Positions 1 through 64,000 of a stretch of DNA of 64,000 bases are shown here, piece by piece; within the stretch, counting starts at the first letter, position 1; every line of letters starts with the position of its first letter. The notes below the pieces were generated by a model. The model did not search any database. It had not been told where the DNA came from and saw only the letters and a list, made by a program, of their open reading frames with translations. Location: the NCBI GenBank assembly GCA_964605735.1, contig CAZSDS010000001.1, positions 406,559-470,558 on the forward strand, written 5' to 3'. The stretch comes from an uncultured Candidatus Saccharibacteria bacterium (GTDB lineage Bacteria; Patescibacteriota; Doudnabacteria; UBA920; O2-02-FULL-48-8). The position numbers and the translations under genes are program-made.

Positions 1-887
1 GCGGAAACGTCAACATCTCGGGAACAGTCGGCGATGACATGAGAGGATCCGGGGGGAACGTGCAAATTAACGCGGCGGTAACCGGTGATGTTTTTGTGGC
101 GGGAGGCACAATCACGACCTCTGACAACGCCAGCATTGGCAACGGCCTGTATGTTGCCGGCGGAACCGTTAACATAAACGGACCAGTCAGCGGGCCAGTC
201 AACATTTCCGGCGGGACTGTCACCATAAATTCAGAAATTGGCGGAGATGTGGTGGTCAGGGCTGGAAATCTGGTCTTTGGGTCTGAGGCAGTTGTAACCG
301 GACAAGTCAGGTACAGCGGCGGATCCCCGGCAGAAGTCGAATCCGGCGCCCAAGTCAGCAACATCCAGTTCACGCAGGTCGAACGGGACGTCTATGGCTT
401 CAGCTGGCTATCCATTTTCTTTGTGGCTTTGGCTTATCTGGTCACCACATTCCTGTTGTTTGCGATCTTCCCTGAGCGGACAATCGGCGTTGCAGAGGGA
501 GCTATCCGCAGGCCTTGGCTGTTTTTGCTCATTGGCCTGATTTATATGATTGTCATGCCGGTTTTGATAATACTTCTGATGTTTACTGTCATCGGCTGGA
601 TTGTGGCCATCATCCTCATTCTCGCCCACCTGCTTATTCTGCTTATCAGCTGGCTGCTAATGCCTGTGTTTTTGGGAACGCTTTTGCTCGGATGGCTCAG
701 GCGCAGAAGAAGAGAGGGCGAATCAGAAGTTACCTGGTATGGGATTTTGCTTGGGGCAGTTGTCTTGTGGGCACTTGCATTTATTCCGGTAGTGGGCTGG
801 CTGGCAATTTTCATCACCTATCTGATAACTCTTGGAGGCGTGATTATGTACTCAAGAAGGATCAGGCCGTCTTGGATGGAAAAATAA
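1..887 (+). CDS. 5'-truncated membrane protein with N-terminal beta-helical Gly-rich repeat region (bactofilin/DUF4097-like) and C-terminal multi-TM region
   Basis: Frame is open from base 1 upstream of the listed ATG at 39. Repeats of G-x-V/I-x-I/V-x-G and C-terminal hydrophobic helices. Stop TAA at 885-887. Confidence 0.5.
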   Translation, partial: GNVNISGTVGDDMRGSGGNVQINAAVTGDVFVAGGTITTSDNASIGNGLYVAGGTVNINGPVSGPVNISGGTVTINSEIGGDVVVRAGNLVFGSEAVVTGQVRYSGGSPAEVESGAQVSNIQFTQVERDVYGFSWLSIFFVALAYLVTTFLLFAIFPERTIGVAEGAIRRPWLFLLIGLIYMIVMPVLIILLMFTVIGWIVAIILILAHLLILLISWLLMPVFLGTLLLGWLRRRRREGESEVTWYGILLGAVVLWALAFIPVVGWLAIFITYLITLGGVIMYSRRIRPSWMEK

Positions 888-915
888 AAAAAGGACGAAC
901 GAATCGTCCTATAAG
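881..915. terminator. Bidirectional rho-independent terminator between convergent genes
   Basis: Hairpin AGGACGAACGAATCGTCCT (892-910) flanked by an A-run upstream, which reads as a T-run on the minus strand. Confidence 0.55.
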
Positions 916-1460
916 GTAAAGTGGCGTTTGTTATTTTCGGCAACCATCTGCCAGTCATGCTTGCCGAAGTAGGAGTTCTGAACCCTGACCTGATGAAGCA
1001 AATCGATGATTTGGGGGAAACAGTCTGCCAGTTCTTGGTATATAAACCGATAGGAACTGTCTTCCCCCACTCTCTGGTAGGCCCACCTACCCAGCGCTGC
1101 GAACTGCTTTGCGGAAACAATCACTCGGTTGAAGCGATCCGGATAGTATCCGGACATAAACAACGCACAATCACCAACACTCTTCAGCTTGAGAAATTCC
1201 GAATGTTTGTTTGCTGGAACAGCCCAATCCTGAACCCCAACTTGCAGGCGAGATTCCAAACGGCGATTAAACTCCTCTGCGAGCATCAAAGACTGCAGTA
1301 GATTCACCACGTAGAACTCGGCGTTATCACTCAACTTAACTCCGGTGTGTTCCGCTGCCTGCGCAACCTGCGAGCAGAAAAACTCCATTGGGAATTGTAT
1401 GATTTGAACCCTGCTCTGGTCCATGACATCCTCCTGATTGGAATATAAAAACTGTAACAA
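909..1460 (-). CDS. hypothetical protein
   Basis: 183-aa ORF with no recognisable motif. Terminator hairpin immediately downstream. Confidence 0.45.
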   Translation of the reverse strand: MLQFLYSNQEDVMDQSRVQIIQFPMEFFCSQVAQAAEHTGVKLSDNAEFYVVNLLQSLMLAEEFNRRLESRLQVGVQDWAVPANKHSEFLKLKSVGDCALFMSGYYPDRFNRVIVSAKQFAALGRWAYQRVGEDSSYRFIYQELADCFPQIIDLLHQVRVQNSYFGKHDWQMVAENNKRHFTL

Positions 1461-1527
1461 TATTGCTTGCTCCTGTCAAAATAAAAAACCTGGTCACTTA
1501 AGACGCAGGTAAGTAGAGGCAGGTAAG

Positions 1528-1776
1528 TCATGAACGTTTCACTGTCTTCCAGGCAACCAGCAAGTCGATGCAGAATCCGATAATCGTAAACTGCAGAAGG
1601 CTGAGCGGAAGCAGTGTGTTGATTGTGCTGTTGGAAGGTACAACCATCACGACTGGAGCGAAGATGAACTGGTAGACATCTATCCCCCAACGGTAGCCCA
1701 ACGCAACTGCCACAACGCAGAAAAAGAGCAACACCGCCCCTAATACTGTCATCCCAACAGTGTTGGCACATCTCAT
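1528..1776 (-). CDS. small membrane protein (hypothetical)
   Basis: Hydrophobic ORF. Internal Met (MRCANTV) gives an ATGA overlap (1773-1776) with the upstream gene's stop, consistent with translational coupling. Confidence 0.4.
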   Translation of the reverse strand: MRCANTVGMTVLGAVLLFFCVVAVALGYRWGIDVYQFIFAPVVMVVPSNSTINTLLPLSLLQFTIIGFCIDLLVAWKTVKRS

Positions 1777-2228
1777 GATGCCTTTGCCTCCTGGTTGGTA
1801 GCCAAAAACTGCTCGATTGAGCAAATCACTTCACGGGCGACAAACGCCCAGTCGAACTGCCGGCACTTCTCCACCTCAAGCTTGGTCGGGTTGACCCACC
1901 TGGCGCGGTTAATAGAATTGCAGTTCTTCAGGAAAGTAGCCAGCTCCGCGCAAGAATACATCTTCACGAAAAACGTGATGTGCAGATATTCGCGGCGGTC
2001 GTAACGGTCGTACTTGTCGGTTATAACCCGTATCGAGTATTCAACCCCGCAGACGTTGCCACTTGACCTGTACGGCCTGAAGGCTAAGTAAATCCAGGGG
2101 CTTGCGCCAATACAGGCGAAGATTGCGACCACCAACATGGCATACTGGGCCGACAGCAAATCCATCACTCCTCCTGAACTATTGAAATTATCAGACGCCA
2201 GAATAGCAGGTTTTTTGAGCGAAGTCAA
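1773..2228 (-). CDS. hypothetical membrane-anchored protein (N-terminal TM helix plus soluble domain)
   Basis: 151-aa ORF with an N-terminal hydrophobic helix, coupled to the downstream small ORF. Confidence 0.4.
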   Translation of the reverse strand: MTSLKKPAILASDNFNSSGGVMDLLSAQYAMLVVAIFACIGASPWIYLAFRPYRSSGNVCGVEYSIRVITDKYDRYDRREYLHITFFVKMYSCAELATFLKNCNSINRARWVNPTKLEVEKCRQFDWAFVAREVICSIEQFLATNQEAKAS

Positions 2229-2285
2229 TGATAGTGGACTGTTTTTGTCAAAGAAAAAAGCCAGAGTTAAAATCTCTGGCGTGTT

Positions 2286-2555
2286 CTACCCCTCCAATCC
2301 TCTCTTGCGTTTTCGGAGTCTCTGGTCTTGTACAATAGCGATGGCGTTTCCTTCCGGGTTCGTGGAATCAAGCTCCAGAAGCTGCCCGTCACTCATCTTA
2401 AGACGCAACCGGCCTGGTTCCCTGTGAGGCAAAAAGTTTTCGCCTCCGAAAAAACGAGCCACGATTTTTCGTGCCCTTAGACTCCCCAGGCTGTAGCCAG
2501 CTGCTGGCAAAACCAGACAAAGCGCTATCAAAAGCCAAAGCGGAACCGTAACCAT
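2286..2555 (-). CDS. small membrane-anchored protein (hypothetical)
   Basis: 89-aa ORF with an N-terminal TM helix and a basic C-terminus. Confidence 0.4.
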   Translation of the reverse strand: MVTVPLWLLIALCLVLPAAGYSLGSLRARKIVARFFGGENFLPHREPGRLRLKMSDGQLLELDSTNPEGNAIAIVQDQRLRKRKRGLEG

Positions 2556-2658
2556 TCAGACCTCCTGAAAAAATGTAAGTGAACGATAGGGAATAATAGC
2601 ATTACCGGGCGTTTAGGTCAACGACACAAAATACCCAGTACTTGCTGAGTGATGAATG

Positions 2659-2682
2659 TTAAAAACCCGCACTAAGCGGGTC
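2659..2682 (-). terminator. rho-independent terminator at the left edge of the AT-rich island
   Basis: Hairpin ACCCGCACTAAGCGGGT (2665-2681), followed on the minus strand by a U-run, directly after the stop of the 2683..3072 gene. Confidence 0.55.
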
Positions 2683-3072
2683 TTAAGTTTTATATTCATC
2701 TTTCCCTAGCACTTCTGCTGGAACAATTTGTGCTTTCACCTTACTTTCACCTAAAATTTTCAACTTGGTTAATCTATGAACGCCGTCTAGAATTACCCAT
2801 CTGTCATTATAATAAGTCACTAATATCGGATAACTGGTATCCGAATTCATTGTACGTTGGTAATGTGTGGCCGAACCCTCAATCTTGTTTATAACATTGT
2901 TCGGTGTAAGGTTCCAATCATCAGTATCATCCTTATCCCAAACCGGCATATCCAAATGCCACTCCAAGTCTTTTACATCAAATTCTTTTACTTCAAGCGG
3001 TAATTGCCTTAACTTAACAGTATCTACATACATGTTAAGCCCGGCATCAGTTATTTCTTTAGGAGCAATCAT
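2683..3072 (-). CDS. ParB-like nuclease domain protein
   Basis: ILDGVHRL motif resembling the ParB/sulfiredoxin-fold DGxHR signature. AT-rich codon usage. 4-nt overlap with the upstream gene. Confidence 0.5.
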   Translation of the reverse strand: MIAPKEITDAGLNMYVDTVKLRQLPLEVKEFDVKDLEWHLDMPVWDKDDTDDWNLTPNNVINKIEGSATHYQRTMNSDTSYPILVTYYNDRWVILDGVHRLTKLKILGESKVKAQIVPAEVLGKDEYKT

Positions 3073-3677
3073 GTATTACGGTTAAAGTTTGCTTTCAATA
3101 AAGAACCTGCATCCACCTGCGACACTAACTTTTCTTCAGATTTCTTTGCTGGCAATATCTCGCGGATTCTTTTCCTGTCAACTTCATTTAAAGTAAAATC
3201 GCCTATATGCAAAATTTTTAAATTAATTGATTTCAATGTCTCATCTATAAACATATCCCTCAAAATTCTCTTTTGAAAACGGTGTGTAAAATCATCAAGC
3301 TCTATGGCTAATAACGGAATCAAATCTGCTTTGCGAAACACTACAAAGTCAATAGTTTTTCTATTTATTTTATTTCTATATGTGTATGTATCCGCAAACT
3401 TGATTGTAGGAGCAACTGTTGCGATGGAACTAACCAAAACCTGTGGAAACACATAATATTCATCCTGTAATAATTTCAAAAGCTTTCGAAAGAAATCCTC
3501 TTCAACTCGAGTCAGAATCCTCTTAGGTACATAGTGTTGAGGATGCAAAATTTGAGCAGGCTGAGCAGGATCATTTTCCTTTTGAACATCGGTAGAATCA
3601 AAATTGTAAGGGGGAATATTCTTGAAAACGAAAGTAAATACAAGGATAAATAGCAATAGAAATAAGATTGCAGACAT
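3069..3677 (-). CDS. DUF2726 domain protein (restriction-endonuclease-like fold) with N-terminal TM anchor
   Basis: N-terminal hydrophobic helix. Motif pattern TRVEEDFFRKL...YVFPQV...IDFVVF is typical of DUF2726. Confidence 0.55.
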   Translation of the reverse strand: MSAILFLLLFILVFTFVFKNIPPYNFDSTDVQKENDPAQPAQILHPQHYVPKRILTRVEEDFFRKLLKLLQDEYYVFPQVLVSSIATVAPTIKFADTYTYRNKINRKTIDFVVFRKADLIPLLAIELDDFTHRFQKRILRDMFIDETLKSINLKILHIGDFTLNEVDRKRIREILPAKKSEEKLVSQVDAGSLLKANFNRNT

Positions 3678-3683
3678 ATTAGA

Positions 3684-5186
3684 TTAAATATCTTCCTTAA
3701 CTTTTACAAAATCATAGCCTTCTTGTTTTGATTTCTCAATGTATTCTTGAATCATATCCAGAGTTTGTTGAGGCGGATAAACTTCGCCTTTCTCAGGGTC
3801 AATTTCATCCCTGCGCAATTCTCTACCCTGGTCAGTCATAGTACCGATATGGAAAATCCTGATCCGGCCATGACCATTGCTGCTTAAAGCTTTTTTAAGC
3901 AGACTTTCGGATTTTAACTTTGTGCTTGGAGGGATGGCAACCACGTCATATGGGTTTCCGTGTATGATCTGAAGATCCATAGCCTGAAACTCACGCAAGC
4001 TATCAGTAGTGCCATGCACTCCTGCAATACGGCCAATCGTCGGCCTTATGCCGCTCACCTGTTCAATCAGCTCAGTTGTTTTCTTCACATCACCTAAATC
4101 CGCGCGCGGACCGATAAAGCGCTTTGCGTATTCTTTTATCCCTGCATTAGGCTTGGCGCCTTCTTGCGCCCATTCATGAACACCAATGTCATGCCCTTCA
4201 TCAATTATTCTTTTGATAATGTGTTCTCGGCCAGGAATAAGTGATCCGACTATAAAAAATGTAGCTTTGGCATTCTGTTCTTTCAGTATGTCTAAAAGTT
4301 TTTCAGTTTCTTCATTCGGACCATCGTCAAAAGTCAGAGCCATGACTTTTTTGCCTTCTTTTTCCAGCTGCTTCATCTTTTCCGGATTCAATTTCCAGTG
4401 GACGTTCTTCCCAGCTACCCATTCCTTGGCCCCGCTTCTTTCCATAGCCCATTCTATTTTTTCAATCAAGCCGCCCAATCCGATCATTTTCAAAGCACGC
4501 AGTTTATCTTGGCTAGGTTCAAACTTGCCTTCGCTTCCCATAACCTGCTTGGCAATTTCCGGGTTCAATCGGAACATGTTCACAATCTGCGTTTGGTTTT
4601 CCTGGGCGGAATGGAGGATGTCTTCCTTGAACTTCTTTGGGTGGAACAGTTCGGAATCTACCCAGCCGTCAGGGATGTCTGCAGAGTGTCTTTCCAGAAA
4701 ACCATTGAGACGTTCCTGGATCTCCAGTAATTTGTTAAGGAAATCCACTGAGAATTCCTGCATGTTCAATTCTTCCAATGCTTTTGCTTTCTGGTTGAAT
4801 TCAGGGTTTGCGAATTTCTGGACTACATAAAAAGACTGGCCTTCCTGGGAGGAGTCAGATGGTTCACCTTCCACGAACATTGCTTTTGGAAAGAGGTCGC
4901 CCAACTCTTCCTGAGCAGTTTCATAGAATTTCTTCAGTCTAACGAATTCCTCGTGGTTCTTGCCACCTTGGTCAAAATATTCTGTGACTGCGTATTCAGG
5001 CTTGTCAAAATCGCGTTCCTGTCCGCCTTCCAGTTCTATAACCGCTGCTGGCTCCCCAAGCTTATGGATATCAAACTCGTGGTTTTCGTGAACTGCTTCC
5101 AAGTCCCTGTTAAATGGATGCAAGTCTTTTGCTTCTTCTGGTATGTATTTCTCTGGGTTCATGTTACTACTGATAATAATTTTCAC
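3684..5186 (-). CDS. polysaccharide deacetylase (NodB homology) domain protein with large acidic N-terminal region and no signal peptide
   Basis: NodB motifs TFDDGP and HEW... with conserved His/Asp in the C-terminal half. N-terminal ~260 aa unassigned. Confidence 0.6.
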   Translation of the reverse strand: MKIIISSNMNPEKYIPEEAKDLHPFNRDLEAVHENHEFDIHKLGEPAAVIELEGGQERDFDKPEYAVTEYFDQGGKNHEEFVRLKKFYETAQEELGDLFPKAMFVEGEPSDSSQEGQSFYVVQKFANPEFNQKAKALEELNMQEFSVDFLNKLLEIQERLNGFLERHSADIPDGWVDSELFHPKKFKEDILHSAQENQTQIVNMFRLNPEIAKQVMGSEGKFEPSQDKLRALKMIGLGGLIEKIEWAMERSGAKEWVAGKNVHWKLNPEKMKQLEKEGKKVMALTFDDGPNEETEKLLDILKEQNAKATFFIVGSLIPGREHIIKRIIDEGHDIGVHEWAQEGAKPNAGIKEYAKRFIGPRADLGDVKKTTELIEQVSGIRPTIGRIAGVHGTTDSLREFQAMDLQIIHGNPYDVVAIPPSTKLKSESLLKKALSSNGHGRIRIFHIGTMTDQGRELRRDEIDPEKGEVYPPQQTLDMIQEYIEKSKQEGYDFVKVKEDI

Positions 5187-5193
5187 ACTCGTA

Positions 5194-6753
5194 CTACTTA
5201 AGTAAGAACCTTCTAAAGTACTCTCTTAACTTTTCATTATGAATATAGACATAGGTTCCATAAATACCACGTGTCAAAAGCGTTTTGTAAATATTGATGA
5301 TATACCTCTTTAGCTCTGCATCATCCCACACAGCTCGCTTTCCATTCGCGTCATAATATTTATCTTTATCAACAATAATTGCCTTTTTAGTTTCATCGTA
5401 ATCAATCTCAGGACCGATTATCACTCCTGCATAATTTAAATCATAACCCTGAATAGTATGAATACAGCCAACTTCATTAACGGCATTCTTGGAATTTACC
5501 CAGTCATGTAAAACACTGTTCCAGAACAGTTTGGTTTCTCCAATTACGATATCTGGAATATTCTTATCTTTTTTTGAGAGCCATGGCCATGCATAACCAG
5601 CAATTACTCGTGAAAGTTTATGCTCAGCATCTTTTTGCTTAATCAACTCTACAAGCTGACCAACACTGTCCAAAATTCTAAAATCATACTGTTGAATTTG
5701 CAGGCCATCAACAGGCAAACCTTCTAAAATGTTATCTATAGCTTTAATGTAGTTATCCCCGCCTTTTATTCTTACCTGAGCCTTTAAACTGTATTCCTTG
5801 CTTTCCAAGGATTTTACGTGTGTCGGAAGAATATCTGTTGGTCTTACAGATTGTTTTTCGTCATAAAATAAGATAATTCTCTTTGCAGAAACTTTAATCC
5901 AATCAAGTTCCGTAGCGTCGCCATTCATCCCCAACAATCTATTTGTTTCATCGAAACTTCTATAGTTTGTTAAATTTCTCCTCTGCCTTAATCTATGCGC
6001 CTCATCAACTATCAAAACATCATATTCCTTTTTCGTGACTTCGTTTGGCCCAATAACCATTGAGGGATTTAACCCTTTAATACTCTGAAAAACTCTCTTT
6101 AATGTTTTTCTTAGGGAGCCCATAGCAACTACCAAGGCAACATTTTTAACTTTTTGCTCAGTGAGTTGTTTTATTAAAAAAGTTGCAAGTATTGTTTTGC
6201 CGGTACCCGGACCTCCATGTATCAAAAAGTACCTATTACCATCTCGCTTCAACTCTTCAAGTATATCTTCTGCAATCTCTAACTGCTCGTTTGTTAAAGT
6301 TTTGTAAGGAGAGTATTTAAATAAATCACTGTTTCTGATTTGTACTAAATCTTTTTCGGCAATATTTGAAAGCTGGAGATCTCGCCAAAGTTGTTCGAAT
6401 TTTCCACTATACTTTTCCTTATCATAGTAGTTATGGTGCTGCAATCCTCCGTTGCTATTTTGTAATAAGTACTTACCGTCAGCGGCCAGATACTCAATTA
6501 ACCAAGCCTCGGCATCTAGTGTTGCTGAAGCATTATATTCTTCATCTGTGATGATATGAATTTTTTCTAAACCTTGTCTATCTGGATTTTTTAAATGATC
6601 CCTAGTTCTTTTATATGCATTTAAAGATTGGCCTACATACAACTCTTTATTGTTTTCAATAATATAAACAACTGGCCAATTATTGCCAAAGTTAAAGTGC
6701 TTTATTTTTTCAGCGCCTTCTTTACTAAAGGAGTAAGTCTTGAATACTGCCAT
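5194..6753 (-). CDS. GIY-YIG nuclease domain fused to DUF2075-type P-loop NTPase (Schlafen/helicase-like ATPase)
   Basis: N-terminal VVYIIEN...LYVGQS...YKRTRDH (GIY-YIG). Walker A HGGPGTGKT and Walker B/DEAH VLIVDEAHRL. Length and C-terminal region typical of DUF2075. Confidence 0.6.
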   Translation of the reverse strand: MAVFKTYSFSKEGAEKIKHFNFGNNWPVVYIIENNKELYVGQSLNAYKRTRDHLKNPDRQGLEKIHIITDEEYNASATLDAEAWLIEYLAADGKYLLQNSNGGLQHHNYYDKEKYSGKFEQLWRDLQLSNIAEKDLVQIRNSDLFKYSPYKTLTNEQLEIAEDILEELKRDGNRYFLIHGGPGTGKTILATFLIKQLTEQKVKNVALVVAMGSLRKTLKRVFQSIKGLNPSMVIGPNEVTKKEYDVLIVDEAHRLRQRRNLTNYRSFDETNRLLGMNGDATELDWIKVSAKRIILFYDEKQSVRPTDILPTHVKSLESKEYSLKAQVRIKGGDNYIKAIDNILEGLPVDGLQIQQYDFRILDSVGQLVELIKQKDAEHKLSRVIAGYAWPWLSKKDKNIPDIVIGETKLFWNSVLHDWVNSKNAVNEVGCIHTIQGYDLNYAGVIIGPEIDYDETKKAIIVDKDKYYDANGKRAVWDDAELKRYIINIYKTLLTRGIYGTYVYIHNEKLREYFRRFLLK

Positions 6754-6759
6754 GCCAGA

Positions 6760-7107
6760 TTAGAGTTGAGTGTATTTTGTATGTTTGCCTTTTGCTTTAT
6801 CTACAGGATACTTCTTTTCGTTTATTTCCATCTTCTTAAGAAAAGCTTGTTTCAGATCAATATCCAGGTCATGTGAAATAAGTAAAATCCAATATAGAGT
6901 ATCCACGACTTCTTCAGCTATATCTTCTTTGTGTTCAACTATATATTTCTCGATTTCTTCTTTACTTTTCCATTGGAAATGTTCAGCGACCTCAGCCGCC
7001 TCAAGCATCAAAGAAAGAGCCAAGTCTTTAGGATTATGGAACTGTTTCCAATCCCTCTCGTCTCTGTATTTAATTATTCGGTCTGTTAATTCCTCGATAT
7101 CAGACAT
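6760..7107 (-). CDS. MazG-like nucleoside triphosphate pyrophosphohydrolase (all-alpha NTP-PPase)
   Basis: 115-aa ORF with LALSLMLEAAEVAEHFQW...EEVVDTLYWIL pattern of the MazG/dCTP-pyrophosphatase family. 6-nt gap to the downstream ATPase gene. Confidence 0.65.
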   Translation of the reverse strand: MSDIEELTDRIIKYRDERDWKQFHNPKDLALSLMLEAAEVAEHFQWKSKEEIEKYIVEHKEDIAEEVVDTLYWILLISHDLDIDLKQAFLKKMEINEKKYPVDKAKGKHTKYTQL

Positions 7108-7131
7108 TGCTTTTATGGTTAATACTCTATA

Positions 7132-7160
7132 ACTATGCTAACGTTTGCTTTTTTTGTCAA
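7132..7160 (-). promoter_or_regulatory. Putative sigma70 promoter for the MazG / GIY-YIG-DUF2075 operon
   Basis: Minus-strand -35 TTGACA, 17-nt spacer, -10 CATAGT, ~25 nt upstream of the MazG-like start. Confidence 0.4.
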
Positions 7161-7173
7161 AAAAACGCCACTT

Positions 7174-7530
7174 TTATATTATTGGATCAAATTTCTTGAG
7201 TATGTAATGAGTAATACCAGCAAATATAATTATAATGACTGCACCCAACCATTGATTAAGACTACCTGTCTGTATTGCTACCATTAGTTGAAATATTCCA
7301 GTAACTGCCTGGATCAATGCAAACGCTGCAGCAATTTTTGAAAATCTATTCGCGCTCTCACTTTCTTTCTTCAGATTACTACTCAAGGATTTCATTTCTG
7401 ATAATAATTTTTTATTTACACACCTTGAAAGTTCCTCAGAAGCGAGAGCTGCGTGGACAGGCCCCACCTTATTAATCCATTTATGTAACTGCATCTCACT
7501 GGCTTTTTCAAGTTCTGGTGAAAAATTCAT
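7174..7530 (-). CDS. small 2-TM membrane protein (possible effector/holin-like partner, hypothetical)
   Basis: 118-aa ORF with a soluble helical N-terminus and two C-terminal TM helices. Starts 2 nt after the stop of the upstream Excalibur ORF. Confidence 0.4.
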   Translation of the reverse strand: MNFSPELEKASEMQLHKWINKVGPVHAALASEELSRCVNKKLLSEMKSLSSNLKKESESANRFSKIAAAFALIQAVTGIFQLMVAIQTGSLNQWLGAVIIIIFAGITHYILKKFDPII

Positions 7531-7531
7531 A

Positions 7532-8041
7532 TCATTCGCAAGCTAATCCGTCTTTATCACTATCAAGTTTATACTTATCTACACCAACAACTGTTGCTGG
7601 GCCCCTAAAGTACGCTGGCCCATCTCCACTACCGCCAGCACAATCCACATCACTGGCTATCGGCACACATCCACCAAAATAATTTGGATCACAACTTGAT
7701 GAAGTTGGTGCTGGAGTAGGTGCAGTTTTCTGTGCGGGCGTTGGATTTGGTAATGGAGTCGGCGTAACTTGCGGCTTTGTTGTCGTTGTTGGATTAGGGG
7801 TTGGCTGTAGAGTTGGTGTTGGCGTGACTTCCTTCAACTCAACTTCGCTTGAAGGAGTTGAAATTTCTGGCGCAGTGTTTTGTGGGGCATCTTGGACACT
7901 TGGCAGATCCAGTTGGTTGTTAACTGTTGTTGTCGATGACTACGGCTCGCTAATGCTAGCCAAACCAATAAAACCGGCAATAATTATGCTTGGGATAATA
8001 CCTTTTCTTTTGAACCATCTTTTTGGTGTAGATATTTCCAT
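7532..8041 (-). pseudogene. Secreted Pro/Thr-rich Excalibur (calcium-binding) domain protein interrupted by an in-frame TAG
   Basis: ATG at 8041-8039 opens a signal-peptide-like 33-aa ORF (MEISTPKRWFKRKGIIPSIIIAGFIGLASISEP), then TAG. The same frame continues for 34 codons into the listed TTG-start ORF 7532..7837, which ends in DCAGGSGDGP...DSDKDGLACE (Excalibur motif). TAG is a normal stop in this window (pnp and ileS end in TAG). Confidence 0.45.
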
Positions 8042-9802
8042 TTAACTATAAATTTTCTCAATTTTTGATTTTAATGGAAGTGGTATCTCGAATGCCTGAG
8101 CCGAAACAAGATTTAATGCTAAATAAGGCTTGTGTTTATCACTCGCTTGAGTAATACCTATTTCCTCGTCCAAGTCATTTATGAAAATTACACTATCCCC
8201 TATACTTCTATTTACCGTGGATTCGATTTTTGCCGATGATTGATCTGCACTCTGCAAAGCCTCAGATGATTTGCCAGACTGATGATCCTTATCATACACA
8301 GCTAAATATGAAATCTTAAACTTATTCAGTAAATGCACATACACTTGGATACTGTCTTTACTGCCGCAGTCTATTAAAGTGTAATCGTACCTAAAAATAC
8401 CTATTTTTTTCGCTAGATACGGTATAACTGTTTTTTCAGTAGCGCCCTCTAACAAAATTACTTTTTTAGCGAAAAATAGCTCACTGCGATCTGGATTGAG
8501 CCAGTATGTCATATTGAAATTTTTTTTATCATCACTCAAGGTAAATAATTCTTCTGAACATTGAAGAGTTTTACTTCCTTCCTCAAGATTCTTTTTATAA
8601 ACAATGACTATTGACTTATACGCTTCTAAATCTAAGAAAGAACTTGAGTGCGTTGACAATACTACTTGCGTTCCAGACTCGGATAGACTCTGCAAGGATG
8701 AGAACAGCTCTCGTTGAGCCTGAGGATGTAAATACAATTCAGGCTCTTCATAAAAAAGATAAATGGATTTCGAAGCAGAGCGACTTAATGTCTGTTCCTC
8801 TGAGATCTCAGTACTTGCTTTAACCCAAGCTTTAATGAGTGCAAAAATTAACGAACGCTGCAGTCCATTACCCTTCCTATCAACATCTGTGGGTACGCCG
8901 TCATCAACCCAAACAGAAGTCCCTAGACGCATAACCTCATCAATATCAGGCGGTGTTATTTCAATACTAATTTTTGTATCCCACTGCCTAAGTTCATCCT
9001 CAAGCAAACTCTCTAATTTGCTAATTTCGGCTGGTCTATTTTGGTTTTGAGCACCTGTAGAGACGGTTTTGTTTAAATTCTGTGCCAGTTCAGCAATTCT
9101 CTTTTTCGCATCCTTATAAGCATCGTTATTTTTTGACATCTCATTAATAACATTGGAAAAAAGCTGACTAAAAATTGATTTACTTTTTATGTTGAATTCA
9201 TCTCCGACGTTCTTTACCGCAGGCACAAAAAATACCTGACCAAATATACCTTGTGCGACAGATTTTAGGCCTAGAAAGTGAGAATGCTCCAATTGATATA
9301 AAAAGTTAACGGAACCAGTATGATCTTCAATATACTTTCTTTGGGCTTGTATTACCATCTCTTTTGTAACTCTTCCTTCATGGGGAATATATTGCAGAAG
9401 AGGTGTGCCTTGTATAACATCTCTGTTATTCAACTGGCCTGCACTCTCCTCTCGTAACCAACTATCTGAAGGTATCTGACAGTAGCCGTGATACTCAGGT
9501 GGATCACCCTTAATAACCTGCTTTCTTACAGTTATCGCTCCTTCACTGGTCAGATACTTTTTAAATTGATTTTTGTCATGATCATCCAGATCACAAAAAG
9601 TGACCTCGACATGCAACTCTTCTGATCCTTTATTAAAGTCCATTTCAGAAATTGAAATATACCCAAAAAAGAATAGCAGGGCAGTCAAAATATTTGACTT
9701 ACCATGATTATTTTGACCAATAAAAATCATCAAAGATTGAAAATCGACTTCACAATCCTTAATGGAGCGCCAGTTATGAATTCTTAGCTTCGAAATTCTC
9801 AA
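8042..9802 (-). CDS. OLD-family ATP-dependent endonuclease (N-terminal ABC/AAA15 ATPase plus C-terminal TOPRIM), class-1-like (no helicase partner)
   Basis: Start MRISKLRIHNWRSIKD, Walker A GQNNHGKSNIL, C-terminal TOPRIM VILLEGATEKTVIPYL. 586 aa, the same size as phage P2 Old. TTG start overlapping the upstream stop (TTGA). Confidence 0.8.
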   Translation of the reverse strand: MRISKLRIHNWRSIKDCEVDFQSLMIFIGQNNHGKSNILTALLFFFGYISISEMDFNKGSEELHVEVTFCDLDDHDKNQFKKYLTSEGAITVRKQVIKGDPPEYHGYCQIPSDSWLREESAGQLNNRDVIQGTPLLQYIPHEGRVTKEMVIQAQRKYIEDHTGSVNFLYQLEHSHFLGLKSVAQGIFGQVFFVPAVKNVGDEFNIKSKSIFSQLFSNVINEMSKNNDAYKDAKKRIAELAQNLNKTVSTGAQNQNRPAEISKLESLLEDELRQWDTKISIEITPPDIDEVMRLGTSVWVDDGVPTDVDRKGNGLQRSLIFALIKAWVKASTEISEEQTLSRSASKSIYLFYEEPELYLHPQAQRELFSSLQSLSESGTQVVLSTHSSSFLDLEAYKSIVIVYKKNLEEGSKTLQCSEELFTLSDDKKNFNMTYWLNPDRSELFFAKKVILLEGATEKTVIPYLAKKIGIFRYDYTLIDCGSKDSIQVYVHLLNKFKISYLAVYDKDHQSGKSSEALQSADQSSAKIESTVNRSIGDSVIFINDLDEEIGITQASDKHKPYLALNLVSAQAFEIPLPLKSKIEKIYS

Positions 9803-10005
9803 GCAATTTTAGTGTAGGAATAAGTATTTTTGACGTGATTTGCGAAAAAGCTACCCTTAGATCCAGCTGACATAAGTTGACTAAATACACCCTCCGGAAC
9901 TCCGTGATACTGGTATGTGCCACCATTCACAAATTCGACCTCTAATACACTAGCTTCGTACCCAATAGATCTAATATCACTTGAATTTACAGTTTGTCTC
10001 AACAT
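9799..10005 (-). CDS. KTSC domain protein
   Basis: 68-aa ORF with YQYHGVPEGVFSQLMSAGSKGSFFANHVKNTYSY, matching the KTSC (lysyl-tRNA-synthetase C-terminal-like) domain signature. Stop TGA overlaps the TTG start of the OLD gene. Confidence 0.65.
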   Translation of the reverse strand: MLRQTVNSSDIRSIGYEASVLEVEFVNGGTYQYHGVPEGVFSQLMSAGSKGSFFANHVKNTYSYTKIA

Positions 10006-10044
10006 ATTTTTTATTGAATAAATTATATATCAACTTATTATTAA

Positions 10045-10075
10045 ATAAAAACACCCTGAAAAGGGTATTTTTATT
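10045..10075 (-). terminator. rho-independent terminator after pnp (right edge of AT-rich island)
   Basis: Hairpin ACCCTGAAAAGGGT flanked by A/T runs, immediately downstream of the pnp TAG stop. Confidence 0.55.
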
Positions 10076-10076
10076 A

Positions 10077-12329
10077 CTAATGCCTTGCAAACCTTGGACC
10101 ACCTCTCCTGTGATCGCCATTTCCATGCCCATGACCGCCTCTGCCGTGGCCACCATGTCCGTGTCCGCCTCGTGAAGGCCTTGAACCGCCTTCTGGTCTG
10201 TCTGGCATGCCTTCTGGTTTTGGAATCATAACTCTGTGTGACAAATTCACTCGTCCCATTTGATCAATCTCAATCACTTTCACTTCCAACTCATCCCCAA
10301 TCTTCACAACATCCTCAACTTTCCCGACTCTTTCCCAACCCAGTTCTGAGATGTGCACCATGCCATCGTGTCCTGGCACTAATTCCACAAACGCACCAAA
10401 GTCCATGATGCGCACTACTTTTCCTTTAAAGACTTCGCCAACCTGAATCTCACGAGTCAGATCTTTGATCCACTGCACAGCCTTGGCACTTCCTTCAGCA
10501 TCATCTGAAGTGACCATAACCAAACCTGAATCTTCAATGTCGATCTGCACGCCAGTCTCAGCAATAATTTTGTTGATGACTTTACCGCCGGTTCCAATTA
10601 CATCGCGGATCTTTTCCGGATTAATGTGGAAAGAAACAATTCGCGGAGCCAGTGGCGACAAATCAGCGCGAGGCGCAGAAATCGCCTGCTTCATTACAGA
10701 CAGAATATGCATGCGGCCAGCTTTAGCGCCTTTGATGGCCTCAGCCAGAATATCAACCGTCAAACCCTTGGCCTTATTATCCATCTGAATTGCGGTAATG
10801 CCTTTTTCAGAGCCAGTGACTTTAAAGTCCATATCACCATTGCCGTCTTCAATTCCCTGAATGTCAGTCAGCACTTTGAACTTGCCGGATTTTTGATCAA
10901 AGATCAAACCCATGGCAACTCCACCGATCATATCAGAAATTGGCACGCCTGCATCCATCAAAGCCAGAGTTGAACCACAAGTAGAGCCCATGGATGTTGA
11001 ACCGTTTGAACCCAAAGCCTCAGAAACCAATCTTAATGTATAAGGGAATTTTTCTTTGTCAGGGATGACGACTTCTACTGCGCGCTCAGCCAAAGCTCCG
11101 TGTCCGATTTCTCTTCTTCCAGGGCCGCGCATAGGAGCGACTTCACCTACAGAGTAACCAGGGAAATTGTAATGGTGAATATAGCGCTTATGTGTTTCCA
11201 CAAAATCTTCCATGCCATCAAGAATCTGCGCATCACCGGATGAACCCAATGTGACAGTAGTTAAAATCTGAGTCTCGCCGCGGTTAAACAGCGCTGAGCC
11301 ATGAGTTCTAGGCAGTACGCCAACAGCACAGGAAACTTCTCTGGTCTTATCAAGCGGCCTTAAATCCACGCGCCTGTCGCGCTCTAAAATATTCTCACGA
11401 ATAACTTTCTTCAAAACCTTATCAAATGCCAAACCAAAATGCTGGGCAAAATTCAAAGTTTCATTAGAAGCAAAGTGCGTGGCCAGCTCTTCTGCCAAAG
11501 CTTTTTTAGCCGCATCAAGCCTTGCCTCACGCTCCGCCTTAGGGAATGTGCCATACAAAGCCTCTTCAATCTGCCCTTTTCTTTCAATCACAGCGTTTAA
11601 CACCGCTTCATCCGGCAAAACCAAAACAGGTTCGACTTTTTCCAGCCCAACCTTTTTCTTGATCTCTGCCTGCATTGCAGCCAGTTCGCCCAGGTAAGGC
11701 ATTGCAAAGCGCAATGCTTCAATCATGTCATCTTCTGAAACCTGTTTAGCACCTGCTTCCACCATCATGACATGCTCGCCGGAACCGGAAACCACCAGGT
11801 CCAAATCAGAAGCATTCTTCTGTTCGTAATTAGGGTTGATAATGAACTTACCGTCCACCCGTCCTACGCGCACGCCCGCGATCGGCCCCTCAAAAGGGAT
11901 GTCGGAAACTTCCAAGGCTGCGGAAGCGGCATTGATGGCCAGAACATCCGGATCATTGACTTCGTCAACTGACAAAATAGTCACGACAATCTGCACGTCA
12001 TTGCGCATGCCGTCCGGGAACAACGGACGCAAACTTCGGTCAACCAATCTGCCTGTTAAGATTGCATCATCTGTGGCGCGGCCTTCGCGTTTTATGAAGC
12101 GGGAACCTTTGATCTTTCCTGCCGCGTAAAGTCGTTCCTCATAATCAACCAAAAGCGGGAAGTAATCCATTCCTTCCCTGACCTTGTTGCTCATCACAGC
12201 TGTGGCCAAAACCACAGTATCACCCAAACGTGCCAAAACAGAGCCGTTTGCTTGTTGTGCCAACACCCCTGTTTCAAAGGAGAATTTCTTTCCGTCTATC
12301 TCCTTTTCTACTTTTTCTACTTTTTGCAT
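10077..12329 (-). CDS. pnp: polyribonucleotide nucleotidyltransferase (PNPase) with Gly/His-rich C-terminal tail
   Basis: Two RNase PH domains, KH and S1 domains recognisable. Adjacent to rpsO. Tail GGHGHGGHGRGGHGHGNGDHRRGG. Confidence 0.95.
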   Translation of the reverse strand: MQKVEKVEKEIDGKKFSFETGVLAQQANGSVLARLGDTVVLATAVMSNKVREGMDYFPLLVDYEERLYAAGKIKGSRFIKREGRATDDAILTGRLVDRSLRPLFPDGMRNDVQIVVTILSVDEVNDPDVLAINAASAALEVSDIPFEGPIAGVRVGRVDGKFIINPNYEQKNASDLDLVVSGSGEHVMMVEAGAKQVSEDDMIEALRFAMPYLGELAAMQAEIKKKVGLEKVEPVLVLPDEAVLNAVIERKGQIEEALYGTFPKAEREARLDAAKKALAEELATHFASNETLNFAQHFGLAFDKVLKKVIRENILERDRRVDLRPLDKTREVSCAVGVLPRTHGSALFNRGETQILTTVTLGSSGDAQILDGMEDFVETHKRYIHHYNFPGYSVGEVAPMRGPGRREIGHGALAERAVEVVIPDKEKFPYTLRLVSEALGSNGSTSMGSTCGSTLALMDAGVPISDMIGGVAMGLIFDQKSGKFKVLTDIQGIEDGNGDMDFKVTGSEKGITAIQMDNKAKGLTVDILAEAIKGAKAGRMHILSVMKQAISAPRADLSPLAPRIVSFHINPEKIRDVIGTGGKVINKIIAETGVQIDIEDSGLVMVTSDDAEGSAKAVQWIKDLTREIQVGEVFKGKVVRIMDFGAFVELVPGHDGMVHISELGWERVGKVEDVVKIGDELEVKVIEIDQMGRVNLSHRVMIPKPEGMPDRPEGGSRPSRGGHGHGGHGRGGHGHGNGDHRRGGPRFARH

Positions 12330-12573
12330 TTAGAACCTTTGTGTCTGGTCAGCTGTGCCTACGCACAGAAGTCGTATCGAATGACAATCTCAATTTATCC
12401 TTAGATCGGGGTCCTGCCGTCCTACACCCCTTCATTTTGCTTAAAGACGCAAAATGTCGGGGCCCCACGGACGTCACCCCTCGGCAATCATAATTCGATT
12501 GCCATCTTGGGTAACACAGGAATTGTCAGCCTATACCACCTCTATGTCAGCCTCAGCCGGACAGACTTAATTA
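12330..12573 (-). promoter_or_regulatory. Structured pnp 5' leader (GC-rich, several hairpins)
   Basis: GGCAATC/GATTGCC hairpin and extended GC-rich pairing between the rpsO terminator and the pnp start. Consistent with RNase III/PNPase autoregulatory leaders known for rpsO-pnp. Confidence 0.4.
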
Positions 12574-12641
12574 TTTAAAAAAACTTCTCGCTGAACGCTC
12601 GAAGAATACCACGTTTGATATCGTTCGAGCGAAGCGAGAAC
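12574..12641 (-). terminator. rpsO rho-independent terminator (long imperfect palindrome)
   Basis: TTCTCGCTGAACGCTCGAA ... TTCGAGCGAAGCGAGAA stem plus U7 on the minus strand, immediately after the rpsO TAA. Confidence 0.7.
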
Positions 12642-12647
12642 TTTTCA

Positions 12648-12914
12648 TTATGCTTTAAGCTTTAATTTATCCACCAGTTTTTCCCAGCGCTTTTCATCCT
12701 CTGCTTTCAGATAGCGGAGCAAGCGGCGTCGGTTACCTACCATTTTCAGCAAACCTCTTCTGGAGTGGTTGTCTTTCTTGTGCTGCTGCAAATGTTCGGA
12801 AACTTTCTCGATTTCCTTGGTCAAAATGGCGATCTGGACTTCTGGTGAGCCAGTATCGTCTTTGTGAACCTGAAACTTCTTAATTAAAGCGTCTTTCTCT
12901 TTTGGAGTAAGCAT
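12648..12914 (-). CDS. rpsO: 30S ribosomal protein S15
   Basis: 88-aa ORF with the S15 signature (GSPEVQIA...[16 protein letters not shown]). Upstream of pnp. Confidence 0.95.
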
Positions 12915-12972
12915 CTATTGCCTTTCTGCACGAGTCAGCCAGAGTATGCCGACCGTGGTTAATATGCGAGCA

Positions 12973-13001
12973 TTATACCATATCAGGCGAGGGCAAAGCA
13001 A
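12973..13001 (-). promoter_or_regulatory. rpsO promoter (extended -10)
   Basis: Minus-strand TTGCTT, 18 nt, TGGTATAAT, about 50 nt upstream of the rpsO ATG. Confidence 0.5.
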
Positions 13002-13018
13002 GCTCGGTTTTAGTATCA

Positions 13019-13044
13019 AAAAGCACCGAATCCGGTGCTTTTTA
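13019..13044. terminator. Perfect bidirectional hairpin (insulator/terminator)
   Basis: AAAAAGCACCGAATCCGGTGCTTTTT: 8-bp perfect stem with an A-run and a T-run on either side. Confidence 0.5.
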
Positions 13045-13161
13045 GTGGATGGTCTTAGCCTGTTAGTCAACCCTATGATATCTAGGCACATTAAGAAAGT
13101 CAACTTTCCTAATACTTGGACCCGCGGCATAAAATCTTGGCTGTGGATATTGATTCTACTA

Positions 13162-13190
13162 TTGACTTTTAACTTGGGGTGACTTAGAAT
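13162..13190 (+). promoter_or_regulatory. sigma70-like promoter for small ORFs upstream of the recombinase
   Basis: TTGACT, 17 nt, TAGAAT. Confidence 0.5.
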
Positions 13191-13216
13191 TTGCGTTCAG
13201 CTAGGCAGGAGGAGCC

Positions 13217-13399
13217 ATGCATGAAAAAATGAGGCGAACCAGGGAAGAACTGGTCAGGAGTCTCCGCGCTTGCGACGCTGCCACTGTAGCGGACCGTGTT
13301 TTCCGTGATATTTCACGGCCATCGTCCAAACCACAGTCTGGAGAAAAGTCAGATGCCCAAGATCAACGGCCGACCAAAAGATGCTCCTCGGGAGTATGA
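13217..13399 (+). CDS. small basic hypothetical protein
   Basis: Strong RBS AGGAGGAG 5 nt upstream. GC-rich. Overlaps the next ORF in another frame. Confidence 0.35.
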   Translation: MHEKMRRTREELVRSLRACDAATVADRVFRDISRPSSKPQSGEKSDAQDQRPTKRCSSGV

Positions 13400-13580
13400 C
13401 TACCTCAGCCACATAAGCAGAAATCGAGGATACGAGATTCGGAAGAGAGTTCGCTCGATCACGGAATTGCTAGATGAACTGCCGACGGGGAGGGATCGGG
13501 CGGAAGCACTCAATCTTGTGCTCGACAACTACGAACCCAAGACTTTCCGCAAAACAAAACGGCCCTTGCCTCAACCTTAG
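13353..13580 (+). CDS. small hypothetical protein (75 aa from ATG at 13353)
   Basis: RBS GGAGAAAAG upstream of ATGCCCAAG. Followed by a two-hairpin terminator. Listed ORF starts earlier at 13296 with an alternative start. Confidence 0.35.
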   Translation: MPKINGRPKDAPREYDYLSHISRNRGYEIRKRVRSITELLDELPTGRDRAEALNLVLDNYEPKTFRKTKRPLPQP

Positions 13581-13660
13581 CGCGCGATCATCGCCGCGCT
13601 TTTTTTATTCTCGAGCGCAGCGAGAACTGCCACGTTTTTACTTCTCACTTCGTTCGAAGG
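13581..13660 (+). terminator. Tandem terminator: GC hairpin plus T7, followed by a palindromic element related to the rpsO terminator
   Basis: GCGCGCGATCATCGCCGCGC + TTTTTTT. Then TTCTCGAGCGCAGCGAGAA-CTGCCACGTTTTTA-CTTCTCACTTCGTTCGAAGG, sharing the TCGAGCGNAGCGAGAAC and CCACGTTT motifs with 12574..12641. Confidence 0.45.
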
Positions 13661-13748
13661 ATAAGGAGTGGCTTGTCGCAAAATATCGACTTTTTCATGT
13701 TGTGCGAACATGGTATAATTTAAGCAAATCTCCCTACTTTTTGAAAAA

Positions 13749-14723
13749 ATGCCAGAAAAACAAATCGAAATAAAATCTAAACTCCATCGCTACTACATCC
13801 AATTCCTAGAATATTTGGAAATCGAACGAAACCGATCCAGATTAACCCTGCGCAACTACGACCACTATCTCAAAAGATTTGTGGACTTTTGCGCTAAAAA
13901 ATACGGCGTAACAGACCCAGAAGAAATTGACCTTGAATTGATCCGTTCATATCGCCTTTTTCTGAACCGGTTTGAAGAAAACGGCAAACCCCTGAAAATG
14001 ATCACCCAAAACTATCACTTGATTGCCCTTCGCAGTTTTTTCAAATACCTCTCCAGGCGCGACATAAAGTCCCTAGCCGCAGAAAAAATTGAACTGCCAA
14101 AGCCGCCTTCCAGGCACGTGGAATTTTTGGAACCCGCAGACGTGGCAAATCTGATTGACTCCACCAAACAGGAAAAAGACAAACTGACCCGCCTGCGCGA
14201 CAAAGCCATTTTGGAAACCTTGTTTTCAACCGGCCTGCGCATCTCTGAGCTCTGCAACCTGAACAAAGATTCCATCAACACCAAACGCCGGGAATTTTCC
14301 GTAAAAGGCAAGGGTGACAAAATCCGCCTGGTCTTTTTGTCTGACCGGGCCATTGCCTCAATAGAGGAGTACCTGAAAGCCCGGGACGACAATTCCAAAG
14401 CCCTGTTCATCCGCCACGACCATAAAGAGTCCGTGGAAAAGCAAATGAAATCATTCAGCGAGAAAGCCATGGGCCTGACCCCGCGCACCGTCCAGCGCAT
14501 TATAAAAAAATATGCCAAACTTGCCGGCATAATGAAAAATATCAGCCCGCACACCCTGAGGCATTCGTTCGCCACTGATCTGCTGTCCAACGGCGCTGAT
14601 ATCCGCGCCGTGCAGGAGCTTTTGGGCCACGCTTCAATCTCAACCACCCAAATTTACACCCATTTGACCAACCGCCGCCTGAAAGACGTTTACGACAAAT
14701 ACCACAATGACAAGAACAAGTAG
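13749..14723 (+). CDS. xerC: tyrosine site-specific recombinase (XerC/XerD family)
   Basis: C-terminal catalytic motifs RHSFAT...LLGHASISTTQIYTHL with the Tyr nucleophile. 324 aa. Confidence 0.85.
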   Translation: MPEKQIEIKSKLHRYYIQFLEYLEIERNRSRLTLRNYDHYLKRFVDFCAKKYGVTDPEEIDLELIRSYRLFLNRFEENGKPLKMITQNYHLIALRSFFKYLSRRDIKSLAAEKIELPKPPSRHVEFLEPADVANLIDSTKQEKDKLTRLRDKAILETLFSTGLRISELCNLNKDSINTKRREFSVKGKGDKIRLVFLSDRAIASIEEYLKARDDNSKALFIRHDHKESVEKQMKSFSEKAMGLTPRTVQRIIKKYAKLAGIMKNISPHTLRHSFATDLLSNGADIRAVQELLGHASISTTQIYTHLTNRRLKDVYDKYHNDKNK

Positions 14724-14779
14724 CATTTGTGCTTGAAGCATAATCCGTATATACTCCAGATAAATCACAAGGAGGAACG

Positions 14780-15142
14780 ATGAGTAAACCTAAAACGGCG
14801 ATCATTGTGGCTCCTGACGACGTCGATCCTGACGACCTTTCTTCCTTTGATTCTTGTTTCAGCTTCTTCTCGAAATTCGAATTGTCCAAAAACGTAAAGG
14901 TGGAAAACGTCTTGTACGCCGACGACAACATTATCCAGGTCTGCGAACAAGTCAAACCCGACATTCTTCTGGATCTCACGGACGACCTCCTGAGATACTG
15001 TAAGTTGTACACCTTCATTCAGCTTTCGCCGGTTCTCCAGCGAATCAACACCAGAGTGATCGTGTTCGACCACTACTCAAAACTTCAGCTGGGGGAATAT
15101 TCAAAATACACCGCCGCAGATTGGATGAAGAATATACATTGA
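14780..15142 (+). CDS. CheY-like single-domain receiver protein (tentative)
   Basis: Strong RBS AAGGAGG. Pattern KTAIIVAPDD ... KPDILLDLTDD ... VIVFD resembles the response-regulator receiver acidic pocket and phospho-acceptor Asp. Confidence 0.4.
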   Translation: MSKPKTAIIVAPDDVDPDDLSSFDSCFSFFSKFELSKNVKVENVLYADDNIIQVCEQVKPDILLDLTDDLLRYCKLYTFIQLSPVLQRINTRVIVFDHYSKLQLGEYSKYTAADWMKNIH

Positions 15143-15151
15143 GGGTGGACC

Positions 15152-15346
15152 ATGAGAACAAATCCGGACAGAACGTTGGGGCCGTTCGTCTACCTTGTTG
15201 ACGCCGCCGGATGGGGCACAATTTGGGCGATCTTTGCCGTGAACGGCTTATCCGGCACCTGGATGAACATTGTTTTTGGTGTCGGAGTGGGCGTCCCGCT
15301 CACGCTTCAGCTCCTTCTCTGGGCCAAAACCAGGAAAAGTCAATAA
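15152..15346 (+). CDS. small membrane protein (hypothetical)
   Basis: 64-aa hydrophobic ORF with GAGGG RBS-like sequence upstream. Confidence 0.35.
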   Translation: MRTNPDRTLGPFVYLVDAAGWGTIWAIFAVNGLSGTWMNIVFGVGVGVPLTLQLLLWAKTRKSQ

Positions 15347-15416
15347 CGAGCCCGTGCGAGTCTCGTACAAACACAAAGACCAGGGATCTTTCCTGGCCTT
15401 TTTTTATTTCCTGATT

Positions 15417-17195
15417 TTATTTCCCGAAAACGGGGACAGCTGGCTGAGTTTCTCTGACAGCTATCTGCTGGCGCCAAAGCGCAGCATACAAGCCGCCTTT
15501 TTCCAGCAGGGTACTGTGCCTGCCCTGTTCCACTATTTTTCCTTTTTCCAAAACGTAAATGGTTGAGGCATGTGCCACTGTGGACAAACGGTGCGCCACA
15601 GTCACGCTGATCATGTTCGGATATTCTTTTTCAATGTTGCGGATAGTCTGAGTGATCTGCTCCTCAGTTAATGAATCCAAACTGCTGGTGACTTCGTCAA
15701 AAATAACTAACTCTGGCTTACGCAATAATGCCCTGGCAATAGCCAGCCTTTGCTTTTCCCCGCCGGACAATTTCAAGCCGCCTTCGCCAATCCTGGTTTC
15801 CAGTCCCTTCCCGCCGCGCTCCACCAAAGACAAGGCCTGCGCCGCACGCAACGCCGCCAGACATTCTGCATCGCTCGCCTTTGGGTTGGCAAAAATCAGG
15901 TTCTCGCGGATTGTCCCGGCAAACAACTGCGTTTCCTGGGACACCAGCCCAATCTTGCTTCTAACCTTTTCAAAATCCAAATCTTTTGCATTCTTGCCGT
16001 TGAACAAAATGTCGCCGCTGACTGGCTTATACAAACCCACGAGCAATTTGATAATGGTTGTTTTCCCTGAGCCGGACGGCCCCACGAAAGCCACATTGCT
16101 TCCCGCCTCCACTTTAAAACTTAAATCAATGGCCGCCGGCCTGTCCGGGGAAGAGGGGTAGGCAAAACTGACGTTCCTGAATTCGATTGACCTGATGTTC
16201 TCAACCGCCACCGGATTAGCCGGCTTCTTTTCAGGTTCAGTCCTGAAAATCTCATCCAGCCGTTCCATGCTGGCTTTGGTCTCCTGATAAGCAGTGGCAA
16301 AATTTCCAAACTCGCCAAGCGGCTGGAAAATCGCAAAAGAATAAAACAGAAGAATGAAAAATTCACCCAAGGTAATTGTCTGGGTAAACGCCAGCCACAG
16401 CAAAAGAAAAGTCAAAGCCGTTCTGATGGCGTTGATCAAAGTCCCTTGAATGAAACTTAAGGTCCTAACCAGTCTGATTTTCTTCAACTCCAGCTGGAGA
16501 ATCTGCTCGTTAACCACGTTAAGCCGGTTTATTTCCTGCTGTTCCAAACCAAGGCTTTTCACCAATTCAACGTTTCTGATGGTTTCAGTAGTGGAGCCGG
16601 CCAGGGCCGCAGTCTCATTTATGACTTTCTGCTGGGCGTCTTTTATTCTTCTGCTAATGAAAAAGATCGAAGTGCCCAAGACCGGGATGACCATGAAATA
16701 AGCCAAACCAATTGACCAATGCACGTAAAAAGAATAGATAAGGACGAACAAAATGCCAATCAACGCCAGGAAAATGCTGTTGATGCCGGTTTGGATCAAA
16801 GTCTGTGAGTCTGTCCGGGCTTTCTGCAGTTTCTGCAAAAACTCGCCTGAACGCTGGTCTTCGAATATCGAATACGGCAGGGAGAAGGAGTGGGCAACGC
16901 TGGTTGCGTACATTTTGGTGCCCACGCGCTGGACAATGACGTTCACGTAATAATCCTGGAAGTTTTTGGCCACGCGGGAAACAAAAACAACTCCCACAGA
17001 AAGAAGCAGAAGCAAACCCACGCCCCGGACAAATTCGCTCGCCGGGATACTGCCAAAACTGGTGGTGTACCGGTCAACCACCAGGCGGAAAATTTGCGTG
17101 TCTAACAGAGAAAAAACCTGGTTTATAGTGGCCAGGATAAGTGCTCCGAACAGTATCTTTTTATACTCGCGAACGTAATTCCAAAGTAGTTTCAT
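15417..17195 (-). CDS. ABC transporter permease/ATP-binding fusion protein (MsbA-like exporter)
   Basis: Six N-terminal TM helices. Walker A GPSGSGKTT, signature LSGGEKQR, Walker B IFDEVTS. Confidence 0.85.
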   Translation of the reverse strand: MKLLWNYVREYKKILFGALILATINQVFSLLDTQIFRLVVDRYTTSFGSIPASEFVRGVGLLLLLSVGVVFVSRVAKNFQDYYVNVIVQRVGTKMYATSVAHSFSLPYSIFEDQRSGEFLQKLQKARTDSQTLIQTGINSIFLALIGILFVLIYSFYVHWSIGLAYFMVIPVLGTSIFFISRRIKDAQQKVINETAALAGSTTETIRNVELVKSLGLEQQEINRLNVVNEQILQLELKKIRLVRTLSFIQGTLINAIRTALTFLLLWLAFTQTITLGEFFILLFYSFAIFQPLGEFGNFATAYQETKASMERLDEIFRTEPEKKPANPVAVENIRSIEFRNVSFAYPSSPDRPAAIDLSFKVEAGSNVAFVGPSGSGKTTIIKLLVGLYKPVSGDILFNGKNAKDLDFEKVRSKIGLVSQETQLFAGTIRENLIFANPKASDAECLAALRAAQALSLVERGGKGLETRIGEGGLKLSGGEKQRLAIARALLRKPELVIFDEVTSSLDSLTEEQITQTIRNIEKEYPNMISVTVAHRLSTVAHASTIYVLEKGKIVEQGRHSTLLEKGGLYAALWRQQIAVRETQPAVPVFGK

Positions 17196-17265
17196 AAATT
17201 AGTCTGTACGTATTGTGCAGGAAGAAAGGAATAAATGTCAAACAAAAAGCCTGTAAGCGTGAGCT

Positions 17266-17838
17266 TCAGGCTTTGGGAGCGTGTTTCCACATCAGATAAA
17301 CAAAATCATTTTTGATGGGAGAATCCCAGTGACGGGCTGTATCTAGGACCCAGCGGTTACGTTTAGTTGTCAGGGTAGGGTACACCTGTTTATCACCGCA
17401 ATCCAGAAGAGAACCAAGTGCAATGATAGTCAGGCCCTTAACCTGGCTGGGTTTGATCAGGGTAGTAAGCTGGAGGAGTTTGTGCAGGTCGGCGGCAACA
17501 AAATGCGACTGGTAGAACTCGTAGCTTATGGTGCTTGCCGGGTTCGGCAATTCATACCGGAACAGCTTCAGGACCAGATGGGGCGGAACAAATTCCAGGC
17601 TCTGCCGCATTTCCCGAAAAAGCGGGAGCCTTGAGGTAATTTTCAGCTGGTGGGCCAGCCGGTGGTAGTCAGCCGGGCGTTTCATGCTGAGAGTCAGCGT
17701 CCCGCCTAATTCGGCAAGCTGAAGCTCGGAGATCCAGCTGTGCATGGTCCGAGCGACCAAAGGCATGCGTTCGCATTCCGGTCGCTTGTTCATCATGATC
17801 ATTAATGATTCCTCCCCAGGATTTTGATTTTGTATCAC
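17266..17838 (-). CDS. hypothetical protein (GC-rich, ~52% GC)
   Basis: 190-aa ORF with no recognisable motif. Codon usage differs from neighbours. Confidence 0.4.
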   Translation of the reverse strand: MIQNQNPGEESLMIMMNKRPECERMPLVARTMHSWISELQLAELGGTLTLSMKRPADYHRLAHQLKITSRLPLFREMRQSLEFVPPHLVLKLFRYELPNPASTISYEFYQSHFVAADLHKLLQLTTLIKPSQVKGLTIIALGSLLDCGDKQVYPTLTTKRNRWVLDTARHWDSPIKNDFVYLMWKHAPKA

Positions 17839-17899
17839 TGCAAACGAAAAAGAGAAGCACCATTAAATTATATATGCTTCTCGATTTCCCTGTAAAGCG

Positions 17900-18520
17900 T
17901 TAAAACCCCAGCGGTTGTTTTACGAAGATAAATCTGATCTTCCTGCCCAGAAACGCCGGATCTGCGTACATGATCAGGAGCTTGGAGAGGTTAGTGCCTG
18001 GTGCGCCAGTCGCTTTCATGCGCTTATCTTCCAGTCCAACCACGTAATTGCGCAGGCGGTCCAGGGCCTCATCCATGTTTTTTACAATTTTATGGGTTCC
18101 TACCACAAAGATCAGGTTCTGCGAGCCATACGCCACGCTCGGGATCTGACTGCCGGAGTTGGACCCAATAACGATTTCGCCGGCCTCGGTTAAGGCATGG
18201 ACACTGCCCAGGTAATATTCGGAGGACATGCTTTGCTTGCGGAGAAGCGACTGCTTTGCAGGATCTTTTTCAGCAACAATTCCTGCTTTCAGGTTTTTCC
18301 ATCCATGCTCGCCGGATCTAAGGTATTCCACGTATCCGATTTGCTCCAATGTGGTTGACGCGCCATTGGTAACGGACGCCCCAGATGGTATAAATTCCTT
18401 GATTTTAGCCAAAGCCTGTTCTGAGTTATCCACAGCCACGGATTCATAACCGTGATCAGAAAGGGACTTGATAGTTGCATTCAGCGTATCCTCAGAAGCC
18501 AAAGATGTGTATTTTTCCAT
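17900..18520 (-). CDS. LUD domain (LutC/YkgG-like) protein
   Basis: 206-aa ORF with a pattern similar to the lactate-utilisation LUD domain (VTNGASTTLEQIGY ... IFVVGTHKIV). Confidence 0.5.
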   Translation of the reverse strand: MEKYTSLASEDTLNATIKSLSDHGYESVAVDNSEQALAKIKEFIPSGASVTNGASTTLEQIGYVEYLRSGEHGWKNLKAGIVAEKDPAKQSLLRKQSMSSEYYLGSVHALTEAGEIVIGSNSGSQIPSVAYGSQNLIFVVGTHKIVKNMDEALDRLRNYVVGLEDKRMKATGAPGTNLSKLLIMYADPAFLGRKIRFIFVKQPLGF

Positions 18521-18574
18521 TCGTTCTCCTTTTTTTAATTAATAGTTAACAAGTTAACTGTTATGCCAAAAAAT

Positions 18575-19072
18575 TTAGCGCCTATCCCGCTTGCCTGTTT
18601 TGCCGCAAATCTTGTCCGCACCCTTGGAATGGATCTCCAACAGCAGTTTGTCAAAACACCTTGATAAAACCTGTTGTTCTTCACGGGTCCAAATTCTAAA
18701 CAATTTGCCGAAGCGTTCATCTATAGCATCCAATCCCTGACGGAATTTCTTCATGCCCGGCTTGGTCAGGCTTAAAACGTATTCGCGCTTACTGTCCGGG
18801 TTCCTGGTCCTTGAGACGAGTCCCAGGTTGACCAGGATGTCCACCTGGCGGCTAACAGCGGCCTGGGTCTGGTCCAGCGCCCTGGCCACAAACTTTTGCG
18901 GCGCCTTTGGCTGACCGGCCAATGTCAGCAAAACCAAAAATTGCGAAAAGCCAAATCCCAAACGGTCCTGCAAAATCTGTTCTGACATTTTATCCAACAA
19001 AAAAACCGCCTTATGTATCCTGTACGTTAGTTCCTTGCTCTTGTCTGTTGTCTGATTTGTAACCGCAGGCAT
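18575..19072 (-). CDS. MarR family transcriptional regulator
   Basis: Winged-HTH region LVLLTLAGQPKAPQKFVARALDQTQAAVSRQVDILVNLGLV. Confidence 0.75.
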   Translation of the reverse strand: MPAVTNQTTDKSKELTYRIHKAVFLLDKMSEQILQDRLGFGFSQFLVLLTLAGQPKAPQKFVARALDQTQAAVSRQVDILVNLGLVSRTRNPDSKREYVLSLTKPGMKKFRQGLDAIDERFGKLFRIWTREEQQVLSRCFDKLLLEIHSKGADKICGKTGKRDRR

Positions 19073-19126
19073 AAATTGTTGAATTTATAATAGTTTACAA
19101 GTTAACTATTTACCTGTCAAGAAAAT

Positions 19127-19660
19127 TTATGCCTGGCCAGACGTATGGACACGGTTTTTCATCCAAAACAGTGTGCCTAAAACTATAATGCCGCCCAACA
19201 ACGCAAATTTCAGCATCTGCTCAGCGCCCACACTCCCCTTCACTGGCACCGTAAAGGTAACCTCAGCCAACGCATCCCCATCCTTGTCAAATCTTGCGCT
19301 CATCTCATATTCTCCGCCGGCGGGAAAACTGTAACTCATCACCGTCAAAACATCCGTCCCGGGGCTGTGCACTGCTCCGGCATAGACTACCCCGCTTTTC
19401 TGGTCAGCCACAGTGACATAAACGCTGTCGAACTCCGCCAAGTTATTCACGTCTGATTTTGGGTATAAGTTGAATTCAAACAAAGTCAGTTCATTTGGCT
19501 CAATTTCCATCCGGTTCGCGCCAATGTCAACAAAGTATTCGCCGACTGGCGCTTCATAAGTAAAACCGGTTGAATGAGCCTGAGCCAAAACAGGCGCCAG
19601 GCTCACACAAACCACAGCTGATATTGAAAGTAAAATTTTATCTGTCATTCTCATCATTAT
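19127..19660 (-). CDS. secreted protein with signal peptide and C-terminal TM anchor (hypothetical)
   Basis: Probable start MMRMTDKILLSISAVVCVSLAPVLAQA (signal peptide). C-terminal hydrophobic segment. Listed ORF start at 19702 would overlap DoxX. Confidence 0.45.
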   Translation of the reverse strand: MMMRMTDKILLSISAVVCVSLAPVLAQAHSTGFTYEAPVGEYFVDIGANRMEIEPNELTLFEFNLYPKSDVNNLAEFDSVYVTVADQKSGVVYAGAVHSPGTDVLTVMSYSFPAGGEYEMSARFDKDGDALAEVTFTVPVKGSVGAEQMLKFALLGGIIVLGTLFWMKNRVHTSGQA

Positions 19661-20112
19661 TTCAGCAACCAAGTTAAGCGCGGGAAGGTTCTTGTGGCCC
19701 AATTGCCAAAGCCGTACGCACTGCCTGTATTCTCCACAGAAAGCAAAATCAAGACTATCGCATAAATTATATGTTCATCAACAATGTAGGAGTTTTGCCC
19801 CACGTGCGGAAAAGTCAAAGCCGGGAAATAGTACATCATCATCAGAATTGCGCCGAGCCAGCCGCTTAAACGCACGCCTATCCCCAAAATCAACGAAATA
19901 CCAAGCAAGGTCAGCCCCCACTGATTGATAAAATCAGTGAACGGAAGGATGTTTGGATCAAGCAGGGCTTGGAAAAAGCCACTGAATGTTTTGGCGCTCC
20001 TTAAGTATCCGGCAGAGGTCCAATCCGGATTCATAACTTTGGTTATGCCCGCGTAAAACAACAACCAGCCCATTGCAACCCTCAAAACCGCAAACCATAT
20101 TTTTGATTTCAT
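19657..20112 (-). CDS. DoxX family membrane protein
   Basis: Four predicted TM helices with a DoxX-like pattern (WLLFYAGITK...GWLGAILMMMYYFP). Confidence 0.6.
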   Translation of the reverse strand: MKSKIWFAVLRVAMGWLLFYAGITKVMNPDWTSAGYLRSAKTFSGFFQALLDPNILPFTDFINQWGLTLLGISLILGIGVRLSGWLGAILMMMYYFPALTFPHVGQNSYIVDEHIIYAIVLILLSVENTGSAYGFGNWATRTFPRLTWLLK

Positions 20113-20123
20113 TTTGTTTAAAT

Positions 20124-20621
20124 TTATTTAACTAAATTGTTGTTGGTTTCAATATTTTCGTTTGTTTCAATTTTCTGCCGTTGCCTGAGCCAGTTTGCCA
20201 GGACTGAGACTGCTATTATTGTAGTCAATCCGGCGGAGATCATGCAATATTGGCAAATTGCATTAATGACGGCGAACTGCAAGTAAACCAGGTATGCGCT
20301 TGTGGCCAGCCCCGCCAAAGCTATTCCCCGAATCAGCGCAAGCAACCTTCTGTCCCCGAAAATCTGATGGTAATAAACCAGAAGGAATAGCGTGGCGTAG
20401 TACAGCGCACCGAACAAGGCCAGTGGTACGCCATAAATTGTGGCGTATTCGCTGGTTAAGACCTGCTCACAGCCATGAGTAATGGAACACTCCACAGATC
20501 CGCCTGTGTAGTGGCTGACTGTCAGGTATGTGGCATCTGCCAGGCCCAATAAGGCAATAGCCAGCAGAAAGTAATAGAATTTATTGCTGAATCTGCTGGA
20601 GGAAACTGACGATTTGTTCAT
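20124..20621 (-). CDS. vitamin K epoxide reductase (VKOR) family protein
   Basis: Multi-TM protein with Cys pair in loop (CSITHGC) and CQYC active-site motif. Confidence 0.65.
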   Translation of the reverse strand: MNKSSVSSSRFSNKFYYFLLAIALLGLADATYLTVSHYTGGSVECSITHGCEQVLTSEYATIYGVPLALFGALYYATLFLLVYYHQIFGDRRLLALIRGIALAGLATSAYLVYLQFAVINAICQYCMISAGLTTIIAVSVLANWLRQRQKIETNENIETNNNLVK

Positions 20622-21213
20622 AGTTGGCTGGGAGAGAGACCTTTTGGCCGTTAACTACAAAAGTCGGGGTGGAATTGAATCCTGAAGCCACCGCCGTGCG
20701 GTAATCGGAATCGACCTTTAAGTGCACTTGATTTGAATCAACGTCGGCGACAAACCTGTTTTGGTCCATTTCCAATGCGTTTGCATACTCAACAAACTTC
20801 GGCATAGGGTCAATCATGCTGGCCCATTCAGTTTGTTTGTCGAAAAGCATGGCTTTGTATTCCCAGAACTTGCCCTGCAAGTCTGCAGCCTCTGCAGCCT
20901 GCGCGGCTTTGGTTGCGTTCGGGTGAATTTGTTTCAGCGGCAAATGCCTGTAAGAGAAATTGATCCAGTCAGAATTTTCTTCCATTAATTTCCTGATCAT
21001 TGGGTCATATGAGGCGCAAGCCGGGCACTGAAAATCCCCATATTCAATCAGCTCAACACTGGCCTGCGGATTGCCGAGCTGTCGTTCCCCTTCCTGGATG
21101 GTCGAGTCAAGGATTTCACCCTGAGGTTTTTCCTGTTTGCTGAGGAAAACCCCGCCAACTACGGCGCCAGCCACAACCAGCAAAATAATGATAGGGAGTA
21201 AAAATTTGTTCAT
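20581..21213 (-). CDS. DsbA-like thioredoxin-fold oxidoreductase (secreted)
   Basis: N-terminal TM/signal. CPAC active site in a YGDFQCPACASY context. Partner of VKOR. Confidence 0.75.
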   Translation of the reverse strand: MNKFLLPIIILLVVAGAVVGGVFLSKQEKPQGEILDSTIQEGERQLGNPQASVELIEYGDFQCPACASYDPMIRKLMEENSDWINFSYRHLPLKQIHPNATKAAQAAEAADLQGKFWEYKAMLFDKQTEWASMIDPMPKFVEYANALEMDQNRFVADVDSNQVHLKVDSDYRTAVASGFNSTPTFVVNGQKVSLPANYEQIVSFLQQIQQ

Positions 21214-21301
21214 ATATGTTCAGTCTAATTATAAGTTACGAATAAAAAACGCCCAAACTTTTCTGGATCGCCAAAATGCAATATAAAATGCCTTATATTG
21301 T

Positions 21302-21700
21302 TCAGCGAAGCAGGTTTGCGCGGATTGGATGTTGTTGACGCAAAGCCAGCCAGGAATCCAGTTTCAGCCGGCTGGCGGAATCAGCGGCGTTAAGATTGCC
21401 TATTGATATTTGGGCAAAGAAAAAATTCTGTGCGGATGCATAGGACAAGCTTATTACCAAGGCCAGACCAGCGGACAGCGCAATAACCAGCGCCAGGATC
21501 GCGGTTGAAAAACCCTGGAACATGTCAGCATGCAAAATGTCCATGCCCAGGTTATGGTAACTGCCGTCGCACGGCATGCCGCCTGGAATGGTTGCGTTTA
21601 TGCATTGTGAAAACAGACTGTTGTGGTCAGTAAGCCCCATAAACCCAAACACGGCAATTGCCAGGAAGCTTGTTAAAATGTATGCGTAAAATAATTTCAT
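21302..21700 (-). CDS. membrane protein (hypothetical)
   Basis: 132-aa ORF with three hydrophobic helices. Confidence 0.4.
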   Translation of the reverse strand: MKLFYAYILTSFLAIAVFGFMGLTDHNSLFSQCINATIPGGMPCDGSYHNLGMDILHADMFQGFSTAILALVIALSAGLALVISLSYASAQNFFFAQISIGNLNAADSASRLKLDSWLALRQQHPIRANLLR

Positions 21701-21748
21701 GCGCCTTAAGTATGGGAACTATTAACCCAAAAGTCAAGATTGGAAAGG

Positions 21749-22567
21749 TCAGCTTAATCTCTGTCTGCTAATTTCGTACAGAACTATGGATGTGGCATTT
21801 GAGACGTTTAGCGAAGAAGCTGAACCATGCATGGGAATTTTAACCATGACGTCGCATAGCTCCTTATACGCCGCACTCAATCCCCATGTTTCATTACCGA
21901 CCAGTAAAATTGTGGGCTTTGTAAAATCACACTCTTGAATGAGCATGCTCCCCTTTTCATCTGTGGCTGCGATTTGCAGGTCTTTGTATTGCTTTCTCAA
22001 TTGCTTGATCCAGGGGAGAAGTTCTTTATGCGAGGGCAATCGGACAGTCGGCAAAGAAAACAGTGAGCCGGTTGTGGCGCTGAGAGTTTCCGGATCATAG
22101 ATGTCCACGGCGTGCCCCGTGACCACCAAACCATTCGCTCCCAATGCATCGCATGACCTGATCAGTGTACCTAAATTCCCCGGACTTGCCGGCCGGTCAA
22201 AAACCACTGTCAGAAAATTTTTGCCGGTTTTGATGCGTGACAAATCATCTTTTGCTATTGCTACGGTTGCGACCAGCTCTGAAGTTTCCTCTTTACCGCT
22301 TAATTTCTCCATCAAATTCAACGGCAACTCATAATGATGCTTGGCTTTGGAATTCTGTAAAATATCCTGCGCCCAGCTGGACAAATTCTTTTCCGGAGAA
22401 TAAATAAATGAATTGATTTGCCACCCGAAACTGATTGCATTGTTGATGTTGCGAACCCCTTCAACAAAAAACTCGCGAAGCTTGTTGCGTTTTTCACGGT
22501 TTCTTTTCAGAGTTTCGATATTCTGAAAAACATCATTTTCAGAATAAATTTTTACTGTTTTTGACAT
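21749..22567 (-). CDS. SpoU/TrmH family RNA 2'-O-methyltransferase
   Basis: SPOUT motifs PGNLGTLIRSCDALGANGLVV and ESLNVSNATSIVLYE. Confidence 0.8.
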   Translation of the reverse strand: MSKTVKIYSENDVFQNIETLKRNREKRNKLREFFVEGVRNINNAISFGWQINSFIYSPEKNLSSWAQDILQNSKAKHHYELPLNLMEKLSGKEETSELVATVAIAKDDLSRIKTGKNFLTVVFDRPASPGNLGTLIRSCDALGANGLVVTGHAVDIYDPETLSATTGSLFSLPTVRLPSHKELLPWIKQLRKQYKDLQIAATDEKGSMLIQECDFTKPTILLVGNETWGLSAAYKELCDVMVKIPMHGSASSLNVSNATSIVLYEISRQRLS

Positions 22568-23013
22568 TAATTTTTAGAAGCTAATTCTTCTCTGATTTCC
22601 ATCCACATCTTACCCATGTGATTTAATCCTTTGCCATTTTCACCATCATCCCAAAATCCATCACCTGGTGGGTATGTAAATATATGTTTAACTATTACCT
22701 TATCGCCGGATTCCAAGAGCGCTTTCTTAACATCATCATGCTGTTGAGCTTTCAATCGCATCAGCATTTTCATTACCTCTAATTTCCTTTCACGAAAATC
22801 CGGCAATTGCAAATGCTTGTATTTGGATGAAGTCTCCCAAGCCCGGACCGGGCTAGGTGCTGATAAAATCTCTTCAATTATTTTATCATCCTCATACCTT
22901 AAACACTGGTATGCGTGTTCAACAGTAGGATAGACTGTTCCATTCAGCTCAATTGCATGGGCAGTATAAGGAGAGAAATATGTATAAAATTCAACGTCGC
23001 TCAATCTGTTCAT
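22567..23013 (-). CDS. NADAR (YbiA-like, DUF1768) domain protein
   Basis: FYTYFSPYTAHAIELNGTVYPTVEHAYQ ... PGDGFWDDGENGKGLN, typical of NADAR. Start taken at MNRLSDV. Listed ORF extends to 23238. Confidence 0.65.
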   Translation of the reverse strand: MNRLSDVEFYTYFSPYTAHAIELNGTVYPTVEHAYQCLRYEDDKIIEEILSAPSPVRAWETSSKYKHLQLPDFRERKLEVMKMLMRLKAQQHDDVKKALLESGDKVIVKHIFTYPPGDGFWDDGENGKGLNHMGKMWMEIREELASKN

Positions 23014-23065
23014 GCAATAAATATACCAAAAACCATTAGCATTAGCTATACAGGTTTGGTAAGAT

Positions 23066-23944
23066 ATGAGCATGAACATAGCTATTGTCACCGGCGGTGA
23101 AACCGGTGAACGGGAAATCTCCCTAAGATCAGCCCAAAACGTCGCAAAGAACATCGGCTTTGGGCGGTGCGAGTTGTTCGTTTTTCCTGAGGACCAGAAA
23201 ACCTTTTTGGACCGATGGAGCGAATTCGATGTAGCCATCCCAGTAATTCACGGTCTAGGCGGCGAAGACGGGCAACTGCAGACACTGTTTGAGTCACTGT
23301 CCTTGCCGTATATTTTTTCCGGCATTCAAGCACACGCAACCGGCATAGATAAAATCGCCACAAGAAAAATCGCGCGTGCTGCCGGCCTTGTTGTAGCCAA
23401 ACAGTTTTTTGAAAACCATCCATCTTTCCCTCTCTTTGCAAAACCAAGATTTGGCGGGTCCTCACTAGCCACGAAAATCTGCAACACACCAGAAGAGCTG
23501 AAGGATCTGGAGGAAGAAAATCCAGGCACTGAATTTATTTTGGAAGAACCTTTAAAGGGGCGGGAATTTACAGTCGGCGTAATCAATGAAAAAAACTCCA
23601 TTAGAGCTTTGCCGGTTATTGAAATAATTCCTAAATCAAAATTCTTTGACTTTGAGAGCAAATACGACCCAAAAAACCTGGCTCAAGAAATCTGTCCGGC
23701 GGACATCAGTCCTGAACTTACCGAACAACTGCAGGACTCAGCCATAAAAGCTCACATCAAAATCAATGCGCACCATATTTCCAGATCAGATTTCATTTAT
23801 GCCAATGACAAAATATATTTCCTTGAAATAAACACAATCCCCGGCCTGACGGATACTTCTCTGGTCCCGAAAATGCTCAAAGCAGAAAACTTGGAACTTA
23901 AGGATCTGCTGCGGACCTGGTGCGAAGAGGTGGTAAAAAAATAA
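23066..23944 (+). CDS. ddl: D-alanine--D-alanine ligase
   Basis: ATP-grasp, N-terminal IAIVTGGETGEREISLRSA, C-terminal EINTIPGLT. Confidence 0.85.
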   Translation: MSMNIAIVTGGETGEREISLRSAQNVAKNIGFGRCELFVFPEDQKTFLDRWSEFDVAIPVIHGLGGEDGQLQTLFESLSLPYIFSGIQAHATGIDKIATRKIARAAGLVVAKQFFENHPSFPLFAKPRFGGSSLATKICNTPEELKDLEEENPGTEFILEEPLKGREFTVGVINEKNSIRALPVIEIIPKSKFFDFESKYDPKNLAQEICPADISPELTEQLQDSAIKAHIKINAHHISRSDFIYANDKIYFLEINTIPGLTDTSLVPKMLKAENLELKDLLRTWCEEVVKK

Positions 23945-23989
23945 AAAGGACTTCTTTTCAGAAATCCAAATACAAATGTAGTTACGGGA

Positions 23990-24271
23990 TCAGTTGCTCG
24001 CAAGACGGAAAGTGATTTTTCCACCAGCTCTGGCTGGAAGGTCTCCATGAACCTCGCTGTCATTCAAGCTTAGTGGATGGAACCAGAAGCCATTTCCTTT
24101 GGCAAGACAAACCCGGTAAACTGCCATGTCATCCTGGTACTTCACGTCTTGACATACACCGTGAAGGTTTCCGATAGCCGAGTACGAGTGGGCTATCTCT
24201 ATACTCTTACCCACAAGCAGCGCGCGCATTTTCGGAAGGAGCTCTTCTACGGGCATCTCACTTACATTCAT
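23990..24271 (-). CDS. small hypothetical protein
   Basis: 93-aa ORF with a strong SD (AAGGAGGG) 6 nt upstream of the ATG. Downstream of the protease gene on the same strand. Confidence 0.5.
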   Translation of the reverse strand: MNVSEMPVEELLPKMRALLVGKSIEIAHSYSAIGNLHGVCQDVKYQDDMAVYRVCLAKGNGFWFHPLSLNDSEVHGDLPARAGGKITFRLASN

Positions 24272-24336
24272 CCATCCCTCCTTATCAATAAAATAAAAGT
24301 AGCACTGTTGGTGCTACTCGTCAATGCTTGCGTTAT

Positions 24337-25197
24337 TTAGATTCCCGCTTTTTCTAAAACCTGCTTAGCGGCGTTTATTGGGATGGCAAAACTCACCTCT
24401 TCTCCAATAGCACTGGCCACGTTCACACCAATAGCCTGCCCTCTTTCATCAAGCAACGGTCCTCCGGAATCGCCAGGATACAGGCGTGCGCTTGTCTGGA
24501 TCAAACCGCGCATCCGCTCAATCCCGCCGGTTCGGTCTAAAACAAGCGCGCTCCTGTCCAACCCGGAAACCTCACCACTGCTGATTGAATCATTTAATTC
24601 TCCGTAAGCATTGCCGATTCCGGTAACACTCTGTCCCATCTTTACGCCCGAAGAATCAGCTAAAGTTATGGTAGGATAGTTTCCGCCAGCAAGCCCGCTT
24701 GCCGGAGTTATTTTAACAACAGCCAGGTCGTAATCAGAATCGCGGTAAACGACTTCAACCGGCACCTCGCCATCAGCCAAATCCACCGTGTAGTTGGCGC
24801 TTGTGTTTGACACCACGTGCTTGTTGGTCAATAAATACCCGTCTTGCGAAATGAAGAACCCTGTACCTGACCCCACTTGCACCGTGGTGGTGAAATTCTG
24901 CAGGAATCTTAACCTCGCATTGTTTTGGTTTCTGTAAATCGGCACTTCTTCATAGACATAAATGGGAACCACCGCCTCAGCCGCCTGGCTAAGCGAAGTC
25001 GTTTCGCCAGCTGATTCAGAAGCTTGGGTTTGGTTTATTTTTTCCCGGATAAACGCGTTGAGGGAATAAATAGAATTCTCCAGGCCAATTGACCTGTTAA
25101 TGTTCAGCACTCCAATCCCCAGCAGAATGAGCGCGGCTATATTCAAAGCGGCGAATAATTTCCTCATAAAAATCCTCCGTACAAAGAATATTCCCAT
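24337..25197 (-). CDS. trypsin-like serine protease (S1C/HtrA-like, no PDZ), membrane-anchored
   Basis: N-terminal TM helix. Catalytic GDSGGPLL motif. His and Asp in TNKHVV and DLAVVKI contexts. Confidence 0.8.
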   Translation of the reverse strand: MGIFFVRRIFMRKLFAALNIAALILLGIGVLNINRSIGLENSIYSLNAFIREKINQTQASESAGETTSLSQAAEAVVPIYVYEEVPIYRNQNNARLRFLQNFTTTVQVGSGTGFFISQDGYLLTNKHVVSNTSANYTVDLADGEVPVEVVYRDSDYDLAVVKITPASGLAGGNYPTITLADSSGVKMGQSVTGIGNAYGELNDSISSGEVSGLDRSALVLDRTGGIERMRGLIQTSARLYPGDSGGPLLDERGQAIGVNVASAIGEEVSFAIPINAAKQVLEKAGI

Positions 25198-25330
25198 TTA
25201 AATCAGTCACAGTAAATGTGCCATATAAACCAAAGCTAACCAATAAAAAATCACGACCGCGTTGTGCAAATCGTGATGCAGTGATGCGAGTATAACAAAA
25301 AGCACTGTTATTAGCCAGTGCTTTGTTTGT

Positions 25331-26773
25331 TTATTCGTCGTCGTCCACAGCCTTCTTCAAGTAAAACGCGCCTGCGCCTTCCGTGGCTTTGCGGTTATGG
25401 TAAATAGTGCGGGGGCTGTGCGGGATATCTTCGTCAAATCTTTTCTTCTTTTTGTCGAATTTCTTCCGTTTGTCGAACTTGTCGTTTCTATTGAACTTGT
25501 TGCGGGAAAAAGCTTTTGCTCCCCTAACCTGTTTTCTTCCATCCTGTGGTTTGCGGGATTCACCGCGGTCAGAGCGCTGGTGACGGAAATTCCTGTTATC
25601 GTTTTTTTGGCGCTGATTTGAACTCTTTGCCTCATCCAGTTTTGCGCTGGCCAAAGAAGTAGGCATCTTAGAAACATCCAAATTGCGCTTAATCAATCGC
25701 TCAATGTTACGCACTTCCCTTCTCTGATCATGTGTGGCGAAAGTGATTGCGCGGCCAGTTTTTCCAGCGCGGCCTGTTCGTCCAATACGGTGCACATAAT
25801 CCTCGGCAGTTGCCGGCAAATCGTAATTGATGACAAGCTCAATGCCAGTTACGTCAATACCACGCGCAGCAATGTCAGTGGCTACCATCACGCGGTAGCG
25901 TCCCAATTTGAATCCTTCCAAGGCATCTTTTCTCTGGCCCAAAGACCGGTTGGAGTGAATTTCTGTGGCAGTGTGCCCCATGTTCCGGATCATTCGGGCA
26001 ATATCTTTAGCCTTGTACTTTGTTCTGGAAAATACCAGGACACTTCCCTTGTACTCGTTAAGCAAAGTTTTAAGCAAATCATTTTTCTGGTTGCGGTCCA
26101 AGAAATACAATTCCTGAGTTACGGTTTTAACCGCAGTTCCTGCAGGTGCTACTTCCACGCGCAATGGCGACTTCATATATGTGTTCGCCAATTTCACAAT
26201 GTCATCCGGCATGGTTGCTGAAAACAACATTGTTTGTCTTTGCTTAGGCACTTTCTGCAAAATCTTCTCTATCTGCGGCGCAAAACCCATGTCGAGCATT
26301 CGGTCAGCTTCGTCCAGAACCAAAATCCCAACGTTATGCAAACTCAACTTGCTGTTTTGCAAGTGATCATTCAAACGTCCTGGTGTAGCCACCACTATAT
26401 TTGGGTTGTTCTTCAAAGCGCGAAGCTGTTTGCCCATGGCTTCCCCGCCGATCAACACAGCTGTGCGCAAACCAATTCCTGCCCCGATTTTGCGCAGGCT
26501 TTCGTCCACTTGGATGGCAAGTTCGCGAGTCGGCACCAGGATCAAACCCTTTTTCTGGCCTTTAAACTGGGCCAACCGCTGGATCATAGGGATGCCAAAC
26601 GCCATGGTTTTACCTGTCCCTGTCTGCGCAATACCCATTAAGTCCTGCCCTGTGATTGCCACTGGTATTGAACGCAACTGAATGGGTGTGGGCACAGTGA
26701 ATTTGTTTTTTGTAAGCAATTCTAAAAGCTTCGGTGCAATACCTAAACCGTCAAAACCCTGTTTACTTTCCAT
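25331..26773 (-). CDS. DEAD-box ATP-dependent RNA helicase with basic low-complexity C-terminal tail
   Basis: Q-motif, GTGKT, DEAD, SAT, HRIGRTGR motifs. C-terminal K/R-rich repeats. Confidence 0.9.
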   Translation of the reverse strand: MESKQGFDGLGIAPKLLELLTKNKFTVPTPIQLRSIPVAITGQDLMGIAQTGTGKTMAFGIPMIQRLAQFKGQKKGLILVPTRELAIQVDESLRKIGAGIGLRTAVLIGGEAMGKQLRALKNNPNIVVATPGRLNDHLQNSKLSLHNVGILVLDEADRMLDMGFAPQIEKILQKVPKQRQTMLFSATMPDDIVKLANTYMKSPLRVEVAPAGTAVKTVTQELYFLDRNQKNDLLKTLLNEYKGSVLVFSRTKYKAKDIARMIRNMGHTATEIHSNRSLGQRKDALEGFKLGRYRVMVATDIAARGIDVTGIELVINYDLPATAEDYVHRIGRTGRAGKTGRAITFATHDQRREVRNIERLIKRNLDVSKMPTSLASAKLDEAKSSNQRQKNDNRNFRHQRSDRGESRKPQDGRKQVRGAKAFSRNKFNRNDKFDKRKKFDKKKKRFDEDIPHSPRTIYHNRKATEGAGAFYLKKAVDDDE

Positions 26774-26783
26774 AATTCCTTTC

Positions 26784-28508
26784 TTACATTCTCTCCACAG
26801 TCTTTATTCCGAGTAAAGACAATGATTGACTGATATATTGTTTTGCCAGACTGATGCCGGCGAGTAAAAATTCTTTTTTATGAGTGTCCTCTTCCGCAAG
26901 GACAGGCACGCTCTCATAGAGCGAGTTGATGTCTGAACAAAGATTGAACGCGTATCGGCAGATGACGGACGGGTCAGTGGCTTGCATTGCCTCTTTTACA
27001 GCTGATTCATAGCCGAGCATTCTTATAAACACCTGCTTAAGTTTGGCTGACTGCTCCTGTTCAAACTTTCCAGCATCAAATTGTACAGCATTTAAGGTGT
27101 TTTGTCCAGACTTTTCAATGATCTTACTTAGCCTGGTGTGTGCGTACAAGCAGAATGGTCCAGTAAATCCGTGGATGTCAATTGATTCTTTAGGGTCGTA
27201 TGCAATGTCACGGTTAGGGTCGACTTTCAGAAACTGGAACTTGATGGCTGCAAGGGCAATTGCCTTGGCATCAACTCCGGTTTTTTCTGAACGCTCAGAT
27301 TCCTGGATTTGCTTCTGTACCAGGCCAGTAACTTCCGTAAGCAGATCATCCGCGTCCACCACGGTCCCTTCCCTTGATTTCATCTTCCCGGAAGGCAAAG
27401 TTACCATGCCGTAAGAGCGATGCAGCATTTTATCCGCCGGGCTGATGCCAAGCTTGTCTAAAATGTAGAAAACCACCTGGAAATAATATTTCTGCTCTGA
27501 GCCGACCACGTTCCAGGAAAAGTCAATCTTGTTTTCCTTGAATTTTTTTGCTGCCAGGGCCAGATCCTGAGTCACGTACAAACTTGTCCCGTCTTCGCGC
27601 AAAACAGTCATTACCTTTGCACTGCCATCCTCGTTCCTGCCAAATTGTTCTTCCGGCAAATCAATAACCACTGCACCTTTTTCATTCTTGCGGAATACTC
27701 CTTGCTGTAAACCCTGCTCAATCAAATCTTTTCCACTCTTGTAAACTTCTGATTCAAAGTATTCTTTATCAAAAGTAAACCCGAAGTCATCACAAGTCTG
27801 CCTGAATCCTTCCATAAACCACGAGTTAAGCAGTTTCCAATCCTTAATGACTTCCTCATCTCCGCTCTCCCACTTCTGCAGAAGTTCCTGGGCTTCTTGT
27901 TCCAAAGCCGGATCATTCTCTGCTTCTTTGGCAAACCTTACATAGTATTCACCAACAAAGTGATCGCCTTTCATGCTGGCGGTTTCCGGAGTTGCACCAT
28001 TCCCGAATTTTTTCCAGGCCAAAAGTGATTTGCAGATTGCGATGCCTCGGTCATTGATGACCTGAGCTTTGATCACGCTGTTCCCTTGCGCCTGAAGAAT
28101 ATTTGCCAAAGATGAGCCGATCAAACCGTTCCTGACATGTCCAATATGAAGCGGCTTGTTTGTGTTCGGCGACAAATATTCAATCATATATGTCTGGCCT
28201 GTTTTTTGGTCCTCGCTTTTATCTGCCTGCACTAATTCGAACAAAAACTGAGGTTTGAAAGTGAAATTGATATAGCCTTTTACGGCTTCCACGTTCTCAA
28301 ACTGGTCCGCGAATGAAACGCGAAAAGACTCAATCACTTGAGTTTCGTCAATTTTCTTCAATTTGAGAAGTCGGAAAATTTTAAGGGTCAGATCTGCTTT
28401 TTCTGATCCCAATTCGAATTCAATTAAAGAAGTCAGCTCTTCGCGCTTTACATCTGTAACAGAAGCAAGATGGTTTATGAGCGAATCAGTTAAACTAGCA
28501 AAGTTCAT
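26784..28508 (-). CDS. argS: arginine--tRNA ligase
   Basis: HIGH motif (PLHIGHVRNG). Class I catalytic core. C-terminal DALR-type anticodon-binding region. Confidence 0.9.
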   Translation of the reverse strand: MNFASLTDSLINHLASVTDVKREELTSLIEFELGSEKADLTLKIFRLLKLKKIDETQVIESFRVSFADQFENVEAVKGYINFTFKPQFLFELVQADKSEDQKTGQTYMIEYLSPNTNKPLHIGHVRNGLIGSSLANILQAQGNSVIKAQVINDRGIAICKSLLAWKKFGNGATPETASMKGDHFVGEYYVRFAKEAENDPALEQEAQELLQKWESGDEEVIKDWKLLNSWFMEGFRQTCDDFGFTFDKEYFESEVYKSGKDLIEQGLQQGVFRKNEKGAVVIDLPEEQFGRNEDGSAKVMTVLREDGTSLYVTQDLALAAKKFKENKIDFSWNVVGSEQKYYFQVVFYILDKLGISPADKMLHRSYGMVTLPSGKMKSREGTVVDADDLLTEVTGLVQKQIQESERSEKTGVDAKAIALAAIKFQFLKVDPNRDIAYDPKESIDIHGFTGPFCLYAHTRLSKIIEKSGQNTLNAVQFDAGKFEQEQSAKLKQVFIRMLGYESAVKEAMQATDPSVICRYAFNLCSDINSLYESVPVLAEEDTHKKEFLLAGISLAKQYISQSLSLLGIKTVERM

Positions 28509-28534
28509 TTATTTGCATTTATTGGACAGCATTA

Positions 28535-28563
28535 ATTATACAATATTCTGCTTAAAGTTTCAA
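28535..28563 (-). promoter_or_regulatory. argS promoter
   Basis: Minus-strand TTGAAA, 17 nt, TATAAT (TG immediately upstream). Short ~25-nt leader. Confidence 0.5.
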
Positions 28564-28770
28564 CTAAAAAAATTTTGGATAAGGCGGCGCGTTTGCTGCT
28601 GTCGGAGCACGCAGTCGAACTTCAATTTGCTGCAATCCTGACAAAAGTCAGGATCTCCTCTTATGTGGTTCGCTGCTTCAGGCTCGGCACTGATGTGCCT
28701 GCGCCGAATCTCCGCCATCAGCAAAACGCTCTGCCTGAACCATTTTCTCTAAAAATGTACAGAGCAGAAT

Positions 28771-28812
28771 ATTGATAAAAGGGAAAACAAAAGCCGCAGT
28801 CAATAGACTGCG
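28771..28812. terminator. Bidirectional terminator after the ABC permease operon
   Basis: GCCGCAGTC-AATAG-GACTGCGGC perfect 9-bp stem with an A-run 5' and a T-run 3'. Confidence 0.6.
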
Positions 28813-28837
28813 GCCGTTTTTTATTCGTGTAAATTTT

Positions 28838-30109
28838 TTATTCGTACCTAAGAGCCTTGATTGGATCCAGGCGGCTGGCTTTAAGAGATGGCAGTGTTCC
28901 GGCGAGGAACGCCAAAACTATAATGCCAAGCACGATCAGCAGTGACGGCAGCCAAGGGAAAGCTAAGAGTTCAAATCCAACAAAATCTTTCAGCCAGTTG
29001 TTTCGCGCAACGCTGTTAACGAGCGGAGCCAATGCCATGCTAACACCAACTCCGAGCACTGCTCCCCAAAACCCGATGCTGGCGGATTCCAAGGCGAACA
29101 TAGTAAAAATCGTCCGCCTGTTGGTGCCAAGCGCTTTCAGCAAACCAATTTCTGAAGTCCGTTCAGTCACGGCCATAAACAAAGTATTAACAATACCAAA
29201 GGTGGCGGCAATCAGAGCAATCGCGCTGAAAACATTCAAAACTGTCAGAATCCCGTCAATGATCTGGTTTACCATGCCAATGGCATCTTCCATTGTCTGC
29301 GCCAAATATCCATTCGCGCTCAGCAACTCCTGCAAAGCTTTTTGCTGTTCGTCGGTAAAGCTCGGGTCATGTTTTACGAAAGCGCTGTTGTAGGAATCCA
29401 TCAGGCTGGCCACGCCTTGTGTTTGCGCGGTTCTGATTTCCTGCATCAAAGGGAATGACAAATAAACGCTGGTACTGCCAAGCAAAGACTGCTGCATCAC
29501 ACCGGCGATTGTCACGGTTTTTTCAATTATATTTCCGCTCACATCCCTGTAACCGACTGTCAAAGTCTTCCCCACTGCATCCTCGCTGGAATTAAAACCA
29601 AGCGGTTCCAAGTACCTGATAGGCAAATTAGCCTGGTTCGGATTACTGTTGTCCAAAACTGTTCCAGCAGCCATGGCAATATTCATGCCATCAATGTACT
29701 GTTCGGCAAGCGCCCGGTATTTTTTGCCGCCCGTGGAAATATACTCAATCTGAACATTGTACATAGGAGTAACCTCTGTCACGCCTGAGAGAAGTTTAAT
29801 CTCTTCAAGGTTGGCCTTGGTCAAAAGCGGCTGGTTGAAAACGCCGCTGACGCGTTCAGGATCATATTCCTGGACATCAGTGCCGAAAGGATTATCACCG
29901 CCTGGATTTCTTGCCTGAACGACAAAAGTATTTTCAACTCCAATGTTGCCAAGTTCCTGGTCAACGTACGCCTTCAAGCCATTACCCACGCCATTGGTCA
30001 ATGAAATGGTGAAAGTCCCAATGAAAATTGCGCCAATGGTAAGTACGGTACGCAATTTTGAGCGCAATAAATTGGTTTGTGAAATTCTTATTAAATCACG
30101 GACTCTCAT
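28838..30109 (-). CDS. ABC transporter permease (FtsX/MacB-like)
   Basis: N-terminal TM, large periplasmic domain, C-terminal FtsX-type 3-TM bundle. Confidence 0.8.
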   Translation of the reverse strand: MRVRDLIRISQTNLLRSKLRTVLTIGAIFIGTFTISLTNGVGNGLKAYVDQELGNIGVENTFVVQARNPGGDNPFGTDVQEYDPERVSGVFNQPLLTKANLEEIKLLSGVTEVTPMYNVQIEYISTGGKKYRALAEQYIDGMNIAMAAGTVLDNSNPNQANLPIRYLEPLGFNSSEDAVGKTLTVGYRDVSGNIIEKTVTIAGVMQQSLLGSTSVYLSFPLMQEIRTAQTQGVASLMDSYNSAFVKHDPSFTDEQQKALQELLSANGYLAQTMEDAIGMVNQIIDGILTVLNVFSAIALIAATFGIVNTLFMAVTERTSEIGLLKALGTNRRTIFTMFALESASIGFWGAVLGVGVSMALAPLVNSVARNNWLKDFVGFELLAFPWLPSLLIVLGIIVLAFLAGTLPSLKASRLDPIKALRYE

Positions 30110-30789
30110 GCTGTCTCTCCAATGACTTCCCCGTCCTTAAGAGTAATTGTTCGTTCGCAAAGAGCGGCCAAGTCAGGGTCATGGGTAACAATAATCAGGG
30201 TAATCCCCTTCCCGCGGTGCAGGCTAAACAACAAATCAGTGATAACCTTTCCGTTCTCCGTGTCCAAATTTCCAGTTGGCTCGTCCGCAAAAATTACCTC
30301 CGGCCGGGTGATCAATGCCCGGGCAATGCAAAGCCGTTGTTTTTGTCCGCCGGAAAGATCGCCGGCTTTTTGCCTGGCTTTGTCCAAAAGACCCACAGCC
30401 TTAAGCATTTCCAAACCCCGAGCTTTCCTTTCTCTGGCGCCAACACCCATAATCATCAGAGGCAAAACCACGTTTTCCAGGCAAGTGTTGCGTGCATTCA
30501 GGAAGAACTGTTGGAAAACAAATCCGTATTTTCTGTTTCTCAGCTGATCAAGGTCTTTTCCGGTCAGTGTACTGGTTGGCTTGCCGTCAAAAAACAGCTC
30601 ACCGCTGGTCGGCCGGTCCAGAGTTGCCAGCACGTGCATCAGGGTTGATTTGCCGCTTCCTGACTTTCCTATAATTGCCAGGCTTTCGCCTTTCTTGACC
30701 GTGATGTTGACATTTTTAAGAGCGTAGGTGTCTTCACCTGCGCTTGGATAGACTTTTGTCAGATTCGATGTCTCGATGATGTTGGCCAT
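30106..30789 (-). CDS. ABC transporter ATP-binding protein (MacB/LolD-like)
   Basis: Walker A GKSGSGKST, LSGGQKQR, Walker B IFADEPTGNLD. 4-nt overlap with the permease. Confidence 0.9.
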   Translation of the reverse strand: MANIIETSNLTKVYPSAGEDTYALKNVNITVKKGESLAIIGKSGSGKSTLMHVLATLDRPTSGELFFDGKPTSTLTGKDLDQLRNRKYGFVFQQFFLNARNTCLENVVLPLMIMGVGARERKARGLEMLKAVGLLDKARQKAGDLSGGQKQRLCIARALITRPEVIFADEPTGNLDTENGKVITDLLFSLHRGKGITLIIVTHDPDLAALCERTITLKDGEVIGETA

Positions 30790-30938
30790 AGAATTTCACA
30801 TCATTTTAGCAAAAAACGCCTGTTTTGTCCAGGCTGACAACATGATGCGCTGATTCGCAAACCAACCCGAACCAGAATTGACCTATCAGGGTAAAATCGG
30901 TAAAATATTCAAGTGATTTTAAGCAATTCGAAAGCAAA

Positions 30939-32405
30939 ATGTCCAACGATTCAGTTATTTTAAGATTTTCAGAAGTCAGTTTTACCATAGGCCACAACAA
31001 AGTCATCCTTGATGAAGCGTCTTTTTCAGTCCGCACCGGAAGCAGAATTACTTTGATGGGACAAAACGGCGCAGGAAAAAGCACATTATTCAAATTGATC
31101 ACCGGAGAATTGGAACCGGCAGAAGGCTCAATCCACAAAACCCCAAAAGACATCAGCATTGCCATCGCTCGCCAGGTCATGCCTAAAGAAATGCTCAACC
31201 TCACCGTCCGTGAATACTTTGAAACAGCTTTTGCAGAAAAGAAATACAACATCGACAAACTGATTGCCGAAGTTTTTGAAGTCGTCAACGTCCAGTTGCC
31301 GCCTGAAAAGAAAGTCGGAGAGTTGTCAGGCGGACAGCAAGCCCGCCTGCTTTTGGCGCATGCCTTGATTCAGCAACCGGATATTTTGCTCCTGGATGAG
31401 CCTACCAATAACCTGGACCAGCAAGGAATTGAACACCTGACGGGATTTCTGATGATGTACGAAAAAACCTGCATTGTCATCTCCCATGATGCGGATTTCT
31501 TGAACGCTTTTACGGACGGAGTGATGTACCTGGACGTCTTCACCCATAAAATTGAACAATACACCGGAAACTATTTTGACGTGGTGGAAGAAATCAAGAA
31601 CCGGATTGAGCGAGAAAACCTGCAGAACGCCCGCATGCAGGCACAGATCAAAGAAAAGCGCGCGCAGGCTGAAGTGTTCGCGCACAAAGGCGGAAAGTTG
31701 CGCGCCGTGGCCAAGAGGATGAGAGAGGCTGCTGAAGAAGCCGAGGAAAATATTGTGGATGTGCGGCGCGAAGATAAAACAATCCGAGAATTTACGATTC
31801 CTGCCCAGGAATTTGAAGTGCATTTTGACGGAAAAATCCTGGAGATTGATTCCGTGACCGCCATCAAGAACCACAAGCCTGTTGTCAAAAAAATTAACAC
31901 CATCATCCGCAAGAGCACCCACGCGCTGATTGCCGGACCAAACGGCATCGGCAAAACTACAATGCTGGAAAAACTTGCCTCAGGCAAAGGAGATGGTTTC
32001 AAAATTGCCAAGGACGTGGTGATTGGCTATTACAAACAGGATTTCAGCAACCTGGACTTTAACCAAAAAGCATACGATGCTTTGGCAGAAGTCATGAAAG
32101 AACAGGATGAGCACAAACTCCGCTCCACCGCAGCCGGTTTTTTGCTGGATGGGAAACTTTTGGACCAACCAATTGCTGCTTTGTCTGAGGGGCAAAAAGG
32201 TTTACTTTCTTTCTGCCGTCTGATTCTGCTCCAGCCTGGTCTGCTTATCCTGGATGAGCCGACCAACCATATCAATTTCCGCCATTTGCCTGTCATTGCC
32301 AAAGCACTGGACGAATTCAACGGAGCCATAGTCATGGTTTCCCACATCCCGGAATTCGTCTCCCAAATAAGAATTGATGAGGTCATAGATTTGGACTCGA
32401 TATAA
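30939..32405 (+). CDS. ABC-F family ATPase (tandem ABC domains, no TM)
   Basis: Two Walker A (GQNGAGKST, GPNGIGKTT) and two LSGGQ/LSEGQ signatures with a linker between. Confidence 0.85.
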   Translation: MSNDSVILRFSEVSFTIGHNKVILDEASFSVRTGSRITLMGQNGAGKSTLFKLITGELEPAEGSIHKTPKDISIAIARQVMPKEMLNLTVREYFETAFAEKKYNIDKLIAEVFEVVNVQLPPEKKVGELSGGQQARLLLAHALIQQPDILLLDEPTNNLDQQGIEHLTGFLMMYEKTCIVISHDADFLNAFTDGVMYLDVFTHKIEQYTGNYFDVVEEIKNRIERENLQNARMQAQIKEKRAQAEVFAHKGGKLRAVAKRMREAAEEAEENIVDVRREDKTIREFTIPAQEFEVHFDGKILEIDSVTAIKNHKPVVKKINTIIRKSTHALIAGPNGIGKTTMLEKLASGKGDGFKIAKDVVIGYYKQDFSNLDFNQKAYDALAEVMKEQDEHKLRSTAAGFLLDGKLLDQPIAALSEGQKGLLSFCRLILLQPGLLILDEPTNHINFRHLPVIAKALDEFNGAIVMVSHIPEFVSQIRIDEVIDLDSI

Positions 32406-32413
32406 TTGGACTC

Positions 32414-32452
32414 AATAAAAAAGACGCTAACCTGAGGTTAGCGTCCGGCTTT
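32414..32452. terminator. Bidirectional terminator
   Basis: GACGCTAACC-TGAG-GTTAGCGTC perfect stem flanked by A- and T-runs, between convergent genes. Confidence 0.6.
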
Positions 32453-32986
32453 CCATTTCTGGATGCTGACAATTTTTTCGTTTTTCCCTTTCTTACCCCG
32501 GACATTTGTCTTGGCTTGCTTGCCTGTTTGCAACCGGCGGGCAGCAGCCTTCAGGCGTCCGAGCCGCTCCGTTTTTTTCTCCTTTGTCTGCTCTGGACCC
32601 GGCACAGAAGGAACATAACTGCTCCCTACTATTCCATGGTCAGAAACAACCATTGGTTCAAAAAAAGAGCGGTTCCAATCATGGTGCCAGTAAGGCGTCA
32701 ACCGCCGCTGAAGTTCCTTGATCTGACAGTCCCAGACTACCACGTTGTTTGCCGTGGCTTCCTGCAGCAGCCTTTCGCGGTTGCTGTCCAGAACATACTG
32801 GGAGAGCCAGAGAATTTCAAGGCTGGCCGGTAAAGGCAAACCCTGAGCAGTCTGAGCCGCGTTCCAGAAAATGACTTGCGGGTCTTGCTTGGAGGTGAGA
32901 ACAAACGAATCTGCTTCCACCACCAAGACCTTAGGCAGAATCTGCTGTCTTCTCGCCTGCCTGCGTGGGGGAGTCGTTTTGCCCAT
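32438..32986 (-). CDS. hypothetical protein with basic C-terminal tail (GC-rich)
   Basis: 182-aa ORF, ~52% GC, no recognisable motif. Confidence 0.35.
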   Translation of the reverse strand: MGKTTPPRRQARRQQILPKVLVVEADSFVLTSKQDPQVIFWNAAQTAQGLPLPASLEILWLSQYVLDSNRERLLQEATANNVVVWDCQIKELQRRLTPYWHHDWNRSFFEPMVVSDHGIVGSSYVPSVPGPEQTKEKKTERLGRLKAAARRLQTGKQAKTNVRGKKGKNEKIVSIQKWKAGR

Positions 32987-33494
32987 TGGTCCTCCTGCTT
33001 TTCATCATTGTATATGAATACAACAATGCGCACAAAAACACAACCAACAAAATCGCCGAAAAAAGCGAGCCAGCCTGATTCCCGGCTTCCCTCGTTTGCA
33101 CCAGAAAACCAGTGCTGTTTTCTTGACCCGAAACCGGATCTGCAAAAACCAAATCCGCGTCAAAGTAATTTTCCTTCTCAAAAGTATATTTAAACTCAAA
33201 AGCGCCGTTGGCGTCAGTTGTGTAAGTTTCTTCAAAAGCAATCCTGTCCTGAAACGGATCGTCAAAAAAAGTGTCTATCATCTTTACCTGGACCTGGAGA
33301 TTCCTCAACGGTTGAAAATTTTTGTCAGTGATTGAAAAAGTAAACACCACCTCTTCCCCGACCAGTGGCGAAAGGGGATTTTGGTTAAGAAAGACAATTG
33401 CGTTGTTGACGTTTTTTGAAACGCCGCCATGCGCGAAGATAACTGCAGGCAAGGCTGTGAGCAAAGCGGCCAAACTCAGGATTTTTTTTATCAT
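32931..33494 (-). CDS. secreted protein with signal peptide and C-terminal TM anchor (hypothetical)
   Basis: Start MIKKILSLAALLTALPAVIFA (signal peptide). C-terminal hydrophobic helix plus basic tail. Confidence 0.5.
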   Translation of the reverse strand: MIKKILSLAALLTALPAVIFAHGGVSKNVNNAIVFLNQNPLSPLVGEEVVFTFSITDKNFQPLRNLQVQVKMIDTFFDDPFQDRIAFEETYTTDANGAFEFKYTFEKENYFDADLVFADPVSGQENSTGFLVQTREAGNQAGSLFSAILLVVFLCALLYSYTMMKSRRTNGQNDSPTQAGEKTADSA

Positions 33495-33578
33495 AAGTGA
33501 ATTATAGCAGACCTTGTTGGGGCAAAATATAAAGAGGCAGTTGCGGAGCAACTGCCTCACACAATTTCACACAAGGAC

Positions 33579-34325
33579 CTAGAACCACTTGGCTGCGGCT
33601 TCGCGAAGAAGCTTCATGACCTTGCTTTCCGGAGCCGCGTACTTACCCAGATCTTCCAGATCCAGCGGCTTGGGTGGCGGCATTCTCAGGAAGTTCTCCC
33701 TGACCCAGCTGAAGACATCGTGGTTCTGCAGATGGGACTCCGCCTGACGTGCGAGAAATTCCCGCTTTCCAGGAGTGGAGTCCGATGCAAACAAACCTGT
33801 CAATTGCGCCAGCGCTTCCGTCCTGCTGGCCACGAGGACCAGCTTGTCATCCAAACCTTTGTACGGAAGATGGCTTACAGGAAACTGCACGAAATCCCGG
33901 AGACGACCCTGATGATAGCAAGCAAGGTACACGTCCTCACCTGGCTCAATGTTGAGCCCATGCGGGTTCGAGCTCACATTCACGCGGAAGATCTTGCCAC
34001 AAGGTTCACGAACCAGGGCAAACTCCCCCTGCGGATGAATGAAGACCCAGCCGCTCAGTTCAACGCGGAACGTGCGCTTGAGGTCTGTGTTGCTGTACCC
34101 GCGGATCAAATAAGTCTGAACGTCCGTGGGAATAATCGTGACCATGTTGTTGTCCGTGGTCTCGATCGCGACAGGGCCATTCTGGATCACGTGCACAGCC
34201 GCGCAGACAGCGTATTCCGAACGCTTCACTGACCCGAACCATTCCGTGATTTTGACTGGTTGGCCAGAGAACCGTTCCACAATAACACTCAAAGCACTTG
34301 CTTCCATAGTCTGTGTCTCAGGCAT
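33579..34325 (-). CDS. hypothetical protein (GC-rich islet, ~54% GC)
   Basis: 248-aa ORF. Codon usage (CGC/CTG-rich) distinct from core genes. Confidence 0.45.
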   Translation of the reverse strand: MPETQTMEASALSVIVERFSGQPVKITEWFGSVKRSEYAVCAAVHVIQNGPVAIETTDNNMVTIIPTDVQTYLIRGYSNTDLKRTFRVELSGWVFIHPQGEFALVREPCGKIFRVNVSSNPHGLNIEPGEDVYLACYHQGRLRDFVQFPVSHLPYKGLDDKLVLVASRTEALAQLTGLFASDSTPGKREFLARQAESHLQNHDVFSWVRENFLRMPPPKPLDLEDLGKYAAPESKVMKLLREAAAKWF

Positions 34326-34549
34326 TTTTTCTCCTCTTTTTAGGTTTTTCGAACACTTCGTTTTTTGGAACTAGCCAGGACTTTTTTATAACTTGCCCAG
34401 CCCAAAAGCTGGAATAACAAACTATACCATTTTTAATGCTTAAGGTCAAGCTTTGTAAATTCGTTAGTGCCAGTTGACATTGCTGGCGTTTTATAGTAAC
34501 ATATGCAATCGTGTGCCGGGTTAAAAACTGCAATGGAGGAAAAGATTAA

Positions 34550-34750
34550 ATGAGCGATCAGAAGGTCACTGTGCAAGTCCGAATGAACGGCATCGTTCAC
34601 GAATACGGTGTCCCTGCCGATTCAGCACTGATACCTTACCTGCGCAAAGTGACCGCGGTTCACGGTAACCCAGCTCTGCACATGTGCGCGCTGGTGGTTA
34701 CCCAAGTTTTGGCCGAAGCAGAAGCTTCCAAACTACAGGAGACCGTCTAA
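34550..34750 (+). CDS. small hypothetical protein
   Basis: RBS GGAGGAAAAG upstream. 66 aa. GC-rich. Confidence 0.4.
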   Translation: MSDQKVTVQVRMNGIVHEYGVPADSALIPYLRKVTAVHGNPALHMCALVVTQVLAEAEASKLQETV

Positions 34751-34754
34751 TTCC

Positions 34755-35114
34755 ATGAAAGGCTATTTTTCTATGCGAGCAACAAGGCGAATTCTGTTCA
34801 CTGCGTCCTTTCTCTCGGCACTGGCCATTGTCTACTACTTCGGGACCAGCGCCTTGATTGGGGCGTGTGCCGGCACATGGGTCCTTGCCGGTGTCTACGC
34901 CGCCGCCATCGCCGACCGCCTCGAATTCGCCCACCCCGTAAACTCCCGCGAATTCGGGTTTCTGTTCACTGCCCTGCTTGGCTGGTACGCGCTCAGCCGA
35001 GTGATCGAGCTTAGGAACGACGAACGGCAGAGTGCAGAAACATTTCAGATGAGATACCGACTGGCTTCGCCTGATCCGCTCAAAGGGCTTCGCCTCTGGT
35101 TCTCCAAATTCTGA
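34755..35114 (+). CDS. membrane protein (hypothetical)
   Basis: 119-aa ORF with hydrophobic helices, 4 nt after the previous ORF. Followed by a terminator. Confidence 0.45.
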   Translation: MKGYFSMRATRRILFTASFLSALAIVYYFGTSALIGACAGTWVLAGVYAAAIADRLEFAHPVNSREFGFLFTALLGWYALSRVIELRNDERQSAETFQMRYRLASPDPLKGLRLWFSKF

Positions 35115-35132
35115 AACCGGATCGCCGCCCAA

Positions 35133-35172
35133 ACAAAAAGCCCCGTCTGCAGGACGAGGGCTTTTCTTTTTA
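35133..35172. terminator. Bidirectional terminator
   Basis: AGCCCCGTC-TGCAG-GACGAGGGCT hairpin followed by a T-run. Confidence 0.55.
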
Positions 35173-36417
35173 TCTGACTAAATAATCAATCAACTGATCC
35201 TGGAGCTGGAGCAGAATTATTATTGCTCCACCAAGCAGCATTACTGCGATTCCGGGCAGCCGCCTGATCAAGACCAGGAACATAACACCGGCCCAAAGAC
35301 CAAGCAATCTTGTGTCATGGAGCGCACCAACCAGTTTTTCCACGGCCAGCAGTTCTTCGGTGTGGTTAAAAAACACCCGAAAGTACATTTGACCCAACAC
35401 CTGCCCGACAATAAGCAGCATTGTCAGGCACCCCAAGAAACCGCTGAAACCAAGATGGAAATCCTCAACAACATATTCGTAGCTGACATCTGACGGATTC
35501 CATTCAAGAATTTTGTTGGGATCGAATTTGATCTGGTTGGGTGGCACAGCTTCAGCGCGCGCAACCGGCGCTGGGATCGCAACCGGCGCTGGCATGTTAA
35601 CCTCTGCAACCGGCACTCTTGATTGCACTTTCTGTTTTTCTGCAATAGCAGGTTCCACCACCCTCTTATGCAAGTTGATTGGTTTAGGCAAAACAACCGG
35701 CTTTTCAATTTCTGATTTTTTAATCTCAGACTCAACGGTCTTGGTCTCTGCCAACACAGGCTCAGGAGTTTTAACAGGGGCTGGTGCAGGCGCTGACGGC
35801 GCAGGTTTTGGCAAAATTTCTGACTTACCTGGAACTGGCGCCTGAGATTTGTCCTTCTCCAGTTCCACAGCCAGTCGTTTTTTCAAATCGTTCAAGCTGG
35901 TCCCTGGCTCTGCCTTTACTTTCTGCATTGCCGGGATCGCACTGATCAATTTCTTGTCCTTGATTTCCCCCACCGGCAAAACGTAAGGGCGAATATACTT
36001 AAAGTAATTGTAGGAAGCAACCGAACCGAAAACCGCCAGGACAAGAGCAATTATACCCCAACCAAAGACACTGCCATACTCGTAACCGATAAACAGCAGG
36101 CTGTAAAAAAACGCAAGGAATGCTCCCCAAGTAATTGTAAAAGTGTAAGCTACTTGATACCAGTCAAACGGCAACCTAAAACACCTGTAGTAGATAAAGT
36201 CATCAAACTTAAAGATGGTCGGCAGGATGCCTTTAGGCTTGGTCATCATGCGGTAAGTGTCATATGGGAATATTGGAAAGTAACAAAAACTCATCCACAA
36301 TGTAGTTGTGTATGAGCCGTCCTTTGCCTTGTTCTTCTTGCCGTAAAACGCCTTGCCAATTAAGTTGAAACTTAACTTCCGGTGTTTTGGGTTAAGCAGG
36401 TCGTAAACTTCATTCAT
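35170..36417 (-). CDS. multi-pass membrane protein with central Pro/Ala-rich linker (hypothetical)
   Basis: N-terminal TM helices, PAPAPV... low-complexity linker, C-terminal TM bundle. Confidence 0.45.
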   Translation of the reverse strand: MNEVYDLLNPKHRKLSFNLIGKAFYGKKNKAKDGSYTTTLWMSFCYFPIFPYDTYRMMTKPKGILPTIFKFDDFIYYRCFRLPFDWYQVAYTFTITWGAFLAFFYSLLFIGYEYGSVFGWGIIALVLAVFGSVASYNYFKYIRPYVLPVGEIKDKKLISAIPAMQKVKAEPGTSLNDLKKRLAVELEKDKSQAPVPGKSEILPKPAPSAPAPAPVKTPEPVLAETKTVESEIKKSEIEKPVVLPKPINLHKRVVEPAIAEKQKVQSRVPVAEVNMPAPVAIPAPVARAEAVPPNQIKFDPNKILEWNPSDVSYEYVVEDFHLGFSGFLGCLTMLLIVGQVLGQMYFRVFFNHTEELLAVEKLVGALHDTRLLGLWAGVMFLVLIRRLPGIAVMLLGGAIIILLQLQDQLIDYLVR

Positions 36418-36554
36418 AGCTAAAATGGGCTATTTGCTCTTGCTTTATTATATATCCGAATAAATGATTGCCACAAATTGATTTGCAACAAATAAGCGGG
36501 AGCAATCTAAATTACTTAATCCTGCTGCTTACCGCGTCATTTGCTTAACGAATT

Positions 36555-36944
36555 TTACTTTAGCTTCAGCAAAACACCTTTGCGCTTCACAATATTTTTA
36601 TAGTCCCACTGAATAGATCTTGATTTTTTCAGCCATCGGCGCAAGTCTTTTGATTTTACCTGGTCCTTGTCAGTATATCGAATTTCTGCGGCCTTAAACG
36701 ATCCTTCCGGCTTCAAGTCCGGCTCGTCAAAAGACTGCCCGCTCCAAAACAGAAGCCTGATGCTGTCCTTGAGCTTGCTGTATCCGACTATGGGATTATC
36801 GTTAATAAACCAAACAGGGTGCCCGTGCCAGATTTTACTGGTCGCACCGGTCAGGTTGTCGTCAATTTCTTTTTGCAGAAGTTTACAGATGGCCTTATCA
36901 GCGGATGCCTGCGCGTTATTGTAAGCCATTATATTTTTATGCAT
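36555..36944 (-). CDS. DUF1801 (YdhG-like) domain protein
   Basis: 129-aa ORF with a pattern like DUF1801 (HGHPVWFINDNPIVGYSKLKDSIRLLFWSG). Confidence 0.5.
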   Translation of the reverse strand: MHKNIMAYNNAQASADKAICKLLQKEIDDNLTGATSKIWHGHPVWFINDNPIVGYSKLKDSIRLLFWSGQSFDEPDLKPEGSFKAAEIRYTDKDQVKSKDLRRWLKKSRSIQWDYKNIVKRKGVLLKLK

Positions 36945-37592
36945 TTATTTTATTTGCAAACTTTCAACAATACCCGACATTTCCGCGAGCATTGAGTTTA
37001 AAGCTTCACTATCCCTTTCCGGAAAATCATTTAGGTTCTGTCCATTAAATGAAAACGTCACAACCAGAGCCTGTTGTTGAGTTTGATCATAGTAGTTGAA
37101 ATATCCATTGTCCTGGTTTGTGATGTAGGAGAAATACCAAACGGTTTTCCCATTATCAGGAACATTGCAGGTTTCTGAACTGTCCTGCGCAGACACAAAC
37201 AAATCCACCCGAGAGTAAACCTCTGTAACTTGCGTTGAGGCTGAATCGCCGCAAGGCGAACTTGGCTGGACTGTGACGACTGCGTCAGCGCTTGGCGAAC
37301 CCATGGCTATTTCCGCAAACCGGCCTCCGGTCACGCCGCTGGCCTGACTCGCCTGAGGGTTGATAAATAATATGTAATTGTCTTTTGTTATATTCACAGC
37401 AGATGCGTTGGAAGACGGCACGCTGATGTTCCAGCCTGATGGATAGTCAAATCGCATGAACGCATTTTCATAAACCTGAGTTTGTTGTTCTGATGGAGGG
37501 TTAGGGGTTGGCGTTTGGTTTTCACCTGAATCACTGGTGCATGCGGCAGAAATAAGGCTGATCCCTATAAGCAGTAGGAATAATTTTTTCAT
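36945..37592 (-). CDS. lipoprotein (hypothetical)
   Basis: MKKLFLLLIGISLISAAC lipobox-type signal peptide. Confidence 0.5.
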   Translation of the reverse strand: MKKLFLLLIGISLISAACTSDSGENQTPTPNPPSEQQTQVYENAFMRFDYPSGWNISVPSSNASAVNITKDNYILFINPQASQASGVTGGRFAEIAMGSPSADAVVTVQPSSPCGDSASTQVTEVYSRVDLFVSAQDSSETCNVPDNGKTVWYFSYITNQDNGYFNYYDQTQQQALVVTFSFNGQNLNDFPERDSEALNSMLAEMSGIVESLQIK

Positions 37593-37696
37593 GGTTCAAT
37601 GTTTCCTTGGGGATTAATGGCTACTAAACTAGGATAGCCCTGTTTTATTTCATGGTCAATGCAAAAAGCGCCAGGAAATTGACCATTGGCAATAAA

Positions 37697-37870
37697 CTAA
37701 GCCCCGATAAACTTCAAGGCCTCGTATACCAAAAAAGCAGGCCAAACAAGAGCCTTCAACAAACCCACAACTCCGCCCAAAAAAGTTGATGAGGCGCCAA
37801 TGTAATATACCGCGGCGCCTATCAAGCCCAGAAAGTAAATTCCACCTGAAGCACCATCTGTTTTTGCCAT
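37697..37870 (-). CDS. possible small glycine-zipper membrane protein (57 aa, below ORF-track cutoff)
   Basis: ATG at 37870-37868 to TAG at 37699-37697. MAKTDGASGGIYFLGLIGAAVYYIGASSTFLGGVVGLL... No clear SD. Confidence 0.25.
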   Translation of the reverse strand: MAKTDGASGGIYFLGLIGAAVYYIGASSTFLGGVVGLLKALVWPAFLVYEALKFIGA

Positions 37871-38002
37871 AATCGTAAAATTAAATTTATTGCTATTTTA
37901 CTGCTTATATTATGAAGCGGGCGGGCTTTTTTGTAAATTAGGCATCGCCTGTGCCCTATTATTGCTGAGGGCTGTACCTGAGCATTAGACTATTCCTTGT
38001 GC

Positions 38003-38030
38003 TTGACAAATGCTCTGTGGGAGTTATGAT
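38003..38030 (+). promoter_or_regulatory. folE promoter
   Basis: TTGACA, 16 nt, TATGAT, ~55 nt upstream of the ATG. RBS AAAGGAG. Confidence 0.5.
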
Positions 38031-38088
38031 AGTTAAGTAGTTATTTAAGTATTTAATTAATAACTGCCAATAAAAGGAGAAATAAAAA

Positions 38089-38721
38089 ATGGACCAAAAG
38101 AACCAAAACGAAGCAGTTACCGATCAGGCGGAAAAAGAACAAAAGATTCAGGAAATGGAAGCACATTACAGGGCCATTCTCAGCCTGGTGGGTGCAGATC
38201 TGGAGGCGGAAGGAATAAATGAAACACCCAAACGGGCAGCTAAGGCGCTTTGGGACATGACCGAAGGTTCCAGGATCAGCCATGAAAACATTGTCAAAAA
38301 ATTCAAGGCAGAGTGCAGGACTGCTGTGTGCCATGACATGGTGATCCTGCAGGGCATTAAGGTTGTAGGACTTTGCGAACACCACACCTTGCCAATCATC
38401 ATGAAAATCACTATTGGATATGTCCCTGACAAACAAATCCTGGGACTGTCCAAAATGACCAGAATAGCCCATCTGTTTGGCAGACGACTGCAGAACCAGG
38501 AAAGGATTGCCCACGAAATTGCGGTGTTCATGGAAGAAATCCTGAACCCACTGGGGGTGGCTGTGACCATAGATGGACACCATCTGTGTTCAATGGCCAG
38601 GGGCGTCCATGATATGGACTCGGTCATGAAAGTCAATGTCATGCATGGCACCTTCAAAGATGATCCTACTGTCCGGTCTGAATTTCTCCTGAGAACCCAA
38701 AACCAAGGAGGTGTACTATGA
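38089..38721 (+). CDS. folE: GTP cyclohydrolase I
   Basis: Conserved CEHH and zinc-binding region (VVGLCEHHTLPI...HHLCSMARGV). Confidence 0.9.
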   Translation: MDQKNQNEAVTDQAEKEQKIQEMEAHYRAILSLVGADLEAEGINETPKRAAKALWDMTEGSRISHENIVKKFKAECRTAVCHDMVILQGIKVVGLCEHHTLPIIMKITIGYVPDKQILGLSKMTRIAHLFGRRLQNQERIAHEIAVFMEEILNPLGVAVTIDGHHLCSMARGVHDMDSVMKVNVMHGTFKDDPTVRSEFLLRTQNQGGVL

Positions 38722-39554
38722 ACGCACTTCGTCCATTGAAATCCATTTTTGAAGCAGGCAACGAAGCTGGCGGAATACTGCCTGCTGAACTTGCCGAATG
38801 GTACGGGGGTCAGCTTAGCCTGCCTCTCTCCCCCAAGGATCCCTACGTCATAGGGAACTTTGTCACATCTTTGGATGGAGCCATCTTTCCCACCGAAATC
38901 CTTTTCGGTGATCCATCAGACCGCAGGCTTATGAGCGTGCTCAGAACCTGGGCACAGGCTGTGATTGTCGGGCGGGAAACACTGGATGCAGACCCGCAGG
39001 ACGCAACCTGGCACTACAAAACCACGGCTGCCAAAGAAGACCGGGAAGCTTTTCAAAAGTTTTCTGAAAGCATAAATCACGGCAAGCAGTACAATGTCTT
39101 TGTTTCAAATTCCGGAAAGGGGTTTGATTTTACGCGAGGCGTTTTCGCTGATCCGGATGTGCAAGCTGTGATCGCCACCACTTCCAAGGGCCAGCAGCAG
39201 GCACAGTCAGACCTAACAAAATCTGACGTTGGAAGCAGTGTCCTGATCTGGGATGTTGGCAATGACAGCGTTGACTTGAAGGCTTTGTTGGAGAAGCTGA
39301 AATCCTTGGCCTGTACGCGCGTGCTCTGTGAAGGCGGTGCCAGCCTTTATGGCAGTTTTGAAAAAGCAGGCCTCGTGGATGAACTTTTTCTGGCGAGAAG
39401 GCCGCGGGTTTCCGGCAGTGCCAAAAATTCGATTAGGAAATCTTTTTCCAACAGCGAATACGAAGGCGGCAACAATCCCCTGCTCCAACTGCGTTCATCA
39501 AGAATAGACCAAACAGAATCCATCCTGTTTGAACGATGGGTTTACTCAAAGTAA
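38718..39554 (+). CDS. RibD C-terminal domain / dihydrofolate-reductase-like reductase
   Basis: ATGA overlap with folE. N-terminal SLDGAI...LR...AVIVGRETL pattern of the RibD_C/DHFR-like fold. Confidence 0.5.
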   Translation: MNALRPLKSIFEAGNEAGGILPAELAEWYGGQLSLPLSPKDPYVIGNFVTSLDGAIFPTEILFGDPSDRRLMSVLRTWAQAVIVGRETLDADPQDATWHYKTTAAKEDREAFQKFSESINHGKQYNVFVSNSGKGFDFTRGVFADPDVQAVIATTSKGQQQAQSDLTKSDVGSSVLIWDVGNDSVDLKALLEKLKSLACTRVLCEGGASLYGSFEKAGLVDELFLARRPRVSGSAKNSIRKSFSNSEYEGGNNPLLQLRSSRIDQTESILFERWVYSK

Positions 39555-39681
39555 ACTCATAAGCCCGAATTCAAGCAATTCGGGTTTTTTCTTTGAAATT
39601 TTTTTAAAAACCCGGGCTCAAAAAAAACACCAGCTTGCTAGCTTGGTGTTTTTTCGTAAAACTAGATACTTGGCCTGAAGA

Positions 39682-40107
39682 CTAGTACTTTATATTACCT
39701 GGTCCCTTTGGAAATGGATTTGGCGCTGGAGGAGGGGGCGGATTCTGCTTGATATCGCCAGGCCCCTGTGGAGTTGGGTTTGGGCCAGGTGGCGGAGGTG
39801 GAGGGTTTTGAATGTCTCCTGGGCCTTGAGGCGGTGGATTAGGTCCCGGCGGAGGATTTTGGATATCGCCCGGACCGTCAGGTAAAGGAGAAGGGTTTGT
39901 TGGATCCTCACCTTGTTCTTCAGAGTCCGCTTCAGTGGATTCTGATTGAACCTCACCGGTTTGGTTTGACTCCTCAGTTTGCGTGGAGTTTTCCTGACCA
40001 TTCGCGTCAGTGTTCTGCTCGCTTGTTGGCTCTGGTCGGAAAAGCAACAATACCGCGACTATTACGATAAGCGCAATTATTGCTGTGATTATGTTTCGCT
40101 TGTCCAT
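39682..40107 (-). CDS. membrane-anchored proline-rich tandem-repeat protein
   Basis: N-terminal TM helix, acidic S/T/E-rich spacer, ~3.5 repeats of GPGDIQNPPPGPNPPPQ. Confidence 0.5.
   Translation of the reverse strand: MDKRNIITAIIALIVIVAVLLLFRPEPTSEQNTDANGQENSTQTEESNQTGEVQSESTEADSEEQGEDPTNPSPLPDGPGDIQNPPPGPNPPPQGPGDIQNPPPPPPGPNPTPQGPGDIKQNPPPPPAPNPFPKGPGNIKY
39700..39900 (-). repeat. In-frame tandem repeats (~54-57 nt units) encoding GPGDIQNPPP...PNP.PQ
   Basis: Repeated ggcccnggnggnggnggattttg / gatatcncc blocks visible in the DNA. Confidence 0.5.
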
Positions 40108-40211
40108 ATGTATGGCTTAATTTTTATTGTGGGTATTATAACACAAGCGGGAGCTATAACCTGCCCTGCAAATACCCACCAGCCATACTTGGGCGATTGT
40201 TACGGGGGTTT

Positions 40212-40808
40212 TTATGGTTGGAACAATTCTTCAGGGATAAAACGGACCTCGGACACTTCTGGAAATTGTTTTGCCGTGGCTTCAATTTGGAACCAAAGGA
40301 TGGTTACCCGAGCAGACCCGCCCACGCTTTTGTTTTGTGGATCTGAAAATTCCAAAGTTAAAACCTTATCTTTAAGGTCAGCTGACTTTAACTCAAAACC
40401 GGATAACGGGAATTCTGTAGTGATACCCTGAGCCCTTTCCTCCTGGGTAAGATTGCCTTCCAGCAACAACTTTATTGTGTCTTGAATAGGAGTTATTGTA
40501 ATTGGAATCTGCCGATCAACAGCCACCAACCCTTGCCTGGAAGCCAAAATGTTCCCGCTTTCATCCTTATCTTTTTCAGGGTTGTAGTAGTATAATTTGA
40601 CTGCCCTCTCTTCCTCTTCGACCATTTCTGGCAACCTCTCCTCCTCAGTGTTTTGCGGATTTTCTCCTGACTGTTGGCTTGGTCCATCCTCGCCAACAAA
40701 CCTCATGACCAACAATCCTGCCAAAACTAGCAGAATGATTGCCAAGAATGCTTTGATTTGATTCGATAACATAAATAATTTATTAATTAATAATGTGTCA
40801 ACTGCCAA
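40212..40808 (-). CDS. GerMN domain protein (membrane-anchored)
   Basis: N-terminal TM. YYYNPEKD...TPIQDTIKLLLEGNLTQEE...VLTLEFS...GGSARVTILWFQIEATAKQFPEV pattern of GerMN. Confidence 0.5.
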   Translation of the reverse strand: MAVDTLLINKLFMLSNQIKAFLAIILLVLAGLLVMRFVGEDGPSQQSGENPQNTEEERLPEMVEEEERAVKLYYYNPEKDKDESGNILASRQGLVAVDRQIPITITPIQDTIKLLLEGNLTQEERAQGITTEFPLSGFELKSADLKDKVLTLEFSDPQNKSVGGSARVTILWFQIEATAKQFPEVSEVRFIPEELFQP

Positions 40809-40923
40809 ATTTTAAAAATTATTTGAGGCAAGCAGACTACTAATGGGAATATTCTCATATATCGAAGTTAATTGCAAAAAACAAAAAAACACCCTGAGTG
40901 GGTGTTAATTTGTTTGGACAGTT

Positions 40924-41430
40924 CTAGTTAAAGACTTCGAAAGTCTCGGAACCTGTGCGCTCCAGAACATCCTGGCCGTTTGAAGCGACGTTGGAGTCCA
41001 GAGTGTTGCCTAAAGCGTGATCAAAGTTGACTACAGACTGCCCCGCCTGCTTGGCGGTTAGGTTTACAGTCATGAGCACACCCTGGCCATTAAAAGAGGT
41101 TCCCAAAGGTGCAAGCTGTGCGAACATTATTGTTCCATTAGCATTGTCGACCTTAGAGTAAACTGTCATGCCCAAGAGGTTGCGATCAGAAATCTGCGCT
41201 GAGAACATTTCTGGGTCAAAATGCATCGCGAAGATGTCGACCCCTTCTATGTTTGCACCATAGGTGTCCAGATAGACATCCATGCTGATCGTCTCGCCGA
41301 CCTGAACCGAGTTTTGGGAAGGAAACAGGTCCAACGAAACGCCTTGGGAAACACCTTGGCTTGTTGCAGCCGAAGCTGTAAACACGTTGGAAACCAGAAC
41401 CAGCCCAAATACCATTGCCATAGTTTTCAT
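40924..41430 (-). CDS. secreted cohesin-like domain protein
   Basis: Signal peptide MKTMAMVFGLVLVSNVFTASA. Body resembles the cohesin beta-sandwich (VQVGETISMDVYLDTYGANIEGVDIFAMHFDP...GTIMFAQLAPLG). Confidence 0.45.
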   Translation of the reverse strand: MKTMAMVFGLVLVSNVFTASAATSQGVSQGVSLDLFPSQNSVQVGETISMDVYLDTYGANIEGVDIFAMHFDPEMFSAQISDRNLLGMTVYSKVDNANGTIMFAQLAPLGTSFNGQGVLMTVNLTAKQAGQSVVNFDHALGNTLDSNVASNGQDVLERTGSETFEVFN

Positions 41431-41535
41431 GGTATTTTGCGTTAATTGCTTAGGTTTTGTTTGATAGCAAAATATACATGAAACTGGGCATAAAGTCAAG
41501 TTAATATTTTATACGATTTCAATATGATGCGCCTG

Positions 41536-42384
41536 CTAATGCGCCCACAAACCAGAACTGGCAGTCATGCCTGACATTTCTCCATGAGCTGTCACTTCAT
41601 GTTGGCCAATGCTGTTCGGCAATTGAACGTTGAGGGAAAATTCACCGTTTGAATCAGTTTTAGTACGGCCAGTTTCCATACCATCCACCCTGACTACAAT
41701 ATCTTCCTGGTAGCCAAATTGTCTGCCAGTGACGTTTACACTGCTGTTGGCCGGAAGGTAATAACTTCCAAGGATGATGTATGCCTGTGATGATGAAACG
41801 CTCACGACCACATCTCTACTGATGCCTGTGACATCACCTGCGATATGATAGGTTTTATTTGTTGGCGCGAAAGGTGTGTTTATTTGGGCGGTCATGAAGT
41901 TCCCGCTGGCGTCAGCTGTGGTGGAGGTAACTATGTTTCCGTTGAGCGTGACATTAATTCCTTCATTTGGTAAAAATCCAGACCCTTGAAAACTGACAGG
42001 CCCGCCAGGCAGGACAAAGTACGAACTTGGAACCACGTTTGGGTAGAACGTCCCAACGCTTAACTGCACCGAAGCCGAGTTGCCCATATTGCCTGCAACC
42101 GTCACGTTTTGGCTTGAATTAATCAAACTTACAGGCACCGTGATGGATGGAGAGGTAAATTCTCCGGCGGAGTTGGCAGTGGCGGATACTTGTTGGTCAG
42201 CAAGGGACACTGTCACAGTCTCGTCAGGGGCAAACATAAACCCCGAGACCGTAAAGCTCTGGCCTGGAAGCAAATAGTAACTGGATAAGATTACATATTC
42301 ACTTTGGGCGCTGGTTATTGGAGCGCTTGCATAGACGCCAAAGACCAAAGCGACTGCAAGAAGAAACGTAAGTATAGATTTCAT
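41536..42384 (-). CDS. secreted protein with three Ig-like (IPT/TIG-type) repeats
   Basis: Signal peptide MKSILTFLLAVALVFGVYASA. Three ~90-aa repeats each with YY.LPG...V.V.G.F. Confidence 0.5.
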   Translation of the reverse strand: MKSILTFLLAVALVFGVYASAPITSAQSEYVILSSYYLLPGQSFTVSGFMFAPDETVTVSLADQQVSATANSAGEFTSPSITVPVSLINSSQNVTVAGNMGNSASVQLSVGTFYPNVVPSSYFVLPGGPVSFQGSGFLPNEGINVTLNGNIVTSTTADASGNFMTAQINTPFAPTNKTYHIAGDVTGISRDVVVSVSSSQAYIILGSYYLPANSSVNVTGRQFGYQEDIVVRVDGMETGRTKTDSNGEFSLNVQLPNSIGQHEVTAHGEMSGMTASSGLWAH

Positions 42385-42553
42385 AATAATTATTTTAATT
42401 ATATTCCGGTTTATTTTACTCTCTCGCTCTTGCGAGTAAATCCGCTTATGTTCACAAAAATATGGTGGCGTCCTGTCCGTACGGGACGAAAATAACCGAA
42501 CCAATGTTTATTGGCAAACAAAAAGCACTAGCTTTCGCTAATGCATTTTGTTA

Positions 42554-42632
42554 TGGGGTGACATATGGGATTTGCACCCACGATCTCCTCTTCCACAGAG
42601 AGGCGCTTTGGACTAACTAAGCTAATGTCACC
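42554..42632 (-). tRNA. tRNA-His (anticodon GTG), with encoded G-1 and CCA
   Basis: Cloverleaf: G-1 pairs with C73, acceptor GTGACAT/ATGTCAC, D-stem GCTT/AAGC, anticodon stem CCTCT/AGAGG with loop CTGTGGA, T-arm GTGGG-TGCAAAT-CCCAT, 3' CCA. Confidence 0.8.
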
Positions 42633-42636
42633 ATAC

Positions 42637-43104
42637 CTATAGGGTTTTTCCGTTGTGTATTAAATAATGACAGTTCCTGCACAGCCACATCAAATTCTTA
42701 ATATCATTATTTCTGCGATTATGGTCAATGTGGTGTACTACCAAAACCCTTTTATCGTATATACCGCATTGCATACACACAATGTTCACACTTTGCTTTA
42801 CCATTATCTTGCGATAAACGTTCTCGCCATGTTTCCAGTTGCTATGCAAACTGCCACTGTAAAACTTGTTTCGCCAAACAGCTTGACAGGACTTCGAACA
42901 AAAAACGTGTCCGCTTTTGGAATGCCTTATTTCTCGGGGTTGTTTCCAAACAATTTTCTGACAGTTACCACAAGGAAGATATTTTCCGGTTTTCTGGGAA
43001 TTATACTGACATGCCCTGGAACAATATTTCCCCCAACCAATTTTCAAATGGCGGGGTTTTGCATAAAACCCTGATCCGCAGATTTTACAATTAACATAAG
43101 GCAT
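42637..43104 (-). CDS. HNH endonuclease with N-terminal Cys-rich zinc-finger repeats
   Basis: C-terminal VVHHIDHNRRNNDIKNLMWLCRNCHYLIH (HNH). Several CxxC...C pairs upstream. Start taken at MPYVNCKICG. Listed ORF extends to 43206. Confidence 0.7.
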   Translation of the reverse strand: MPYVNCKICGSGFYAKPRHLKIGWGKYCSRACQYNSQKTGKYLPCGNCQKIVWKQPREIRHSKSGHVFCSKSCQAVWRNKFYSGSLHSNWKHGENVYRKIMVKQSVNIVCMQCGIYDKRVLVVHHIDHNRRNNDIKNLMWLCRNCHYLIHNGKTL

Positions 43105-43154
43105 ATGAAAATTGTAAAAACGAAAAATTAACTTGAAAAGAGCTTGGCTGTGGA

Positions 43155-43457
43155 TTATACAATCGTATTCAGTACTATAAAGATTGCGGTATACAGCGCC
43201 AGCCATCCAACAGTATACAAGAACAGTTTGACAGCTTCCACTTTCTGACCGTTCAGGTACATCATCAACGGCCTGCCCAAAACCAGGGAACTGGTAATTG
43301 TCGCTGACAGGACGAACAGCATAAGCATCATCATCGGAACCAGGATTGTTTCTTTTTCACCAAGAAACTTCTCGGCGTTGAAAATGCCTAAGACCACCAA
43401 ACAGATGTACGCTACTGTACCCAATGCGTTCAAAAAACTGATACGCGTTAGATTCAT
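43155..43457 (-). CDS. small membrane protein (hypothetical)
   Basis: 100-aa ORF with three hydrophobic helices. Confidence 0.4.
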   Translation of the reverse strand: MNLTRISFLNALGTVAYICLVVLGIFNAEKFLGEKETILVPMMMLMLFVLSATITSSLVLGRPLMMYLNGQKVEAVKLFLYTVGWLALYTAIFIVLNTIV

Positions 43458-43479
43458 ATTTTTATATTAATTGGTTCAT

Positions 43480-43554
43480 TGGTGCCCTCGGAGGGAATCG
43501 AACCCCCATCAAGACCTTAGAAGAGTCCTGCTTTATCCATTAAGCTACAAGGGC
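43480..43554 (-). tRNA. tRNA-Arg (anticodon TCT), CCA encoded
   Basis: Acceptor GCCCTTG/CGAGGGC, D-stem GCTT/AAGC, anticodon stem GGACT/GGTCT with loop CTTCTAA, T-arm GGGGG-TTCGATT-CCCTC, 3' ACCA. Confidence 0.85.
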
Positions 43555-43836
43555 GCACTTTGTGACTATTTAGGAACTGATCGCCCAAAACTTACCCTTA
43601 TTCTGTGCTTTTTTTGGGCAAGATACAAATCCTGTCGATTTTTGTAAGGCATGTTAGAGAAAATTAATTCTAACTCTACTCAACAAAAAATCCCACACAG
43701 GGATGTTTTTATCTACTACGCAAGTGCTGTGTCAAATGCGTCTGTATTGCGAACGATGCAACAATTATACTCCATTTGGCTGCAAAAGTCAAAAAAATAG
43801 AAAGCTCGCGTTATTTCCCAATTCCCTATACAATAT

Positions 43837-44589
43837 ATGAGTATGAATACTGAACTAACCTACACATTGGTCTCCGTAGTCGCTGTCAGCCTCATCTCTT
43901 TAATTGGACTATTCCTCATTTCCCTTCGTTCGAACATAGGCCGCCGGGTTTTTGCTTTTCTGGTCAGCTTTTCTGCCGGTGCCCTCTTGGGCGATGTCTT
44001 CATTCACCTGCTCCCGGAGCTTGCTGAAGAAAACAACCTTGAACTGCAGACCTCGCTATACATCCTCGGCACAATTTTTGCCTTTTTCCTGCTGGAAAAA
44101 TATTTACACTGGCACCATCATCACGGCGAGGGCGCGGAAAACGAACACTCCACCCATCCCTTCGTTTACAACATCCTTATTGGTGATTCAATCCATAATT
44201 TCATTGATGGCATGGTTATTGCAGGAGCATACATGCTCGACATCCGGCTCGGCATCGCCACCACAGTGGCAGTGGTCCTTCACGAAATCCCCCAGGAGAC
44301 CGGCGACTTCGGTGTCCTGGTGTACGGCGGCTACACAAAAACCAAAGCCCTGATATACAACCTGATCTCAGCAGTGAGCTCAATCGCCGGGGCAATCCTC
44401 GCCTTCGCTCTGGGGAACGCAGAGACAATCCTCCCTGCCCTGATTTCCATCGGCATCGGCTCATTCATCTATATTTCTCTTGCCGACTTGATCCCCCAGA
44501 TTCACAAAGAACACACCAGAACAGGCATTCAACTGATAGCCTTCGTTCTCGGAATTGGCTCAATGCTCCTGCTCTTGTTTTTCGAATAA
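43837..44589 (+). CDS. ZIP family metal transporter (ZupT-like)
   Basis: 8 TM helices. His-rich loop HWHHHHGEG. HEIPQETGDFGVL signature. Confidence 0.8.
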   Translation: MSMNTELTYTLVSVVAVSLISLIGLFLISLRSNIGRRVFAFLVSFSAGALLGDVFIHLLPELAEENNLELQTSLYILGTIFAFFLLEKYLHWHHHHGEGAENEHSTHPFVYNILIGDSIHNFIDGMVIAGAYMLDIRLGIATTVAVVLHEIPQETGDFGVLVYGGYTKTKALIYNLISAVSSIAGAILAFALGNAETILPALISIGIGSFIYISLADLIPQIHKEHTRTGIQLIAFVLGIGSMLLLLFFE

Positions 44590-44632
44590 ATCTACACAAT
44601 ACGATACCTGAATATACGCCAAAACACTCTCC

Positions 44633-45163
44633 TTACGGGAGAGTGTTTTTATTTCTTTTAACCAACGGCCAAATGACGAGATAAATCGCAGCTAACAAAC
44701 CATAATTGATGGCCATAAAAACCGGATGCGCCCACGGCACACCGTTAACTTCCACTCCAGAAAGCGGATATAGGAAAGGCGTTGGGAAAAACTCGGTTGA
44801 ATGGGAAAAAATATCTATACATATATGCAACGCCCAACCAAGCAACAACCAAGGAAATTTTTTGCGAGCCGCCCAAATGAGCAAAACAACAACTGCCCAG
44901 ATCACCAAACTGTGGGTTAAGTTATACATCTGATCAGTTAAGCCGGCAAGCGGTATGCTTTCAAATTCCGGCCGACCATCAACCCACCTGCCTTCACCAA
45001 TAAGCAATCGATAAAGGGTTAAGATAAAAATCGGGGTGAACGAGGCAAAATCAGGCAAAACGCCAAAAACCACTCCCCACCAAATAGTTTTCTTGCTGTT
45101 CTTGGTTTGGGGAATGACGCGATACATCACATTTGTCCAAAGCCCATGCGCAAACACATCCAT
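44633..45163 (-). CDS. membrane-bound metal-dependent hydrolase (YdjM/DUF457-like)
   Basis: Starts MDVFAHGLW. Multi-TM protein with conserved His/Asp. Confidence 0.5.
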   Translation of the reverse strand: MDVFAHGLWTNVMYRVIPQTKNSKKTIWWGVVFGVLPDFASFTPIFILTLYRLLIGEGRWVDGRPEFESIPLAGLTDQMYNLTHSLVIWAVVVLLIWAARKKFPWLLLGWALHICIDIFSHSTEFFPTPFLYPLSGVEVNGVPWAHPVFMAINYGLLAAIYLVIWPLVKRNKNTLP

Positions 45164-45218
45164 ACAATTTACATTCTCCTGACTATTCGAATAAAATTCA
45201 TTAAGTTAATATGTATAT

Positions 45219-45848
45219 ATGATACCACTCTCTGATGAAACAAGGCCAAACCGCACGCCGTTAGTTACTTACCTGCTCCTTGCGGCAAATATTGTGATAT
45301 ATTTTATGGCAACGGAAGCAGACATAGACCTTTACGGCCTGCATGCCGGTGATCTTCTGGCCGGGACAAACTTTTTGAACGTAATCACTTCCATGTTTTT
45401 ACACGGCAGTTTACTGCATGTGATTTTCAATATCTGGTCGCTTTGGATTTTTGGCGACAACGTGGAAGATGATTTAGGACATATAAAATATCTGGTACTC
45501 TACTTGGTTTCAGGCGTGGTCGGCGGATACTTGTTTGCATTGTTTGCTGAACCAGAGGCAATTGCCATTGGCGCGTCCGGTGCAATTTCAGGAGTGATGG
45601 GGGCTTACTTGATTTTACATCCTAGAAACCGTGTACTGGCTTTAATCCCGCTGGGGTTCTTCATCACCACAGCGCGCATCAGCGCGCCCGTATTTATTGG
45701 CCTGTGGTTCTTGCTGCAGTTTATAGGGTTTACCGCCGCAACTGAAACAGGAATCGCCTACTCTGCGCATATAGGCGGCTTCCTTGCTGGCCTTATTCTT
45801 GCCTGGTTGCTCAAACCAAGCAGGCCAAAAGTTGAAGTCGTGCAATAA
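45219..45848 (+). CDS. rhomboid family intramembrane serine protease
   Basis: GASGAISG catalytic Ser and downstream AHIGG catalytic His in TM helices. Confidence 0.8.
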   Translation: MIPLSDETRPNRTPLVTYLLLAANIVIYFMATEADIDLYGLHAGDLLAGTNFLNVITSMFLHGSLLHVIFNIWSLWIFGDNVEDDLGHIKYLVLYLVSGVVGGYLFALFAEPEAIAIGASGAISGVMGAYLILHPRNRVLALIPLGFFITTARISAPVFIGLWFLLQFIGFTAATETGIAYSAHIGGFLAGLILAWLLKPSRPKVEVVQ

Positions 45849-45874
45849 AAAACACTGGAACTGACCAGTGTTTT

Positions 45875-46711
45875 TTATTTGGGTTCTGTTTTATACAACT
45901 TAATCCAATCTTCTACTGACAAATCTTCTGCGCGGGACTTGGGGTCAATGCCGTTTTTTTGCAACCATTCAGAAACTGTTTTTGCATCCAGTTTCAAACC
46001 ATTCGCCAAGTTGTTGTGAAGCTGTTTTCTTTTTGACGAAAAACCAATTTTCACAATCCTAAAAAACGCCTTTTTATCCGCAACATTGTATTTATCATGC
46101 GGCGTAATTTTCAAAACAACGGAATCCACCTTCGGCGATGGCCAAAAGCTTCTCTTGTCAACGTGGGCAATAATTTCAGGACTTGAATACAACTGGACTG
46201 ATACGGCGAGCAAAGACATGTCTCCCAGTTTTGCCGTTACCCGTTCCCCTACTTCCTTCTGAACCAAAAACACCATCAGTTCAGGCTTGTTCTCCAGCTC
46301 CAGAAAAAACTGAAACAGATGCGAAGTCAGGTAATATGGAATGTTGGCCACAACCTTGTAAGGAGTTTTTATCTCCCTGCCCACGTTAAACCGCAATACG
46401 TCCTGGTTGTAAACTTTTACATTTTTACATTCCTTCAGGTTCAAATCCAAAATATCCAGCATGGTACGGTCCTTTTCTATTGCAATGACGTTTCCAGCGC
46501 GCTGTGCCAGCTGCTGAGTGAGCACTCCTAAACCCGGCCCTACTTCCAACACCGTATCCGTCTTTTTCAATTCCGCGGCCTCAACAATGTCTGCCAGCGC
46601 AATTTCGTCCACCAAAAAATTCTGACCCAAGTAATCCTTAGGCTTGATTTGATAATGCCGGAACAAGTCCTTGATAAAGGTTGGTTGGGTTAGCTGGTTC
46701 ATATTATCCAT
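45875..46711 (-). CDS. rsmA: 16S rRNA (adenine1518/1519-N6)-dimethyltransferase
   Basis: GQNFLVD, VLEVGPGLGVLT SAM-binding motif, NIPY catalytic motif. Confidence 0.85.
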   Translation of the reverse strand: MDNMNQLTQPTFIKDLFRHYQIKPKDYLGQNFLVDEIALADIVEAAELKKTDTVLEVGPGLGVLTQQLAQRAGNVIAIEKDRTMLDILDLNLKECKNVKVYNQDVLRFNVGREIKTPYKVVANIPYYLTSHLFQFFLELENKPELMVFLVQKEVGERVTAKLGDMSLLAVSVQLYSSPEIIAHVDKRSFWPSPKVDSVVLKITPHDKYNVADKKAFFRIVKIGFSSKRKQLHNNLANGLKLDAKTVSEWLQKNGIDPKSRAEDLSVEDWIKLYKTEPK

Positions 46712-48767
46712 AGTTTACTTCGTAAATTTCTAGCATCTCATGAGGGATGGCTTTCAAAAAACGCGATGGCACAGACATATTCCTACTACCAAACTGTTTA
46801 CGTGTCATGGCATGCACCAAGTATAAATGTTTTCTGGCCCTCGTTACACCCACATAAGCCAAGCGCACCTCTTCCGCTATATCTTTGGGATCCAAGACAG
46901 AACGGGAGTGCGGCAAAATCCCCTCTTCCAACCCCACAAAAAAGACGATATCAAATTCCAGTCCCTTGGCTTGGTGCAAAGTCATCAAAGTTACCTTAGA
47001 CGTATTTGTATCCATATCATCCACTTTCGTCATTAACGCCACTTCTTCCAAAAACTTCACAAGCCCCTCCTTCCACGGCATATTGTTAAATGTAGTGGCC
47101 ACGTTAAACAATTCCTGCACGTTTTCAAATCTGGACTCGCCTTCCTCTGTCCCGTCACGCAAATAATTTTCATAACCAGTTAACTTCAAAACAGCTCCAA
47201 GGATTTCTGTGAGCGTCCCGCTTTCTTCCAAGTTCCTGATATGATCCATTGTTTCAAAAAACGCTTTGATGGCTGGTTTAACTGAAAACAGCTCAGCCAA
47301 CTTTTGGTCGTCCTTTTCTATGAGCACGGATTTAAGCAAATCAAAAGACTTTGCGCCAATGCCGCGCGGCGGGACATTAATCACCCGCTTTATGCCAACC
47401 AAATCATTCGGATTACTGATCAGGCGCAAGTATGAAAGCAAATCTTTAATTTCTTTTCGCTCATAAAACTTCAAGCCGCCGACAATTTGGTATGGGATGC
47501 CGGCTTCGATCAACATTTCCTCCAAAGCGCGAGACTGGACGTGAGTTCGATACAGGATGGCATAGTTATTCAAGCCGTCGCGGTTTTTAAGTTTAGGCAA
47601 GACCCTGGTTTGAGACTGGCGCATAATACGCCCCAAAATTCCCTCATCTTCGTATTCATATTTCAAGCCCTCTGGCTCCCCATCCTGGTGCTCCAAAATT
47701 TTTTTGGCCACAAACCATGCCTCTGCCATTTCGTCCTCCGCACGGTAAAGCATCGGCTTCTTGCCTTCTGTGTTTTCGGTCCAGAGCTTTTTCTTGTGCT
47801 GTTGTGAGTTCAAGGCAATGATTTTTTCGGCTATGGACAAGATAGGCGCAGTTGACCGGTAATTCTGCTCCAGCTTAACAATAGTTGCTTCCGGATAATC
47901 TTTTTCAAAGTCCAAAATATTTTGCAGATTGGCTCCACGGAATCCGTAAATCGCCTGCGCGTCATCCCCAACAACAAAAACATTCCTGTGCTTGGCGGCC
48001 AGCAATTTGGCCATGCGGTACTGCGAATAATTCGTATCCTGGTATTCGTCTATCAATATATACTGCCAACGGTTCTGATAATGCTCCAAAATATCTTTGT
48101 GTTTTTGGAACAACAGCACTGGCTTCATAATCAAATCGCCAAAATCCACGGCATTGTTTGCTTCCAACCGTTTCTGATATTCCATGTACACGCGCTGGGC
48201 AGTGACATTGAAAGCTTTCTCATCCACCTGAATATCCTCCGGCCCTTCAAGATTGTTTTTTGCGCGGTCAATAATGCTCCCGAACATGGACGGTTTGAAT
48301 TTAGTCGGATCAATCTTGAATTCCATCAAAATATCCTTAAGCAAACTTTCCTGGTCATCGTCATCATAAATGACAAAATTTTTATCAAGTCCCAGATGCT
48401 GGGCTTGCTCGCGGATAATGCGCACACCCAATGAATGAAAGGTTGCCATCAGCGGCACTTCCTCTTTGCTTAACAACTTAGCAATTCGTTCTTTCATTTC
48501 ACCCGCGGCCTTGTTGGTAAATGTCACGGCCAGGATATTTTCGGGCCTAAGCTTAAGCTTCCTGATCAAATACACAATGCGCAAAGTCAGCGCGCGCGTT
48601 TTGCCGCTGCCAGCTCCAGCCAAAATCAAAACAGGCCCCATCGGGGCTGTGACTGCGGCAAGCTGTTCCTTGTTTAAGCCTTCCACCGGTTTCCCGTCCG
48701 CTTTCACTGTCTTGCTCGCCTGCTTTTCAGTCTTTTTTGCAATAATTTTTTTCGTAGTTTTTTTCAT
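46704..48767 (-). CDS. uvrD: UvrD/PcrA-type ATP-dependent DNA helicase
   Basis: GAGSGKT Walker A, DEYQDTN, the SF1 helicase motif set, and C-terminal VGVTRAR. Confidence 0.9.
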   Translation of the reverse strand: MKKTTKKIIAKKTEKQASKTVKADGKPVEGLNKEQLAAVTAPMGPVLILAGAGSGKTRALTLRIVYLIRKLKLRPENILAVTFTNKAAGEMKERIAKLLSKEEVPLMATFHSLGVRIIREQAQHLGLDKNFVIYDDDDQESLLKDILMEFKIDPTKFKPSMFGSIIDRAKNNLEGPEDIQVDEKAFNVTAQRVYMEYQKRLEANNAVDFGDLIMKPVLLFQKHKDILEHYQNRWQYILIDEYQDTNYSQYRMAKLLAAKHRNVFVVGDDAQAIYGFRGANLQNILDFEKDYPEATIVKLEQNYRSTAPILSIAEKIIALNSQQHKKKLWTENTEGKKPMLYRAEDEMAEAWFVAKKILEHQDGEPEGLKYEYEDEGILGRIMRQSQTRVLPKLKNRDGLNNYAILYRTHVQSRALEEMLIEAGIPYQIVGGLKFYERKEIKDLLSYLRLISNPNDLVGIKRVINVPPRGIGAKSFDLLKSVLIEKDDQKLAELFSVKPAIKAFFETMDHIRNLEESGTLTEILGAVLKLTGYENYLRDGTEEGESRFENVQELFNVATTFNNMPWKEGLVKFLEEVALMTKVDDMDTNTSKVTLMTLHQAKGLEFDIVFFVGLEEGILPHSRSVLDPKDIAEEVRLAYVGVTRARKHLYLVHAMTRKQFGSRNMSVPSRFLKAIPHEMLEIYEVNYG

Positions 48768-48989
48768 CTACCTAAGTATAAAATTTTCCCGACCGCACAG
48801 CAAGAAAAAACCTGCATATTTTTACACAAACCCGATTTACGCAAGCTCTTCACAGGCAATTGCTTATGTGCTATAAATCATCGTCGGCTTCGCCGACAAA
48901 GGTTTGCTTTCTGTGGATATTCGTCTAAAAATATCCCTTAAAAAACCGCGTTTTTTGCCTCTAATACACAAAAGCAGGTGCTTAAACTG

Positions 48990-49018
48990 TTGACTAGGAC
49001 ACCCCCTTTTGGTAAGAT
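48990..49018 (+). promoter_or_regulatory. sigma70 promoter upstream of the LysM-M23 peptidase gene (long leader)
   Basis: TTGACT, 17 nt, TAAGAT, ~300 nt upstream of the coding start. Confidence 0.5.
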
Positions 49019-49296
49019 CAAAGGCGCGGAAGTAACAGTTGTGTTTTTACAAATAACCCCGAAAAGCGGCTTATTCTGGAAATAATTTCAGGATAATCGG
49101 TACGGATAAGTCACGGCTCGGGTGTGCAGGAGTTTTTATTCCACTCTCTCAGTCTACGAATGCTTCAGAGGATTCTTATAGACAATCGCGCATTCTCTCC
49201 AACTTATCAGCAACACAAAGCCAGTTTAAAAAATTCTGGCAAACCGGCAGCAAATTCACAATTCACCCATTCAAATCGCTTCACGCGAAGCATCTT

Positions 49297-50433
49297 TTGC
49301 CATTATCACCTACAGACTACATGGCGAGATTCGGTTTGGAGCTGGTGATTTTAGGAATCGCTGTTTTTTCATTGCTCACCAACCTTTCAATCACTGCTCA
49401 CGCCAATCATTTGGAAACAACTGACGAAAGCGTGATTTTTTCTTTCTTGAAGAGCAATCCTGGTTTGAACAACCCTCTGCTGGCCACAACCGGCACCACA
49501 ACAATCCTGGCCCGATCTGACAGCTGGCTCTCTGCCACGGCAGCACATGCCCAGTCACCTTACTCCAGCGCGTTTGCAACCACAGCGGCTGCAGGTTTGA
49601 CAACCATCCAGGAAAATGTGGTTATGAAGACTAATCCTGCTGACACGCAAAACTTCATGCGCCACGGCACCACAGAGTATATAGTTGCTCCCGGAGACTC
49701 CATCATTTCCATTGCCTCTTCTTTTGGCGTTTCACCTCAGACTGTCATGATGGAAAATAAAATTGACGAAACCTCCACTTTAAAACCTGGACAGAAACTG
49801 ATCATCCTTCCTACCACCGGCATTTCCCACGTGGTTGGCCCAACCGAAACAGTTGAATCCATTGCCTCTAAGTATAAAGTCAGTGAAGACGATATTTTGG
49901 ACTTAAACGATATTGAGCTGGCTGAAGACGTTTCCGCAGGCGCAACCTTGGTCATCCCATTAGCCAAGGTTGAGATGCCGGCCCGCCCTACATCAATCGT
50001 CAAGAACAATGTTGGCCAAATCGCTTTGAAACAGGCCCCTGCTCCGGCAAACTTTATTGGAGGCTCAGACTTCATCTGGCCTACTCCGGTCAGAAACATC
50101 ACCCAGGGATACCATAGCTTACATTCTGGATTGGACATCTCCAACAGCCGCCGTGAATCAATCTTCGCCGCTGCTGACGGGTTCGTGGAATTGTCAGGCT
50201 GGAGAACCGGTTACGGCAACACTGTCATCATCAACCACGGCAACGGATTCAAAACCCTTTACGGACACGCTTCTGAAATTTACGTAAAGGCCGGCGACCA
50301 GGTGGTTAAAGGCCAGGTTATTGCCAAGCAAGGCAACACAGGACGTGTGCGAGGGGTCACGGGCATCCACTTGCACTTTGAGATCATCAAAAACGGCGCC
50401 AAGGTCAACCCTCTCTCATACGTCAGACCATAA
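49297..50433 (+). CDS. LysM-domain M23 family metallopeptidase (cell-wall hydrolase)
   Basis: Two LysM repeats (YIVAPGDSIISIA..., HVVGPTETVESIA...). M23 motifs HxxxD and HLHFE. Probable start at 49321 (MARFGLELVILGIAV, signal/TM). Confidence 0.8.
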   Translation: MPLSPTDYMARFGLELVILGIAVFSLLTNLSITAHANHLETTDESVIFSFLKSNPGLNNPLLATTGTTTILARSDSWLSATAAHAQSPYSSAFATTAAAGLTTIQENVVMKTNPADTQNFMRHGTTEYIVAPGDSIISIASSFGVSPQTVMMENKIDETSTLKPGQKLIILPTTGISHVVGPTETVESIASKYKVSEDDILDLNDIELAEDVSAGATLVIPLAKVEMPARPTSIVKNNVGQIALKQAPAPANFIGGSDFIWPTPVRNITQGYHSLHSGLDISNSRRESIFAAADGFVELSGWRTGYGNTVIINHGNGFKTLYGHASEIYVKAGDQVVKGQVIAKQGNTGRVRGVTGIHLHFEIIKNGAKVNPLSYVRP

Positions 50434-50467
50434 ACCCGTAACGTCGCGGAACAAATAAATATAGGCG

Positions 50468-50501
50468 AAGCCACCGCTCAGAAATGGGCGGTGTTTTTAT
50501 T
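50468..50501 (+). terminator. rho-independent terminator (copy 1 of an identical 34-nt module)
   Basis: AAGCCACCGCTCAGAAATGGGCGGTGTTTTTATT: CACCGC/GCGGTG stem plus T-run. Confidence 0.65.
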
Positions 50502-50585
50502 TTCCACTCTTTACAAAAACAGCGCCATCTTATATTATTCCTTATCGTTCCTTTAAACAGCACTCAACCTATATTGGAGGAAAAT

Positions 50586-51596
50586 ATGGAAGCATTGGTT
50601 TGGCTGCTCGTCTTCCCCTACATGTGCATTGGCTACCTCATCGGGATGGCCGCAAACAACCTCTACCTGGACGACCGGCCCAGTGAAGAGTTGACCTTGC
50701 CCAACCGGCTGGCTCGCCTTCTATTCTTCCCGGCTAGTTATCACAACTGGCCCCAAAGGAGCATCGGCGGGGAGTCTGAGGTAGGTCTCGGTTTAAGAAC
50801 TATGGCTGAGGCGCATTTCAGGCGCGACACTCCACCAACGCCGGAACAGCTTCAAAGCTATTGCAGGCTAACATCAGTCGTGTGGCCCATGAAACTCATC
50901 ACGGTACCGTTCTTCCTCATTCAAGTAATTGTCCTATTGTGTTTCATGCCTTTCAGTTATGTAGGCAGGTTGGCGGAAAACACAACCACCAAGCTCGTTT
51001 CTCTGCTCTTTGGCAGCAAGGACATGCAGGATGAAATGGAGAAGAAAATCAACTCCATAAAAGATTTCCTGGAAAAGGAACTGTCCGAGTACTTTGCCGG
51101 CCTGCAGGAAAAAGAAAAACGGTTTGCAGGGCGCCGCAACAAAATCCTGCATCAAATTGAGGAGTGGACAAAGATCCGGGGAGAGGCTTTAGACCAAAAT
51201 CTGCCGACTGACCGGATTGATCTGGTGCTCATGAACCTCAGACAGCACCAGAAGGAAACTGAAACATCGGAGATGAAAAGCCGCGAGGCCACCAAGTTCA
51301 TCGAACAAAAAAAGCGCGAACTCGAGTTTCTCGTCCGCATGCTAAGGCGCTACCAGGAAACCAGCAGCCTGCTCCTGAGCATTAATTCAGAAATTGACCT
51401 TGATCTTGATGAGGGGATCAAAACCAAGCTTGATTCCGCCAACGAGATCATAACCGTTTGCCGCGAGGTTTACACCCTGGACAGCAAACTCCTGCCAATT
51501 CGGCCGAAAACTTCAGATCTTGCTTCGGAAGAATGGCAAAAGCCCGAGATGCAGGCCAACCAAACACCTCAGGCTTCGCTTCCATCAATCCACTGA
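50586..51596 (+). CDS. hypothetical membrane/coiled-coil protein (GC-rich)
   Basis: Strong RBS GGAGGAAAA upstream of MEALVWLL. Two N-terminal TM helices then a long charged coiled-coil. Listed ORF begins at 50484 with an alternative start. Confidence 0.5.
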   Translation: MEALVWLLVFPYMCIGYLIGMAANNLYLDDRPSEELTLPNRLARLLFFPASYHNWPQRSIGGESEVGLGLRTMAEAHFRRDTPPTPEQLQSYCRLTSVVWPMKLITVPFFLIQVIVLLCFMPFSYVGRLAENTTTKLVSLLFGSKDMQDEMEKKINSIKDFLEKELSEYFAGLQEKEKRFAGRRNKILHQIEEWTKIRGEALDQNLPTDRIDLVLMNLRQHQKETETSEMKSREATKFIEQKKRELEFLVRMLRRYQETSSLLLSINSEIDLDLDEGIKTKLDSANEIITVCREVYTLDSKLLPIRPKTSDLASEEWQKPEMQANQTPQASLPSIH

Positions 51597-51609
51597 TCCT
51601 TTCAGGATC

Positions 51610-51643
51610 AAGCCACCGCTCAGAAATGGGCGGTGTTTTTATT
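51610..51643. terminator. rho-independent terminator (copy 2, identical to 50468..50501), bidirectional position
   Basis: Identical 34-mer. Sits between the convergent genes 50586..51596 (+) and 51649..53424 (-). Confidence 0.65.
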
Positions 51644-51648
51644 TATTT

Positions 51649-53424
51649 TTATTCAATTGTCGATCCTACAGAATCTATCCTGCTGTCGTTCAAATCAGAA
51701 ACCGTTAACGTGCTAAGCTGGGTTGATTTTATTTCTTTTCCTGTGAAAGTGTCTGTCGCAACTGCTTGGATATCGCGCAGGAGAGTCATGTTCTGGCCGC
51801 GATTGGCCTCAGAAGGAGTGACTTGCAGTTGGAAAGACACGCTTCTGGCCACGGAGAATCTTCCCTGGAAAGCAGGGATGTTCCCCAGTCGCCACCTGAT
51901 CTTGCTGGCGTTCTGGTCAAATGTCAGATGCTGTTTCTCCGCGTCAGGCGCGATTACGTTAATCCAAGCCGAAGCCGGCAAAGGCATGGAAGCCAACAGT
52001 TCGCCGTCAGCCAGATCATTGCTCAAGTTGGTTAAAGTCACGGTAACTTCAAACGTGGTTGACTCCCCGACTTTCATTGGCAAGGCTCCGCTGACGTATC
52101 GGCCGCTGACAGTCATGCCCAACTCTGACTCGACCTTAACAATTTTTTCTTCGCCCCGAATCGGGCTGGTAACCTGGTCTGAGTAAATCGACACCGCTGT
52201 CTTAACTGTTTGGTTCTTGAGATTTGTAGTGATGTTCGGTTTCAAACCAACTGAGAAATCCAAATCCCCGGTTTGGTTTGGCGAAAGCAATGATAAATTG
52301 CTGACTGTGGCAGATTTCCAGGTTATGGTGTTGCCAGTGATTATGCCATTGGTTGAGCGCAGTTTGGTTAAATCCAGACTGGGACCCTCAATAGTGACGG
52401 TAATTACCACGTTGCTTTGGCTGACAGAGCCGTAATTCGCGTATTTGAGCCTGTATTGCATAGTCTCGCCCAATTTCACCACATCTTTGTCTGTGCTGTG
52501 CTGGATGGCCAAACTGGAAGCCTGAAGCTTAAAGCGGGCGGACGCGTGAATCTGAGGCGCCAAACCGCTGTTCAAAACCAATCCCAAGTCCCCGCTGACC
52601 TGCTGTTCAGAACCAGGGTCGCCTATAAAATTACCAGTCACCTCAATTTTTCCGACAGTGTCGACACCCAGCTTTCCCAAACTCCAGTAGTTATTGTCCT
52701 TTGACGGCGCCGGCTCTGCACTGACAAACATAAATCCTTCCGGATAAGCAAGCTGGACCGCGGTGGCATCAAACTCCTTCCCGGACACATTCTTATAATT
52801 GATGGTAAAAGTGGTGTTCTGGCCATTTGTCACGTCAATCGGCCCGGTAATTTCCATTTCAAGCTCAGGCGCAGTCAAAGCAGTCTTGAAACTCGTCTCA
52901 GTAAAAAAATCTGAGCTGAAATTAGACATCCTGAAAGACAACTTACTGCGCAATTCTTTCACTTCACCCGTGGCCCCGCTGACTTTTGCCTTGATTACCA
53001 CCTCTCCGGTCTGGCCCTGCCTTAATACAGGCAAATCAAAACGCTGGCCGTTTGATGAGCTTGGGCTTGGTTCAGCGCTGACGTATTTGAAATTAGACGG
53101 ATAAAAGACCTCCAGGGTTATCCCGGTCAAATCTGAATTCTCGCCGTTTGTATAGACAATGCGAAATTCTGTTTCGTTCCCTGAGGCAATTTGTTCTGGG
53201 CCTTTGATGTTTAATAGAACGTTAGGCGGTTCTACCGTGCCATCTCCCTGGTTGCGCAAAAAATACAGAGTGGCCACTACAACCAAAAGCAAAACCATGG
53301 CAACACTGCTGATCAACAATGCATGGCTTTTGATCCAGTCCCATATTCCTGGTTTGTGTTGGTTGAAATCTTCAGGAAAATCCTGACGCACGCTTTGGTC
53401 TAAAATTCTGTCGTCCATTTCCAT
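51649..53424 (-). CDS. membrane-anchored surface protein with multiple DUF11/CARDB-like beta-sandwich repeats
   Basis: N-terminal TM after a cytoplasmic segment. Repeated ~100-aa modules with V.YTN.G...L...V. Confidence 0.5.
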   Translation of the reverse strand: MEMDDRILDQSVRQDFPEDFNQHKPGIWDWIKSHALLISSVAMVLLLVVVATLYFLRNQGDGTVEPPNVLLNIKGPEQIASGNETEFRIVYTNGENSDLTGITLEVFYPSNFKYVSAEPSPSSSNGQRFDLPVLRQGQTGEVVIKAKVSGATGEVKELRSKLSFRMSNFSSDFFTETSFKTALTAPELEMEITGPIDVTNGQNTTFTINYKNVSGKEFDATAVQLAYPEGFMFVSAEPAPSKDNNYWSLGKLGVDTVGKIEVTGNFIGDPGSEQQVSGDLGLVLNSGLAPQIHASARFKLQASSLAIQHSTDKDVVKLGETMQYRLKYANYGSVSQSNVVITVTIEGPSLDLTKLRSTNGIITGNTITWKSATVSNLSLLSPNQTGDLDFSVGLKPNITTNLKNQTVKTAVSIYSDQVTSPIRGEEKIVKVESELGMTVSGRYVSGALPMKVGESTTFEVTVTLTNLSNDLADGELLASMPLPASAWINVIAPDAEKQHLTFDQNASKIRWRLGNIPAFQGRFSVARSVSFQLQVTPSEANRGQNMTLLRDIQAVATDTFTGKEIKSTQLSTLTVSDLNDSRIDSVGSTIE

Positions 53425-53444
53425 TTTTGTTTCTCCTACTGTTT

Positions 53445-54107
53445 TTACTTTTGTACCGACAGCAGAAACTGCTCGGATTTAATATTTCTTTCCAAAATAT
53501 ATTCAATAAAATTCTTGATCACGGTATGCGACTGTTTGGCCAGGCTTTCATCCAATCCCAGCCCCGGCAAATCTTCATACTGACATTCAGCCAAATCAAT
53601 CAAGGTCCCGTTCAGATTACCCGGCAGATTAAACGCGGCCTGTGCGTGCTCAATAGAAAAACCAAGGCAATTCATCAAGCGCAGGGAAAAACTGTCCACA
53701 GCTACGAACGCAGGCTGTCGGGAAATATCCGAGCTGTTTAAGAACTCAAAAAAATCCGCAAGCAAATCAAAGGCGTCCTCGTTAGGCTGTTCGTCTGCCG
53801 TCATTTTCAGCATCAATTCCGTGGCGTAAAACGCGGCCACGGTTTTGGGTAAATCGTCACGGAGCTTCGGAAAAATTTTTCTGGATTTGGCTGAGATCAG
53901 CGAAGGCAGGCTCCTCTTTCCAGCAACCTCAAAGTCAACCAGGCTCAAATCCTGCATGCTGAAAGCCAGCTTACTCTTTACCAGACGGAGTCCGCGCGCC
54001 ATAACCCTGACTTTCCCAGCCTCCCTGGTCCAAACAGTAACAATCTGATCTGCTTCCCGGTAATTTTGTTTCTTGAGAACGATTCCCGTAAGTTTATTAT
54101 ATTTCAT
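53445..54107 (-). CDS. recO: DNA repair protein RecO
   Basis: N-terminal OB-fold pattern (KLTGIVLKKQNYREADQIVTVWTREAGKVRVMARG) and C-terminal helical domain. Confidence 0.7.
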   Translation of the reverse strand: MKYNKLTGIVLKKQNYREADQIVTVWTREAGKVRVMARGLRLVKSKLAFSMQDLSLVDFEVAGKRSLPSLISAKSRKIFPKLRDDLPKTVAAFYATELMLKMTADEQPNEDAFDLLADFFEFLNSSDISRQPAFVAVDSFSLRLMNCLGFSIEHAQAAFNLPGNLNGTLIDLAECQYEDLPGLGLDESLAKQSHTVIKNFIEYILERNIKSEQFLLSVQK

Positions 54108-54207
54108 CTGCCTTATTGCAACCATGGCGCAGGTCGCCGACCGCCTCTCTCAACGTTTGGCTAATCGCCGACGTTTCGCGAGACGGATCGGCTCCCGCAC
54201 CCAGGTA

Positions 54208-57200
54208 CTATTTTTCAATGGCTAATTTAATAACCTTGCCGTCGAGGCTTACTGGTTCTTCGTTCTCGAGATTTTTGGCTGAAACTTCCTTAACAAAGGT
54301 CTTTTTACGGTCAAAAAGATCCATGGCTTTTGCCAGTTCTTCATCAGAAGTATCATAAGCCAAATTAACCATTTCGCCAACCTTTAAGCCGGACTTTTTG
54401 CGCATATCCTGGACAATTCTTTCAAGGTTGCGGGCCAAGCCTTCCAGCTTCAATTCAGGGCTGATTTCCGTATCCAGATACAGATGCTGGACATACCTGG
54501 TACCGGCATATGTTTTCACAAGCTCACCGGATTGGCTGACAAGCTTATCGTCAACCAACTTTACGTTTACTTCTGAAGCCAGAATTGCGGCCAGTTCGGG
54601 ACTCAATTGCACATCAGCTTTTGTCTGAACTGCCAGTCTTGATAATGGCTGGCGGATAGGCAAACCCAATTCTTTTCTCGCGTTTAAGGCAACACTGGCC
54701 GCTTCCCGGACAGCTTCCATTGCCGCGAGCAGTTCAGTTTCATCTGCGGACAAAGTCCTGGTCTCCGGCCATACTGCCAAGTGCACAGACTCTGCGTCAT
54801 TTTCCTGCCTCAGAACCTGCCAGATGTTTTCTGCCAGAAACGGCGTAAACGGCGCCATAAGCAAGCTCAGGGTCTTCAATACCTTATACAGGGTTTGATA
54901 AACTGCCGGACCTTTGCGTTCGCGGGAGCGGCGGACATACCAGGTGGAAAGCTCATTGATGAAATCTTCAATGCTCCTGGACGCTCGGAATGCGTCAAAA
55001 TTATCCAAGCTTTCAGTCACTGAGTTAACCAGCTCCTGCGTCTTTGCCAAGATCCACTGATCCAACACATCCAAAGCATCAGTTTCTTTCTCTGACGGTG
55101 TCCATTTATCAAAACTCGAGTAAGTCACAAAGAAGCTGAGCACGTTCCACAATGTCAGGAAATTCTTGCGTACAATCAGATCAAGGTCGCGCTCTGCAAA
55201 CAATTTGGAATCGCCGGGCTGGTTGATCGAATACATATACCAGCGCACTGCATCCACTCCCTGCTTGTTCATCGGTTCCCAAGGATCAATGATGTTGCCT
55301 TTGGACTTGCTCATCTTTAAACCTTTTTCGTCAAGCAAGTGCCCCAGACAGATGACGTGCTTGTATGCAGGGCCTTTGCCTAAGATGGTTGAAATGGCCA
55401 GCAGAGTATAAAACCAACCCCGAGTCTGGTCAATTGCCTCTGAAATGAAATCAGCCGGAAACTGCTGGCGGGCCAGGTTGGCATTTTCAAACGGGGCGTG
55501 CCATTGGGCGTACGGCATGGCGCCTGAATCAAACCACACATCCAAGACAGACGGCACGCGCTTGGAATCATTGCCACAATAAGGACATGGCAAAACCACT
55601 TCGTCAATGTAAGGGCGATGCAAATCAGTAAGGCCTAGCTCTATTTGGGTAAACTCCCCCACCTGCGGATAATGGTTGGCAACATCATAGTACTGGTTCA
55701 TCAACCAAATGACATCTCCGTGCGTCACCAGCAAAATCTTCTTGCCGTTGTGCTTGGAATTCAGTTCGCTGACAAAATCAAGCATGCGGGTCTGAAGATC
55801 CATATAGGATTCCCCGCCCTCTGGCGCCTCCTGCCATCTTCTCTGCACTGGCCAGTCTTTATGGTACTCTTCCAATTTTTTGCCGTTGTACACGCCAGTA
55901 TTGAATTCCCTTAATCGCGGGTCAAATTGGACTTCAACTCCCAAAATCTTTCCTGCAATTTCAGCAGTTTGCTTGGTTCTCACCAAATCAGAGGCAAAAA
56001 TCATATCCACACCACCTAATGCTTTGATTTTTTCACCCAGTTCATGAGCTTGTTTTTCACCTAGTTCGGTCAGTGGCATTGGCGTGGTTTCCGGATAATG
56101 CATATGGATTCCCTGCACCACGTTTTGCGCCTCACCGTGCCGGGCAATATAAAAGTGGTTTTTGTTCAGCTTCAGCTCATCAACACTGCCGATTATCTGG
56201 TGTTTTTTGCAGTGTTCGCATTTCCAAATCGGCAGAGGTGTGCCCCAGTATCTTTCGCGGGAAATTGCCCAATCCTTGATCTCTGCCAGCCAATTTCCAA
56301 AACGGCCATATTTAATGTGGCTTGGATTCCAGGTAATTTGTTCATTGTTTTTGATCAGGTCTTCGCGCAGCTGGCTCATTTTTATAAACCAGGATTCGCG
56401 GGCGTAATACAACAGCGGGGTGTCACAGCGCCAGCAATGCGGATATTCGTGCTCATACTTCTCTTTTCTTGCGAAATTTCCGTGCGACTTCAGGTGGCCG
56501 AAAATTTTGCCTTCCGTGGCTTCGTCCTTTACATACATTCCGGCCAGTTCTTTGACTTCAGGCACAAATAATCCGGCATCATTAACCGTATGGATTTTCG
56601 GCAGGCCGACTTTTTCTCCCAACTGGTAATCGTCCTCACCATAAACCACTGCTGTGTGCACTACTCCGGTTCCGTCTGTGGTTGTGACAAAGTCAGCGTC
56701 ATAGATTTTATATGACTGCGGCGTTTTCAGGAATTCCACTTCAAACAGCGGTTCGTATTCCAGGCCAAGCAGGTCTTTGCCCTTCATGCTGGCAACCACC
56801 TCCGGGTTTTCACCTGCAGCTTCCAATCTTTCCTTGGCTAAAATCCAAAACTCATCTCCAACTTTGACTTTTGCGTATTCAATGTCTTTGCCTACGGCCA
56901 AGGCCACGTTCCCCGGCAAGGTCCACGGCGTGGTGGTCCAGGACAGGATGTAGGTATTTTCCTGGTTTTTTAGTTTAAATTTTACGTAAACCGAGTTGTC
57001 TTTTACGGTTTTGTATCCTTGAGCCACCTCATGCGAAGAAAGCGCGGTGCCGCAGCGAGTGCAGTAAGGCAGAACTTTGTGGCCGAGATAAACCAGATCT
57101 TTGTCCCAAGCCTGCTTGAGAATATTCCAGATGGATTCAATGTACTTGTTGTGGTAAGTGATGTACGGGTTTTTCATGTCCACCCAGTAACCCATGCGGT

Positions 57201-57624
57201 GGGTCAGCTTTTCCCAATCATCCTTGTATTCCCAGACAGACTGTTTGCACAAACGGTTGAATTCAATGATTGACTCGCGGACAGTCGGGCGGATGGATTC
57301 AATCTGTTTTTTTCCGGAAATCTGGAGTTTTTTTTCAATTTGAAGCTCAACAGGCAAACCGTGCGTATCCCAGCCAGCTTTTCTGTTTACAAATCTGCCA
57401 CGCATTGTCTGGTAACGAGGAATCAGATCCTTGAAGGCACGGGCTTCCACGTGGTGCAGTGCTGGTTTGGCGTTGGCAGTTGGAGGGCCTTCGAAAAAGA
57501 CAAAAGGTTTGCCATCTTTGGTTTGTTCCAGGCTTTTTTCAAAAATTTTGTTGTCTTCCCAGAACTTAAGGACGTTTTCTTCCATCTCCGGAAAGTTGGG
57601 TTTTGGATTAAATTCTTTGTTCAT
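54208..57624 (-). CDS. ileS: isoleucine--tRNA ligase carrying an inserted histidine-phosphatase (phosphoglycerate-mutase-like) domain
   Basis: HIGH-type (PTANAKPALHH) and KMSKS motifs, CP1 editing domain, type-2-like C-terminus. Start taken at MNKEFNPKP. Listed ORF extends to 57678. Confidence 0.9.
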   Translation of the reverse strand: MNKEFNPKPNFPEMEENVLKFWEDNKIFEKSLEQTKDGKPFVFFEGPPTANAKPALHHVEARAFKDLIPRYQTMRGRFVNRKAGWDTHGLPVELQIEKKLQISGKKQIESIRPTVRESIIEFNRLCKQSVWEYKDDWEKLTHRMGYWVDMKNPYITYHNKYIESIWNILKQAWDKDLVYLGHKVLPYCTRCGTALSSHEVAQGYKTVKDNSVYVKFKLKNQENTYILSWTTTPWTLPGNVALAVGKDIEYAKVKVGDEFWILAKERLEAAGENPEVVASMKGKDLLGLEYEPLFEVEFLKTPQSYKIYDADFVTTTDGTGVVHTAVVYGEDDYQLGEKVGLPKIHTVNDAGLFVPEVKELAGMYVKDEATEGKIFGHLKSHGNFARKEKYEHEYPHCWRCDTPLLYYARESWFIKMSQLREDLIKNNEQITWNPSHIKYGRFGNWLAEIKDWAISRERYWGTPLPIWKCEHCKKHQIIGSVDELKLNKNHFYIARHGEAQNVVQGIHMHYPETTPMPLTELGEKQAHELGEKIKALGGVDMIFASDLVRTKQTAEIAGKILGVEVQFDPRLREFNTGVYNGKKLEEYHKDWPVQRRWQEAPEGGESYMDLQTRMLDFVSELNSKHNGKKILLVTHGDVIWLMNQYYDVANHYPQVGEFTQIELGLTDLHRPYIDEVVLPCPYCGNDSKRVPSVLDVWFDSGAMPYAQWHAPFENANLARQQFPADFISEAIDQTRGWFYTLLAISTILGKGPAYKHVICLGHLLDEKGLKMSKSKGNIIDPWEPMNKQGVDAVRWYMYSINQPGDSKLFAERDLDLIVRKNFLTLWNVLSFFVTYSSFDKWTPSEKETDALDVLDQWILAKTQELVNSVTESLDNFDAFRASRSIEDFINELSTWYVRRSRERKGPAVYQTLYKVLKTLSLLMAPFTPFLAENIWQVLRQENDAESVHLAVWPETRTLSADETELLAAMEAVREAASVALNARKELGLPIRQPLSRLAVQTKADVQLSPELAAILASEVNVKLVDDKLVSQSGELVKTYAGTRYVQHLYLDTEISPELKLEGLARNLERIVQDMRKKSGLKVGEMVNLAYDTSDEELAKAMDLFDRKKTFVKEVSAKNLENEEPVSLDGKVIKLAIEK
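55618..56157 (-). other. Histidine phosphatase superfamily (branch 1, PGM/SixA-like) domain inserted inside IleRS between the WKCEHC and CPYCGN zinc-knuckle halves
   Basis: IARHGEAQ (RHGE catalytic motif) ... LTELGEKQAHELG ... FASDLVRTKQTAEI ... DPRLREFNTG ... PEGGESYMDL ... ILLVTHGDVIWLM: all hallmark blocks of the histidine phosphatase fold, in-frame within ileS. Confidence 0.7.
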
Positions 57625-57640
57625 ACTTCCCTTATCTTTG

Positions 57641-57697
57641 GGGAGCAGGTCGTTCCGCTCGGCGCACGCTAATCGCAAGCACCTCGCCGGAACGAAC
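57641..57697 (-). promoter_or_regulatory. Long imperfect hairpin (~21 bp stem) immediately upstream of the ileS RBS
   Basis: GGGAGCAGGTCGTTCCGCTCGGCG ... CGCCGGAACGAACCTGCTCCC. Ends about 10 nt before AAGGGAAGT-ATG. Confidence 0.5.
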
Positions 57698-57961
57698 CTG
57701 CTCCCACACCAATTGCTAAATAAATAATTTAATAAAAACTTTTAAGGCACCTTGAGCTAACTGTGTAAAATAAAAAAGCCTGTTGCTTGCGATCCCTTGA
57801 ACTAAGGGAGGTGCCATCGCAATTCCAAAAAAGGCTCTCGCTTATGCTTTTTTACGTTAAGCGCAACGGGCAGGTCTACTTATTTCTTCTGCCAGCTCCC
57901 TTTTGGGATTCCGGTTGATAGCCGGTCTGCCTCGCCAGAGGCAAGCTTTTTGAATGCCTAA

Positions 57962-57990
57962 ATTATACCACAAATCCCAAAATCTGTTAA
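57962..57990 (-). promoter_or_regulatory. ileS promoter (near-consensus, extended -10)
   Basis: Minus strand: TTAACA, 17 nt, TGGTATAAT. Gives a ~330-nt untranslated leader. Confidence 0.55.
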
Positions 57991-57993
57991 ACT

Positions 57994-58449
57994 TTGTATA
58001 TGCCAAGTCTAGCCTCCAACAAAAAAGCTTTCCACACCTACTCTATTGAAGATTCTCTAGAGGCTGGCATTGTCTTGGAAGGACCAGAGGTGAAAAGCGC
58101 AAGAAATGGCCAAGTCAGTTTAAGTGGCGCTTACGTGACCATCAAAGGCGGCGAAGCCTATTTAAAGAATGCCTTTATCGCCAAATACAAAAATGCACCA
58201 CAACAAGAGCTATATAATGAATACCGCGACCGCAAACTTCTTCTCCACAAAGACCAGATATCAAAGCTGGCACACCGGCTGGATGAAAAAGGCACAGCAA
58301 TTGTTCCGCTTGAAATTTACACCAGCAAACGGCGGATTAAAGTGAAAATTGCAGTTGGAAAAGGTAAAAAGCAATTCGACAAACGCGCAACCATTAAAGA
58401 AAAAGAATCCAAACGAAAAATTGATCGAACCTTGCGCCAAAGAGTCTAA
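57994..58449 (+). CDS. smpB: SsrA-binding protein
   Basis: SmpB signature (KSARNGQVSLSGAYVTIKGGEAYL...KLLLHKDQISKL...GKGKKQFDKR). Confidence 0.9.
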   Translation: MYMPSLASNKKAFHTYSIEDSLEAGIVLEGPEVKSARNGQVSLSGAYVTIKGGEAYLKNAFIAKYKNAPQQELYNEYRDRKLLLHKDQISKLAHRLDEKGTAIVPLEIYTSKRRIKVKIAVGKGKKQFDKRATIKEKESKRKIDRTLRQRV

Positions 58450-58461
58450 AAAAACACCTTC

Positions 58462-59514
58462 TCAGGTGTTTTTTTCAACTCCAGCGACTGTGGTGGATAT
58501 GCTGATAATGCTGTTGTAAAGTGCGACCTGGCTTAAGGCGCGTGCTTTATTGTGCGCCTTCCTGCTCTTATATTTAGTTTCATCCCAGCCAAAATACGAA
58601 TCCTCAACATAGTCATTAAGGAAGCGCGTAGCAAGCCCAAGAATAATGTAAGTAACTGCCTGAGGAATAAGTCTGTATTCCCGCTCAGAAAGATAGCCTG
58701 TTGCTTGTAATCTATACCCTTCCAAAAAGGCGTTGGCTATTTCTAAGTTAAACGAATTGGCAGGATCATCTTCCTTTTTTCCGCACCACGAGCGCAGTGC
58801 ATCTCCCAAATCATACAAAGGACTTAACTTCTGTATGGTATCCAGATCTATCATACAAATCGCTTCTTTGTTTTCATTGAATACAAAGTTCGATATCTTA
58901 GGATCAGCATGGATAATCCTAAGCGGCAAATCAGAAGGTAAGGCCAGTTTTGGCAGCGCGTTCAGTATAAGCTCAGTTGCCTCTCGCACAGCAGGGTCTT
59001 CGTCAGAAAGAAGCTGGTCTTTGTATTTTTTCAACTTGGATATTTCATTTTCATATCTAAAAGATTTGCGGCCATCTTCAAGCGGCTTTGGGTACTTTGT
59101 CATTGCCAGGTGAAACTCTGCCAGTTTTCTGCCTGCCTCATAGGCCAGCTCAGGATCGTTAGTCTGGTTGAAAATTTTACCTTTTACGCCTCGGAGCAAA
59201 CGCCAGCGCCAGCCGGTCAGTTCACTATCCTCCACCCAGATACAGTCTGATTTTGTCTTAACCAGACTTTGGGCTGCCATGCCTAATCCCTTTAGATATT
59301 CTGTTACGTTCAAATAATTATGCATTGCCCCATCCATTGATACAGCAGGGTGAACAAACTGCAGCACGTATAAATCAGAATCATTTTTCCCCACATGGAA
59401 AAGAAAGACTTTGTTAACCAAGCCATGAGTTTGCTCGTGGAGTTCCACTTTATCCAGATTTATTCCTGGTATGTCCCAGTTACCAAGAATTGATTTTGGG
59501 TCAATGTCAGTCAT
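58462..59514 (-). CDS. phosphotransferase enzyme family (APH/choline-kinase-like) protein
   Basis: Brenner motif region IIHADPKISNF and DLDT. Start taken at MTDIDPK. Listed ORF extends to 59679 into the repeat. Confidence 0.55.
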   Translation of the reverse strand: MTDIDPKSILGNWDIPGINLDKVELHEQTHGLVNKVFLFHVGKNDSDLYVLQFVHPAVSMDGAMHNYLNVTEYLKGLGMAAQSLVKTKSDCIWVEDSELTGWRWRLLRGVKGKIFNQTNDPELAYEAGRKLAEFHLAMTKYPKPLEDGRKSFRYENEISKLKKYKDQLLSDEDPAVREATELILNALPKLALPSDLPLRIIHADPKISNFVFNENKEAICMIDLDTIQKLSPLYDLGDALRSWCGKKEDDPANSFNLEIANAFLEGYRLQATGYLSEREYRLIPQAVTYIILGLATRFLNDYVEDSYFGWDETKYKSRKAHNKARALSQVALYNSIISISTTVAGVEKNT

Positions 59515-59618
59515 TACCGTAAAGTATACTTTATGCCAAGATTTTCCCGCAAATTGCTTAAAAAATGCACAAAAAACCGCATCTCTGCGGTTATATACAA
59601 TTTTTTTTGGTGGAGCAG

Positions 59619-59724
59619 AACTGATCAGGTGCCTGCCTGCCGTCAGGCAGGGAAAATTGCTGCTTGTCCGCCGAAGCACTAAGCGCGAAGGTGGATGGCT
59701 TTAGTTAGCCAAATTATAAAGCTC
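59619..59724. repeat. 106-bp noncoding repeat, copy 1 (105/106 identical to 63766..63871)
   Basis: GGTGGAGCAGAACTGATCAGGTGCCTGCCTGCCGTCAGGCAGGGAAAATTGCTGCTTGTCCGCCGAAGCACTAAGCGCGAAGGTGGATGGCTTTAGTTAGCCAAAT. Contains a perfect 8-bp hairpin CCTGCCTG-CCGT-CAGGCAGG. Partial similarity continues ~50 bp to the right. Confidence 0.8.
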
Positions 59725-59782
59725 TGGTGAATTCTAACAGTTCTAGCTCTGGATCCAGCCTAGCTTCCTCAAACCATTTCAT

Positions 59783-62479
59783 CTATGCAAGCTTAACTTT
59801 TTCAAAGGTTATTTTTTGTGCTTTGCTATCATAAACAGCTTCAGCCTTATCGCCCTCAGTAATTTTCCCTGACAGCATCTCTCGAGCAAGTTCAGTCTCA
59901 ATCTCGGATTGAATTTTCCGTTTCAATTCTCGCGCACCAAACTCGGGCGTATAGCTTTCCTCTGAAATTTTTTCAACAACCGGTTGAGTAAAAATCAATT
60001 CAATGCCTTGTCCGCGGGCAGTCTGTCGGACCCGCTCTAACTGCAGAGTGGTGATTAATTTGATCTGCTCTTTTGTAAGCGCGTGGAAAATGATGATTTC
60101 ATCTATGCGATTTAAAAATTCGGGACGGAACCGTAAACGCAATGTTTCCATTAAGCTCTCCTTTAACTGTTCAGTTGATTTTTGCTCTTGCTTTTTAGCG
60201 GTAAGATTGCTTTGAATAATATCAGACCCAATATTACTCGTGGCAATAATAATCGTATTAGTGAAATCAACCAGCCGTCCCTTACCGTCGGTTAATCGAC
60301 CGTCATCAAATATTTGCAACAAAATATTATAAACATCGGGGTGAGCTTTTTCGATTTCATCTAAAAGAATGACACTATACGGGCGTCTTCGTACCGCCTC
60401 AGTCAACTGACCACCCTCCTCGTAGCCGACATATCCTGGCGGTGCTCCGACCAGCCGAGAAACTGCATGTCGTTCCATGTATTCACTCATGTCAATCCTG
60501 ATCATCGCATCTTCATCTCCAAAAACTGTCCATGCCAGGGCTTTGGCTAACTCTGTTTTTCCAACTCCTGTTGGGCCTAAAAACATAAAATTTGCAATCG
60601 GTCTGTCTTTGGCCGAAAGACCCGCTCGGGATCTTCTAATGGCATCAGAAACAGATACCACAGCCTGATCCTGCCCAATCACCCGCTCGTGTAATTTTTT
60701 CTCTAATTGCAGAAGCTTGTCTCTCTCTTCTTGGGTTAGCTCATAAACTGGGATACCTGTGATTTTTGAAACCACTTGTGCGATATGCTCTTTAGTAACT
60801 TCTGCGGTGGTAACGCCTTTTTGTTTGCGCCAAGCACTTTCTTTTTCTCCTCGAGTAATTTCCATTTTTTTAATTTGAGCCTCCTGCTTTTTAGCAGTAT
60901 CAAATTGTTTATGACCTACAGCGTAATCATGTTCTCTTTTGAGCTTAGTAATCTCATCATCGATTTGTTTAACCGCTTCCGGTCGGGAGGAGATGGTGAT
61001 TCTAACTCTGGATGCGGCCTGATCTATAAGATCGATGGCTTTATCAGGCAGAAATCGATTACTTATGTATCTATTTGATAATTCAGCGGCTGCGACAATG
61101 GCTTCGTCGCTGATTTTAACCTTGTGATGAGCTTCATAACGGTCACGAAGTCCGCGCAAAATTTCAATTGTTTGTTCAATTGTTGGCTCACTAACAAATA
61201 CTGGCTGGAATCTTCTTTCTAAGGCAGCATCCTTTTCAATATGCTTCTGGTATTCGCTTAATGTTGTAGCGCCAATAAGATGCAACTCTCCCCGGGCCAA
61301 GTGCGGTTTAATTACATTCGAAGCACTTAAGCCACCTTCATCTCCCATGCCACCGGCGCCGACAATAGTGTGCAACTCATCGATAAATAAAACCAACTCA
61401 TCTTTATGAGCTACGACTTCGTCCAGAACCTGTTTAATACGCTCTTCAAATTCCCCGCGGTATTTGGACCCTGCCACCATAGAATTTAAACTAAGCTCCA
61501 GCACTCGTTTATTTTTCAATGTCTCCGGCACTTGGTCTTGAATCACGCGTTGAGCTAATCCCTCTACAATGGCGGTTTTACCAACACCTGGTTCTCCAAT
61601 TAAGACAGGGTTATTTTTTGAGCGTCTGGAAAGTATTTCAATTGTCGTTTCAATCTCTTCAGCACGCCCAATCACAGGGTCAAGTTTGTTGTTACGCGCC
61701 AACTGGGTCAAATCACGGGAATATTTATCCAAAGTTGGGGTGGTCGTATGAGTTTCTACTCTGCCTTCCGCAGCACCTCGCCCGACAATTTTAACTATTT
61801 TTTGCCGCAAAGCTTCCGGTGTCAGTCCATATCTTCGCAGTAAATCCCCAGCCATGCCTTCGTCTTCAATTAAAAGTGACAATAATAAATGCTCAGGGCC
61901 AATATAATTATGTCCAAGTTCGTTGGCTGACTGAAAAGCAATTTCAAGTACTGTCTTAATGCGGGGGGAAATACTTAACTGAACGGTTTGGCCTTTTTCG
62001 GTCTTAAAGTTACCTTTCGGACTATTATTCTCAATAAAACTTTTGATATCGTCCGAATTTATTTTGAACTGTTTGTAAAGCTCTTTCACAACATCACTGT
62101 CCGAAATTGAATGCAAGAGATGTTCTGTATCAACTTCATCACGATTAAATTTAACTGCGGTTTGTGCGGCGTTTTGAATAAGCTCCTTGGTGTGGTCAGA
62201 AAGATATTGATCAATATCCACCGCCTCCCTATGACGAGGCAATGGGTAGCCTATGCGGGACGATAGATTTTCGAAATCATCGCCAAAATCCGAGAATAAA
62301 TCATTTAAGCCATTATTCTGGGAAAACATCCGTTCAAGTGGAGATCCTGCCTGTTGGCTCTGGAGTCTTCTTAAGTCCAGACTGCAAACACTAATCGTTT
62401 CTCTAATCCCATTTCGAATAACTGCGACTTGGTTAGTTGCCGGTCTTATTCCGCAAATATCACAAATCCGTTCAACCAT
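59783..62479 (-). CDS. clpC: ATP-dependent Clp protease ATP-binding subunit ClpC (two AAA+ modules, UVR-like linker) with Cys-rich N-terminal extension
   Basis: Two Walker A sites ([16 protein letters not shown]), Clp_N repeats, UVR motif in the middle domain, ClpB/ClpC signatures. N-terminal ICDICG...VC zinc-ribbon-like extension. Confidence 0.9.
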
Positions 62480-62500
62480 TTGTAATTCCTTTCCAATAAT

Positions 62501-63058
62501 TCATGTTTTTAATCCGGCAGCCCTTAGGGCTCGAATGAGATTTTTATAATAATATGATCCGTCGTGGCGGACACCATTAACATAAAATGTTGGTGTGCCA
62601 TTTACACCGCTTCTGACACCACTTATAAAATCTCGATCAACTTTTGTTTTGTAAATCCTGCTGGCTAAATCATTGACAAATTTATCTGCATCCAAACCCA
62701 ATGCCTGGGCATAGCGTACTAAAGATGCCTCATCTAGAGCATCTTGATGTTCAAATAATGCGTTGTGCATTTCCCAAAACTTTCCCGCAGATCCCGCAGA
62801 TTCTGATGCTTCGGAGGCTTGCTCTGCGTGGGGGTGAATTTCTGTCAGGGGAAAATGACGATAACTAAAAAGGATTTGATTGCCGTAAACTTTTAATATG
62901 TCTTTTACTATGCCATAAACCTCGCCGCAGTGCGGGCATTCAAAATCGCCATATTCCAACATGGTTATATTACTGTTCTGATTGCCAATCACATGATCGG
63001 AAGCGTCAATGGGAGTAGTAAGTTTGGCGGTAATTGCTTGTGATTGAAATACTTCCAT
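62501..63058 (-). CDS. DsbA-like thioredoxin-fold protein (no obvious signal peptide)
   Basis: CPHC active site in a YGDFECPHCGEVY context. Confidence 0.75.
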   Translation of the reverse strand: MEVFQSQAITAKLTTPIDASDHVIGNQNSNITMLEYGDFECPHCGEVYGIVKDILKVYGNQILFSYRHFPLTEIHPHAEQASEASESAGSAGKFWEMHNALFEHQDALDEASLVRYAQALGLDADKFVNDLASRIYKTKVDRDFISGVRSGVNGTPTFYVNGVRHDGSYYYKNLIRALRAAGLKT

Positions 63059-63337
63059 AGTAATAATTATCTCCTAATCTTCAACATAACCTTTCTAGAT
63101 AAACAAAGGTATGGGTGTTTTATCATATTGAATCCCAACAGGACTGCTAGTTTTTGTGCGTTTCTATCATTACATACAAAAGACCCCGCCTTTACCCTAG
63201 GTCTTGGCGGGGGTGTTTTCGTTCCTAATGTAACGGAGCCTAAATATAGCTATAAAAAGCCTTTTTTTCCATCAAAAAGTTTTTTCTCGCTTTGGTCTCA
63301 AAAATGGAAAACTAAAAAAAGCGCTAATGAAAGCTCT

Positions 63338-63583
63338 TTATTTTAGAAAATGTTTCTTCATAAAAGCTCTGCCTGATCCTGATTTCAAATATTTTTCAAA
63401 TTCTTTTGCTTGATCAGTATCAGTAAAAGCAAAATAACCAACTAATTCCCAAGGTTTAAATTTATTAGTGTGAGTTGATTGTCCAGCATTATGATACTCC
63501 AAACGCTTTTCATAATTTCCAGAATAACCGACGTAGTGTTGGTTTGGTTTTGAAATACTCTTGATTAGATAGACGTAAAACAT
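63338..63583 (-). CDS. GIY-YIG nuclease family protein (small, URI-domain)
   Basis: FYVYLIKS...HYVGYSGNYEKRLEYHN...E (GIY-YIG). Start at MFYVYL. Listed ORF extends to 63697 through structured noncoding sequence. Confidence 0.65.
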   Translation of the reverse strand: MFYVYLIKSISKPNQHYVGYSGNYEKRLEYHNAGQSTHTNKFKPWELVGYFAFTDTDQAKEFEKYLKSGSGRAFMKKHFLK

Positions 63584-63592
63584 AAAAATGCA

Positions 63593-63765
63593 ATCCTTAA
63601 AAATAGATTGCATTCTACAATAGGTCCGCCTTCGCGTAAAGCTTCCGCCTTCGTCAAGACTCCGGAGGAATAGCTTCGGCGGACAGACTTCGCCCACGAT
63701 GTTGGCAGTAATCCCAGGTGGTGAAACCAGACGTAGCTAGTCTAGCTTAATCCTGGGCGAAGTCT
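63593..63765. other. Highly structured noncoding segment adjoining repeat copy 2 (nested inverted repeats)
   Basis: Outer 9-bp IR CTTCGCCCA/TGGGCGAAG enclosing CCCAGG/CCTGGG and small hairpins (GGTGAAACC, GCTAGTCTAGC). GCTTCGGCGGACAG at ~63647 is complementary to CTTGTCCGCCGAAGC inside the repeat. Confidence 0.4.
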
Positions 63766-63871
63766 GGTGGAGCAGAACTGATCAGGTGCCTGCCTGCCGT
63801 CAGGCAGGGAAAACTGCTGCTTGTCCGCCGAAGCACTAAGCGCGAAGGTGGATGGCTTTAGTTAGCCAAAT
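63766..63871. repeat. 106-bp noncoding repeat, copy 2
   Basis: Same 106-mer as 59619..59724 with one T/C difference. Confidence 0.8.
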
Positions 63872-63942
63872 ATACCACACGTTGGTCAATTCTAGCAGTA
63901 ACCTAGCCTTAAGTCCAGTATAAAGCCTATTAGCCAAAAGCC

Positions 63943-63971
63943 TTGACAAAAGGCTGTTTTTGTGCTAATAT
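63943..63971 (+). promoter_or_regulatory. Near-consensus sigma70 promoter at window edge
   Basis: TTGACA, 17 nt, TAATAT. The downstream transcript lies outside the window. Confidence 0.5.
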
Positions 63972-64000
63972 TAGACGTTATAATCGGCTATTGAAAAGTG

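Follow-up and report, generated by a model that had tools for sequence, protein, structure and literature searches.

What is the AT-rich block of genes that lies beside pnp in this CPR bacterium, a Patescibacteria/Doudnabacteria relative, and is it, as an earlier note held, a horizontally acquired defence island? Within the window (the whole 64-kb stretch of DNA that was analysed), positions 2659-10075 have a GC content of 37.8% against 46.2% in the rest, and form the lowest-GC 7.4-kb stretch (7.4-kb windows: mean 0.455, sd 0.023). The nine co-directional minus-strand genes attributed to the block were found as ORFs where they had been placed, and the features of the locus, all on the minus strand, are as follows.

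2665-2681, minus strand: hairpin with U-tract, probable terminator, immediately past the stop codon of the block's last gene; left GC border
2683-3072, minus strand: 129-aa ParB/Srx-fold protein (fold from a structure model)
3069-3677, minus strand: 202-aa protein with a TM helix (residues 4-18) and a DUF2726 domain; overlaps the ParB/Srx-fold gene by 4 nt
3684-5186, minus strand: 500-aa protein with a C-terminal NodB-type polysaccharide deacetylase domain
5194-6753, minus strand: 519-aa protein that joins a GIY-YIG domain (about residues 1-110) to a DUF2075/SLFN-group-3 SF1B helicase
6760-7107, minus strand: 115-aa all-alpha MazG-like NTP pyrophosphohydrolase, 6 nt upstream of the helicase gene
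7108-7173, minus strand: 66-nt spacer with a promoter-like site, TTGACA-17-CATAGT, at 7160-7132 (consensus match only)
7174-7530, minus strand: 118-aa protein, N-terminal part soluble, followed by two TM helices at the C-terminus; GC3 0.29
7532-8041, minus strand: 169-aa frame, membrane-anchored, Pro/Thr-rich, Excalibur-like, Cys-rich; starts directly after the OLD stop
8042-9802, minus strand: 586-aa class-1 OLD family nuclease, ABC-type ATPase and TOPRIM
9799-10005, minus strand: 68-aa KTSC-domain protein; its stop overlaps the TTG start of the OLD gene (TTGA, 4 nt)
10006-10066, minus strand: AT-rich spacer with a promoter-like site at 10033-10006; right border of the block
10077-12329, minus strand: pnp, context gene; the last syntenic gene, at whose 3' end the shared gene order stops

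Most of the domain assignments made earlier were recovered by Pfam-type profile search (OLD, KTSC, MazG-like, DUF2075 as an SLFN-group-3 helicase, DUF2726 and Polysacc_deac_1), while GIY-YIG is supported by family members and invariant motifs, and what was called a ParB-like nuclease is supported by the structure model as a ParB/Srx fold, though not as a nuclease.

Composition sets the block apart from its surroundings and also divides it. Across eight of the nine genes GC3 is 0.27-0.34, against 0.526 ± 0.069 in 51 ORFs outside (z of about -2.8 to -3.7), and the GC change-points, near 2560-2680, 3700-3760, 5060-5100 and 10070-10090, fall at gene borders. The central deacetylase gene is the exception: with a GC of 43.9%, a GC3 of 0.454 and a codon bias, measured against native genes, of 0.208, below the native mean of 0.312, it is compositionally native, and because it carries native codon usage the block is a mosaic and not one unit. 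Similarly, the 33-38% GC once given for all nine genes fails both here and at 7532-7837, where overall GC reaches 47.7% because of the Pro/Thr-rich product, yet GC3 is 0.27. The deacetylase domain itself (Polysacc_deac_1, 4e-21) occupies residues 276-405, the N-terminal half having no assigned domain and no signal peptide being evident in the protein. Only seven proteins among 1.84 billion representatives are homologous at E<=1e-30; the best, 78% identical and as close as the best pnp homologue, aligns from residue 9, and translation probably begins at the ATG at 5162.

The borders are marked by the two hairpins reported earlier, both stable folds with U-tracts on the minus strand, although terminator-like sites in total are no commoner than in shuffled sequence. 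The left one (fold of 2640-2700, minus strand: dG -18.9 kcal/mol, z -4.6) is probably the terminator of the block and bidirectional in shape, whereas that at 10053-10066 (dG -14.7, z -3.9) is simply the pnp terminator. Between them the genes are packed with gaps of 0-7 nt or 4-nt overlaps, as described, except for the 66-nt spacer and an apparent 204-nt gap at 7838-8041, which proves to be the 5' part of the Excalibur-like frame, broken by an in-frame TAG at 7940-7942 in what is a probable pseudogene or sequencing error. This layout is consistent with the two or three operons proposed. The 66-nt spacer, in which the fold test found no stable hairpin, may hold an internal promoter of the MazG/DUF2075 cassette, judging from its consensus match; such matches are no commoner in the window than in shuffles.

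Gene order around pnp bears directly on how the block arose. Of 185 fetched loci, totalling 2.67 Mb, 160 are pnp neighbourhoods (L001-L160), and none of these contains block genes, including those of the closest relatives, at 70-74% pnp identity (74% being the highest to any relative found). Upstream of pnp, synteny is kept through rpsO, an Xer-like recombinase and a 585-aa gene (the last in L002, L005 and L012); it breaks exactly at the pnp terminator, downstream of which every relative examined has different cargo. Homologues of the OLD and DUF2075 proteins at 52-63% identity are scattered across unrelated phyla, in changing neighbourhoods, and are usually AT-richer than their hosts. Together with the odd composition and codon usage, these observations support horizontal acquisition of eight of the block genes. 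As 74% is the nearest pnp identity available, the gain may be recent or the content old and lineage-specific. A search of the borders for an integrase, a tRNA or a flanking direct repeat found none to account for the insertion, in agreement with the earlier note. We suggest that foreign, AT-rich cassettes entered the locus to the left and right of a deacetylase-fusion gene that is itself native.

Of all the block proteins, OLD is the only one matching a recognised defence family in Pfam and PADLOC profiles. It carries Walker A (GQNNHGKSN, 29-37) and Walker B (FYEEPE, 350-355) motifs together with the TOPRIM glutamate in LLEGATE (450-456) and DKD (504-506), matches AAA_15 (2.6e-38), OLD-like_TOPRIM (3.4e-16) and phrog_4747 (3.8e-77), and aligns best, over its full length, with the PADLOC Old profile (1e-76, 257 bits, against 139 for AriA). 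With all its catalytic motifs present, it is by sequence an intact ATP-driven TOPRIM nuclease. In the PDB its match is 6p74, an OLD-family endonuclease (6.6e-20, against 7e-6 for GajA), which we take to be the class-1 enzyme of Thermus scotoductus. Like that protein, phage P2 Old and the Vibrio cholerae OLD, it joins an N-terminal ABC ATPase to a C-terminal TOPRIM domain in one polypeptide, and it has no adjacent helicase, reverse transcriptase or AriB. Gabija (the OLD-class-2 nuclease GajA with the UvrD-like helicase GajB) also pairs an OLD nuclease with an SF1 helicase, here on the same strand within 1.3 kb; the helicase of the block is SF1B/DUF2075 rather than UvrD-like, three genes intervene, and homologues of the two proteins never occurred together in the other loci examined. 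An assignment of the nuclease to GajA was rejected on score (134 bits).

What distinguishes this class 1 OLD, besides its CPR host, is its context. In three of four contexts, homologues 59-63% identical to it are part of, or adjoin, type II R-M operons, unlike the gene studied here, which is instead preceded by the KTSC gene (Pfam KTSC, 1.8e-21; PDB 7x8c, 2e-15) with which it is predicted to be translationally coupled. KTSC is missing from all four of those contexts, so the coupling may be accidental. A small KTSC module physically coupled to a defence ATPase-effector pair recalls SIR2-HerA and the HerA, KTSC and endoDNase systems noted by Aravind and colleagues: KTSC is fused to HerA in PDB 8wiv, whose C-terminus the block protein matches at 2e-13, and in two plasmids its gene lies downstream of SIR2-HerA, its start overlapping the preceding stop. 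In our locus, by contrast, the ATPase is of the OLD/ABC type, the KTSC gene is upstream and there is no SIR2.

The second module is the MazG/DUF2075 pair. The helicase has a Walker A (GGPGTGKT, 180-187) and a DEAH (250-253) motif, and the small protein the acidic motifs LEAAEVAE and AEEVVD; the latter matches Pfam MazG-like (3.6e-11) and the pyrophosphatase family phrog_3301 (7.7e-15) and is closest to dCTP pyrophosphatase 1 (PDB DCTPP1/RS21-C6, about 1e-19). Gene neighbourhoods identify it as a conserved partner of the helicase. Among nine independent contexts, taken from L164-L175 and L186-L189 (the metagenomic, viral and first plasmid loci retrieved), a MazG-like gene adjoins the DUF2075 gene in six, and in five of five at identities of at least 42%, with gene order swapped in one; over all fetched loci, its homologues stood next to helicase homologues in 12 of 12 cases and nowhere else. 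The two are also adjacent, with gaps of about 250 nt, in the 21 B. cereus-group plasmids present in both hit tables. The pair occurs across CPR genomes, viral or mobile-element contigs and Bacillus plasmids, in cassettes AT-richer than their hosts at most loci, flanked by Dam methylase, RhuM, Panacea toxin-antitoxin, integrase, VapE primase and SNF2/UvrD helicase genes. About half of the top helicase homologues add a LexA-like S24 domain. DUF2075 proteins 55-63% identical to the helicase are, however, very common among CPR genomes, and we note that the S24 and MazG associations of the DUF2075 family fit a DNA-damage or repair role too.

No PADLOC model covers this architecture. Its nearest parallel is Nhi (S. 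epidermidis SERP2475) and the 'Nhi-like' proteins (Millman et al. 2022), in which an N-terminal nuclease is likewise joined to a DUF2075 SF1B helicase; the structure-space neighbours of our protein are Dda, Upf1 and DNA2-type helicases, and its family shares plasmid and island contexts. Yet the nuclease is GIY-YIG where that of Nhi is PD-(D/E)xK, the Nhi/AbiO profile similarity is confined to residues 142-329, in its relatives as well, and rather than a single-gene system there is a DCTPP1-like MazG partner, to which relatives add the S24 domain, a separate GIY-YIG gene (between the two genes in B. albus) or a type-IV-REase-like DUF3578 gene. A Priestia plasmid has the last as a DUF3578-MazG-DUF2075 operon within a type I R-M/ABC-3C island, and the PADLOC model for type IV methyl-directed REases recognises the DUF3578 neighbours. 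Resemblance to type IV restriction, which extends to the dCTP pyrophosphatase-like partner, recalls McaZI-type neighbourhoods, where DUF2075 NTPases lie next to nucleases that read modified DNA (PMC6765204); since the window copy lacks a reader-domain gene, dependence on modification would be an extrapolation.

The claim that nearly all content is of the anti-phage kind, and with it the label of defence island, is only partly supported: the DUF2726, ParB/Srx-fold, deacetylase, 2-TM and Excalibur-like genes have no demonstrated role in defence, and Pfam and PADLOC profiles gave no such evidence for the last three. The DUF2726 protein (Pfam, 7.6e-21; phrog_14167, 3.9e-9; GC3 0.31; no PADLOC match) belongs to a family described as an REase fold associated with mobile elements, and its domain is predicted to be a PD-(D/E)xK, Vsr-like nuclease fold. 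The ParB/Srx-fold protein, whose DGxHR box (LDGVHRL, residues 95-101) is invariant and which matches phrog_17560, belongs to a small, CPR-wide family of proteins of about 130 aa, whose named members are Patescibacteria, and its nuclease activity is putative. This family also occurs beside housekeeping genes, as in some of three other contexts, none of which showed the pairing with DUF2726. The two may form a third module, an AT-rich add-on of a membrane-anchored nuclease-fold protein and an NTP-binding one. Passenger genes would be the 2-TM gene, with no Pfam, NCBIfam or PHROG match and a weak PADLOC CorA-like one (1.5e-4) limited to the TM hairpin, and the nonsense-broken Excalibur-like gene, the C-terminus of whose product matches Pfam Excalibur at 0.0028. 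A 148-aa protein of the same architecture directly follows the MazG/DUF2075 pair in one locus (L164).

Taken together, we consider it fairly probable that this stretch is accessory DNA of mosaic make-up, occupying a variable site immediately past the pnp terminator, and that it holds at least two nucleic-acid-targeting immunity modules: KTSC with OLD, and the MazG/DUF2075 pair, a strong candidate because of its architecture and conserved neighbourhood. An unlikely alternative is that these are accessory genes for DNA damage and nucleotide sanitation, the MazG-like enzyme cleaning the dNTP pool, the GIY-YIG-helicase processing damaged DNA or stalled forks, the S24-bearing relatives being activated when RecA* induces their self-cleavage, in the manner of UmuD or LexA, and low GC reflecting weakly expressed, lineage-specific genes. 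The S24 domains of close homologues are indeed of the LexA/UmuD type (Cys-Gly site, GDSM serine, conserved lysine), DCTPP1 is a house-cleaning enzyme, GIY-YIG is also the UvrC/Slx1 nuclease fold, DUF2075 proteins abound on large CPR contigs of 0.8-1.0 Mb, and one locus (L194) has a MutT neighbour. Against this stand the variable genomic positions of the pair, its presence on plasmids and viral or mobile-element contigs, its R-M, toxin-antitoxin and integrase neighbours, its low GC relative to hosts, the type-IV-REase-like partner in two plasmids and the architectural match to Nhi, a validated defence protein; OLD, a defence nuclease, is moreover left unexplained.

We regard as doubtful, too, a decayed prophage or satellite that lost its integrase and structural genes while superinfection-exclusion cargo survived, like old on phage P2. 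Such an origin would fit the phage-family matches of the OLD, MazG-like, ParB/Srx-fold and DUF2726 proteins and of KTSC (phrog_3292, phrog_8113), the nonsense-broken gene, and the serine or tyrosine recombinases that adjoin OLD and DUF2075 homologues elsewhere. It sits poorly with a block in which structural, replication and integration genes, att-like repeats and a tRNA target were not found and a native-composition gene lies in the middle. Close relatives of the block genes hardly occur among 2.9 million viral contigs, where an alignment-based DUF2075 scan gave five loci at 42-44% identity and single-protein scans for OLD and the ParB/Srx-fold and DUF2726 proteins found none; the sole nearby recombinase (13749-14723) is a chromosomal Xer, since it is conserved in all relatives. 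A misassembly or binning chimera splicing AT-rich foreign DNA into the contig is most improbable: the sequence does come from a metagenome-assembled genome, every block protein is a singleton at 90% identity found on a single 797-kb contig, and the GC steps are sharp, but all four transitions lie at gene borders with frames and spacing intact across them, the block encloses a native gene, the terminators at its borders look functional, and similar AT-rich cassettes occupy variable sites across many independent assemblies.

Returning to the two immunity modules, we propose by analogy how each might work. OLD would stay inactive until an infection disturbs the DNA metabolism of the host, as P2 Old fires upon RecBCD inhibition (PMC12904381), and once triggered would nick DNA or cut tRNA, with KTSC possibly a small nucleic-acid-binding or assembly partner, as for HerA in SIR2-HerA. 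In the second module, the SF1B helicase would translocate along DNA that is invading the cell or being replicated, and the GIY-YIG domain joined to it would nick that DNA, as in Nhi (bioRxiv 776245). The MazG-like partner could remove the non-canonical dNTPs, probably 5-modified pyrimidines, that such phages need, or otherwise tune the system. The dCTP pyrophosphatase closest to it prefers 5-modified dCTP. The MazG/DUF2075 pair, widespread and undescribed, is a good candidate, from its sequence and gene context, for a variant of nuclease-helicase immunity.

The AT-rich gene block at 2659-10075 that an earlier note had taken for a probable horizontally acquired defense island beside pnp (10077-12329, minus strand) is real, but it is a mosaic. 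We consider it reasonably probable that the block is a mosaic accessory region in a variable spot downstream of pnp, in which foreign cassettes have accumulated around a native gene, g3, and which includes at least two immunity modules. Its nine co-directional minus-strand ORFs (2683-10005) are present as described, and the domain calls for OLD, KTSC, MazG-like, DUF2075, DUF2726 and NodB deacetylase were all matched by profile searches of the block proteins; GIY-YIG is supported by a relative and by conserved residues.

Genes of the block, g1 to g9
g1, from 2683, minus strand, ParB/Srx-fold protein
g2, 3069-3677, minus strand, TM helix and DUF2726 with a Vsr-like PD-(D/E)xK fold, a family noted for its association with mobile elements
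g3, 3684-5186, minus strand, 500 aa with a C-terminal NodB-type deacetylase (4e-21)
g4, 5194-6753, minus strand, SLFN-g3/DUF2075 helicase (1.6e-64) with an N-terminal GIY-YIG domain
g5, 6760-7107, minus strand, MazG-like protein (Pfam, 3.6e-11), nearest solved structures DCTPP1/RS21-C6 (about 1e-19)
g6, 7174-7530, minus strand, 2-TM protein with no family match
g7, 7532-8041, minus strand, membrane-anchored Pro/Thr-rich Excalibur-like frame with an in-frame TAG at 7940-7942
g8, 8042-9802, minus strand, ABC ATPase with OLD-type TOPRIM
g9, 9799-10005, minus strand, KTSC domain (Pfam, 1.8e-21)

With 37.8% GC against 46.2% in the rest of the window, the block is the lowest-GC 7.4-kb stretch of the 64 kb (sliding mean 0.455, sd 0.023). 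Measured against a native reference set, formed by 51 ORFs outside the block that do not overlap and are 120 aa or longer, eight of its nine genes are deviant both in GC3 (0.27-0.34 versus 0.526 ± 0.069; z about -2.8 to -3.7) and in codon bias (0.42-0.67 versus 0.31 ± 0.07). The exception is the deacetylase fusion g3, whose GC3 of 0.454 and codon bias of 0.208 mark it as compositionally native, so that the sliding-GC and codon-usage checks uphold a foreign composition for eight genes but not for a uniform block. GC change-points fall at about 2560-2680, 3700-3760, 5060-5100 and 10070-10090, each at a gene border. The best g3 homologue is 78% identical, as close as the best pnp relative, and this together with the composition suggests that g3 was inherited vertically. 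Because that homologue aligns from residue 9 of the listed ORF, the start of g3 is probably the ATG at 5162. The full architecture is rare, since a search of 1.84 billion proteins gave only seven representatives at E<=1e-30, and the N-terminal half (about 270 aa) has no family match.

Both borders carry the expected hairpin terminators, which fold well on the minus strand and are followed by U-tracts (dG -18.9, z -4.6; dG -14.7, z -3.9); one of them terminates the block and the other simply belongs to pnp. Sites resembling terminators or promoters do not exceed their number in shuffles. As the earlier note had observed, the borders lack an integrase, tRNA or direct repeat: Rfam is empty across the block, and a search for flanking att-like direct repeats returned only chance-level 14-16-mers. 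The tight packing is borne out by overlaps of 4 nt at KTSC/OLD and at g2/g1 and by 1-7 nt between most other genes; the exceptions are a spacer of 66 nt ahead of the MazG gene and what looks like a gap of 204 nt following OLD. The latter is in fact the 5' part of the broken g7 reading frame, which begins with an ATG directly 3' of the OLD stop and is interrupted by a single TAG at codon 34. The product of an intact g7 would have a TM anchor and a Pro/Thr-rich linker as well as a Cys-rich domain resembling Excalibur; in a related locus (L164, 7573-8019) a protein built in this way is encoded next after the MazG/DUF2075 pair, and the window copy is probably a nonsense pseudogene or a sequencing error.

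Comparison with 160 pnp neighbourhoods from relatives locates the block at a break in gene order. The pnp protein is 70-74% identical to those of Candidatus Doudnabacteria MAGs (L001, L002, L012, L081) and 59-64% identical to those of other Patescibacteria. Upstream of pnp the relatives keep rpsO and a 324-aa Xer-like tyrosine recombinase, together with a 585-aa gene in L002, L005 and L012. Downstream, neither the block genes nor the left-flank ORFs (39-2555) have a homologue within 10 kb of pnp in relatives, and the ORFs that relatives carry downstream of pnp are in turn missing from the whole window. As cargo at this place, L081 has an APH kinase, a zeta-like kinase, an EEP nuclease and GrpB; L001 has a methyltransferase and, in a stretch of 30-34% GC, ORFans; and L002 has DUF2207. 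Since conservation ends at the 3' end of pnp and the cargo differs from one relative to the next, this position is both a synteny break and a variable spot. Block genes are absent from all 160 neighbourhoods, the closest of which has only 74% pnp identity, and the exact block proteins occur once each, all on one 797-kb NCBI contig; genome and metagenome pnp scans gave nothing above 74% identity and no strain-level empty site. Their deviant composition and codon usage, along with their absence from these neighbourhoods, support horizontal acquisition of the eight genes well. Scans of 2.9 million viral contigs returned nothing for OLD, g1 or g2 and only five loci for the DUF2075 alignment, and thus do not support a phage origin.

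Several further features of this neighbourhood deserve mention. The recombinase gene in the window (13749-14723, plus strand; 324 aa, Phage_integrase and SAM_1), 3.7 kb from the block, can be ruled out as an island integrase, as it is 56-71% conserved beside rpsO-pnp in L001-L005, L012 and L081; its fixed place across Patescibacteria relatives identifies it as a chromosomal Xer-type enzyme. In L001, the closest GTDB relative, a 30-34% GC stretch at about 7500-11500, 3-7 kb downstream of pnp, encodes three ORFans (270, 153 and 820 aa) that match nothing in Pfam, which suggests that the same chromosomal neighbourhood gathers AT-rich foreign genes in relatives too. The C-terminus of pnp itself (10077-10200, minus strand) bears an unusual Gly/His/Arg-rich tail, …RPSRGGHGHGGHGRGGHGHGNGDHRRGGPRFARH; tblastn alignments to most relatives stop short of it near residue 700-730, and a few (L001, L006, L058, L069) reach 748-750. 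At the far end of the window, the last 2 kb (62000-64000) fall to about 40% GC, and the ORF at 62501-63058 (minus strand; GC3 0.335) is the only one outside the block whose GC3 resembles that of the block genes. Another AT-rich accessory patch may run off the window there.

The defense content of the block is narrower than its gene names had implied: the OLD nuclease is supported, the MazG/DUF2075 pair is plausible, and the remaining genes are not supported. PADLOC recognises only OLD at full length and leaves the MazG/DUF2075 module as a candidate, while the other five block genes have no significant match to its defense families (g6 has a weak CorA-like TM match, 1.5e-4). Homologues of g1 occur in varied places, by ribosomal protein genes, beside a glycosidase operon and near an MmeI/Fic island, and a conserved pairing of g2 with g1 is not supported, as three other g1 contexts show no DUF2726 partner.

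The OLD protein g8 has an intact ATPase (AAA_15, 2.6e-38; AAA_21, 2.4e-14) with Walker A GQNNHGKSN at 29-37 and Walker B FYEEPE at 350-355, and a TOPRIM domain (OLD-like_TOPRIM, 3.4e-16, residues 443-506) with its catalytic Glu in LLEGATE (450-456) and the DxD motif DKD (504-506). The PADLOC Old profile scores best (1e-76, 257 bits), ahead of AriA (class 4; 139) and the best GajA (class 2; 134), and the NCBIfam retron Eco8 effector, a class 3 model, reaches 66 bits against a cut-off of 250. A PDB search likewise favours the OLD-family endonuclease 6p74 (6.6e-20), which we take to be the class-1 Thermus scotoductus OLD, over GajA (7e-6). The adjoining genes encode the KTSC protein and the broken Excalibur-like protein, with no UvrD-type helicase, retron RT/ncRNA or AriB among them. 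This fit to profiles and motifs, together with the lack of such neighbours, places g8, as judged from its sequence, as a further member of the known class 1 OLD nucleases. A Gabija-like pairing of OLD with the DUF2075 helicase is rejected, because homologues of the two were never found together in the loci compared and the class 1 profile is the one that OLD fits; whereas Gabija joins the OLD nuclease GajA to an adjacent UvrD-like helicase, GajB, the block contains no UvrD-like gene.

Homologues that share 52-63% identity with g8 come from CPR, Omnitrophica, Bacteroidota, Planctomycetota and Betaproteobacteria, and three of four contexts lie inside or beside type II R-M operons. Two of these (L161, 3832-8454; L183, 2832-7239) run from an HTH controller through an N4/N6 MTase, a BsaWI-like REase and OLD to a second MTase with gaps of 3-5 nt, and a third (L184, 577-6779) combines OLD with an AlwI-like REase and two MTases; the three OLD homologues are 61-63% identical to g8 by tblastn. 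Such an OLD/R-M fusion operon may be a system of its own. KTSC adjoins none of the four OLD homologues, so its role as a conserved partner is not supported; we retain it only as a local coupling, itself unusual, for which SIR2-HerA loci offer a precedent. In plasmids of Sulfitobacter and Rhizobium (L190, 973-4210; L191, 987-4213) genes for SIR2, a HerA-like ATPase and KTSC follow one another with overlapping stops and starts, in a Paenibacillus SIR2-HerA structure KTSC is fused to HerA, and HerA + KTSC + endoDNase systems have been mentioned by Aravind and colleagues. From its position after SIR2 and HerA-like ATPase genes on plasmids, KTSC looks like a recurrent accessory of defense ATPases, and a KTSC-assisted class-1 OLD nuclease may be a second, smaller novelty of this locus.

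The strongest new result concerns the pair formed by the MazG-like gene g5 and the GIY-YIG-DUF2075 gene g4. The GIY-YIG domain of g4 falls below threshold (4e-4), yet that of a relative with 44% identity passes it (8.9e-8), and the residues Y30, Y39-x-G41, R49, H53 and E82 are invariant across 25 sequences. Among nine independent contexts drawn from metagenome, viral and plasmid loci (L164-L175, L186-L189), a MazG-like gene with 43-67% identity to g5 adjoins the g4 homologue in six.

Contexts with a MazG-like neighbour, with identity of the g4 homologue
L164/165, 61%, MazG immediately upstream
L166/167, 62%, MazG immediately upstream
L168-170, 59%, MazG adjoining; the g4 homologue also has an S24 domain
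L171-173, viral, 44%, MazG with a 4-nt overlap; S24 domain; VapE/BT4734 primase gene adjacent
L174/175, viral, 42%, MazG adjoining in swapped order
B. thuringiensis pIS56-233, 37%, MazG 147 nt upstream

The MazG neighbour is absent where g4 identity is 36% (L187), 32% (L189) and 30% (L188). In the 2.67 Mb of fetched loci all 12 g5 homologues lie beside g4 homologues, and in the 21 B. cereus-group plasmids that appear among the hits of both genes, a distance of about 250 nt separates them. The pair also varies in its parts. About half of the top g4 homologues carry a C-terminal LexA/UmuD-type Peptidase_S24 domain, missing from the window copy, with its Cys-Gly site, GDSM serine and conserved lysine, which suggests RecA*-dependent activation and autocleavage in these relatives. 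A B. albus plasmid (L193, 1508-6134) has a separate 686-aa GIY-YIG protein between the MazG and DUF2075 genes; a Priestia plasmid (L194, 3937-7255) has a DUF3578-MazG-DUF2075 operon in an island, with a type I R-M system on one side and an ABC-three-component system on the other; and in Paenibacillus (L187, 2606-5665) a DUF3578 gene takes the place of MazG upstream. Both DUF3578 proteins match the PADLOC model of a type IV methyl-directed REase.

The closest described relative of g4 is Nhi, a PD-(D/E)xK nuclease joined to a bipolar helicase (bioRxiv 776245); a review describes it as unwinding and nicking DNA, with the detection of phage SSB as its presumed trigger (PMC12904381). Like Nhi, g4 combines an N-terminal nuclease with a DUF2075 SF1 helicase in one polypeptide. 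Whereas the nuclease of SERP2475 is PD-(D/E)xK, that of g4 is GIY-YIG; the PADLOC matches to Nhi (5.7e-19) and AbiO (7.9e-19) are confined to residues 142-329 of its 519, and five relatives show equally partial matches; and Nhi is a single-gene system, the Nhi-like entry of Millman et al. being a single protein, unlike g4 with its conserved MazG-like partner. Sequence comparison thus portrays g4 as a protein that may work like Nhi but differs in nuclease type, full-length profile match and single-gene status. No paper in the literature collection searched names both DUF2075 and MazG.

Anatomy, intact catalytic motifs, conserved linkage and mobility are what is directly established for the block, and its proposed mechanism draws on related systems. 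According to the review cited above, P2 Old fires on RecBCD inhibition and cuts tRNA anticodon arms (PMC12904381, citing PMC12445682), and the V. cholerae class-1 OLD nicks DNA (PMC12904381, citing PMC12392090). From family knowledge we would expect the same logic of the OLD in the window, where the KTSC protein may aid nucleic-acid binding or assembly. By analogy with Nhi, the SF1B motor of g4 would load on phage replication intermediates, which the GIY-YIG domain would nick. DCTPP1-type enzymes prefer 5-modified dCTP. Combined with the type-IV-REase-like neighbours and with DUF2075 NTPases noted beside modification-dependent endonucleases (PMC6765204), this speculatively suggests a role for the pair against modified-pyrimidine phages.

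We tentatively posit, as a possibility short of an even chance, that the MazG-like and GIY-YIG-DUF2075 pair is an undescribed, modular and widespread immunity system of CPR, viral and mobile-element contigs and Bacillota plasmids. It would destroy non-canonical dNTPs (those with modified pyrimidines) and, coupled to this, use its helicase to drive the nicking of invading DNA. Optional parts would set the trigger or the target, be it a LexA-type S24 domain that is RecA*-cleavable, a DUF3578 reader akin to type IV restriction enzymes or an additional protein with GIY-YIG. The main rival, a DNA-damage or dNTP-sanitation module, would account for the S24 domain, the MazG component and the abundance of the pair in CPR genomes, but sits less easily with its mobility, with its R-M, toxin-antitoxin or integrase neighbours and with its AT-richness, the cassette being AT-richer than the host locus in four of six comparisons (GC 0.37 versus 0.52 in L168, 0.31 versus 0.43 in L173).

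CPR/Patescibacteria have tiny genomes, to our knowledge often without CRISPR, and little is known of how they resist phages. The locus described here indicates that they take up compact nuclease cassettes at a variable site beside a core gene; such islands are ordinary for bacteria but little documented in CPR. The conserved MazG-like and GIY-YIG-DUF2075 cassette is the more general result, tying the Schlafen-type helicase family, represented by Nhi in bacteria and SLFN11/13 in mammals, to a dCTP-pyrophosphatase-type enzyme and, in relatives, also to SOS-type autocleavage and type IV restriction. If its role in defense is true, nuclease-helicase immunity would gain a component that acts on the nucleotide pool, and a two-gene construct open to direct testing would be available; if it is a repair module instead, it would be a common and so far unrecognised one in CPR bacteria.

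Follow-up and report, generated by a model that had tools for sequence, protein, structure and literature searches.

A MazG-type pyrophosphatase gene paired with a GIY-YIG-DUF2075 helicase gene: a candidate mobile, restriction-like defence cassette in Patescibacteria

Nhi (S. epidermidis SERP2475; Bari et al. 2022) and Nhi-like (Millman et al. 2022) are defence systems in which a single polypeptide carries an N-terminal nuclease and a DUF2075 SF1B helicase, and defence requires both the nuclease and the helicase activity. Phages escape Nhi-like through the loss of a DNA methylase (10.1101/2022.08.27.505566), which indicates that this system is methylation-dependent. Fusions of GIY-YIG to DUF2075 have already been mentioned in print, and the same work noted DUF2075 NTPases beside type IV (modification-dependent) restriction enzymes (PMC6765204); MutT homologues have been noted beside homologues of SauUSI (PMC7641849). 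The locus presented here shares this general plan and adds to it a MazG-like gene.

The two genes lie on the minus strand, as do all features of the pair given below, within the window, by which we mean the whole stretch of 64,000 nucleotides that was analysed. The first (6760..7107) encodes a MazG-like NTP pyrophosphatase of 115 aa, and its stop is separated by exactly 6 nt (6754..6759, read from the sequence) from the ATG of the second (5194..6753), which encodes the presumed effector, a 519-aa protein joining a GIY-YIG domain to an SF1B helicase of the DUF2075 or Schlafen-group-3 type. Both ORFs and the spacer were found where a first-pass annotation of this DNA had placed them; the short spacing suggests translational coupling, and the operon proposed there is backed by an adjacency of the two genes that is conserved across phyla. 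The promoter assigned to this operon fared less well: the motif TTGACA-17-CATAGT is indeed present at 7160..7132, in the 66-nt gap 5' of the MazG gene, but a scan of positions 5000-7700 gave 8 sites of this type against 9.1 +/- 3.3 in shuffles. Since this count is no higher than the shuffled expectation in AT-rich DNA, the motif carries no statistical weight, and is consistent with a promoter without being evidence for one. No terminator of note was found.

Residues 175-505 of the 519-aa protein (5239..6231) matched Pfam PF09848, SLFN-g3_helicase (the former DUF2075), at E 1.6e-64. A Walker A motif, GGPGTGKT (6216..6193), and a Walker B motif, DEAH (6006..5995), were read from the sequence, and G180, G183, T184, G185, K186, D250, E251, H253 and R254 of this domain were invariant in 85 homologues. 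The GIY-YIG domain (6454..6753, approximately aa 1-100) includes the motif VVYIIE..LYVGQS (6672..6625). It scored 21.1 bits against the Pfam GIY-YIG model, just under the GA of 22.6, a cut-off exceeded by homologues in L177 (29.0 bits) and L176 (23.3 bits), and a PDB profile search with the N-terminus yielded UvrC at E 0.4 only. Residues Y30, Y39, G41, R49, H53, E82 and N99 were invariant in the 85 homologues; among them, Y30, Y39, R49, E82 and N99 correspond to the catalytic Tyr, Tyr, Arg, Glu and Asn of the GIY-YIG superfamily, with a Y/Y/R register consistent with the UvrC alignment. The domain has the GIY-YIG alpha/beta fold, and it is by this fold that the N-terminus was confirmed as a GIY-YIG nuclease. 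Foldseek searches with the full-length AlphaFold model (pLDDT 88.3) returned helicases alone, with RecD2, Upf1, RecD, Dna2 and Dda on top and SLFN14 lower down, and so gave no information on the N-terminus. Thus, the fusion of a GIY-YIG motif to a DUF2075-type Walker A/DEAH ATPase that had been proposed for this protein is borne out by the PF09848 match, the invariant motifs and the fold. To judge from these residues, its catalytic sites look intact and the enzyme looks active. In the sets of close homologues compared, between about one third and one half of the proteins continue into a C-terminal LexA-like Peptidase_S24 domain, with GDSM and Lys present in 26/26 of the S24-bearing proteins and a Cys-Gly site in most. 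The window protein ends at aa 519 without this domain, and self-cleaving regulation of the LexA/UmuD S24 type was therefore rejected for it.

The likeness to Nhi and Nhi-like lies in the single polypeptide with an N-terminal nuclease followed by a DUF2075 SF1B helicase, whereas the nuclease is PD-(D/E)XK in those systems (Nhi-like being set apart here by its description) and GIY-YIG in the window. The PADLOC models for Nhi and AbiO matched the first half of the window helicase at E about 1e-19; the Nhi match was confined to aa 142-329, that is, to model positions 173-330 of 470, or about a third. With a partial helicase match and a GIY-YIG N-terminus, the protein was not assigned to Nhi or AbiO, and its nuclease class likewise separates it from Nhi-like. 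Furthermore, both systems are described as single-gene, while the window nuclease-helicase has an essentially obligate, conserved MazG partner. Two other PADLOC entries matched parts of the protein, PDC-S14 its GIY-YIG region (aa 5-116, E 1.5e-6) and PDC-S41 its C-terminal end (aa 417-505), but both are unvalidated single-gene candidates with no MazG component. We read the pair, as best we can, as a GIY-YIG variant of the Nhi/Nhi-like kind. The first-pass view that this is not a named system has to be divided accordingly, because the nuclease plus DUF2075 architecture was already known but the obligate MazG partner appears to be undescribed: no description of a MazG and GIY-YIG-DUF2075 pairing was found in the literature searched, the coverage of which was incomplete.

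The 115-aa protein matched Pfam PF12643 with 43.6 bits (GA 27), and its best solved relatives were dCTP pyrophosphatase 1 or RS21-C6 (2a3q and 6sqw; E 1e-19) and 4qgp, so that its identification as an all-alpha pyrophosphohydrolase of the MazG type stands. The metal-site residues E36, E39, E42, E66 and D69 were conserved in 97-100% of the 79 MazGs found as partners of related nuclease-helicases, and form an ExxE...ExxD metal-binding motif, E36-A-A-E39(-x2-E42) and E66-V-V-D69, that was conserved in 99-100%. The base-stacking W20 and W46, together with K92, K99, Y100, K111 and Y112, were conserved in 97-100% of the same set. The metal-site residues align with E63, E66, E69, E95 and D98 of mouse RS21-C6, and the two tryptophans with its W47 and W73. 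On this comparison the protein looks like an active dNTP pyrophosphatase of the DCTPP1 type with its catalytic site intact. DCTPP1 is reported to act in 5-methyl-dCTP metabolism (PMC4491611), and mycobacterial MazG to remove 5-OH-dCTP (PMC3855555). A weak dUTPase_2 match (E 0.002) means that other substrates are possible. While the window protein is homologous to DCTPP1/RS21-C6 and the house-cleaning MazGs and shares their metal-binding and base-stacking residues, those enzymes are stand-alone housekeeping proteins and the window clade is found alongside nuclease genes on mobile islands. A mazEFG toxin-antitoxin context was rejected, as no Pfam match to MazE or MazF (PemK) was found next to the window MazG gene, which is flanked by the gene of a 118-aa membrane-like protein and by the nuclease-helicase gene.

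In 185,579 species genomes, 460 relatives were found, and the closest homologues indicate a patescibacterial host for the window. In 79 of 80 genome loci with a nuclease-helicase 51-61% identical to that of the window, the same MazG gene was directly upstream on the same strand, mostly with a gap of 0-5 nt, and the single exception was a locus cut by a contig end. Metagenome-assembled genomes of a single superphylum supplied most of these loci, and the counts are for this reason not fully independent. At greater distance, MazG was adjacent in 25 of the 30 top matches on Bacillus cereus-group megaplasmids (37% identity), and 4 more had a tandem-duplicated version. A decayed MazG fragment was seen between duplicated nuclease genes in Bacillus. 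A human-gut contig (36% identity) carried MazG upstream of the nuclease-helicase and an IMG/VR contig (28% identity) carried it directly downstream, so that the two genes stay together even where their order is switched. Chance falls far short of explaining the adjacency.

By contrast with the pair itself, its surroundings were not conserved, and any other ORF family was limited to at most 13 of the 80 loci. From a reading of representative sequences, the neighbours that recur resemble YgjP-type, Fic/RhuM, PemK-like, NYN, Mrr-like and HNH genes, and Pfam matches to YgjP-like and Fic were obtained in some of the loci anchored on MazG. In the window, the composition profile outlines an island (2500..10000) of 34-41% GC between flanks of 46-51% GC, which holds the pair with other nuclease-type genes, including an OLD-family nuclease (8042-9802; PADLOC Old, E 1e-76), and a DUF2726 protein (3069-3677). 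The genes outside it are housekeeping ones: PNPase (by sequence), and ArgRS, IleRS, a Clp ATPase and UvrD (Pfam). Housekeeping synteny of the pair was rejected because the flanks vary from locus to locus, and a phage origin because one relative was found among 2.9 million viral contigs (IMG/VR) and four weak or unverified records in a phage collection. The pair is thus a cassette, strictly co-inherited in non-syntenic, island-like contexts. A low-GC island with an OLD nuclease next door, flanks without synteny and scarcity among viral contigs all fit the defence-like character that the pair had been given at first reading.

The partners of the MazG clade were also examined in the reverse direction, in 80 metagenome loci anchored on close MazG relatives (60-74% identity), where the downstream partner always began -4 to +8 nt from the MazG stop. 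The largest class (33 loci) consisted of proteins of about 620 aa with a PD-(D/E)XK-like N-terminus and DUF2075. This nuclease call rests on a conserved D..ELK motif read by eye and on a strong match of the N-terminus to PDC-S41 (E 3e-22), a PDB profile search with the same region having returned spurious repeat-protein matches only. GIY-YIG-DUF2075 proteins followed in 18 loci. Seven loci had proteins of about 365 aa with an EVE-like N-terminus, a weak assignment (E 0.45), and a D..ExK C-terminus; six had an N-terminus matching McrB-N (6p0f, E 2.6e-6) fused to HNH or NOV_C/DUF3883; and five had RadC/JAB proteins. One MazG clade is therefore used by several types of nuclease, some of them with domains that resemble readers of modified bases.

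These partners bring the locus close to the type IV enzymes (EVE/PUA-HNH and McrB-N fusions, SauUSI), since the HNH, NOV_C and PD-(D/E)XK nucleases directly 3' of MazG have N-terminal domains resembling McrB-N/YTH or EVE readers. Genes of the same kind also adjoin homologues of the window pair: a Paenibacillus homologue has an MrcB_N+HNH gene where MazG would be, and the gut contig carries a SauUSI-like PLD-helicase-DUF3427 gene immediately 5' of MazG. In the window's own 519-aa protein, however, a Pfam scan detected no modified-base reader domain. That MazG precedes type IV-like reader-nuclease fusions favours the policing of modified dNTPs over bulk depletion, and the nucleotide-pool depletion first suggested for it is not its best-supported role. 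One MazG relative does not fit self-protection against modification-dependent cutting, as it is followed, after an 80-nt gap, by an ordinary methyltransferase and PD-(D/E)XK pair.

The explanation that we favour, giving it somewhat less than an even chance, is that the pair is a horizontally mobile two-gene restriction-like defence cassette in which MazG polices modified dNTPs, most likely for self-protection. The SF1B motor would load on or translocate along foreign DNA at the expense of ATP and the N-terminal GIY-YIG domain would cut it, a working plan shared with Nhi and Nhi-like but with the nuclease module swapped. MazG would convert non-canonical dNTPs with a modified base, 5-methyl- or 5-hydroxymethyl-dCTP for example, into monophosphates by hydrolysis. 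Such nucleotides would come from salvage or from degraded foreign DNA, and the enzyme would keep them out of the cell's own chromosome, which would otherwise become a target of a modification-sensitive nuclease. A second effect could be to starve phages that need modified dNTPs. We infer from the comparisons above the anti-phage function, the modification dependence of the GIY-YIG-DUF2075 enzyme, and both the substrate of MazG and the direction of its benefit, self-protection as opposed to attack. Of what was originally proposed, then, the domains, the 6-nt coupling, the operon and the defence character are kept, and the promoter, the novelty of the fusion architecture and the pool depletion are not; the domains hold, the genes co-occur and the flanks are not syntenic, and nothing listed at first reading as grounds for refutation was observed.

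Depletion of dNTPs, by dCTP deaminase or dGTPase, is an established defence principle, and MazG could accordingly be an anti-phage effector that either destroys the modified dNTPs of the phage (for instance hm-dCTP, hm-dUTP or dUTP) or depletes dCTP in bulk during infection, with the nuclease-helicase degrading phage DNA in parallel. A DCTPP1-type pyrophosphatase with an intact active site, encoded like those enzymes in a defence context, would suit this, and co-inheritance with nucleases suits any cooperative role. We nevertheless hold it to be unlikely. The 115-aa protein carries neither a sensor nor a regulatory domain, so that any bulk depletion would run constitutively and at a cost, and an enzyme that destroyed modified dNTPs would deprive the reader-nuclease fusions found with this MazG clade of their substrate. 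MazG also matched none of the PADLOC models, those for nucleotide depletion included, and in this differs from dCTP deaminase and dGTPase, to which it has no homology; unlike them it is always paired with a nuclease. Finally, tight coupling with MazG first is the usual gene order for protective partners.

A role in DNA repair or housekeeping, with MazG as a nucleotide-pool sanitiser beside a repair nuclease-helicase that in many species would be switched by LexA-like self-cleavage in the SOS response, and with no dedicated anti-phage role, seems to us quite improbable. The S24 peptidase in about half of the homologues would fit a DNA-damage or repair role equally well; 4 loci have in their vicinity a protein that, by a reading of its sequence, looks like a Y-family polymerase, the helicase is similar in fold to Dna2 and RecD2, and MazG/DCTPP1 enzymes are classic house-cleaning enzymes. 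Such a role sits poorly with the patchy distribution and non-syntenic flanks, with the carriage of the pair on plasmids and of the window copy in a low-GC island, and with neighbours such as OLD, R-M, Fic, TA-like and type IV genes. Moreover, the same MazG clade serves HNH and PD-(D/E)XK reader-nuclease fusions, and the window protein itself is devoid of the S24 domain.

Even less probable, in our opinion, is an addiction module, with the nuclease-helicase as toxin and MazG as an antidote that works enzymatically, so that loss of the pair kills the cell and phage defence is a by-product, although this overlaps with the defence cassette that we favour rather than excluding it. The protective gene does come first and is tightly coupled, the module is mobile and found on plasmids, the decayed MazG between duplicated Bacillus nuclease genes would agree with it, and GIY-YIG domains are reported to be common in selfish elements (PMC1564403). 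On the other hand, MazG retains a fully conserved small-molecule active site instead of evolving as a binding antitoxin, no MazE/MazF-like neighbours are present in the window, and one distant locus has the two genes the other way round. That a housekeeping MazG lies beside an unrelated helicase gene by chance, for which one could adduce that MazG-like genes are common in bacteria and that the promoter motif is not significant, is refuted by the co-occurrence data and retains next to no probability: 79/80 loci are paired, in several phyla and amid differing flanks, and the two genes stay together at 28-37% identity and in either order.

To our knowledge, the safety of the host that carries nuclease plus DUF2075 and type IV enzymes while salvaging modified nucleotides has rarely been considered. 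The MazG clade is tightly conserved and travels with at least four kinds of nucleases, which suggests an unrecognised accessory function in restriction. It is possible, though we advance it with reserve, that the DCTPP1-type pyrophosphatase is a dedicated, portable gene of "metabolic immunity" for modification-sensing nucleases, one that holds modified dNTPs back from the chromosome and thereby makes type IV-like enzymes safe to carry; if this is true, the enzymes so served would be GIY-YIG- or PD-(D/E)XK-DUF2075 helicases and reader-HNH or reader-PD-(D/E)XK fusions. MazG is homologous to human DCTPP1, and the helicase likewise to the helicase domain of human Schlafen. As a system of two genes, the pair lends itself to direct testing. 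It would be a further defence module, one that current catalogues (PADLOC 2.0) miss and that is common in the poorly studied Patescibacteria. The proposed function, if true, would also mean a self/non-self principle for restriction that acts on the nucleotide pool and not on DNA, with its greatest weight in nucleotide-scavenging bacteria such as Patescibacteria.

The first-pass annotation had described a 115-aa MazG-type protein followed, six nucleotides on, by a 519-aa fusion of a GIY-YIG nuclease motif to a DUF2075-type ATPase with Walker A and DEAH motifs, and this description was borne out. Both ORFs are on the minus strand in head-to-tail order, the MazG-like gene first (7107..6760) and the nuclease-helicase gene (6753..5194) six nucleotides after it. 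Residues 175-505 of the large protein correspond to the Schlafen-group-3 helicase domain (PF09848, previously DUF2075; E 1.6e-64), and the GGPGTGKT (6216..6193) and DEAH (6006..5995) motifs are legible directly in the minus-strand DNA. Since the Pfam score for GIY-YIG (21.1 bits) was just short of the 22.6 threshold and a profile search against the PDB found UvrC at E 0.4 only, the fold of this region was tested, and the top match was 2lwf, a plant glutaredoxin N-terminal domain that we take to be a GIY-YIG fold. The canonical Tyr/Tyr/Arg/Glu/Asn set (Y30, Y39, R49, E82 and N99) was invariant among 85 homologues, as were the nuclease and ATPase motifs in general, and the full-length structure model (pLDDT 88.3) matched the SF1B helicases RecD2, Upf1, RecD, Dna2 and Dda, with SLFN14 lower in the list. 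By fold and catalytic residues the protein belongs to the GIY-YIG superfamily, and it is also a member of the DUF2075 SF1B helicases. A profile of its N-terminal domain, run against 1.84 billion representatives, matched 494 clusters defined at 50% identity with E <= 1e-10, and the full-length members had lengths typical of the helicase fusion, so that the family is sizeable but specific. Depending on the set, between about one third and one half of the close homologues reach some 670 aa through an S24 peptidase of the LexA/UmuD type fused at the C-terminus (e.g. P0003, P0006, P0012 and P0018; alignments A1 and A3). The Ser of the GDSM motif and the Lys were present in 26 of 26 such domains and a Cys-Gly site in most, which suggests RecA-triggered self-cleavage as a putative switch; the S24 domain is absent from the 519-aa protein of the window.

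The 115-aa protein passed the Pfam MazG-like model PF12643 (43.6 bits, cut-off 27), and its closest solved relatives were dCTP pyrophosphatase 1/RS21-C6 (2a3q and 6sqw; E 1e-19) and the archaeal pyrophosphatase 4qgp, which by sequence places it in the MazG-like/DCTPP1 branch. The five acidic metal ligands (E36, E39, E42, E66 and D69), the tryptophans W20 and W46, and several further basic and aromatic residues were 97-100% conserved across 79 partner MazGs and match their counterparts in mouse RS21-C6; an active dNTP pyrophosphatase of the DCTPP1 type is predicted. Identity to relatives reached 82% for MazG and 63% at most for the nuclease-helicase, so that MazG is more conserved than any partner. 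No sensor domain was found in the MazG protein, and none of the PADLOC defence-system models matched it.

Relatives of the large protein were sought in 185,579 genomes, one per species, and 460 were found. Among the best 80 of these 460 loci (51-61% identity, mostly Patescibacteria MAGs), an ORF resembling the MazG of the window (E 1e-23 to 1e-53) lay directly upstream on the same strand in 79, usually with a gap of 0-5 nt, and in the lone locus without it the contig ends about 245 nt upstream. The commonest other neighbour occurred in 13 of the 80; representative sequences, read by eye, suggest a varying mixture of YgjP-type, Fic/RhuM, PemK-like, NYN, Mrr-like and HNH genes. The annotations of Bacillus cereus-group megaplasmids (37% identity) likewise place a 'nucleotide pyrophosphohydrolase' gene next to a 'DUF2075 domain-containing protein' gene. 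When coordinates were compared, MazG was adjacent in 25 of the 30 best plasmid matches, and four more carried the duplicated order MazG, GIY-YIG+KAP NTPase, decayed MazG fragment, GIY-YIG+DUF2075. MazG was also kept upstream in a gut-metagenome contig (36% identity) and immediately downstream in an IMG/VR contig (28% identity). Viral collections contained hardly any relatives. Since the pairing was kept through sequence divergence, change of taxon and change of gene order, there is strong evidence that MazG and the nuclease-helicase form a functional unit, and chance adjacency is excluded. None of the doubts raised in the first-pass annotation (unconfirmed domains, genes not recurring together, or a housekeeping MazG in conserved synteny) materialized; the flanks of the pair are not conserved. 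The duplicated order is seen in the plasmid of Bacillus sp. PGP15 (L176, 2677-7303), as a tandem duplication whose first nuclease gene couples the GIY-YIG type shared by both copies to another NTPase (686 aa, GIY-YIG plus KAP P-loop NTPase; decayed MazG fragment at 4510-4671); just upstream lie genes of the HNH and Nudix pyrophosphohydrolase types.

In the window, the pair lies within a stretch of 34-41% GC (about 2500-10000), both flanks and the chromosome being at 46-51%, which suggests an island of recent acquisition between housekeeping genes. Pfam identifies ArgRS, IleRS, a Clp ATPase and UvrD among these, and PNPase was recognised by its sequence; a 1156-aa IleRS-like class I tRNA synthetase (54208-57678, minus strand) carries a His_Phos_1 histidine-phosphatase insert (aa 510-662) inside its catalytic domain. 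The promoter proposed for the pair, TTGACA-17-CATAGT, is present (7160..7132, minus strand) in the 66-nt gap upstream of MazG and is compatible with such a function, but eight sites of this type in 5000-7700 against 9.1 +/- 3.3 in shuffled sequence prove nothing. Just upstream, also on the minus strand, are genes for a 118-aa protein that is hydrophobic at its C-terminus and has a weak CorA-like match (7174-7530) and for a 101-aa protein rich in Pro and Thr with an Excalibur-like motif at its end (7532-7837). The same low-GC stretch holds an OLD-family nuclease (ATPase plus TOPRIM; 8042-9802, minus strand; PADLOC Old, E 1e-76), preceded by a 68-aa KTSC-domain gene (9799-10005, minus strand) whose end shares 4 nt with the start of the OLD gene; the two may be a second two-gene unit of the island. 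On the other side, a minus-strand gene that starts 7 nt past the nuclease-helicase stop (3684-5186; GC about 45%, above that of the pair) encodes a 500-aa protein with some 270 N-terminal residues without family match and then a polysaccharide deacetylase domain, and may be co-transcribed with the pair. Another small coupled pair lies at the low-GC edge, a 202-aa DUF2726 protein gene (3069-3677, minus strand) overlapping by 4 nt the gene of a 129-aa protein (2683-3072, minus strand) that matches PHROG 17560 and, weakly, SbnI, presumably a ParB/Srx-like relationship.

For a reverse test, loci were collected around close relatives of MazG (60-82% identity) by six encoding-contig look-ups and a metagenome scan of 80 loci. 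A DUF2075 gene was immediately downstream in 43 of 72 evaluable loci; in three more it came after an intervening gene, which in two cases was RadC-like JAB. The downstream genes, clustered by N-terminus, fell into five classes, all with starts between -4 and +8 nt relative to the MazG stop. The first (33 proteins, about 620 aa) joins DUF2075 to a conserved R-x-D...E-L-K-Q-W domain, apparently PD-(D/E)XK-like from its motif as read by eye, which matched the PADLOC candidate system PDC-S41 (E 3e-22). The second comprises 18 GIY-YIG+DUF2075 proteins as in the window; the third, seven proteins (about 365 aa) that combine a D..ExK C-terminus with an N-terminus weakly resembling EVE (E 0.45 to PH1033); the fourth, six proteins whose common N-terminal domain matches that of an archaeal McrB (6p0f, E 2.6e-6), which we take to be a YTH-like m6A reader, fused to HNH or NOV_C/DUF3883; and the fifth, five RadC/JAB proteins. 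One further MazG relative had a methyltransferase and PD-(D/E)XK pair downstream after an 80-nt gap. The partners other than DUF2075 helicases at L101:4912-6015, L169:1817-2809, L140:5327-6391 and L084:4348-5400, either about 365 aa and EVE-like plus PD-(D/E)XK-like or McrB-N/YTH-like plus HNH or NOV_C, are probably uncharacterised type IV restriction enzymes. In a Paenibacillus plasmid (L082, 4606-7665), a gene with the McrB N-terminal reader MrcB_N (E 4e-59) and HNH takes the usual place of MazG directly upstream of a GIY-YIG+DUF2075 homologue, and a human-gut contig (L083, MT836409, 3459-8713) carries a SauUSI-like type IV enzyme of 1033 aa (PLD nuclease, helicase and DUF3427), then MazG-like, then GIY-YIG+DUF2075. 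These classes and contexts indicate that MazG is a shared, highly conserved leader gene for several nuclease families, some of them built like type IV (modification-dependent) restriction enzymes.

Two single-gene defences, Nhi of S. epidermidis and Nhi-like, have been validated; each needs both its N-terminal nuclease and its DUF2075 SF1B helicase, and phages evade Nhi-like by inactivating their own DNA methylase (10.1101/2022.08.27.505566), which suggests that methylated DNA sensitises them. The class of about 620 aa has the domain plan of Nhi-like. In contrast, the large protein does not fit Nhi-like as published, a single gene with a PD-(D/E)XK nuclease, and was rejected as a member of Nhi since the PADLOC match was partial and the nuclease differs; it matched the candidates PDC-S14 and PDC-S41, each in part only. 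DUF2075 NTPases have been reported beside DUF3427-DUF3883 type IV candidates, with mention of DUF2075-GIY-YIG fusions (PMC6765204), and MutT homologues adjoin SauUSI homologues (PMC7641849). DCTPP1 is reported to act in the metabolism of 5-methyl-dCTP (PMC4491611), and mycobacterial MazG to remove 5-OH-dCTP (PMC3855555). Our literature search, of incomplete coverage, found no MazG gene as partner of these nucleases.

The large protein would most likely be a restriction-like effector, built as Nhi and Nhi-like with the nuclease exchanged, whose SF1B motor would engage foreign DNA for the GIY-YIG domain to cut. Since MazG is more conserved than its partners, lacks a sensor, is encoded first and serves apparent readers of modified bases, we think from this context that its role is to keep modified dNTPs out of the host chromosome: by hydrolysing them before incorporation it would give metabolic self-protection to a modification-sensitive nuclease, possibly with the bonus of starving phages that depend on modified precursors. 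The methyltransferase-linked MazG relative, and the S24 domain so often fused to the homologues, would also suit other interpretations. For MazG, an offensive or depleting role is unlikely, a DNA-damage or repair module is more doubtful still, and an addiction module is the least probable. The pair would belong to a known kind, the nuclease-DUF2075 defences, but with a GIY-YIG nuclease and an obligate pyrophosphatase partner. Undescribed as far as our search went, the use of one MazG partner across nuclease families is the most interesting element of these results.

Follow-up and report, generated by a model that had tools for sequence, protein, structure and literature searches.

A KTSC-domain gene overlapping the start of an OLD-family nuclease gene in Candidatus Doudnabacteria: a recurrent but facultative partner of a candidate defense system

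The window analyzed here, a 64,000-nucleotide stretch of a Candidatus Doudnabacteria contig (~0.8 Mb), carries a small KTSC-domain gene that ends within the start of a gene for an OLD-family nuclease. The question raised by this locus is whether the two genes are merely neighbors or act together in defense, as proposed in an earlier note on this DNA, which described the pair as a candidate undescribed two-gene module. The features relevant to that question are the following.

9799..10005, minus strand: KTSC-domain gene, 68 aa, upstream member of the pair
8042..9802, minus strand: OLD-family ATPase-TOPRIM nuclease gene, 586 aa, TTG start
8630..9802, minus strand: ABC-type ATPase region of OLD (aa 1-391), with AAA_21 and AAA_15 matches and invariant residues
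8285..8476, minus strand: TOPRIM nuclease core of OLD (aa 443-506), with a PF20469 match and invariant residues
9799..9802, minus strand: TTGA shared by both ORFs, in which the KTSC TGA overlaps the OLD TTG, from reading of the sequence
10006..10076, minus strand: intergenic stretch separating the pnp stop from the KTSC start, examined by consensus scan

Pfam profile searches bore out both domain assignments that the earlier note had made. The 68-aa protein matched PF13619 over 58 of 58 profile positions (E = 1.8e-21), and its residues Y31-Q-Y33 represent the central YxY motif of KTSC, which was invariant in the alignment. The protein has the compact beta-alpha KTSC fold and, by our own residue count, an approximately neutral net charge; none of the PADLOC models matched it. 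KTSC takes its name from the C-terminus of some lysyl-tRNA synthetases. The sole characterized KTSC homolog is an archaeal protein, the KTSC family protein of Methanolobus vulcani (PDB 7x8c), which is not known to be linked to OLD. Single-stranded DNA binding is attributed to it in the title of Tian et al. 2022, as cited in PMC11237433, and the PDB 7x8c entry is a second source for this lead.

In the 586-aa protein, matches to AAA_21 (2.4e-14, aa 24-391) and AAA_15 (2.6e-38, aa 176-389) were followed by one to OLD-like_TOPRIM (PF20469, 3.4e-16, aa 443-506). The Walker A motif GQNNHGKS occupies aa 29-36 (approximately 9695-9718, coordinates from the sequence), the signature-like motif GNGLQR aa 311-316 and the Walker B-like motif EEPE aa 352-355, and H385 is the histidine of the H-loop; all four lie in invariant columns. 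In a 13-sequence alignment the invariant residues of the ATPase were G29, G34, K35, S36, E352, E353 and H385, and those of the TOPRIM domain were E452, G453, D478, D504 and D506. Judged from these residues, the catalytic motifs of OLD are intact. Support for the TTG start comes from the N-terminus MRISKLRIHNWRSIKD, which aligns with homologs from residue 1 onward. Similarity to characterized members was low: PDB 6p74, the OLD protein of Thermus scotoductus, matched at 6.6e-20 in the C-terminal part only, and P2 Old was 30% identical over 49% of the query.

The junction between the genes reads GCTTGAGAATTT, with the TGA stop at 9801-9799 and the TTG start at 9802-9800, so that 4 nt are common to both ORFs, in agreement with the overlap described in the earlier note. 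Translational coupling of the two genes, also suggested there, is consistent with this overlap of stop and start, and if the genes are coupled KTSC would be made whenever OLD is made. The region upstream of KTSC contains a terminator-like hairpin at 10053-10066, a palindromic ACCCT-loop-AGGGT with a T run after it on either strand, as well as a weak promoter-like match at 10033-10006. As promoter-like matches in this region (10006..10076) were no commoner than in shuffled sequence, a separate transcription unit is only suggested. There was no Shine-Dalgarno motif before OLD; this absence is uninformative, since such motifs are scarce across the whole genome.

The surroundings of the pair would fit an acquired segment beside housekeeping genes. 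The host was assigned to Candidatus Doudnabacteria from homologs of its PNPase. The pair adjoins rpsO and pnp, and synteny with a relative stops exactly past pnp, the same locus in that relative being without the pair. The GC content around the pair is 0.35-0.40 versus 0.46-0.50 in the flanks, and a MazG-like gene and a Nhi/AbiO-like helicase gene are near neighbors. No direct or inverted repeats were found flanking the ends of the island. The tRNA genes of the window are confined to 42.5-43.6 kb, and no tRNA or tRNA-repair gene is close to the pair.

Comparison with described OLD systems placed the protein nearest to class 1 (P2 Old, Vc OLD, Ts OLD and E. coli YbjD/OldB). The top PADLOC model was "Old" (1e-76), with GajA at 1e-39 or weaker; the window OLD comes without helicase, reverse transcriptase or split architecture, and most of its orthologs are solitary, in variable neighborhoods. 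Against this, there is the coupled KTSC gene, present in the window and in 25% of orthologs, and the low similarity to P2 Old and Ts OLD. By definition, class 1 systems consist of one gene (PMC12392090; PMC12796447), so the window locus falls outside that definition, although its OLD protein is itself class-1-like. Within this class, P2 Old and Vc OLD are established as active in defense (PMC12392090; PMC12445682). The substrate of Vc OLD and Ts OLD is DNA, nicking having been reported for Vc OLD (PMC12392090), whereas P2 Old cuts the anticodon stems of tRNAs in vivo (PMC12445682).

The remaining classes were rejected, in line with the view of the earlier note that this OLD is neither Gabija, PARIS nor retron-linked. 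Gabija (class 2, GajA and GajB) likewise combines the gene of an OLD-family ATPase-TOPRIM protein with another, co-transcribed one, but its partner is a downstream UvrD-like helicase and not an upstream 68-aa KTSC protein, and GajA scored well below "Old". The statement that no UvrD-like helicase follows OLD held for the adjacent genes, as the two directly downstream encode products of 101 and 118 aa without a helicase domain; an SF1 helicase (GIY-YIG and SLFN-g3) does lie 1.3 kb downstream, three genes off, matching GajB only at E = 0.0012. A retron-associated class 3 system was rejected because no reverse transcriptase domain was found in the six proteins scanned around the pair and an Rfam scan of 5000-10500 gave no match above chance. 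Class 4 (PARIS) was rejected because ATPase and TOPRIM reside in one 586-aa ORF, the AriA model covering the ATPase half only. Class 5, exemplified by Cran1, is a Sulfolobales clade with a conserved operon including a membrane protein (PMC12796447); here the host is bacterial, the KTSC partner is soluble, and no membrane-protein neighbor recurred in 80 orthologous loci.

In the literature collection searched, no published description pairing KTSC with OLD was found, in line with the suggestion that such a system is undescribed. The adjacency was surveyed from both sides. For the OLD protein, 80 species-level orthologous loci were inspected with flanks of up to 4 kb on each side: a KTSC ORF lay beside OLD on the same strand in 20, and the flanks of the other 60 held no KTSC match at all. 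Those 60 orthologs (75%) were solitary, with no recurrent neighbor, and included the closest relatives of the window OLD, which sit inside R-M cassettes. The orthologs had a patchy distribution over phyla, and R-M, PIN, MmeI-like and Nhi-like genes surrounded them. Carriers of the pair include Parapedobacter soli KCTC 12984, Flavobacterium sp. CF108 and a Lacinutrix locus. The search from the KTSC side covered 160 KTSC-centered loci (80 metagenomic and 80 viral). An OLD-family gene was present in 20 of the 80 metagenomic loci, or 16 of 54 when only loci of at least 3 kb are counted, and in none of the 80 viral loci; viral contigs contained only two close relatives of this OLD subfamily, both without KTSC.

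The geometry of the pairing was tight. KTSC was nearly always on the same strand as OLD, with a stop-to-start distance of -4 to +4 nt at the 11 junctions read within the same OLD subfamily and a gap of -4 to +16 nt at 18 upstream junctions from several OLD subfamilies and many phyla. At the metagenomic loci, where the partners belonged to several OLD subfamilies (613-815 aa), KTSC was mostly 9-16 nt upstream or ~10 nt downstream of OLD. Independent gene calls recovered the same cassettes. KTSC also followed OLD (L015, L085, L100, L095), and multiple KTSC copies could occur within one island (L008, L016, L055, L063). KTSC-OLD adjacency is recurrent and far above chance. At the same time, KTSC is a facultative and not a defining partner of OLD, and the absence of KTSC from 60 of 80 orthologous loci indicates that this OLD subfamily evidently functions without it.

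Distances of KTSC and OLD were correlated within the subfamily (r = 0.475, Mantel p ~4e-4, n = 18). KTSC proteins were ~45-57% identical irrespective of partner, and their divergence did not follow the OLD subfamily (r = 0.18, p = 0.08), which is evidence against a partner-specific interface. No KTSC-OLD fusion was present among the ORFs of the 160 KTSC-centered loci, so there is no Rosetta-stone support for a physical interaction with OLD, and the best 120 KTSC homologs were all KTSC-only proteins of 70-99 aa.

The two-gene extent described in the earlier note fits the window but not every related locus. The order in the largest KTSC-positive clade was KTSC, sometimes a second KTSC-like gene, OLD, and a conserved 343-aa protein that we call C2. 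Since C2 is missing from the window, the pair there could be a remnant. The C2 proteins of Bacteroidota cassettes were unmatched in Pfam, PADLOC, NCBIfam and PDB sequences. By eye only, the C2 consensus has a PD-(D/E)xK-like motif.

KTSC is also not specific to OLD, a further respect in which the two-gene module needed qualifying. Among 54 tight same-strand neighbors of KTSC, HerA-like proteins were the commonest (19), followed by OLD (10-11), the rest including DUF2779, Endonuc_Holl, NYN, SIR2 and HNH proteins. KTSC was found both as the C-terminal part of fusion proteins with HerA, PIN_8 and AlbA_2/HATPase_c_4 and as a gene beside such genes; PIN and NYN proteins adopt RNase folds. One gene ~100 nt upstream of KTSC encoded a protein weakly matching AAA_13, the ATPase family of the anticodon nucleases PrrC and RloC. 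In the HerA of the validated SIR2-HerA defense system of Paenibacillus sp. 453MF (PDB 8wiv), a KTSC domain is fused at residues 628-696. That segment falls inside the published "C-terminal arm domain" (PMC11472057), and loci combining HerA, KTSC and an endoDNase were mentioned by Aravind's group as an unpublished observation (PMC9503650). The SIR2-HerA and other HerA-nuclease systems resemble the window pair in that KTSC accompanies an oligomeric defense ATPase. They differ in that the window has no HerA, SIR2 or DUF4297 gene (no HerA, DUF87 or FtsK domain was found in the six proteins scanned around the pair), its partner is an ABC-type OLD ATPase-nuclease, and its KTSC is a separate polypeptide. 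Tentatively, KTSC may be a portable nucleic-acid-sensing or targeting subunit, acting in trans or in cis, for OLD, HerA, PIN_8 and possibly AAA_13 effectors.

We favor, at a probability of roughly 0.55, the interpretation that the pair is a horizontally acquired two-gene operon of a class-1-type OLD defense nuclease and a coupled, nucleic-acid-binding KTSC accessory subunit. The operon would have entered the Candidatus Doudnabacteria genome by horizontal transfer, and its second gene would encode a catalytically intact class-1-type OLD, in which an ABC ATPase is followed by a TOPRIM nuclease domain. Characterized OLD members block phage replication via nicking or cutting of DNA or cutting of tRNA. 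KTSC would be a trans-acting nucleic-acid-binding subunit that may direct or gate OLD on infection-borne nucleic acid, such as ssDNA-rich replication or recombination intermediates, and the same small module would serve HerA, PIN_8, AlbA_2/HATPase_c_4 and possibly an AAA_13-like ATPase. Weighing against this interpretation are the solitary majority of orthologs, the lack of KTSC-OLD fusions, the similar identity of KTSC whatever its partner, its approximately neutral charge and the missing C2 gene. The gene structure, domain identities, intact motifs, recurrent and facultative pairing and island context are direct results, from which we infer the defense function, a physical contact between KTSC and OLD, the ligand and how KTSC regulates OLD; KTSC could be an adaptor, a sensor or an inhibitor, and the "sensor or modulator" role suggested for it in the earlier note is plausible.

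A real linkage could also mean negative regulation, with KTSC as an inhibitory brake, akin to an antitoxin, that is produced in coupled excess and keeps a potentially toxic OLD inactive until a phage cue such as competing ssDNA, a phage protein or proteolysis removes it. The usual position of KTSC upstream, overlapping an OLD start that is a weak TTG here, is the typical antitoxin-then-toxin order, and OLD toxicity is known from P2 Old, which kills recBC cells (PMC12392090), and from cytotoxic YbjD mutants (PMC13261556). KTSC homologs in 117 phage records are possible anti-defense mimics. Nevertheless, most orthologs are stable without KTSC, and the subfamily therefore needs no antidote; KTSC can also lie downstream of OLD, and its C-terminal fusions to HerA, PIN_8 and AlbA_2/HATPase_c_4 are more in keeping with a working domain than with an inhibitor that detaches. 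We consider a brake rather unlikely. It is decidedly unlikely that KTSC is a tRNA-binding adaptor supplying tRNA to the TOPRIM nuclease, with the pair cleaving anticodon arms or tRNA in the manner of P2 Old or PARIS AriB. The anticodon-stem cleavage by P2 Old, the description of AriB as a tRNA-cleaving TOPRIM nuclease (PMC12409363), and the earlier description of KTSC as an RNA-binding lysyl-tRNA-synthetase domain (PMC7824862) would all suit such an adaptor, as would the KTSC-PIN_8 fusion, the adjoining NYN genes and the AAA_13-like protein upstream of KTSC. However, the sole biochemical lead, the title of Tian et al., is ssDNA binding; HerA, the most frequent partner of KTSC, translocates along or unwinds DNA; DNA is what Vc OLD and Ts OLD act on; and the tRNA genes of the window are remote from the pair.

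That the two genes have no functional link, OLD being a self-sufficient class 1 nuclease and KTSC an independent small gene that builds up in defense islands, perhaps as a general DNA-binding or regulatory protein or a hitch-hiker, and merely abuts it here, would account for the solitary majority of orthologs, the nearest OLD relatives without KTSC, the heterogeneous KTSC neighbors and the several copies per island. We regard it as very unlikely given the near-constant orientation and narrow gap at 18 upstream junctions in many phyla, the lack of KTSC matches in sequence flanking OLD at the 60 KTSC-negative loci, the correlated distances within the subfamily, and the fusions of KTSC to other defense enzymes, which imply that it works together with such enzymes. 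A role of the pair in host DNA metabolism, such as repair or the cell cycle, has a precedent in the archaeal class 5 Cran1, an OLD protein with roles outside defense (PMC12796447), and the pair does adjoin rpsO and pnp. The close relative lacking the pair at the same locus, the low GC relative to the flanks and the patchy distribution of orthologs among R-M, PIN, MmeI-like and Nhi-like genes make this extremely improbable.

Recurring in many unrelated bacteria, the KTSC-OLD pairing appears to be a two-gene form, so far undescribed, of a known defense nuclease, and the window provides an example of a defense island in a reduced CPR genome. Among OLD systems, the class 1 nucleases are the least understood, and an optional 70-aa partner offers an experimental handle, as members of one OLD subfamily that have KTSC can be set against those that lack it. 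KTSC could also be added to defense-finder models, which currently do not include it. If the portable-subunit proposal is true, KTSC would play a general accessory role like that of CARF or WYL domains, and KTSC-OLD would form a distinct class in a synteny-based scheme of OLD systems, in which the KTSC ligand (ssDNA or tRNA) sets activation or target. The role of KTSC, once resolved, could explain an accessory function common to several defense families.

The two genes of the pair lie in succession on the minus strand:

9799-10005, minus strand: KTSC ORF, 68 aa, ATG start, first of the pair
8042-9802, minus strand: OLD ORF, 586 aa, TTG start, following the KTSC ORF

As the earlier note had described, the TGA stop of the KTSC ORF overlaps the TTG start of the OLD ORF, so that 4 nt are common to both (junction sequence, GCTTGAGAATTT). 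The TTG start was supported by homologues, which align with the OLD N-terminus from residue 1. Domain profile searches confirmed the 586-aa protein as an OLD-family ATPase-TOPRIM nuclease (AAA_15, 2.6e-38; OLD-like_TOPRIM, 3.4e-16), and the best PADLOC model was "Old" (1e-76), with GajA at 1e-39 or weaker. In the homologue alignment, invariant columns held Walker A, the Walker B-like motif, the H-loop and the acidic residues of TOPRIM. Characterised OLDs were only distant relatives: P2 Old shared 30% identity across 49% of the window OLD length, and the Thermus scotoductus OLD matched it at E=6.6e-20. The exact 68-aa KTSC sequence was absent from a collection of 15 billion proteins in which the adjacent OLD and PNPase proteins were present; the source annotation probably left this small gene uncalled.

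OLDs are grouped by synteny: standalone genes make up class 1, those accompanied by the GajB helicase class 2 (Gabija), retron-associated ones class 3, split forms such as PARIS class 4 and Cran1 class 5, in addition to 11 further, uncharacterised clades (PMC12392090, PMC12796447). At the window locus there was no reverse transcriptase, retron RNA, adjacent UvrD-like helicase or split between ATPase and TOPRIM. Gabija was therefore rejected for lack of the adjacent helicase, a retron for lack of both reverse transcriptase and retron RNA, and PARIS because the ATPase and TOPRIM are unsplit, in agreement with the initial reading of this locus.

To survey OLD neighbourhoods we used one genome per species and kept the best 80 of 187 loci returned, which had 46–62% identity and came from many phyla and one archaeal MAG. 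With an iterated KTSC HMM, a same-strand KTSC ORF was found adjoining OLD in 20 of these best 80 loci, and no KTSC match was found anywhere in the flanks of the remaining 60, which also had no recurrent neighbour in common. At the 11 KTSC-OLD junctions read, the stop-to-start distance was -4 to +4 nt. The KTSC-positive loci were mostly from a single OLD clade of Bacteroidota and Ignavibacteriota; those outside it were isolated (two Dojkabacteria, a Sideroxydans and the window). The closest OLD relatives of the window (about 63% identity; loci L081 and L082 of the survey) had no KTSC. Their cassette consisted of an HTH gene, an N6/N4 methyltransferase, a BsaWI-like endonuclease, OLD and a methyltransferase, so that OLD there travels within an R-M operon. 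The earlier note had proposed a candidate undescribed two-gene defence module, a reading that is partly supported: the pairing proved recurrent and, as far as can be told, undescribed, but KTSC is an optional partner of OLD, as the KTSC-negative loci include these closest relatives.

For the reciprocal survey, metagenomes were scanned with the KTSC alignment as query and 80 loci were kept. An OLD-family gene was present in 20 of the 80 (16/54 when only loci of 3 kb or more were counted). These OLDs belonged to several subfamilies (613–815 aa; best PADLOC model "Old", GajA or AriA), and in most of the loci KTSC was 9–16 nt upstream or about 10 nt downstream of OLD. Independent gene calls in public assemblies had the same arrangements. 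A Pfam scan of 54 tight same-strand KTSC neighbours identified HerA-like ATPases (19/54), the OLD family (10–11), DUF2779 (4), Endonuc_Holl, RNase_H_2, SIR2_2 and NYN (2 each) and HNH (1), the rest being partly R-M methyltransferases; these proportions are no estimate for all KTSC genes, since OLD-linked KTSC genes had supplied the query profile and the sample is biased accordingly.

KTSC was also found fused C-terminally to PIN_8 nucleases (L016:3031-3996, L243-L246), to AlbA_2/HATPase_c_4/wHTH proteins (L008:1443-3299, L047, L058) and to HerA ATPases preceded by SIR2-like genes (L101, L114, L118). In L248 and L249, the gene of a ~700-aa protein that matched AAA_13 weakly was followed, after about 100 nt, by a separate KTSC gene. 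In PDB 8wiv, a Paenibacillus SIR2-HerA defence complex, KTSC corresponds to residues 628–696 of the HerA chain, within the residues (576–696) that the accompanying paper named the "C-terminal arm domain". No KTSC-OLD fusion was found among the ORFs of 160 KTSC-centred loci or the top 120 KTSC homologues.

None of 80 viral KTSC loci had an OLD gene, and the window's OLD subfamily was rare in viral contigs. Deposited phage genomes with a KTSC homologue numbered 117, and phages of Escherichia, Vibrio, Streptococcus and Klebsiella were among them (an example is ON453904.1, Flavonifractor phage Chenonceau, 13903-14103). In one case the phage KTSC overlaps a gene annotated as Lar-like (restriction alleviation), and based on these homologues a counter-defence use of KTSC by phages is possible.

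Cassettes of the main clade were larger: KTSC came first, in some of them with a 72-aa protein behind it, next was OLD, and after OLD a 343-aa protein, C2. In Bacteroidota-type cassettes C2 was always next after OLD (L006, L008, L016, L022, L024, L030, L054, L055, L057, L058, L063, L078, L079, L247), with 64–92% identity across 14 aligned sequences. It had no match in Pfam, PADLOC, NCBIfam or PDB, and no homologue in the window; by eye, its consensus motif GDIICE...IECKFD looks PD-(D/E)xK-like. The 72-aa protein, undetected by Pfam, looks like a divergent KTSC (hhalign against the KTSC profile, E=4e-5, probability 70%), and based on that alignment some cassettes would have two tandem KTSC-like genes. 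It was found in L054:3783-3998, L055, L058, L063, L022, L030, L020 and L008, between KTSC and OLD except in L030, where it follows C2, and L020, where it is directly after OLD and neither KTSC nor C2 is present.

PNPase homologues, at 88% identity, assign the host to Candidatus Doudnabacteria, and the source contig measures 797 kb. In the window, rpsO and pnp are directly upstream of the pair, and GC is 0.35–0.40 over about 5.0–10.0 kb vs 0.46–0.50 in the flanks. The features around the pair are:

10053-10066: terminator-like hairpin between the pnp stop and the KTSC start
7532-7837, minus strand: 101-aa Pro/Thr-rich protein with an Excalibur-like motif at its end, in the low-GC stretch
7174-7530, minus strand: 118-aa protein with a weak CorA-like C-terminal match, 1 nt after the 101-aa gene
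6760-7107, minus strand: MazG-like gene (PF12643, 3.6e-11), 6 nt upstream of the helicase gene
5194-6753, minus strand: 519-aa GIY-YIG + SLFN-g3/DUF2075 helicase (PF09848, 1.6e-64; PADLOC Nhi, 5.7e-19, and AbiO, 7.9e-19)

From pnp upstream, through a XerC-like integrase and ABC transporter, gene order is the same in a Doudnabacteria relative (GCA_034680565.1; L250). Synteny stops immediately after pnp (stop at 10077), where the relative has no KTSC or OLD, and its downstream genes (DoxX, TGT, aminoacyl-tRNA synthetase, M16 peptidase) were found nowhere in the 64-kb window. The breakpoint coincides exactly with the KTSC-OLD insertion. The 101-aa and 118-aa genes, between OLD and the MazG-like gene, do not recur beside OLD in other loci. 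The helicase resembles Nhi/AbiO, and with the MazG-like gene it forms a second candidate two-gene defence module (5194-7107), also within the low-GC stretch.

In the OLD subfamily of the window, pairwise distances of KTSC correlated with those of OLD (r=0.475, Mantel p about 4e-4, n=18); no such correlation held across OLD subfamilies (r=0.18, p=0.08). KTSC identity was 45–57% irrespective of partner, which suggests a partner-independent ligand, e.g., nucleic acid, rather than a co-evolving protein interface. The sole characterised KTSC protein (Methanolobus vulcani, PDB 7x8c) is called an ssDNA-binding protein in its paper title and PDB entry. In our preferred model, KTSC would bind nucleic acid and, as a trans-acting subunit coupled to OLD at the level of translation, target or gate the nuclease.

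Anti-phage defence is established for class 1 OLDs (PMC12392090, PMC12445682). The Vc OLD is a DNA-nicking enzyme that blocks the replication of ICP1 (PMC12392090), and P2 Old cleaves the anticodon stems of tRNAs (PMC12445682). As the main rival readings, KTSC may be an antitoxin-like inhibitor of its partner, or an adaptor presenting tRNA, for which speak the origin of the domain name in lysyl-tRNA synthetase and the partners PIN, NYN and, possibly, AAA_13. Alternatively, KTSC and OLD may simply be co-located in a defence island, or the pair may have a non-defence role. Since KTSC is optional and never fused to OLD in the proteins searched, our confidence in any specific role, including that of a targeting or gating subunit, is moderate.

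We found no mention in the literature of KTSC with OLD, and no PADLOC model matched KTSC. In print, a part of KTSC in defence is hinted at only by a remark on HerA + KTSC + endoDNase loci, cited as "unpublished observations" (PMC9503650). The OLD protein is of an already known kind, and its recurrent partnership with KTSC is, as far as can be told, an undescribed variant.
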